Part shown: positions 1 through 32,000 of the stretch, in pieces
Layout: every line of letters begins with the position of its first letter
Position numbering within the stretch: position 1 is the stretch's first letter
From: Halorhodospira halophila SL1
GTDB taxonomy: Bacteria > Pseudomonadota > Gammaproteobacteria > Nitrococcales > Halorhodospiraceae
Length of the DNA stretch: 32,000 nucleotides
Reading direction: 5' to 3'
Assembly (NCBI RefSeq): GCF_000015585.1
Contig: NC_008789.1
Span: 1,410,001 to 1,442,000 of the forward strand
Notes under the pieces: model-generated
Databases searched by the model: none
What the model was told of the DNA's origin: nothing
Seen by the model: only the letters and a program-made list of their open reading frames with translations
Translations under genes and position numbers: made by a program

Positions 1-906
1 ATCGATCAAGTCGGATGCATCCATACGGTACAAGGTCTGGAGATGGACTACGTGGGGGTGATCATTGGCCCCGACCTGATCGTGCGCAACGGCCACGTCG
101 TCACCCAGCCCTCCAAACGGGCCCGCACGGACCGATCCCTTCACGGCTACAAGACTGCTCGCAAGGAGGCCCCGGAAGAGTGCGACGCCCGGGCGGACGC
201 GATTATCAAGAACACCTATCGAACCTTGATGAGCCGCGGCCTCAAGGGGTGCCTGATCCACTGCACGGATCCGGAGACACAGGCCTACTTCCGGCAGGAG
301 ATCGAGGCCGCTTTCTCCCAGCCTTCGGACAATACGGAGGCTTCGACGTTGCAGCCGGCGCCGGTCATTCCCCTGGATGAACAGTCATCGACCGAAGCGG
401 AGGATGAACCGCGCACTATCCCCGCCGAAGCAGTCACGCCAGCGGATAACGCTGTGCCGTTTATCGAACTGGAGGCCGCTGCCGGAGAGTTTCAGGCGGG
501 ATTCGCTGAGGCGGAGCGCCTTGAAGAGACGGAGACTTGGATTGCTTTGCCGGAACTCTACCGCGCCCGCCGCGGGTTGTTCGTTGCACGCGTCAAAGGA
601 GAGTCCATGAATCGGCGCATCCCGAATGGCGCCTGGTGCCTCTTCGAGGCCAACCCCGGTGGATCGCGGCACGGCCGGGTCGTGCTCGCGTACCACCGGG
701 ATATCCAGGACCCGGACAACAATTCTGCGCTGACTGTAAAACGGTACTACAGCGAGAAGATCACCTCGGCCGACGGCCAATGGCAGCACTCACGGATTAC
801 CCTGGCCTGCGACACCCTGACCCCAGGCTATGAGGATATCGTGCTTGAGGAAGAGCAGGCGCGGGATCTTCGGATACTGGGAGAGTTCAAGGGCACCGTT
901 GCCTGA
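1..906 (+). CDS. DUF2075-type P-loop NTPase/helicase-like protein (C-terminal part) fused to a LexA/UmuD-like S24 peptidase domain; 5' end lies outside the window
   Basis: Frame 1 is open from nt 1. IDQVGCIHTVQGLEMDYVGVIIGPDL... resembles the conserved C-terminal core of DUF2075 proteins. The last ~130 aa carry S24 hallmarks (AAAGE, VKGESM serine motif, LTVKRY lysine motif). Stop TGA at 904-906. Confidence 0.7.
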   Translation: MDQVGCIHTVQGLEMDYVGVIIGPDLIVRNGHVVTQPSKRARTDRSLHGYKTARKEAPEECDARADAIIKNTYRTLMSRGLKGCLIHCTDPETQAYFRQEIEAAFSQPSDNTEASTLQPAPVIPLDEQSSTEAEDEPRTIPAEAVTPADNAVPFIELEAAAGEFQAGFAEAERLEETETWIALPELYRARRGLFVARVKGESMNRRIPNGAWCLFEANPGGSRHGRVVLAYHRDIQDPDNNSALTVKRYYSEKITSADGQWQHSRITLACDTLTPGYEDIVLEEEQARDLRILGEFKGTVA

Positions 907-1056
907 CTCTAGGGGTATCGACACGGCCGTCGAAATCGGCGTGGTTCACCACCAAGAGCGCGCCCGGCCCCAAATCGCGGGCCAGCAGGGCGCACTAGTC
1001 GACCCCGGTTGACAGGCGCAAATCGGAGCGCCGAGCCAGTGGCTTTGCCCCCTCAC

Positions 1057-1428
1057 TCAGAGCGCGTAGGCCTTCAGCGTATCGAGGTCAATCACGGCCA
1101 GGGTCTCGGCATGCTTAGCGTGCAGATCCACCATCGGAGCCACTCCCGCGCGGTAGGCCTCCATCCAGCGGCCGGCGCAACGACACCATCGGTCCCCGGG
1201 CTGAAGGCCGGGAAACCCCATGCCCGGATTGGGGGCCGTCAGGTCGTTGCCCTGCTCCCGGGTAAAGCTCAGAAACGCCTCGTCCAGCCGGGCGCAGACC
1301 GTGTGGATTCCAACGTCCTCGTGACCAGTATTGCAGCAGCCGTCCCGGTAAAAGCCGGTCAAAGGCTGAGTGCTACAAGGCGCGAGGGGCTGGCCGAGCA
1401 CATTGAGGGACTCGAAAGGCTGGCTCAT
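1057..1428 (-). CDS. DUF2237 family protein
   Basis: NVLGQPLAPCSTQPLTGFYRDGCCNTGHEDVGIHTVCA...FPGLQPGDRWCRCAGRW is the characteristic DUF2237 pattern. ATG at 1428 is preceded by GGAG 7 nt upstream; the TTG at 1440 in the ORF track is less likely. Confidence 0.85.
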   Translation of the reverse strand: MSQPFESLNVLGQPLAPCSTQPLTGFYRDGCCNTGHEDVGIHTVCARLDEAFLSFTREQGNDLTAPNPGMGFPGLQPGDRWCRCAGRWMEAYRAGVAPMVDLHAKHAETLAVIDLDTLKAYAL

Positions 1429-1472
1429 TGCGATCTCCAACTCCGAAGATGGGGGATCATGCGGCAGGGGTG

Positions 1473-1570
1473 CTCATCCACCGGCGCCCGAAGTAGTCAA
1501 GCACCCCGTCGATGCGCACCCCGACATTGTCGCGGGTGATGACCTCCTGTTTGGGGAAGTCACCTCGGGG
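1473..1570 (-). pseudogene. Short SPFH/band-7 (stomatin/HflC-like) gene fragment
   Basis: The minus-strand frame reads DFPKQEVITRDNVGVRIDGVL, resembling the conserved SPFH core. It has no start and no continuation on either side. Confidence 0.4.
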
Positions 1571-1633
1571 ATGGCAGCCGCATCATTCATGCACCGCCGG
1601 AGCAGCATCAGTGCCAGCGGTACCAACACCACC

Positions 1634-1921
1634 CCGGAGAACGCGGTCTGGGGTGTCGGCCAACGGCTCGCCGATCGCCTGGCTGAGCTCGGCATTCAGA
1701 CCACCGAGGATCTCGCCAGGTTACCCCCGCGGCGGATCCGTCAGCACTTCCCCGTGACCCTGGCGCGAACGGCGGAGGAGCTGCGGGGCTGCGCCTGCCA
1801 CGACCTTGAAAGCGAACCGGCGCCCCGGCAGCAGATCGTCTGCTCGCGTACTTTCGGCACGCCGGTTCGTGACAAGCCGGCGCTGCGCGAGGCCGTGGCG
1901 GATTACGCGGCGCGGGCTCAA
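1634..1921 (+). pseudogene. umuC: Internal fragment of a Y-family DNA polymerase V subunit UmuC
   Basis: PENAVWGVGQRLADRLAELGIQTTEDLA...IRQHFPVTLARTAEELRGCACHDLESEPAPRQQIVCSRTFG...AVADYAARA aligns by eye with roughly the middle third of E. coli UmuC. The N-terminal catalytic part and the C-terminus are absent. Confidence 0.75.
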
Positions 1922-2340
1922 TCGGCGGACCTGGTGTTCTGGGTCCGTGAGGCGGGGGGAGCGTTAGTGCCCACAGATGGTGTTATGCACAACAGCCCTC
2001 TAGGTACAGGCACAAAGGTGGGTGCCCTGGCTGGGCTCCTTCCGGTGCGCGAGAACGCGTCCATCGCCCCCCTCCACCACAGGCACGGCGAACGGTGATG
2101 GCATGCTCAGCTGACACCCTCGGGTCGTTCTCGGCGAAAACAGCAGGGCCGCCCGGGGTTGACATTGCCGGTCGCGGTAGTCATTGACCGCTCGTTTCTG
2201 CACAAGCTCCCAGCAAACGCCTCGTAACCCACTGACGGATGGAAGGGTAACGATAGGTTGCTGATTTGCCGTTGCTTTAGCACTGGCTACGGGTTATCCA
2301 GTCGACCTCGAATGCCCTCATGGCAAGGCTTCGGTCGACG

Positions 2341-2374
2341 TTCTCCACACGGTTTTCCACAGGTTTTGTGGAAA
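2341..2374 (+). promoter_or_regulatory. Triple DnaA-box-like motif, copy A (TTCTCCACA n3 TTTTCCACA GGTTT TGTGGAAA)
   Basis: Boxes at 2341-2349 and 2353-2361 (direct) and 2367-2374 (inverted). Each is within one mismatch of TTWTNCACA. The same 34-nt layout occurs at 11672 and 13608. Confidence 0.55.
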
Positions 2375-2419
2375 GGGGATCTCAGTTCTACCGCCGCGGC
2401 ACGCTCCTCCCGCGCCCAC

Positions 2420-3322
2420 TCACACCTTCACCTGATCGGCGATCTCCGCCAGGCGGCTCGTGCCGATCCCGTCGACTTCCTCAAGCTGCTCGATCCGCCG
2501 GATCGGTCTCAGGGCGACGATCGCCTCGGCGCGCTCCGGGCCGATGTGGGGGATCGCCTGGAGTTCTTCGATGGAGGCCGTGTTGAGGTCGATGCGCCCC
2601 GTCGGCTCGTCGCCCTGCCCCGCCCCCGGTGCACCACGAGCCGACCGCGCTGAGGATGGCTTCGTCGCCTCATCCACCGGCCGGGCCGGCTCGATCTGTA
2701 GCTGGGCGTGATCAGCGAAGATCTCCAGCATCTGCTCCTGGAGCACCGTCCGTGGGCCCTGGATCAGGGCCAGGTCATCGGCCTCAAAGAGCAGCGCCGC
2801 CCGCCGGGACCCCTCCAGTTTCTCGGCCGCCACTTCGGCGAGCAGTGCGATCAGGATCCGGTGCGCATCCTCCTTCGGCTGAACGGCGGCGCGGCAATGT
2901 TCAAGTCCCTGTGCCGCCTCCGCGAAGACCTCCGGGGAGCGCGGAAGCGCGACCCATCCCGCCTTCTCGCTGACCCGTCGGTGCGTCCGCTGGCCGTCCT
3001 GGAGCGCCTCACCCCGCCCCCAGACGGCCACCGCCAGGGCGAAGGCGGCGCTGAGCCGGTCCGCGTCCCAGCGGTTGATCGCCTGCTCGACGGCCTCGTC
3101 GATCCGCCGGCGCTGCCGGCACAGCCGGGCATTGCGCCACCACCGCGGCAGGGCGTGCACGTTGTCACCGACCCACTGCCCGAGGGCGATGGCGCCGCGC
3201 AGCAGCCCGCCAATGAGCATCAAGAGCAGCTGCACACCGCCGACGATGGCAGCGAAGACCATGTAGATCAGCTGCAGCTGCGCCGCCTTCTGCCCCCGGG
3301 CCTGGACGCCGAAGAGCTTCGC
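2420..3322 (-). pseudogene. 5'-truncated paralogue of the DUF4236-TM-ComEA(HhH) protein encoded at 11753..12976
   Basis: About three quarters of residues are identical by eye to residues ~115-407 of the 11753..12976 product, including the TM helix and the C-terminal IDLNTASIEELQAIPHIGPERAEAIV...VDGIG HhH domain. Homology stops exactly at the IS terminal repeat (3323). The ORF-track extension to 3616 reads through the IS end. Confidence 0.8.
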
Positions 3323-3350
3323 TGTTAGTGGCCACGTAGACTGACCCACA
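3323..3350 (+). repeat. IS terminal inverted repeat, left (TGTTAGTGGCCACGTAGACTGACCCACA)
   Basis: 27 of 28 nt match the reverse complement of 8120-8147. The TG...CA termini are typical of the IS3 family. Confidence 0.8.
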
Positions 3351-3394
3351 GTGGGGTGCGGATAAAAACTTGGACTACAAGATGGGAGTAGTCC

Positions 3395-4927
3395 ATGTAC
3401 ACGTACGAGCAGCGGATCAAGGCAGTAGAGCTCTACATCCAGTACGACAAGAACGCGGCAGTTACCGTCCGGGAGCTCGGGTATCCGTCGAAGAAGAACC
3501 TGCGGCGCTGGTATGACATTTACGCAGCAACCGGTGATTTGCCGAAGCGATCGAAGCGCAAACCAAGGTATTCGGCGGAACAGAAGCAAAGGGCCGTTGA
3601 CCACTACATGACCCATGGCCGTTGTCTAGCGAGGACTCGCAAGGCGCTAGGTTATCCTGGTGTCGAAACGCTAAGCCATTGGGTTCTGGAGCGTGAGCCC
3701 GACTTGCGTACCGGATCGAGCGCCAGCTTAACGAAGCCTCCTTCGTCGGATGAGACTAAGCGGGAGGCCGTCATTGAGCTATGTTCCCGGCAAGGGGCGG
3801 CTTCAGAGGTTGCCGAGAGGGTGGGCGTCAGCAGGCAGGTGCTGTACAAGTGGAAGGACCGCTTACTCGGTGCCGAGGCGCGCCCCCCAATGAAACCGCG
3901 TGACGATACGACCTCGCAAAGCGAACGTGGCGCCCTGGAGCAAGAGATCGAAACGCTGCAACGGCGCGTCCACCGCCTTCAGCTTGAACACGATCTGCTA
4001 ACAAAAGCGAACGAACTGTTAAAAAAAGACCACGGCGTCAACCTGCAGCTCCTGACGAACAAGGAGAAGACCCTGCTGGTTGACGCCCTCCGAAACATCT
4101 ACTCGCTCACGGAGCTGTTCACGCCGCTGCGCCTAGCCCGTAGCAGCTACTTCTACCATCGGGCTCGGCTGCGACGGCCGGAGAAGTACAGCGCCCTTCG
4201 TGGCCTTGTCAGTAGTCTGTTTGAGGACAACCACTACTGTTACGGCTACCGACGCATCCGCGTCGAACTCCACCGTCTTGGCATCGTGATCTCCGAGAAG
4301 GTGATCCGGCGGCTCATGGCGGAGGAGCAGCTCGTTGTCCAGACGACCAAGTGCCGTCGTTTTAGCTCGTACCGCGGCGAAATCACTCCGGCCCCTGAGA
4401 ACGTGGTTAACCGGGACTTCAGTGCACCGGCGCCTAACCGCAAGTGGCTGACCGATCTCACCGAGTTTCAGATTCCGGCCGGCAAGGTCTACCTATCCCC
4501 GTTAATCGACTGCTTCGACGGGCTGGCGGTCAGTTGGACGGTGGGAACCCGGCCTGATGCTGAGCTGGTGAACACGATGCTCGATTACGCCGTTGCGGTG
4601 CTTAAAGACGATGAGAAGCCGGTGGTTCATAGCGATCGCGGGGCGCACTATCGTTGGCCTGGGTGGTTATCCCGCATTGAGTTAGCCGGCCTGACCCGGT
4701 CGATGTCACGCAAAGGCTGTACGCCAGACAACGCCGCCTGTGAAGGCTTCTTTGGACGCCTGAAGGCCGAGTTCTTCTATACCCGTGACTGGCACGGCGT
4801 GACCCTTGAGCAGTTCATCGAGAAACTCGATGCCTATCTGCAATGGTACAACCGAAAACGCGTTAAGCTGTCGCTAGGAGGCCGGAGCCCTCTTGAGTAC
4901 CGAGACAGCCTCGGAATTGCAGCATGA
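3395..4927 (+). CDS. IS3 family transposase (single fused ORF, HTH domains plus DDE/rve core)
   Basis: N-terminal HTH repeats (YEQRIKAVELY..., YSAEQKQRAVDHY...), a coiled-coil, then the DDE core: WLTDLTEF, VVHSDRGAHY, CTPDNAACEGFFGRLK. ATG lies 45 nt inside the left IR. Confidence 0.9.
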   Translation: MYTYEQRIKAVELYIQYDKNAAVTVRELGYPSKKNLRRWYDIYAATGDLPKRSKRKPRYSAEQKQRAVDHYMTHGRCLARTRKALGYPGVETLSHWVLEREPDLRTGSSASLTKPPSSDETKREAVIELCSRQGAASEVAERVGVSRQVLYKWKDRLLGAEARPPMKPRDDTTSQSERGALEQEIETLQRRVHRLQLEHDLLTKANELLKKDHGVNLQLLTNKEKTLLVDALRNIYSLTELFTPLRLARSSYFYHRARLRRPEKYSALRGLVSSLFEDNHYCYGYRRIRVELHRLGIVISEKVIRRLMAEEQLVVQTTKCRRFSSYRGEITPAPENVVNRDFSAPAPNRKWLTDLTEFQIPAGKVYLSPLIDCFDGLAVSWTVGTRPDAELVNTMLDYAVAVLKDDEKPVVHSDRGAHYRWPGWLSRIELAGLTRSMSRKGCTPDNAACEGFFGRLKAEFFYTRDWHGVTLEQFIEKLDAYLQWYNRKRVKLSLGGRSPLEYRDSLGIAA

Positions 4928-5050
4928 ACCAGTCCAAGAAAATAGCCGCATACCCCAGCCGGCCATCAGAATTGACCCACCTTCGGGTGGCCCCTGGCCA
5001 CGAGAGACCGTACCGTCGGCCGCCTGACCAAGCTGCGGAAGGCGGGGACC

Positions 5051-5135
5051 ATGAAGGAGTGGGTCATGATTCATCGGATCAAAGCGCTGTACGACGAGGG
5101 ACGCGGGTTATCCGTCCGTGCCATCAGCTCGGCGA
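5051..5135 (+). pseudogene. N-terminal HTH fragment of a second transposase (IS21 IstA-like)
   Basis: MKEWVMIHRIKALYDEGRGLSVRAISS resembles the N-terminal HTH of IstA-type transposases. Similarity is lost where the GGDEF gene's 3' end begins (5124). Confidence 0.35.
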
Positions 5136-6803
5136 CACGATGGAGACGCGATTGCGGCCCTGGTGCTTGGCGGCGTAAAGCGCGCAATCGGCGCGCTCGA
5201 AGAGGTCGCGGTCGCTGTCTTCGCTAGCCAGGACGCTGACCCCAAAGCTTGCCGTCAGCCCGTGTTGCCTGAGCACCGGATGGTCGGCGAGAGCCCTGCG
5301 CAGCTTATCGGCTGACTGCTGTGCTCCGTCCAGGCCGGTGGCGGGTAGCAGGATCACGAACTCCTCGCCGCCCCAGCGGCCGACGATGTCGGCCTCGCGG
5401 ACCCCGGCACGCAGCTGGTCGGCGAGATGGCGGAGGATCTTATCGCCGACGGCATGGCCGTGCTCGTCGTTGACCCGTTTGAAGTGGTCCAGATCGATCA
5501 GCAGCATCGCCAGGGGTTTGCCGGTCTCTTGGTGTTGGGCCACCTGGGTGGCGATCTGTTGGTCGAGGCCGCTGCGATTGAGCAGGCCGGTCAGGCGGTC
5601 GTGTTGCGCCTGTTGGTCCAGCGCATGGATTTCTCGCCGACTGCGCGCCAGTCCGCGGTTGATCTGCCAGGCGAGCAGGCGCAGTTCGTGGATCCAGCGG
5701 ACGGGGCCGTGGATGGGTACCGTCTGTCTCGCAGCCGCCGCTTGGGCTGTCTGTCGCAGTGGGGTGACCAATAGCCGGCGTGCCATCTGGTGGAAGAGCG
5801 CAGTGGCCAGGACGACGAGTCCGCCCGTGCCGACTAGCACCGCAATCCAGATCTTACGCACATCCTCAGAACCGGGGTGTTGCATTTCCAGCCGGGCGAG
5901 GATGTCCAAGTGGTGGCCATCGTCGTCGAGTTCAATGCGGTTGAGCCAGGCGTAATACGATCGGGGTTGGTCCGTTGTTTCTGGCCGGTAGAGGCCCCGT
6001 TGCCCGACGGCGCGCTGGAAACGCTCCAGCTTTTGGTCCTGCTGCGTCGGGACCTCGGCGAAGGCCTTGGCCTTGTTCAACTCTTGCAGAGCCGGGTCCA
6101 GGCCTAGAGAGATCAGCCATTGGCCATTGACCAGGAAGAAGAGCTCGCCCTCGTAAAGCGCCCGCTGGTCCAAGCGCTCTTCCATGCCTCGGAACACTTC
6201 ATCGATGAACGCCGGGCTGAGACCCAGTTCCAGGGCGTAGCCGTCATCGCCGAGCGGGCCATAGGTATAGAAGCGGAACTCCCGGCTTACCAGCTCAAGG
6301 GTGGGTGGCCCGATCAGGACTTGGTCCTCGGCGAGCGCAGTCTTGAGCATACCGTGCGCATCTTCCATGCCCTCCATAGTGAAATCCAATCCTTCGTCGG
6401 GCTCGAAGGTGGTTCGGCTGATGCGCAGCTCCGGGGTGACGATGTAGACGTGGACCGGGTCGCCGAGTTCCTCGCTGAGCCGCTTCGCCAGGGCCTCGAG
6501 GTCGGTCTCCTCGATCCCGCGCTCCTCGATGGTCTGTCGGGCCTTTTCATGGGCCCGCCGATAGCGGGGTTCCCGGGCCTCCAGAAACCGCTCGAGTTCC
6601 GCGTAGCCGGCTCGCAGTTCGGCGCGTACCCCTTCGGCCAGCACAGCGTTGACGCGCTGATCGTGGGCTTGCTGCCTGTCCAGCAGGATCGCGCCGCCGA
6701 TGGTGAGGATGGCGACGAGGGCGGCGAGCAGGAAGCCAATGCCGATCAGGAGTAGTGCGCCGACGCCGATGCGTGGGCGGTATCGTGCGGGGAACAGGGC
6801 CAT
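5124..6803 (-). CDS. Membrane-bound diguanylate cyclase (two TM helices, ~300-aa extracytoplasmic sensor region, GGDEF domain)
   Basis: RLTGLLNRSGL...LLIDLDHFKRVNDEHGHAVGD...GRWGGEEFVILLP is a GGDEF domain with a GGEEF active site. ATG 6803 is conserved in the remnant copy at 25372. GTG 6845 is an alternative start that is not conserved there. Confidence 0.85.
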   Translation of the reverse strand: MALFPARYRPRIGVGALLLIGIGFLLAALVAILTIGGAILLDRQQAHDQRVNAVLAEGVRAELRAGYAELERFLEAREPRYRRAHEKARQTIEERGIEETDLEALAKRLSEELGDPVHVYIVTPELRISRTTFEPDEGLDFTMEGMEDAHGMLKTALAEDQVLIGPPTLELVSREFRFYTYGPLGDDGYALELGLSPAFIDEVFRGMEERLDQRALYEGELFFLVNGQWLISLGLDPALQELNKAKAFAEVPTQQDQKLERFQRAVGQRGLYRPETTDQPRSYYAWLNRIELDDDGHHLDILARLEMQHPGSEDVRKIWIAVLVGTGGLVVLATALFHQMARRLLVTPLRQTAQAAAARQTVPIHGPVRWIHELRLLAWQINRGLARSRREIHALDQQAQHDRLTGLLNRSGLDQQIATQVAQHQETGKPLAMLLIDLDHFKRVNDEHGHAVGDKILRHLADQLRAGVREADIVGRWGGEEFVILLPATGLDGAQQSADKLRRALADHPVLRQHGLTASFGVSVLASEDSDRDLFERADCALYAAKHQGRNRVSIVSPS

Positions 6804-6843
6804 GGCAGGCGGGCTTCCGTGCTCGCTAAAAGGGGGGCGCGCC

Positions 6844-6873
6844 ACACGGGGCGCCCCGAGGGGCGCCCCGTGT
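6844..6873. terminator. Perfect 14-bp-stem GC hairpin (ACACGGGGCGCCCC GA GGGGCGCCCCGTGT); terminator-like or operator-like
   Basis: Self-complementary by inspection. It lies between the cytochrome c' remnant and the GGDEF start and is repeated at 25316-25337. There is no U-tract. Confidence 0.4.
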
Positions 6874-6886
6874 GGATCATCGGACG

Positions 6887-6955
6887 ATCATTGTCTCGAA
6901 AGTTGTTCCGGCAAGTCTGGCACAACTCGCCGACCTGCATAAATGGCCCTTGGTA
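6887..6955 (-). pseudogene. C-terminal remnant of a cytochrome c' gene with a destroyed heme motif
   Basis: YQGPFMQVGELCQTCRNNFRDN aligns with IQGPFMQVAESCQACHDNYRDN* of the intact gene at 24842-25297. CxxCH has become CQTCR and the stop codon is lost. Confidence 0.7.
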
Positions 6956-7060
6956 CATCCTTACAAGCGGCCCCCCAAGGAAGGGTGATGGCACTTCGTC
7001 GAAACATCGACGCCGCTCTGATGAACTGCCAGCCGGCGCCCGTTGCGAACAACTGACTCT

Positions 7061-7714
7061 TTAGAGGGAGCGAATCAAGTCAGGACCGTTGTTCTTGGGT
7101 GTGTTCACCCGAGAGCTGACCGGATGTGCGACCAGCTGCGCCATATTTAGGCCGCGAGTTGCCGCTTTCACGGACTTCCGATCACTGATTTCGGGATCCA
7201 GCCACTCGTCCCAGCACTCGGGCGCGAGGACGAGCGGCATGCGGTCGTGGAGAGGCTGCAGATGCGCCTTCGACGGCTGCGTGATGATTGCGAAGGACGC
7301 CGCCCGTTCTTCGGTGGCCGGCTCATAGACACCCGCGAAGCACAGCAGGTCGTCGTCCCGGGAGGCGATGAAGTGCGGAACCTTCCCCTGTTCGGCCTTT
7401 TGCCACTCGAACCAACCGCTGGCTGGAATCAGGCAGCGGCGATGGGCGAATGCAGAGCGGAAGTAAGGGCTGGAGGCGACCGTCTCCGCCCGGGCGTTGA
7501 TCGGTGCGGGTTGGCTGGCGTCGGCCCACCATGGCCGAAATCCCCAAAGCAACGGCAAGAGATGCCTGCCGTGATCGCAAGACACGGCGACCGGCTGCTG
7601 CGTGCCCGGCGGTACGTTGTAGTCAGGTGAGAGTTCGCCGCAGTCGTCGTAATCGATGCGAAGCGCTCGCATGATTCGGGAATGCGGAGCGTAACGGGCG
7701 AACCGGCCACACAC
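7061..7714 (-). CDS. SOS response-associated peptidase (SRAP, YedK/HMCES family)
   Basis: It starts MCGRF (catalytic Cys2), followed by YNVPPGTQ, LLWGFRPWW, INARAETV and IPASGWFEWQK, which are typical SRAP blocks. Confidence 0.9.
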   Translation of the reverse strand: MCGRFARYAPHSRIMRALRIDYDDCGELSPDYNVPPGTQQPVAVSCDHGRHLLPLLWGFRPWWADASQPAPINARAETVASSPYFRSAFAHRRCLIPASGWFEWQKAEQGKVPHFIASRDDDLLCFAGVYEPATEERAASFAIITQPSKAHLQPLHDRMPLVLAPECWDEWLDPEISDRKSVKAATRGLNMAQLVAHPVSSRVNTPKNNGPDLIRSL

Positions 7715-8119
7715 AGTGACAGACTCCGTACTCGGGGGACCGAAAACGATTGTGGCACGGCCTCGGGGCCGTTGTGTGATCCGGCCACGACCACCACGGC
7801 TACAACCCGCAACGCGACCGGTGTAGCCACCGCGCCACCGGAACGCAGCAGGAGTCGGTCATCGTGCACACGCTCGACACCATCGGCTACGAGCGCACCG
7901 ATCTTGGAGTTACCCCGCTTCCGTCGACGGTTCGCGGCTTTCGCACTGGGCGGACGTGACCCCAAAACCCAGTGACGGCGTCTGGGGGGGGGGTGTGGCA
8001 CCCCTCAATGAACTGGAAAACGGCCAACGTGGGGTGCGCAGAAACGACACTCCGTGTGATTCCGGAACCGAGTGCGGCCAATGAGTGTCAATGGCCACCG
8101 CCTCGGACCCACTCCGCTG

Positions 8120-15980: not shown

Positions 15981-16616
15981 ATGGCCAACCACGACACCAC
16001 ACAGAAACACACCGCCAGCGATCTCGCCGACAACGCCCTGCGGGACATCGATAAGGCCCGCAGCGACCGCATGCTCAACGGCCCGATCCACTACCCGATC
16101 CTTTACCGCGGCGGGCTGCTGCTGATCGTCATGGCCGGCGGGCTGCTGGTCGGCGGACAGGTGGAGCGCTTCGAGGAGAGCCTCGAGGCTCTGATCGTCC
16201 TCGCCTTCTTCATCCCCGTCGTCATGGACATGGGCGGCAACATCGGCACGCAGTCGACCACCGCCTTCGCCCGGGGGTTTACCCTCGGCCACGTCTCCAC
16301 CGCCAATCTTTGGCGCATGGTCGGGCGTGAGCTGGTCATCGGCCTGGTCCTCGGCGTGGTCATGGGCATCATCGGCGGCATCGCGGCCTCCCTGTGGCAG
16401 GGGGATCCGAGCGTCGGCCTCGCCGTGGGCGGGGCACTGGCCCTCGGTCTGCCGATCGCCACCACCATCGGATTCCTGATCCCCTACGGCCTGCTGAAGA
16501 TCGGCGTCGACCACGTCCCGGCCAGCGACCCGATCATGACCACGGTCAAGGATTTCACCATGGTCACGATCTACTTCAGCCTCGCCGCGATGCTGATCGG
16601 AATCGACGTCGCCTGA
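15981..16616 (+). CDS. mgtE: MgtE-type Mg2+ channel, membrane domain only (no N-domain or CBS pair)
   Basis: FIPVVMDMGGNIGTQS and PASDPIMTTVKDFT are hallmark MgtE TM-domain motifs. ATG 15981 has GAGGAG 6 nt upstream. At 211 aa it is about half the usual length. Confidence 0.85.
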   Translation: MANHDTTQKHTASDLADNALRDIDKARSDRMLNGPIHYPILYRGGLLLIVMAGGLLVGGQVERFEESLEALIVLAFFIPVVMDMGGNIGTQSTTAFARGFTLGHVSTANLWRMVGRELVIGLVLGVVMGIIGGIAASLWQGDPSVGLAVGGALALGLPIATTIGFLIPYGLLKIGVDHVPASDPIMTTVKDFTMVTIYFSLAAMLIGIDVA

Positions 16617-16710
16617 GCGCTGCCAACGAACCCGGCGAAGACGCCCCGGGCGCGCCGCCACCGACCAGCGCCCGGGGCCTTCAGACCAACCGACGAACCA
16701 AAAGAGCAGG

Positions 16711-17400
16711 ATGATGAACACGACGACCATGCGTACACCGCAGCCCCGCCGCGCCGCGGCTGCGGGGCTGACCCTGAGCGCCGCCGCACTCGCCCTGCCG
16801 ACGGCCAGCGCCGAGGACTGGGCCGAGCGGACCACCTTCGAGTTCGGGGTCTTCAGCGACTACCTCGACACCGGCGAATCGGTGAGCAAGAACAACGCCG
16901 TCGCCCAGGGCGGCATCGAGTACGGCCATCCGGGCGGGCCCTTCCTCGGGACCGCCGTCTCGACACTGGACGGGAATGAGCAGGGGCAAGAGGTGGTGCC
17001 ATACCTGGGCTACGGCTTCACCGCCGGCGAGGTGGACCTGAGCCTCGCCTACGAGTACGCCTACTACCCGGAGCAGGACGACGCCGATGAGGGCGAGGTG
17101 ATCCTCGGCGCCGGCTGGCGCGGCCTGGGGGCGGAACTCGCCTACATGGCCAACGCCGACGACAGTGATGCCGCGGGCAGCATCGTCTACGCCCTGGGCT
17201 ACGGGTTTGACGTGGCCGAGGACATCGCCCTCGATGCCACCATCGGCTACGACGACCCGGACGACGCGAGCGGGGACGCCTTCTGGGAGCTGGGCGTCAG
17301 CCGCGCAGTGGACGTCGGCGAGATCTCGCTGGTCTACGGCTCGCGGGATGAGAGCGGCGCACAGGACGTCTTCGTCGCCGGCTACAGCGTGAGCTTCTAG
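16711..17400 (+). CDS. TorF-family (TIGR02001-like) outer-membrane porin
   Basis: Signal peptide ending PTASA. The mature start FEFGVFSDYLDTGESVSKNNAVAQGGIEYGH, the Tyr/Gly-rich strands and the C-terminal SVSF are typical of this family. Confidence 0.65.
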   Translation: MMNTTTMRTPQPRRAAAAGLTLSAAALALPTASAEDWAERTTFEFGVFSDYLDTGESVSKNNAVAQGGIEYGHPGGPFLGTAVSTLDGNEQGQEVVPYLGYGFTAGEVDLSLAYEYAYYPEQDDADEGEVILGAGWRGLGAELAYMANADDSDAAGSIVYALGYGFDVAEDIALDATIGYDDPDDASGDAFWELGVSRAVDVGEISLVYGSRDESGAQDVFVAGYSVSF

Positions 17401-17410
17401 CCCAGGCGAA

Positions 17411-17449
17411 GGGAAGCCGGCGGAGCCGATGGGGATTCGCCGGCTTCCC
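17411..17449. terminator. Bidirectional intrinsic-terminator-like hairpin (12-bp perfect stem GGGAAGCCGGCG/CGCCGGCTTCCC)
   Basis: It lies 11 nt after the porin stop, between convergent genes. The stem is perfect with a 15-nt loop, and there is no clear U-tract. Confidence 0.55.
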
Positions 17450-17558
17450 TGCAATGCAACCCCGGCGGCTATGGGCTCTGCTCCGGGGCTGTTCGACGGA
17501 GACGGTACACCCCCCCCCCGCTGCCATTCGCGGGTGCGCAGCCGCTCCACCCTCGGCA

Positions 17559-18056
17559 TCATCCCCGACCGCCACGCGGCAGGTAGAGGACGATTTCCAG
17601 GCCGTGCGGATCGCCGTTGCGCGCCTTGATCGCACCACCCAGGGTCTCGACCGCATGGCGCGCGATGGCCAGCCCAATCCCGTGACCACCGCGTCGAGTG
17701 CCGGAAGGCAGACGCCGGAACGGCTCAAAGATCCGCTCGAGTTCATCTTCAGGGACCCCTGCGCCCTCGTCGCAGACCCGGATCTCGGCCCCTTCCCCTG
17801 CCTGCTGCCAGGTTACCGTGACGTTGCTGTTCGCCGGGGTGTGCTGCAAGGCGTTGCGTAGGACGTTCTCAATCACCGCCCGCAGCAAGTACCGGTCCGC
17901 CTGGACGGTGAGTGCGGGCCCCGGAATCACGGTGACCGATCGCCCCTCCCCCTCGGCTTCAACGGAACCGGCACCGAACTCATAGCGCGCATCGTGGGCG
18001 ATCGTCTCGATGAGCGTGGCGAGCTCGATCGGTTCCGGGGAAGATCGCGGTACGGG
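17559..18056 (-). pseudogene. Histidine kinase stump: HATPase_c domain only, no sensor or DHp/H-box
   Basis: IENVLRNALQHT (N-box), VCDEGAGVP (G1), FEPFRR (F-box) and GHGIGLAIA (G2). Homology extends upstream of the GTG at 17930 to an in-frame stop at 18057-18059, immediately after the Na/Pi gene stop. Confidence 0.7.
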
Positions 18057-18062
18057 TCAACT

Positions 18063-19667
18063 CTAATCTCGTTCACTTTGCAGGGCGTCCATGCCCGGCT
18101 CGTCATGGCAGTAGACGTAGACCACGCCGCTGAGCCGCCGGTTGAGCTGCTGAAAACCGTCAAGCACTTCCCAGGCCGGGTAAGGAAGCCCGGGCTGGTG
18201 CCGCTTGGCCTCGATCAGCCAGCGGCTGGTCTCCTGCTTTCGCATCAGGATCTTGCGACCCAGTTCCGGACGCTCGCGCATGAGCATGCGGGCCACGGTA
18301 TTCATCTGCTGGGTGAACCGAGAAGCGGCTTCCAGCAGCAGCGGCCGTGAGGCCTCCACGGACTCCTCATGGTGCTCGAGCAGCCGACGGACCTGATCGT
18401 GCATGTCCGGCCCCAGGGTGCGAACAATCATGGGCAGTTCGCGCATGAAGTCATCCAGGGTGTCCTTCAGCGCCTGGTCCGAGGGGCTGAGGGAGTCGTC
18501 CGGAATGCCATCGAGAAACTCGGTCAGTTCTTCACAGACCCGCTGGATGTCTTGAGTGCGCGCCTCAACCTCCGTGGCGGCATGGGCCGGCAAATGGGAC
18601 TGGCGCAGCCCCTGCACGACGATCTCCCCGGTCAGGTGCAGGGCATCGAACACCCGCAGGGTCTCGCGCATGGCGGCATTGATCGCCAACGTCGGGTTAT
18701 CCAGCAGTAACGGATCAAGGCGGGCGACGGCAGGCCGCTCGGGCGTTTCCGGATCCGGGGTCAGGGCACTGACCCAGCGTTCCAGAGCGGGGGCTACCAG
18801 AACAGCCAGGCACGCGAGCAGGTTGAACAGCGTATGGACCCAGGCAGCCTGCTGCGGCAACCCGCCGACCCAGCCTTCCGGCGGCGGCCCGGGCAGAGCC
18901 AACAACAGGGCTGCGATGGCCGCCGCCAGAGGCAGCTTGACCATAAGCACGGCCAGGCCCAGACGGCGTCCCTGCACATCGCCCCAACCCGCGATGAGCA
19001 CAGTCAGGCAAAGGCCGATGTTCGCGCCCAGGACCCAGAGCAGGAGCATTTCCAGACTAATCTGCCCACCCGCCACCAGAGCCAGGGCCACCGCAATGGA
19101 GGCGGTCGCGCTCTGGACCAGCAGGGTCAGCAGCACGGCCGCGACCATCAGCAGCAGCGGTAACTGGCCCAGAGCCTCGAAGAGCGCCTCGACCGCCGGA
19201 TCCGACCCCATGGCCACGGCCGCCTCGCTCAGCAACCCCATGCCGAGCAGCATAAAGCCGAAGGCCAGCAACGTCTGACCCACACCGCGCGGTCGCGCGG
19301 CCTCCAGGAACAGGAAGAGGAACGCCCCCACCGCCAGGAAGAGCCCCTGGTAGTCCTGCAGATCGAAAGAGACAAGCTGAACCAGCACCGTACTGCCCAG
19401 CTGTGCGCCGAGCAGCACTGCTAGCACGTTGCGCCAGGACACGCGGCCGTGGCGGGTCATCTGTACCGAGAGCATCGCCGTAGCCGTCGACGACGGCATC
19501 AGCGCCCCGCCGGCCACACCACCGACAAGGGCGCGCCCCCGGGTACGGGTAAACCCCTGCAGCCAGTCCAGGAGATCACCGCCCAGGGTCCGCGCAATGC
19601 CCTTGCGCAGGAAACGCAGCCCGAAGAGGATGAGCAGGATGCCGGCCAGTAGATTGATCAGCTCCAT
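18063..19667 (-). CDS. Na/Pi cotransporter family protein with C-terminal PhoU-like domain
   Basis: MELINLLAGILLILFGLRFLRKG..., duplicated Na/Pi-cotransporter repeats, and a helical PhoU-like tail. ATG 19667 is preferred over TTG 19730. Confidence 0.85.
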   Translation of the reverse strand: MELINLLAGILLILFGLRFLRKGIARTLGGDLLDWLQGFTRTRGRALVGGVAGGALMPSSTATAMLSVQMTRHGRVSWRNVLAVLLGAQLGSTVLVQLVSFDLQDYQGLFLAVGAFLFLFLEAARPRGVGQTLLAFGFMLLGMGLLSEAAVAMGSDPAVEALFEALGQLPLLLMVAAVLLTLLVQSATASIAVALALVAGGQISLEMLLLWVLGANIGLCLTVLIAGWGDVQGRRLGLAVLMVKLPLAAAIAALLLALPGPPPEGWVGGLPQQAAWVHTLFNLLACLAVLVAPALERWVSALTPDPETPERPAVARLDPLLLDNPTLAINAAMRETLRVFDALHLTGEIVVQGLRQSHLPAHAATEVEARTQDIQRVCEELTEFLDGIPDDSLSPSDQALKDTLDDFMRELPMIVRTLGPDMHDQVRRLLEHHEESVEASRPLLLEAASRFTQQMNTVARMLMRERPELGRKILMRKQETSRWLIEAKRHQPGLPYPAWEVLDGFQQLNRRLSGVVYVYCHDEPGMDALQSERD

Positions 19668-19750
19668 CGCATCAACGTTCCCAGATCCCGGAGCAAAACT
19701 GAGGGCAACAAGATGGCCCCTGGCCAGCAACGCAGAAGCCTAGGCGCGCA

Positions 19751-20263
19751 TCACGCTCGTTGCTGTTGAGAGCCGCTGATCGACTCCTCGCTGCCGAGCA
19801 GGCCCTCCTCACGCAGGATACGGTAGGTCTCGAACTTCACCTGCACCTCACGCTGACCAACCAGCACCAGCGGTAGGCCGGTGGGCACGGCCAGGGCTAC
19901 AGCGAGCAGGGCCCCCAGCCAGCCAGTGGTCACCGCGCCGAGTGACAGCAGCAGGGCACAGATACCGATGCCCCACCCCCCCAGGAATTCAGCAGGGAAG
20001 CGGTGGACTTCCGTCTCGCCGTCTACGTGGCCGGCAACCAGCCGCCCGCGGCCGCGGCGGTCCCAATGCCGCACGAGCACCACCGAAGCCCCGGTGCTCA
20101 GCCGCTCCCCCAGGCTTCCGAACAGCTCCACGGACTCCAGATTCCGGATCTGACCCTCGGTATCGCGCACCGACACGTTAAAGCGTTCCGTGCCCCGACC
20201 GCTTTTCGCCTCCCGGGCCTTCCCCACTTCGCTGACGTATCCGCGAATGACTTCAAAGCTCAT
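19751..20263 (-). CDS. Hypothetical membrane protein (soluble N-domain plus two TM helices)
   Basis: High third-position GC. Its start overlaps the upstream stop (ATGA at 20260-20263), indicating translational coupling with the wHTH gene. Confidence 0.6.
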   Translation of the reverse strand: MSFEVIRGYVSEVGKAREAKSGRGTERFNVSVRDTEGQIRNLESVELFGSLGERLSTGASVVLVRHWDRRGRGRLVAGHVDGETEVHRFPAEFLGGWGIGICALLLSLGAVTTGWLGALLAVALAVPTGLPLVLVGQREVQVKFETYRILREEGLLGSEESISGSQQQRA

Positions 20264-20742
20264 GCTGCCTCCTTCTCGGCTCGGCTTGAATCCAGGTGGT
20301 ACCCCACACCGCGCACCGTGCGGATCATGCGGTCATATCCGGCCGGACGCAGCGCCTGTCGCAACCGGCGAACATGCGCATCCACCGTTCGCGACTCCAG
20401 ATAGGCACGCGGCCCCCAGACGCCGCGGATGAGTTCATCGCGCGTCACCACGCGATGGCGATGCGCCGCCAGGAAATGCAGCAGACGGAACTGTGTGCGG
20501 CTCAACTCGACGGCGCGACCCTCAACCCGGGCCTCGTGACGGGCCGGGTCAATCACCAGCCCGCGCACGGACAGCGACTCTGCGGGCCCCGAGTGCGCTG
20601 CGCCACCGTCCCCACAGGTTGATACCGGATCCGGCCCGCCCGCCGCGGTTTCGCTCATCAGAGCCCGCAACAGCGCCTGCCGCTGACCCGAGGTCAGGCG
20701 CGGTACAGAGGCGAGCAGCGTCTCGAAGCAGCCGTTGTTCAT
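20260..20742 (-). CDS. OmpR/PhoB-type winged-helix DNA-binding protein lacking a receiver domain
   Basis: The C-terminal 100 aa (LVIDPARHEARVEGRAVELSRTQFRLLHFL...RTVDAHVRRLRQAL...IRTVRGVGY) form a Trans_reg_C domain. The N-terminal ~60 aa are not REC-like. Confidence 0.8.
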   Translation of the reverse strand: MNNGCFETLLASVPRLTSGQRQALLRALMSETAAGGPDPVSTCGDGGAAHSGPAESLSVRGLVIDPARHEARVEGRAVELSRTQFRLLHFLAAHRHRVVTRDELIRGVWGPRAYLESRTVDAHVRRLRQALRPAGYDRMIRTVRGVGYHLDSSRAEKEAA

Positions 20743-21300
20743 AGCTCTCTCTCCCCATCATGGTTCCATCCTCCGGTTGGTCGACGCGCAACAACGCGGG
20801 CCATCTAGGGCCCGACGGATCGCACGTTGGTCCGGAGGCTCGAACGCCCACGGGGAAAAGAGAGCAAGACGCTTGCGATTGAAGCGATTTACTGCAGGAA
20901 AACCATAGGCCATGAACCCCTCCGCACTTGGCCGTTTCTGCCTTCGAAGGGGAGTGTTTTTCGTCTGAGCCCGCCTCTCGGAATCAGACAAAAAACCTCC
21001 CCAATCCACCCGGAAGCGGATTGATAAAAATCGGCAACGCAGGCAATCCGTGACTGCCTGGCATCCGAAGATCTCAGGGCGGAGGGGAAGCTTGCGGTGC
21101 GGAGGGCCGGCCCGTCGAACCCGGCCGCTCCGCAGGTCGCCGCCGGGCGGCGGCTGGCGGGGCGGCTGAGGTTAGATCAGGGCGCGGCGGGCCTCGGCAC
21201 GGCGAGCCTCCCCGCCGGGAGATCGACTTCGACTACTCGGATCGTCCATCTGTGCCTTTGTGGTTACCTCTTATGGCCCACTTGAGACTTGACTTCCCGG

Positions 21301-21329
21301 ATTATAGGGACTTTGTTTTGACGCTGCAA
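21301..21329 (-). promoter_or_regulatory. Sigma70-like promoter TTGCAG-N17-TATAAT reading toward the wHTH/NaPi operon
   Basis: The reverse complement of 21301-21306 is TATAAT and that of 21324-21329 is TTGCAG, with exactly 17-nt spacing. It lies in a locally AT-richer stretch. Confidence 0.45.
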
Positions 21330-21433
21330 CGGCCCGTTCCCGACACGGTCCACTTTCTCCTTTCGCTTACAGGATGAAAGTGGCGAGCAGGATCTCGTTT
21401 TCGCCGGTTAAAACGCGACCTTCTCGCCTTCCC

Positions 21434-22126
21434 TCAAACCGGTGGTTTCTGGGCTCGGCAAGGCCGGAAATAGCGACGCACTCCCGCACCCACAAAGTTC
21501 GAACCACCCCGGACCCCGCTGAACAGCCCGAAGACCCCGGAGCGGTGATGGATACGCACAAAACCGCTCCAGTCCCGCCCCGGGGGCTTGCCTTCGATCT
21601 CGAGTAGCAGGTAATTCAGTAGCTGCGCCGAGTCTTCGTCGTCGTCCTTATCCCCGCGGGGCTCGATGCGTGGCTCCTGCGTCGCCCAGGACAAACCCTC
21701 ACCGAAGGCGGCCCGGGTGTCCAGCCAGCGATCCCAGGGGAACCGCGTCCAGCGTGCCACCAGTACGCCATTGACCTCCCCGTGGCGCTGCATGCCGGTA
21801 TGGCGCGCCAGCTGCCCCTCGACCTCCCAGTCCAGCGCCCCCCAGCGGGCGACCCGGGTGCCGTAGACGAGGCCGACCAGATAACTCTCCTGCCGACTGG
21901 CCGACCATCGACTGACGATGTGGACCAGGCGGTTTTGCGCGCTCTGCCCCACGTAGAACCCGACATAGGATGGGCGGTCGGCAGACCCCGGCGAAGGGGC
22001 CACGTCCTGCCCCGCCCCCACCGCAACCGATCCTGCGGCCAGGGCCAGCACCACGGCATACCCGCCGAGCCTGACTCCTTGCATAGCCACCGCCGCCCTC
22101 TGCAGCACTGCCCCCTGGCCCGTCAA
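21434..22126 (-). CDS. PagL-like acyloxyacyl hydrolase / lipid A deacylase family outer-membrane protein
   Basis: Signal peptide from the internal Met (22084). The C-terminal block VRIHHRSGVFG...GGSNFVGAGVRRYF resembles the PagL His/Ser region and terminal aromatic residue. Confidence 0.55.
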   Translation of the reverse strand: MTGQGAVLQRAAVAMQGVRLGGYAVVLALAAGSVAVGAGQDVAPSPGSADRPSYVGFYVGQSAQNRLVHIVSRWSASRQESYLVGLVYGTRVARWGALDWEVEGQLARHTGMQRHGEVNGVLVARWTRFPWDRWLDTRAAFGEGLSWATQEPRIEPRGDKDDDEDSAQLLNYLLLEIEGKPPGRDWSGFVRIHHRSGVFGLFSGVRGGSNFVGAGVRRYFRPCRAQKPPV

Positions 22127-22217
22127 TGTAGCGAACCGAACCCGGATACTCGCCCTGCCCAGGAGGGAGCCGTTACCATCGCCAGACCATAAGGGCGAAA
22201 AAGCCGTAGAGAGAACC

Positions 22218-23042
22218 GTGCGCTTGTTGCTGAGCCTTGCCCTGGCCGCGGGGCTCGTCTACGTGGGGTTCGGTGCGCTGCTCTTCCTGGCGCAGGAGCG
22301 CCTGGTCCACCTCCCGCAGGTGCCGACCCGGGAGCTGCAGGCCTCACCCGCCGACCGCGGCTGGGATTACCAGGACCTTGCCATACCCAGTGCCGGGGGG
22401 ATCACCCTCCACGGCTGGCACGTCGCCGCCGATCGTCCCCGTGGGGTTGTGGTCTTCTTCCACGGCAACGCCGGCAACATCTCCCACCGCCTCGACACCA
22501 TCGCCATCCTCCGCGATCTCGGCCTGGATGTGGTCATCTTCGACTACCGGGGTTATGGGCGCAGTGAGGGTTCCGCCCATGAGCGGGGGCTACATGAGGA
22601 CGCTCGGGCCGTGGCCCGCTGGGTCCGCGACGAGTTGAACGTGCCCCGCGAGCTCACGATCTTCCACGGCCGATCCCTGGGTGGTGCCCTCGCAGCCAGC
22701 GCGGCGCGGCAGATCCCCCCAGGCGCGCTGATCCTGGAGTCGACCTTCTCCTCCGCTGAAGCGGTGGCTCGCGACCTCTACCCGTTCTACCCGACCCGCT
22801 GGCTGACCCGTCTGGAGTACGCAACCGCGGACTACCTGGCGGAGGTGGACGCCCCCACGCTGATCATCCACAGCCGCAACGACGAGATCATCCCCTATCA
22901 CCACGCCGAGGATCTGCGTGCGGCCGCATCGGCCAGTGCCGAACGACTCACCATCCGGGGAGATCACAACACTGGGTTCCTCACCAGCGGCGACCGGTAC
23001 CGGGCGGGACTGCAGCATTTCCTGGAGCAGCACCTGCTGTAA
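22218..23042 (+). CDS. Alpha/beta hydrolase (BEM46-like, N-terminal membrane anchor)
   Basis: VVFFHGNAGN, DYRGYGRSEG, and the nucleophile elbow HGRSLGG. Confidence 0.85.
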   Translation: MRLLLSLALAAGLVYVGFGALLFLAQERLVHLPQVPTRELQASPADRGWDYQDLAIPSAGGITLHGWHVAADRPRGVVVFFHGNAGNISHRLDTIAILRDLGLDVVIFDYRGYGRSEGSAHERGLHEDARAVARWVRDELNVPRELTIFHGRSLGGALAASAARQIPPGALILESTFSSAEAVARDLYPFYPTRWLTRLEYATADYLAEVDAPTLIIHSRNDEIIPYHHAEDLRAAASASAERLTIRGDHNTGFLTSGDRYRAGLQHFLEQHLL

Positions 23043-23163
23043 CACTGCGTCGGTGGAAGACCGCCTACACTCATGGTTCACTCGGGAGAGGGGCAGCGTC
23101 TGCGGTCTAACCGACCCGTGTTCGTACCACCAAGCTCACCGGCTCAGAGAAGGGGAATCCACC

Positions 23164-23928
23164 ATGAACCGAGCACAAGGCAGGGTCATCGTCATCACCG
23201 GCGCGGCCGGGGGCATTGGCGAGGCGACGGCACGGCATCTCCACGCGCAGGGGGCACGCCTGCTGCTGACCGACCGCGAGCCCGAAGGCGTTCAACGGCT
23301 TGCAGAGGAGCTGGGCGACGGCGCGGCCGCGATGGCCGTCGATGTCTCCAGCCAGGCCGATAACGAAGCCATGATCCAGGAAGCCGAGGCGCGTTTCGGC
23401 GCCGTGCACGGACTGTTTCTAAACGCCGGCATCGAGGGCCAAGCCGGTCCGCTGGAGGATGCAGATGACAGCGTCTGGAACCAAGTCTTCGCCGTGAACG
23501 TGCATGGCGTGCGCTACGGGATCCAGGCCGCCCTGCCCGCTCTGCGGCGCGCCCAGGGCGGTAGCATCCTGATCACCGCCAGCGTTGCCGGTGTCCGGGG
23601 GGCGGCGGGACTGAGCCCCTACGTCAGCAGCAAACACGCCGTCATGGGGCTGATGCGGACCGCCGCCGCAGAGCTCGGGCCCGAGGGGATTCGCGTCAAC
23701 ACTGTCAATCCGGGCCCGGTGGACAACCGGATGATGCGCTCCATCGAGGATCAGGTGAGCCCCGGCCATGGCGACGAGGTCAAACGCGGGTTTACGGCCC
23801 GCATCCCGTTGGGGCGCTACGTCAACAACGATGAAGTGGCTGCGGTGGCGGCCTTCCTGCTCTCCGAGGCCGCCTCCGGGATTACCGGGTCCAACTACAT
23901 GGTCGATGGCGGGATGACGGCACACTAA
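23164..23928 (+). CDS. SDR family oxidoreductase (classical)
   Basis: ITGAAGGIG, NAG, and S...YVSSKHA (YxxxK). ATG 23164 is used; the upstream extension to 22918 in the ORF track overlaps the hydrolase gene. Confidence 0.9.
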   Translation: MNRAQGRVIVITGAAGGIGEATARHLHAQGARLLLTDREPEGVQRLAEELGDGAAAMAVDVSSQADNEAMIQEAEARFGAVHGLFLNAGIEGQAGPLEDADDSVWNQVFAVNVHGVRYGIQAALPALRRAQGGSILITASVAGVRGAAGLSPYVSSKHAVMGLMRTAAAELGPEGIRVNTVNPGPVDNRMMRSIEDQVSPGHGDEVKRGFTARIPLGRYVNNDEVAAVAAFLLSEAASGITGSNYMVDGGMTAH

Positions 23929-23938
23929 GCTACCGCGC

Positions 23939-23962
23939 GCGGGCCGCTGCACGGTGGCCCGC
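23939..23962. terminator. Hairpin between convergent genes (GCGGGCC n10 GGCCCGC)
   Basis: 7-bp GC stem located 11 nt after the SDR stop and 6 nt before the cytochrome b561 stop. Confidence 0.35.
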
Positions 23963-23967
23963 TGCCG

Positions 23968-24627
23968 TCACGGCGCCGTCACCAGGAGCAGCCACACCAC
24001 CCCCGCGGCGACTGTCCCGGCGACCACCGCACGGTACAGGGGGGCGATCCATGGCGGGGCGAAGCCATTGCGCTTGTAACCGCTGATCATCGCCACCAGC
24101 AAGCGCTCGCCCCGTACCCAGCGATACACCGCGATGGCCGCCACATGGAAGGTCACCAGGATCAGGAGTACATCGAAGATCTGCGTATGCAGCCGGGTCA
24201 TGGTCCGCTCCAGGTCGGAGCCGACCCAACCGGTCAGCGGGCCACTGCGGAGGATATCGTCGGTGGCGAACAGCCCCGTCACCGCCTGCGCCAGCACCAG
24301 GGCCAGCAGAACGATCACCGCCCAGCCCCCTAGGGGATTGTGGCCGCGGCTGGGGGTGCGATCGCGCCACCACCCCACCAAATACCTCCCGACCGTTCGC
24401 GGCCCGGCCAGGAAATCACGGAAACGCGCTGTCTCGCTCCCCACGAACCCCCACAGGATCCGGAACAGGACCAGAGTCAAGACCGCGTAGCCGCTCCACT
24501 TGTGCAGGTCCCATCCGGACAGGCCTTGCTCCGCGCTATACCAGGACAGGCCCAGCGCCAAGACCAGCCCCCAGTGAAACAGCCGCGTGGGCAGATCCCA
24601 GATGAAGACCCGCTGCCGTTCGCTCAT
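23968..24627 (-). CDS. Cytochrome b561 family protein (CybB-like, PF01292-type)
   Basis: The start IWDLPTRLFHWGLVL..., four TM helices and conserved His positions. It is divergently paired with cytochrome c', a common pairing. Confidence 0.85.
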   Translation of the reverse strand: MSERQRVFIWDLPTRLFHWGLVLALGLSWYSAEQGLSGWDLHKWSGYAVLTLVLFRILWGFVGSETARFRDFLAGPRTVGRYLVGWWRDRTPSRGHNPLGGWAVIVLLALVLAQAVTGLFATDDILRSGPLTGWVGSDLERTMTRLHTQIFDVLLILVTFHVAAIAVYRWVRGERLLVAMISGYKRNGFAPPWIAPLYRAVVAGTVAAGVVWLLLVTAP

Positions 24628-24841
24628 CGTCCTCCCGCTATGTCTCCGGGCGACCGTATCCGACCGACTGTCTGCACCCTACGCCTCACCAGGCTAGCGT
24701 CTCCGCTTGTCTGCTGTCATGCGCCCAGCGTCGCAGCGGCATTTGATCCGAATCACGCTGCCAACTACGCTGGTTCGGGTGCCGAGAATGGACTGGCCAC
24801 GCGGGGCTTCACGCCCACGCAACCGCGAAGGAGGAAGCACC

Positions 24842-25297
24842 ATGCGCAGACTGATGACCACGACCCTGGCCCTCGCCACCGGATGCCTGCTCGCCGGAAC
24901 GACCATGGCCCAGTCCGACGAGGAACAGATCGAATACCGCCAGGCCGTATTGACCGTGATCGGCGGCAACTTCGGCCCCATGGGGGATATGGCCCAGGGC
25001 GAAATCGATTATGATGCAGAGCGATTCGCCCGCAACGCGCAGCGTGTAGCGGATCTAAGCCGCATGGGCCTGGAGGGGTTCGAGGGTGGGCCGCATAGCG
25101 GCGACACCGACGCCAAGACGGCCATCTGGGACGAGTGGGAAGAGTTCGAGCAGGGTATGGCCGACTTCGAGGCCGCAGCCCGGGAGCTGGCCGAGGCGAC
25201 CGAGGGCGGCGAGCAGGATCTGAGCGATATCCAGGGCCCATTTATGCAGGTCGCAGAGTCCTGCCAAGCCTGCCACGACAACTATCGAGACAACTGA
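24842..25297 (+). CDS. cycP: Cytochrome c' (class II c-type cytochrome)
   Basis: Signal peptide, a four-helix-bundle-like sequence (EYRQAVLTVIGGNFGPM...), and a single C-terminal heme motif CQACH followed by DNYRDN*. GGAGGAAG lies upstream of the ATG. Confidence 0.9.
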   Translation: MRRLMTTTLALATGCLLAGTTMAQSDEEQIEYRQAVLTVIGGNFGPMGDMAQGEIDYDAERFARNAQRVADLSRMGLEGFEGGPHSGDTDAKTAIWDEWEEFEQGMADFEAAARELAEATEGGEQDLSDIQGPFMQVAESCQACHDNYRDN

Positions 25298-25315
25298 TCG
25301 TCTAACGATCCACAG

Positions 25316-25337
25316 GGGGCGCCCCGAGGGGCGCCCC
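25316..25337. terminator. GGGGCGCCCC GA GGGGCGCCCC hairpin or tandem palindrome (second copy)
   Basis: It lies 18 nt after the cycP stop. The same element occurs at 6848-6869. Confidence 0.4.
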
Positions 25338-25371
25338 GTCCGCCTTTCGCGAGCATGGAAGCCCGCCTGCC

Positions 25372-25638
25372 ATGGCCCTGTTCCCCGCACGATACCGCCC
25401 ACGCATCGGCGTCGGCGCACTACTCCTGATCGGCATTGGCTTCCTGCTCGCCGCCCTCGTCGCCATCCTCACCATCGGCGGCGCGATCCTGCTGGACAGG
25501 CAGCAAGCCCACGATCAGCGCGTCAACGCTGTGCTGGCCCAGGGGGCGCGCGCCGATTGCGCGCTTTACGCCGCCAAGCACCAGGGTCGCAACCGCGTCT
25601 CCATCGTGCCGCCGGGATCGGGGCCGAATGCCGCGTAG
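25372..25638 (+). pseudogene. Internally deleted remnant of the GGDEF gene (first ~57 codons joined to the last ~20)
   Basis: 25372-25535 is identical to the reverse complement of 6640-6803. 25557-25620 matches the 3' end at 5127-5187. The junction falls on CGCGCCGA, which is present at both breakpoints in the intact copy. Confidence 0.8.
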
Positions 25639-25676
25639 GGTCTGGGCAGGCAATGACCTGCTCCAAGCACACGGCC

Positions 25677-26165
25677 TCAGTCCCGCAGGTCCAGCGTCAC
25701 GCTGGTGCCCTCTTCGTCCACGGTAAACGCCGCATCGGCGAAATCGGGCGGCCCCATCCGACCCATGGCTCCGCGACTGAAACCTGCTGGCTCGCGCGGG
25801 ATGCCGAGGAAGTTGGTGGTCAGATCCCCGCTGCCGTCCAGATCCTGAAAGGCCGCTACGGCGTACTCACCGGGCACCAGGTCGGAGATCGTCAATGCAA
25901 CCGCGTCGCCTTCGACCGGGCGAGCCTTACGGATCAGCGCGCCATCCGGATCCGGGAAGGCTTCTGGATCGTCGAAGACGGCGACGTAGACACTGCCCTG
26001 ACCTGCCTTGGGCAGCAGGATCTCCAATTGCAAGGTTGCCGCGATCGCAGGACTGATACCCATCAACAGGGCCACACAGCCCGCAACCCGGAGCGCCGGA
26101 CCCTGCCAGGCCGGGGTGATCGCACGCACGATCGATCTCCTGCATTGACCTACACGAACCTGCAC
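25677..26165 (-). CDS. DUF2141 domain protein (secreted)
   Basis: VYVAVFDDPEAFP, AVAAFQDLDGSGDLTTNFLGIPREPAGFS and PPDFADAAF match the DUF2141 pattern. The exact start is uncertain. Confidence 0.8.
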   Translation of the reverse strand: MQVRVGQCRRSIVRAITPAWQGPALRVAGCVALLMGISPAIAATLQLEILLPKAGQGSVYVAVFDDPEAFPDPDGALIRKARPVEGDAVALTISDLVPGEYAVAAFQDLDGSGDLTTNFLGIPREPAGFSRGAMGRMGPPDFADAAFTVDEEGTSVTLDLRD

Positions 26166-26319
26166 TTCGCAAACTCTCCCATTGGGCCCTCCCTGGTAAA
26201 CCCCCTATACCCCTTTGCCCAGGCAGGATTTTGGTTAGACTGACCGTATAGCCGTATCTTAGAGCGTGCCACGCTGGCGGGGGGCGTCGCGAGCGCGCAC
26301 GCGAGAGGGACCATCGATC

Positions 26320-28338
26320 GTGCATTTTGAACTGCTTCGGCGGGGAACGCAGGGATCATCCACACAGGGCCTCCAGCTGCTTCAGGCAACCCTGGATGCT
26401 CTGGATGCCCATATTGTGGTCATCGACCTACAGGCCCGCATCCGCCTGACCAATCGGGCCTGGCGCCGCTTCGCCCAGGACGGGCAAGCAACGCAGGAAC
26501 AGGTGGGCATCGGTGCCGACTACATGGCCGCGCTGCGCAATGCCCGCGAAGCTGGCGACGCCGATGCGGCGGTGGTCCTGGAACGCATCGAGGATCTGCT
26601 CGCCGGTCGCCGGCCTTTTGCCCACCACGAGTACCCCTGCCCCGGGCCGGACCGCGAGCGATGGTTCGTTATGCAGGCCACCCCGCTACGGTTCGACGAA
26701 GACAGCACGCCGGAGGGGGCCGTCATCGCCCATAGCGATATCACCGATCGTTTCCGGGCGGAGCAGACCGCCGGCGAAATGGCGCGGCAATTGCGCGAGC
26801 GCGTCAAGGAGGCAGAGTGCCTAGGCGGCGTCGCCATGCTGACCCACCGTGCCACCAGTATCCCGGATACCCTGACGGCCATCGCCGAGCACCTGCCCAC
26901 TGGCTTTCTGCACGAACACGCCTGCCGCGCCGCCATCACCTACCGGGACAGGCGCTATCCACCCGACGAGCCGACGCCGGAAATGGGGGCGCGCCTTAGC
27001 GCCCCGATCCACATCAGGGGCGAAGGGGTCGGTCAGATCACGGTGGGCTACGATGCGCAGCTTGGGCTGGGCGATGACCCCTTCCTGCCCGAAGAACAGC
27101 GGCTGATCGAACGCAGCGCCCTGCTTCTGGGCCAATACTTGCATCGAGAAGAGATCCGCAAAGAGCTCGAGGGCGCCAACCGGATCAAGACCCAGTTCCT
27201 CAATGCCGTCAGTCACGATCTGCGCACCCCGCTCAATGCCCTGCTCGGCGCGATCGACATGCTCTCGGAGACACCGCTGAGCGAGGAGCAGCGAGCGCAT
27301 TTGTCGTTGGGCGCGCGCGCCGGCGAGAAGCTGGAAGGCCTGATCGATATGCTTCTCGATCTGGCGCGATTGCAGCACGGCCGGCTGAACCTCAAACACG
27401 AACCCTTCGACCTGCTGGATGTCGTCCGCCGCCAGGTCGAGTTGGTCGAATCCGCGCGGGCAAAACCGGCGGTCACGATCGAGATCGCCACCGAGGGCGC
27501 AGAACCCTGGCTGGTCGAGGGCGACGGCGAGCGAGTTGGCCAAGTAATCAGCAATCTGGTGGATAACGCGGTCAAATTTACTGCTTCGGGCAACGTAACG
27601 GTCCGCTTGGCCCGTGTCGGCGAGGAGTGGATCCGGATACGGGTCCTGGACACCGGCCCGGGGATCGGTGAAGCCGAGCGCGAGCGCATCTTCGACTGGT
27701 TCTTTCAGGGCGAACGGGTCACCGAGGAGCACGGCGGGATCGGCCTCGGCCTGCGCATTTGCCTGGAGCTCCTTCGCGCCATGGGGGGCTCCATCGACGT
27801 CGCGAATCGCCGCGACGGACCCGGCGCCCAATTCACCCTGCTGCTACCGTTGCCAGCTTCGGCAGCCAACTTGTCGACCCCAGCTACGCGAAGCCAGCAA
27901 GGCAGCATGGCTGCACAGCAGACGGAAAAACCGCTTAATGGCGTCCGCGTGGTGGTCGCCGACGATGAACCGATCAATGCCCGCCTCACCCAGGCGTTGC
28001 TCGAGCAGATGGGTGCGCATGTCTTCCTCGTGGATGACGGCCCGGGGGCGCTGGCAGCCTGGCGGGATCGGGGCCCGGACCACCTGCTCCTCGACGTCCA
28101 GATGCCTGGTCTGGAAGGTCCAGAGGTCGTGCGGCGCATCCGCTGTGAAGAGGCCGAAACCGGCCGGCGGCGGACGCCGATCACCATGCTGACGGCCCAA
28201 GACGCACCCCCCGTGCGTACGGCCTGCGAGCAGGCCGGCGCCGACGGCTATCTGCTCAAGCCGGTCCGCGCTGCGGATCTGCGCAGTCACGTGGCCCGTA
28301 GCGATCCTCCGGGCGCTCAGGGAGTTACCCCGACTTGA
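26320..28338 (+). CDS. PAS-containing hybrid sensor histidine kinase / response regulator
   Basis: The PAS-like N-terminus is followed by a GAF-like middle region. H-box: FLNAVSHDLRTPLN. HATPase: DNAVKFT, DTGPGI, GGIGLGL. REC: VVVADDEPIN...LLLDVQMPGLEG...LLKP. GTG 26320 has GAGAGGGA upstream. Confidence 0.85.
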   Translation: MHFELLRRGTQGSSTQGLQLLQATLDALDAHIVVIDLQARIRLTNRAWRRFAQDGQATQEQVGIGADYMAALRNAREAGDADAAVVLERIEDLLAGRRPFAHHEYPCPGPDRERWFVMQATPLRFDEDSTPEGAVIAHSDITDRFRAEQTAGEMARQLRERVKEAECLGGVAMLTHRATSIPDTLTAIAEHLPTGFLHEHACRAAITYRDRRYPPDEPTPEMGARLSAPIHIRGEGVGQITVGYDAQLGLGDDPFLPEEQRLIERSALLLGQYLHREEIRKELEGANRIKTQFLNAVSHDLRTPLNALLGAIDMLSETPLSEEQRAHLSLGARAGEKLEGLIDMLLDLARLQHGRLNLKHEPFDLLDVVRRQVELVESARAKPAVTIEIATEGAEPWLVEGDGERVGQVISNLVDNAVKFTASGNVTVRLARVGEEWIRIRVLDTGPGIGEAERERIFDWFFQGERVTEEHGGIGLGLRICLELLRAMGGSIDVANRRDGPGAQFTLLLPLPASAANLSTPATRSQQGSMAAQQTEKPLNGVRVVVADDEPINARLTQALLEQMGAHVFLVDDGPGALAAWRDRGPDHLLLDVQMPGLEGPEVVRRIRCEEAETGRRRTPITMLTAQDAPPVRTACEQAGADGYLLKPVRAADLRSHVARSDPPGAQGVTPT

Positions 28339-29267
28339 TACGGCGCCAGTAACCGCTCCAGGTATTCGAGCAGCGCTTCTCGCTCCGTGGCGGTCTCCCG
28401 GGTTCCGGGGACCAGGTAGGGGGACACCCGGCGGCGATCGAAGTAGAAGCCGCCCGACTCGAGCGCGCTAGAGGCATCCGCGGCGCCCTCCCCGGAACTG
28501 GCGCGCGTGACCAGCCAGACCAGTGTGTCCGCCCCCTGCTCCGGGGTCCGCAGCCGGCCCTGCGTCCAGCGCCAGAACCCCGGGATGGCCTCGCGCACGC
28601 CGGCCGTATCAACCCACCCCGGGTGCATGGCAAAGCACCCGACGTTGCGAAACAGGGGCATGCGCGCCATCTGCGCGTTGACGATGGTCTGCGCGCGCTT
28701 GACGTTGGCGTAGGTCGCCACCTTGTCGTAGCGGTCGTTCTCGAACAGGTGGCGCAGATGCAGGCGCTGAAGGTACATCCCGCCGGAACTCATCCAAACC
28801 ACCCGGGCCCCTTCGCGCAGCTTGCCGGCCCGCGCCAGATTGTGGACGAGCAGGTAGTGGCCGAAGAGCTGAGAGGCCATCTGTAGCTCGACGCCGTCGG
28901 CGTTCAACGTGAACCGCTCCGGCATCGCCCCGGCGTTGAGAGCGATGAAGTCCAGGGGCGGCAGTGTCTCCACCGTGCGCGCCACAGCCGCCCAGTCCCC
29001 GGTATCCAGCGTACGGTAATCCGTATCCTCGGCCTGTTCCGAGCGACCGCAGCTCAGCACACGGTGGCCCATCCCGCGCAGGCGATGCACGGCAGCCGCA
29101 CCGATGCCCCGGCTGCCGCCGGTGACCAGGCCGGTCAGTGCCTCGTCGGGCCCGCTTCGCAAACGATCCCGGAAGCCGGGCCAGGTTCGGGCGTGCCGCT
29201 CGGAGCCACTGCGGTCAAAGGAGAAATAGATGGATGCGTCGAGCAGCCACTCGTGGGGTTTTCTCAT
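28317..29267 (-). CDS. SDR family oxidoreductase (DHRS12/retinol-dehydrogenase-like)
   Basis: VTGGSRGIGAA, NAG, and YANVKRA (YxxxK). Its 3' end overlaps the kinase gene by 22 nt (convergent). Confidence 0.8.
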   Translation of the reverse strand: MRKPHEWLLDASIYFSFDRSGSERHARTWPGFRDRLRSGPDEALTGLVTGGSRGIGAAAVHRLRGMGHRVLSCGRSEQAEDTDYRTLDTGDWAAVARTVETLPPLDFIALNAGAMPERFTLNADGVELQMASQLFGHYLLVHNLARAGKLREGARVVWMSSGGMYLQRLHLRHLFENDRYDKVATYANVKRAQTIVNAQMARMPLFRNVGCFAMHPGWVDTAGVREAIPGFWRWTQGRLRTPEQGADTLVWLVTRASSGEGAADASSALESGGFYFDRRRVSPYLVPGTRETATEREALLEYLERLLAPYQVGVTP

Positions 29268-29357
29268 GGGCAGGCCGTTCCGTGGGGCTGATATCGTGGC
29301 TTATACTTTGCAGCTTAATCGCGCCGCGCTCGACATCAAAGGGAGGAGACTCGAGCG

Positions 29358-29678
29358 ATGCCCTTCAGCAAACCATCCCATATCGCCATCCCGATCGCCC
29401 TTTGGGGATTCTTCCTCGCCGCCCCCGTCCAGGCAGACGACGATTCGCTCACCCGAGGTGAACTCATCGGCCAGAGCTGCTTTGCCTGCCACGGGCCGCA
29501 AGGCCAGGGGGCCGACACCATGCCGCCCATCGCCGGCTGGGACGAGGACCTGATGGTCGAGCACCTGAAAGACTTCCAAGAGGGCAAGCGCAACCCCACC
29601 GTGATGGACCGTCACGCCACCGGGTACAGCGAAGGAGAGCTCCGCGAGCTTGCCGCTTACCTGAGCGAACTCGACTGA
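29358..29678 (+). CDS. fccA: Monoheme c-type cytochrome, flavocytochrome c small subunit
   Basis: Signal peptide and a single CFACH motif. It lies 13 nt upstream of fccB. Confidence 0.8.
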   Translation: MPFSKPSHIAIPIALWGFFLAAPVQADDDSLTRGELIGQSCFACHGPQGQGADTMPPIAGWDEDLMVEHLKDFQEGKRNPTVMDRHATGYSEGELRELAAYLSELD

Positions 29679-29691
29679 GGGCCCTTCGACC

Positions 29692-30996
29692 ATGCGCAGA
29701 CGACTCTCCCGACGCGAATTCCTGCGCCTGGGCGCCACCGGCGGAACGCTGGCTGCCCTCGGGCTGGCCGGCTTCCCGGGCCCGAGTCTGGCCCGCACCC
29801 AGCTGGATGCGCGCATCGCCGTGGTTGGTGGCGGCTCCGCGGGCGCCACCGTGGCCCGGTACCTCAAGCAGAACGCCCCTAACCTGCGGGTCACCCTGAT
29901 CGAGCCCAACGAGACCTACTACACCTGCTACGCAGGCAACTGGTACCTCGGCGGATTTCGGGACCTGGAGACCCTAGGCCACGGCTACGACAACCTGCGC
30001 GAACGCCATGGAGTGGAAGTCATCCACGATCGCGCCGAGGAGTTGGACCTGGCCGGGAAGCGGGTCCTCCCTCGCAACCACGATCCCATTCGCTACGATC
30101 GTCTGGTGGTGGCCCCCGGGATCGACTTCGACTGGGAACGAATCGAGGGCATCGACCAGGACGATACCGAACAGATCCCGCACGCCTGGGAGGGCGGGCG
30201 ACCCTTCCGGATCCTGCGGGAACAGATCAAGGCCATGGACGACGGCGGCACCGTCATTGTCTGCCCGCCAGAGGACCCCTTCCGCTGCCCGCCGGGGCCC
30301 TACGAGCGCATGGCACTGATCGCCCATTACCTCAAGTCCCACAAGCCGCGCGCCAAGGTCCTGGGGCTCGACCCGAAAGACAGCTTCTCGAAGCAGAGTC
30401 TGTTCAAGCAGGGCTGGGAGGAGCTCTACGGCGATATGATCGAGTGGGTCCCCGGCTCCGAGGGCGGCGCCCCGGAGCGGCTTTCGGTGTCGGATCGCAA
30501 GGTCTTCACCGACGGGGGTGCCCAGGCACACCGGGGTGACGTCATCAACTTCATCCCGCCGCAGAGAGCCGGCGCGATCGCCTGGAAGGCCGATCTGGTG
30601 GATGACAGTGGCTGGTGCCCGGTGGATCAGGAGACCTTCAGGTCCCAAAAGCACGACGACGTCTACGTGATCGGCGACGCGGCCATCGCCGGGGCCATGC
30701 CCAAGTCGGCCCACAGCGCCAACAATCAGGGCAAACTGGTCGCCGCCACCATCGTCGGCGAACTCACCGGCGAACCAACTCCCGATTTCCCCACGGTCAA
30801 CACCTGCTACAGCCTGGTCTCGCCGGAGTGGGCCTTCACCATCGCGGCGGTGTTCGAACACCGGGACGGCGAGATCCGGGAGGTTGAGGGTTCCGGTGGG
30901 CTCAGCCCGGAAGACGAGGACCAGGACTTCCGACAGATCGAGGCCATCTACGCCCCTGGGTGGTACGAGTCGATCACCAAGGACATGTTCGGATAG
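29692..30996 (+). CDS. fccB: Flavocytochrome c sulfide dehydrogenase, flavoprotein subunit
   Basis: Tat signal RRRLSRREFLR. FAD fold: VVGGGSAGAT. Long blocks are shared with Allochromatium FccB: TLIEPN..YYTCY, FRCPPGPYER, INFIPPQRAG, GWCPVD, MPKSAHSANNQGK, NTCYS. Confidence 0.9.
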   Translation: MRRRLSRREFLRLGATGGTLAALGLAGFPGPSLARTQLDARIAVVGGGSAGATVARYLKQNAPNLRVTLIEPNETYYTCYAGNWYLGGFRDLETLGHGYDNLRERHGVEVIHDRAEELDLAGKRVLPRNHDPIRYDRLVVAPGIDFDWERIEGIDQDDTEQIPHAWEGGRPFRILREQIKAMDDGGTVIVCPPEDPFRCPPGPYERMALIAHYLKSHKPRAKVLGLDPKDSFSKQSLFKQGWEELYGDMIEWVPGSEGGAPERLSVSDRKVFTDGGAQAHRGDVINFIPPQRAGAIAWKADLVDDSGWCPVDQETFRSQKHDDVYVIGDAAIAGAMPKSAHSANNQGKLVAATIVGELTGEPTPDFPTVNTCYSLVSPEWAFTIAAVFEHRDGEIREVEGSGGLSPEDEDQDFRQIEAIYAPGWYESITKDMFG

Positions 30997-31059
30997 CGGA
31001 TTGGTGCCCGGCCACGCTAGAGTGGCCCGCAACCACACGCGGAAAGGACTCATTCAGCG

Positions 31060-32000
31060 ATGTTGCGCCTGCTCAAGTGGCTCCTGCTGATCCTCCTCGC
31101 CCTGATCGTGACCCTGGGCGTCGCCATCGCCGTGGTGGCTACGGTGATCGACCCCAACGACTACCGCGACGACCTGGCCGAACTCGCCGAGCGCGAGTTG
31201 GGCCGGGAGCTCGAGATCGAGGGCGAGATCGAGTGGTCGTTCTTCCCCTGGCTGGGTATCGAGATCGGACGCGTCACCCTGGCCGACGCCGAGGGCTACT
31301 ACGACGAGCCGTTTGTCGAAATCGACCGGCTGTCGGCGGCGGTACAGGTCTGGCCCCTACTGCGCGGCGAGCTGCATACCCGCGCCGTCGAGCTCGAGCG
31401 CCCGATCGTACGCCTGATGCGCGACGAGGATGGCCGGGACAACTGGGCGGACCTGGCCGAACGGTTCGCCGCCGCTGAGGACGAGCACGAAGACGACACC
31501 GCGGCGCAGGAATCCGCGGACTCCGAAAGCCCGGCGCAGGACAGCCCTGCCGATCTCGAGGCCCTCGGCGGGATCGTGATTGGCGGACTGCGGCTGCATG
31601 AAGGAGCCGTCTACTGGGAGGACCGCAGCGAAGACCGGCAGATCCAGCTGGACCCGCTGAACCTGGAGGTGGACACTCTGCGCCTGGACGAGCCGGTGGG
31701 CGTGCGCGCCGACGTGCTCGTCGGCGACGAAGAGCGCGTGGCTTTCTCCGGCGAGGCCCGCCTGAGTCAGACCGACGCCGGCCCGGAGATAGCAGCCAGC
31801 TGGACTCTGGATCCCCTCGACCCCAAGGGCCTGCTCCAGGCCCTCGGTGAGGAGCCGCCCGAGACCACGGACCCCGAGGTCATGCGCAGCCTCAGCGGCT
31901 CCGGAACCATCGATGCCACGGCGGAGCGCATCGACGTCACGCGCCTCATCCTCGACCTCGACGACAGCCGCGTCGAGGCTCAGGCGGCCATCGAGCCTGA
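31060..32000 (+). CDS. AsmA family protein (3' end outside window)
   Basis: The frame is open from ATG 31060 to the window end. N-terminal TM anchor: LKWLLLILLALIVTLGVAIAV. Then ...IDPNDYRDDLAELAERELGRELEIEGEIEWSFFPWLGIE, typical of AsmA N-termini. Confidence 0.8.
   Translation, partial: MLRLLKWLLLILLALIVTLGVAIAVVATVIDPNDYRDDLAELAERELGRELEIEGEIEWSFFPWLGIEIGRVTLADAEGYYDEPFVEIDRLSAAVQVWPLLRGELHTRAVELERPIVRLMRDEDGRDNWADLAERFAAAEDEHEDDTAAQESADSESPAQDSPADLEALGGIVIGGLRLHEGAVYWEDRSEDRQIQLDPLNLEVDTLRLDEPVGVRADVLVGDEERVAFSGEARLSQTDAGPEIAASWTLDPLDPKGLLQALGEEPPETTDPEVMRSLSGSGTIDATAERIDVTRLILDLDDSRVEAQAAIEP

Follow-up and report, generated by a model that had tools for sequence, protein, structure and literature searches.

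Relocation of a gene by duplication and reciprocal loss is usually described for eukaryotic genes or for duplicates that arose from whole-genome duplication. Deletions between short direct repeats are RecA-independent and occur by replication slippage or by microhomology-mediated joining, as known from the classical lacI deletion spectra. Insertion sequences of the IS21 family encode IstA and IstB and have terminal inverted repeats (TIRs) composed of L1/L2 and R1/R2 repeats with a terminal CA (PMC10122671). These elements act on tandem copies and fuse replicons (PMC10122671). In Salmonella and E. coli, the inverted paralogues tufA and tufB are homogenized by RecA-dependent gene conversion (PMC5485169); conversion of tuf genes proceeds processively, is stopped by large heterologies and breaks off where homology ends (PMC5485169).

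A stretch of 32,000 nt from Halorhodospira halophila SL1 (GCF_000015585.1, contig NC_008789.1, positions 1,410,001-1,442,000, forward strand; here called the window) was analyzed. It contains two loci, A and B, which resemble the outcome of duplication and reciprocal loss: the old site B retains cycP with a stump of a GGDEF gene, the new site A retains the GGDEF gene with a stump of cycP, and gene order is changed with gene content unchanged. In contrast to the usual examples, the segment concerned is only 1.8 kb long, bacterial and embedded in IS debris. All mechanisms involved are well known and belong to ordinary bacterial genome rearrangements.

Anatomy and ancestry of loci A and B

The preliminary description had reported an inverted duplicate of the cycP-GGDEF junction with reciprocal decay. 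Self-alignment of the window recovered all elements of this arrangement at or near the positions given before: the cycP-GGDEF junction of locus B (25231-25614) recurs in inverted orientation as locus A (5130-6953, minus strand), 18.5 kb away, and in each locus one of the two genes is intact and the other is reduced to a remnant. The following features were assigned:

24842-25297, plus strand: intact cytochrome c' gene cycP (Pfam Cytochrom_C_2, 4.2e-36; synteny with the related contigs L001, L093 and L094)
25372-25638, plus strand: in-frame GGDEF remnant, 88 aa (translation, Pfam search)
5130-6953, minus strand: locus A, relocated inverted cycP-tail/GGDEF segment, 1824 nt (self-alignment)
5124-6803, minus strand: intact diguanylate cyclase gene, 559 aa (Pfam GGDEF, 2.4e-45; NCBIfam TIGR00254)
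6836-6890, minus strand: intergenic GC-rich hairpin (GGGGCGCCCC twice), left edge of the homology island described below
6891-6953, minus strand: cytochrome c' tail pseudogene, codons about 131-151 (alignment to B)
7061-7714, minus strand: SRAP (YedK-like) gene (Pfam SRAP, 1.1e-62)
7825-7908, plus strand: DUF488 gene scrap, leader and first 15 codons (collinear with the relative L001)

Homology between the loci extends over four aligned segments, namely B 25231-25293 with A 6953-6891 (13 mismatches in 63 positions), B 25295-25339 with A 6890-6846 (6/45), B 25340-25556 with A 6835-6619 (8/217) and B 25548-25614 with A 5196-5130 (3/67). The first two confirm that the cycP tail and the intergenic region are diverged, as noticed earlier. 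Upstream of the identity block described below, neutral divergence between A and B amounts to about 18-21%; the 3' 67 nt of the homology are 95.5% identical as compared to 79-87% upstream.

The 88-aa remnant at B keeps the first transmembrane segment (TM1) and the last ~25 residues and is devoid of the catalytic GGDEF domain. At A, the protein comprises two predicted transmembrane segments around a domain of ~280 aa without family assignment, followed by the GGDEF domain with GGEEF and RxxD motifs (segments and motifs were read off the translation). The last eight native codons, which are still present in B, are replaced by two codons. Locus A is 74% identical to the orthologous stretch 9285-11080 of L001. 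With an omega of 0.19 against orthologues and an open reading frame that stayed intact beside a decayed neighbor, the GGDEF gene at A is evidently constrained. In the adjacent cycP tail, CQTCR has taken the place of the heme motif CxxCH, and the loss of 1 nt shifts the frame ahead of the stop; the translation reads QGPFMQVGELCQTCRNNFRDND in A and QGPFMQVAESCQACHDNYRDN followed by a stop in B. The mutated motif had been recognized before, whereas the length of the remnant, given as ~22 codons, is about 21 codons, and the frameshift has to be added. When polarized with L001, nine changes in the cycP tail are A-derived and two are B-derived, which places its decay on the A branch. The intergenic hairpin region is longer in A by a 10-nt indel (6836-6845), and the SRAP gene is located upstream of the relocated GGDEF gene in the same direction. 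Scans for promoter and terminator consensus sequences around both loci gave no matches. A tblastn search near A detected no other remnants of the neighbors of B; hence, there is no evidence for a larger duplicated block.

Ancestry was analyzed with three related metagenomic contigs, L001, L093 and L094. A search of genome contigs with the whole GGDEF protein had returned only distant GGDEF domains, dominated by the generic WGGEEFVI motif; the search of metagenome contigs with the sensor part alone gave two useful relatives. All three contigs show the order abhydrolase – SDR – cytb561 – cycP – GGDEF – DUF2141 – adh_short – cyt c – FCSD and are collinear with positions 21464-25564, 25684-26026 and 28390-32000 of the window; the GGDEF gene between cycP and DUF2141 is full length (560 aa). 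Because cycP, a full-length GGDEF gene and DUF2141 occur in the context of B in all three relatives, B is, judged by gene order, the ancestral locus and A the relocated copy. This answers the question of ancestry that the preliminary description had referred to comparative genomics. Outside the identity block, A and B share derived states relative to L001 at 35 of 198 columns, so the copy comes from the H. halophila lineage. Adjacency of cycP and GGDEF was not seen in more distant homologues; in one of these (P0005) the upstream gene is a LysR gene. Apparently, outside H. halophila the pair is known only from the three related contigs. An unidentified 139-aa ORF was observed upstream of another GGDEF homologue (P0003).

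An assembly artefact was considered and rejected: both loci are 100% identical in an independent draft assembly (GCA_016583685.1), and Logan contigs (k=31) of SRR5961519 break off at 25386 and 25557, having entered the exact repeats by 30 nt; one Logan contig of SRR9436781 also ends at 25386. An observation that does not fit is the Logan contig L084 (SRR9436782), which crosses both exact repeats.

Deletion at locus B and the 183-nt identity block

The sequence elements relevant for the deletion and for the block of perfect identity are:

6619-6626, minus strand: CGCGCCGA, 8-nt direct repeat at the upstream breakpoint (intact gene)
5188-5195, minus strand: CGCGCCGA, 8-nt direct repeat at the downstream breakpoint (intact gene)
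25549-25556, plus strand: deletion junction of B with a single CGCGCCGA (alignment)
6636-6818, minus strand: A arm of the identity block, 183 nt perfect, putative gene conversion tract
25357-25539, plus strand: B arm of the identity block, 183 nt perfect

The octamer CGCGCCGA is present at both breakpoints in the intact copy A and once in the product B, and the full-length gene of 560 aa is ancestral at the position of B in L001, L093 and L094. The microhomology-mediated deletion proposed before is borne out by these findings. Its size, previously estimated as ~1.42 kb, was corrected to 1431 nt, consisting of the 1423 nt between the repeats and one repeat copy; 477 codons (3 x 477) were lost in frame. 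As in other deletions between short direct repeats, one copy is kept and the intervening DNA is lost, and there is no essential difference from these events; the one at B happens to be in frame and to carry 3-4 substitutions directly 5' of the junction, where three of four mismatches are B-derived.

A block of 164 nt of perfect identity had been described at the 5' ends of the GGDEF copies. The block is real, but extends over 183 nt (25357-25539 = 6818-6636) and starts 15 nt upstream of the ATG. Its B arm is centered in a homology island of 217 nt (25340-25556), leaving on each side a margin of 17 nt with four mismatches; the island ends at the 10-nt indel in one direction and at the deletion junction in the other. 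Mismatches are not spread evenly over the identity profile: of 383 aligned columns, the 183 columns of the block contain none and the other 200 contain 30. Among 200,000 permutations there was not one with an uninterrupted match of 183 columns or longer, and the analytic Bonferroni bound was 2.2e-7.

Selection acting on a shared N-terminal transmembrane segment or leader could be invoked to explain the block, which spans the ribosome-binding region and TM1 and is possibly constrained. However, the same stretch differs from the orthologue L001 at 46 of 183 sites, and the synonymous difference to orthologues (pS) is 0.53 for codons 1-56 and 0.54 for the whole gene. Furthermore, there is no evident reason why synonymous sites should be constrained in B, of which only a gutted remnant is left. 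Selection as the cause of the identity block was therefore ruled out by the differences to orthologues, and we give this explanation almost no credence. A less implausible, though still doubtful, alternative is that the two GGDEF copies were near-identical over their full length until recently, either by recent duplication or by gene-long conversion, that the mismatches at the junction stem from error-prone synthesis during the deletion and that no separate tract was formed afterwards. Just seven mismatches are found in ~250 nt of GGDEF-derived sequence, four of them within 9 nt of the junction with three being B-derived, and the high identity of the 3' 67 nt would be expected. This explanation is opposed by four mismatches in the 17 nt just upstream of the block (25342-25356) and 19 further ones in the cycP tail and intergenic region; the sharp boundary at 25356/25357 would still be a conversion or recombination boundary, and 3/67 as compared to 0/183 is uneven for neutral sequence of equal age.

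The permutation test and the orthologue control support gene conversion as the origin of the 183-nt block, in agreement with the recent gene conversion or recombination postulated earlier. Conversion most likely took place after the deletion, because the putative tract is centered in an island with the 10-nt indel at one end and the deletion junction at the other; confinement to this island also fits the behavior of tuf conversion (PMC5485169). The three B-derived mismatches in front of the junction could stem from the deletion itself, which would weaken this order of events. As the alignment stands, one tract of 183 nt is not enough to account for the identity profile as a whole; the 95.5% identity at the 3' end needs a second, older tract or a gene pair that was originally near-identical. 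Similar to tufA/tufB, two inverse copies on one chromosome would have exchanged sequence non-reciprocally in a continuous tract stopping at heterologies, and the repeats could in principle mediate an inversion. In contrast to tuf, one partner is a dead remnant with homology left over 217 + 67 nt, background divergence is about 15-20% instead of about 1%, the copies are 18.5 kb instead of 762 kb apart, and conversion was deduced from the sequence, not observed.

Mobile-element setting of locus A

Locus A is enclosed by the two ends of an IS21-family element that has lost its interior (3323… and …8147). The following elements were found:

3323-3351, plus strand: IS21-family left terminal repeat L1, adjoining a truncated ComEA-like gene
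3352-4955, plus strand: IS3-family insertion sequence, 1604 bp (transposase ORF 3395-4927)
4959-5129, plus strand: continuation of the IS21-family left end with L2 repeat, leader and 21 istA codons (blastn, translation)
7905-8147, plus strand: IS21-family right end, ending ...CA

The preliminary description had placed locus A in an IS-bounded region. This was right in spirit, but the inverted repeats belong to a degenerate IS21-family element and not to an IS3 element. Consistent with the IS21 family, the 28-nt terminal inverted repeats (3323-3350 / 8120-8147) are identical at 27 of 28 positions, with none expected by chance, and the ends begin with TG and terminate with CA. Once the IS3 element is taken out, the restored left end has an internal second, L1/L2-like repeat (GGCCA-N7-TGACCCAC) after the terminus. 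The istA gene starts with an ATG at 5068, as far from the left end as expected, and is cut after 21 codons where locus A begins; blastn revealed 75-78% identity of this end to annotated istA starts on plasmids. Unlike in IS21-family members, 2.8 kb of host-type DNA (GGDEF, SRAP, DUF488 scrap) takes the place of the remaining istA and of the entire istB gene; no istB remnant was seen in the element. Likewise, no target duplication was detected at its ends (flanks ...CTTCGC and GCCTAAG...), and the left end is split by the IS3-family insertion. By its remaining parts, the element is a relic and not a functional or active member of the family. Paralogue homology ends at 3322, and the missing 116 N-terminal codons of the truncated ComEA-like gene are absent beyond 8147; the unit bounded by the inverted repeats is therefore not a simple insertion. 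A plasmid search with the right end (7715-8149) gave no informative match.

The IS3-family element is nested in the IS21-family left end and flanked by a target duplication (CAG at 3349-3351 and 4956-4958). Its terminal inverted repeats read TGGGGTGCGGATAAAAACTTGGACT and, reverse-complemented, GGGTATGCGGCTATTTTCTTGGACT, and its DDE transposase covers the whole NCBIfam profile transpos_IS3 (NF033516, 3.9e-118) and matches Pfam rve and HTH_Tnp_1. The element is multicopy: a separate 1604-bp collapsed repeat contig of the draft genome (L082) matches 3352-4955 without mismatch, and contigs stop inside it, a neighboring draft contig after 127 nt and a Logan contig after 30 nt. Scans for tRNA genes and Rfam families revealed no integration-site tRNA, the sole match being an unrelated M-box riboswitch, and the literature searched for H. 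halophila transcriptomes or IS descriptions contained nothing relevant. The stretch from ~1650 to ~21460 was observed to be a rearrangement hotspot rich in gene scraps.

Proposed history and possible inversion

We propose, with a probability of about 0.8, that the GGDEF gene was relocated by duplication and complementary loss, with gene conversion between the copies layered on top. The alignments show how the two loci are built, that B is ancestral, that it bears the signature of a deletion and that identity is in excess; from this arrangement we infer the following order of events and mode of copying. The ancestral order at B would have been cytb561 – cycP – full-length GGDEF – DUF2141. A segment reaching from inside cycP to just before the GGDEF stop would then have been copied in inverted orientation, 18.5 kb away, into the rearrangement-prone region between the IS21-family ends. 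There the useless cycP fragment presumably decayed, losing the heme-ligand His and acquiring the frameshift, with the GGDEF gene remaining under purifying selection. At B, a RecA-independent deletion between the 8-nt repeats CGCGCCGA, by replication slippage or microhomology-mediated joining, would have removed 1431 nt and left the in-frame 88-aa stump; subsequently, non-reciprocal homologous exchange between the 5' ends would have wiped out the differences over 183 nt. The IS3-family element probably inserted into the IS21 left end later. As a result, the only copy of the diguanylate cyclase predicted to be functional is now located away from cycP and downstream of the SRAP gene.

Less readily accommodated by this history are the borders of A: each of them falls within a gene, one adjoins the interior of istA and not an IS terminus, and the IS21-like ends lack a flanking target duplication. 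Locus A may instead have been imported from a close Halorhodospira strain on a replicon that was fused via an IS21-family cointegrate and then eroded by deletions, the identity block being a later conversion. We consider this possible, but distinctly less probable than relocation within the genome. It would account for the position of A between IS21-family left and right ends in correct mutual orientation, as IS21 elements are able to join replicons in this way (PMC10122671), and for the divergence of ~18-21% between A and B, which is large for a duplicate in a region with an IS3 copy that matches its repeat contig perfectly. However, given the many derived states that A and B have in common against the sole outgroups, a donor would have to be very closely related. 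The DUF488 scrap, which lies between the IS21 ends and is collinear with L001, suggests in-situ chromosomal DNA, and no target duplication, replication or transfer genes or istB remnant was found. The 183-nt blocks could also invert the intervening 18.5 kb, and as inverted, perfectly identical repeats they might form a recombination switch that reunites the full-length GGDEF gene with the intact cycP and the cycP promoter, with both isomers present in the population. Judged from the anatomy alone, a crossover inside the blocks would recreate cycP followed by the full-length GGDEF gene with an unchanged protein. Such a switch appears very improbable: the window and one independent draft contig spanning both loci show the same orientation (a minority isomer being invisible to consensus assemblies), Pfam or NCBIfam scans of ~37 of the window's longer ORFs revealed no recombinase or invertase domain, and blocks of 183 nt are rather short for RecA-dependent inversion to be frequent. 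Equally far-fetched is the idea that the blocks are kept identical because crossing over between them inverts the 18.5 kb reversibly, or, as a variant, that the 88-aa transmembrane stump partners the full-length enzyme in the membrane. If true, inversion would constitute a RecA-driven c-di-GMP expression switch, with the diguanylate cyclase toggling between a cycP-coupled context and one downstream of SRAP.

Relocation by duplication and complementary loss represents no new kind of system and opens no new question. The two loci provide a worked example of how four ordinary processes at one bacterial locus can be dated and put in order, namely ectopic duplication, decay of a pseudogene, deletion between short repeats and gene conversion, and they illustrate that a gene can switch its chromosomal position and regulatory neighborhood without a change in gene content. 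For the annotation of H. halophila, the 88-aa ORF at 25372-25638 is to be treated as a remnant, and the predicted functional diguanylate cyclase is the one encoded at 5124-6803.

Homology, deletion and the identity block

Repeat finding, gapped local alignment and self-BLAST concordantly revealed the inverted homology between locus A (5130-6953, minus strand), the relocated copy, and locus B (25231-25614, plus strand), where the cytochrome c' gene cycP adjoins the diguanylate cyclase (GGDEF) gene. The GGDEF protein is 100% identical to one from H. halophila, which places the window on the chromosome of that species; its G+C content is ~65%.

Aligned segments and genes of loci A and B (A inverted relative to B)
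B 25231-25293, A 6953-6891: 13 mismatches in 63 nt
B 25295-25339, A 6890-6846: 6 mismatches in 45 nt
B 25340-25556, A 6835-6619: 8 mismatches in 217 nt, confined to 25342-25356 and 25540-25548
B 25548-25614, A 5196-5130: 3 mismatches in 67 nt
5124-6803, minus strand: intact GGDEF protein of 559 aa, locus A (Pfam GGDEF, 2.4e-45)
24842-25297, plus strand: intact cycP, locus B
25372-25638, plus strand: 88-aa ORF, locus B; first ~56 codons of the GGDEF gene fused to its last ~25

The GGDEF protein of locus A contains the GGEEF and RxxD motifs. Only the last ~21 codons of cytochrome c' are present in A, with CQTCR where B has CQACH and a 1-nt deletion ahead of the stop codon. A GC-rich hairpin with two copies of GGGGCGCCCC lies between cycP and the GGDEF gene (A 6836-6890 vs B 25295-25339); in the relocated copy a 10-nt indel extends it, giving a stem of ~15 bp, and the predicted free energies are -47 kcal/mol for A and -38 kcal/mol for B.

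The preliminary description had proposed a microhomology-mediated deletion at B. This was supported: the octamer CGCGCCGA is found at both breakpoints in A (6619-6626 and 5188-5195) and once in B (25549-25556), and 1431 nt, corresponding to 477 codons, are missing in frame. The closest analogue is the classical deletion between short direct repeats. A 164-nt block of perfect identity, claimed as well, does exist, but it comprises 183 nt (B 25357-25539 = A 6818-6636), beginning 15 nt before the ATG and reaching 4 nt further at the other end. Upon random placement of the 30 mismatches over 383 aligned columns, a run of 183 was obtained in 0 of 200,000 trials (analytic bound 2.2e-7).

Selection was rejected as source of the block since conservation here is not exceptional: both copies are separated from their orthologue on L001, a related metagenomic contig, by 46 differences over the 183 positions, and the proportion of synonymous differences is at the same level in codons 1-56 as in the whole gene (0.53 vs 0.54). 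An assembly artefact was ruled out as well, because an independent draft (GCA_016583685.1) is identical at both loci; its contigs showed 0 mismatches to the window. Logan contigs (k=31) of run SRR5961519 stop at 25386 and 25557, 30 nt inside the exact repeats, and a contig of run SRR9436781 likewise stops at 25386. Logan contig L084 (run SRR9436782, k=31; window 4926-7187) passes through the two exact repeats shared by A and B, of 183 nt and 38 nt, at which the contigs of other runs break. No contig of locus B was found from run SRR9436782; uneven coverage, perhaps because the run is RNA, or a clone without the B remnant are possible explanations.

The 183-nt tract is central in the 217 nt that constitute the sole stretch at the 5' end over which A and B are still homologous without interruption, an island limited by the 10-nt indel (A 6836-6845) and the deletion junction; each side of the tract retains 17 unconverted nt with four mismatches. 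Conversion between tuf genes is processive, is stopped by large heterologies and breaks off where homology ends (PMC5485169), and the concerted evolution of tufA and tufB is the closest well-studied analogue of the A/B exchange. Tract position and tuf behaviour together favour a model in which conversion would have followed the deletion at B. However, of the four mismatches ahead of the junction, three are B-derived and could stem from the deletion itself; furthermore, the 3' 67 nt are 95.5% identical, closer than the upstream flank, and therefore repeated exchange or an older homogenisation of the entire gene may have been involved.

By a crossover within the block, 18.5 kb would be inverted and the intact cycP reunited with the full-length GGDEF gene. 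Draft contig NRRO01000009.1 (114,794 nt; window coordinate = contig coordinate + 4828) covers both loci in the orientation of the window. Hence, the dominant arrangement appears fixed, as judged from consensus assemblies, which are blind to minority isomers. No recombinase was found among the window ORFs scanned.

Original site and age of the copy

Contig L001 was identified by exact-protein look-up of P0002, a 73%-identical homologue, and contigs L093 and L094 by a metagenome scan. All three carry the order abhydrolase – SDR – cytochrome b561 – cycP – GGDEF (560 aa) – DUF2141 – adh_short – cytochrome c – FCSD; window segments 21464-25564, 25684-26026 and 28390-32000 are collinear with this arrangement. 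Judged by this gene order, locus B occupies the original position, with the 88-aa ORF as an in-situ remnant, which answers the earlier question of which locus is ancestral. Between DUF2141 and adh_short, the window has a hybrid PAS–histidine kinase–receiver gene (26266-28338, plus strand) that none of the three contigs carries at this position.

Relative to L001, A and B have derived states in common at 35 of 198 columns outside the block, throughout the alignment, which argues that the copy arose from the H. halophila lineage and not from a source as distant as L001. In the cycP tail, nine changes are A-derived and two B-derived, as expected if the A fragment is decaying and cycP of B still functional. 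Raw A/B divergence of this tail is ~0.2, dS to L001 ~0.95; these values indicate an old duplication, yet one that considerably postdates the divergence from the relatives. The A gene is very probably the functional copy: its omega is 0.19 vs orthologues, it is intact beside a decayed neighbour, and it has both motifs. The preliminary description and interpretation are supported, refined by block length, deletion size and frame, and the ancestry of B. In its outcome, the rearrangement corresponds to gene relocation through duplication with reciprocal loss; all component processes are already known, and the A/B case is a clean new instance.

Landing site and its surroundings

The copy had been described as lying within an IS-bounded region. 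The IS setting was retained; its anatomy was revised to an IS3 element nested in an IS21 relic.

Features of the landing site
3323-3350 and 8120-8147: 28-nt inverted repeats TGTTAGTGGCCACGTAGACTGACCCACA, 27/28 identical, 0 expected by chance
3352-4955 exactly: IS3 element with its own terminal repeats, flanked by a CAG target duplication
3395-4927: IS3-family transposase ORF (NF033516, 3.9e-118)
between 5129 and 7905: locus A, SRAP gene (7061-7714) and an 80-nt DUF488 scrap, collinear with L001

In the draft assembly, the IS3 element has a repeat contig of its own (1604 bp). Its transposase is a single uninterrupted 510-aa ORF without obvious orfA/orfB frameshift; the family model spans only residues 120-503, and an extra N-terminal HTH_28 region covers residues 6-55. 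The 28-nt repeats belong to an element other than the IS3 insertion. With IS3 removed in silico, the left end runs on via a second copy of the GGCCA...TGACCCAC repeat and then a leader to an ATG at 5068; the 21 codons from there (MIHRIKALYDEGRGLSVRAIS) match the beginning of istA genes annotated as IS21 family. IS21 termini are composed of L1/L2 and R1/R2 repeats and have a terminal CA (PMC10122671); the element ends and left-end repeats fit this architecture. The remainder of istA is missing, as is the whole of istB, and no target duplication was found at the IS21-like ends. The junctions do not reveal how the copy was made; it may have formed inside the genome, through ectopic repair or template switching, or have been brought in from a close relative by an IS21 cointegrate that eroded afterwards.

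The IS21 left end cuts a ComEA-like gene, which lacks its first 116 codons; these were found neither beyond the right end nor elsewhere in the window. A paralogue is located at 11753-12988, and the ComEA-like (C-terminal HhH) regions 2154-3322 and 11485-12637 share 75% nucleotide identity. Window ~1650 to ~21460 is heavily remodelled and stands in place of 3.4 kb in L001. Tiny scraps of Band_7, NfeD-like and DUF488 genes (1493-1561, 1591-1644, 7825-7908) have the order and orientation of the intact genes on L001. IS relics, gene scraps and this replacement mark the surroundings of locus A as a rearrangement hotspot.

Clusters of DnaA-box-like 9-mers (2344-2377, 11675-11705, 13608-13638; L001 2325-2357) include a perfect TTATCCACA and are arranged as the palindrome TTTCCACA-N5-TGTGGAAA. 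They adjoin both ComEA-like (HHH_3) genes, with one copy conserved in L001. An oriC was ruled out here since no GC-skew switch occurs; the clusters may represent a regulatory site. Additionally, an M-box (Mg2+) riboswitch (15650-15831, plus strand, 127.8 bits) lies upstream of an MgtE-like ORF (15966-16616), and a long ORF overlapping it (15375-16835, minus strand) is probably spurious.
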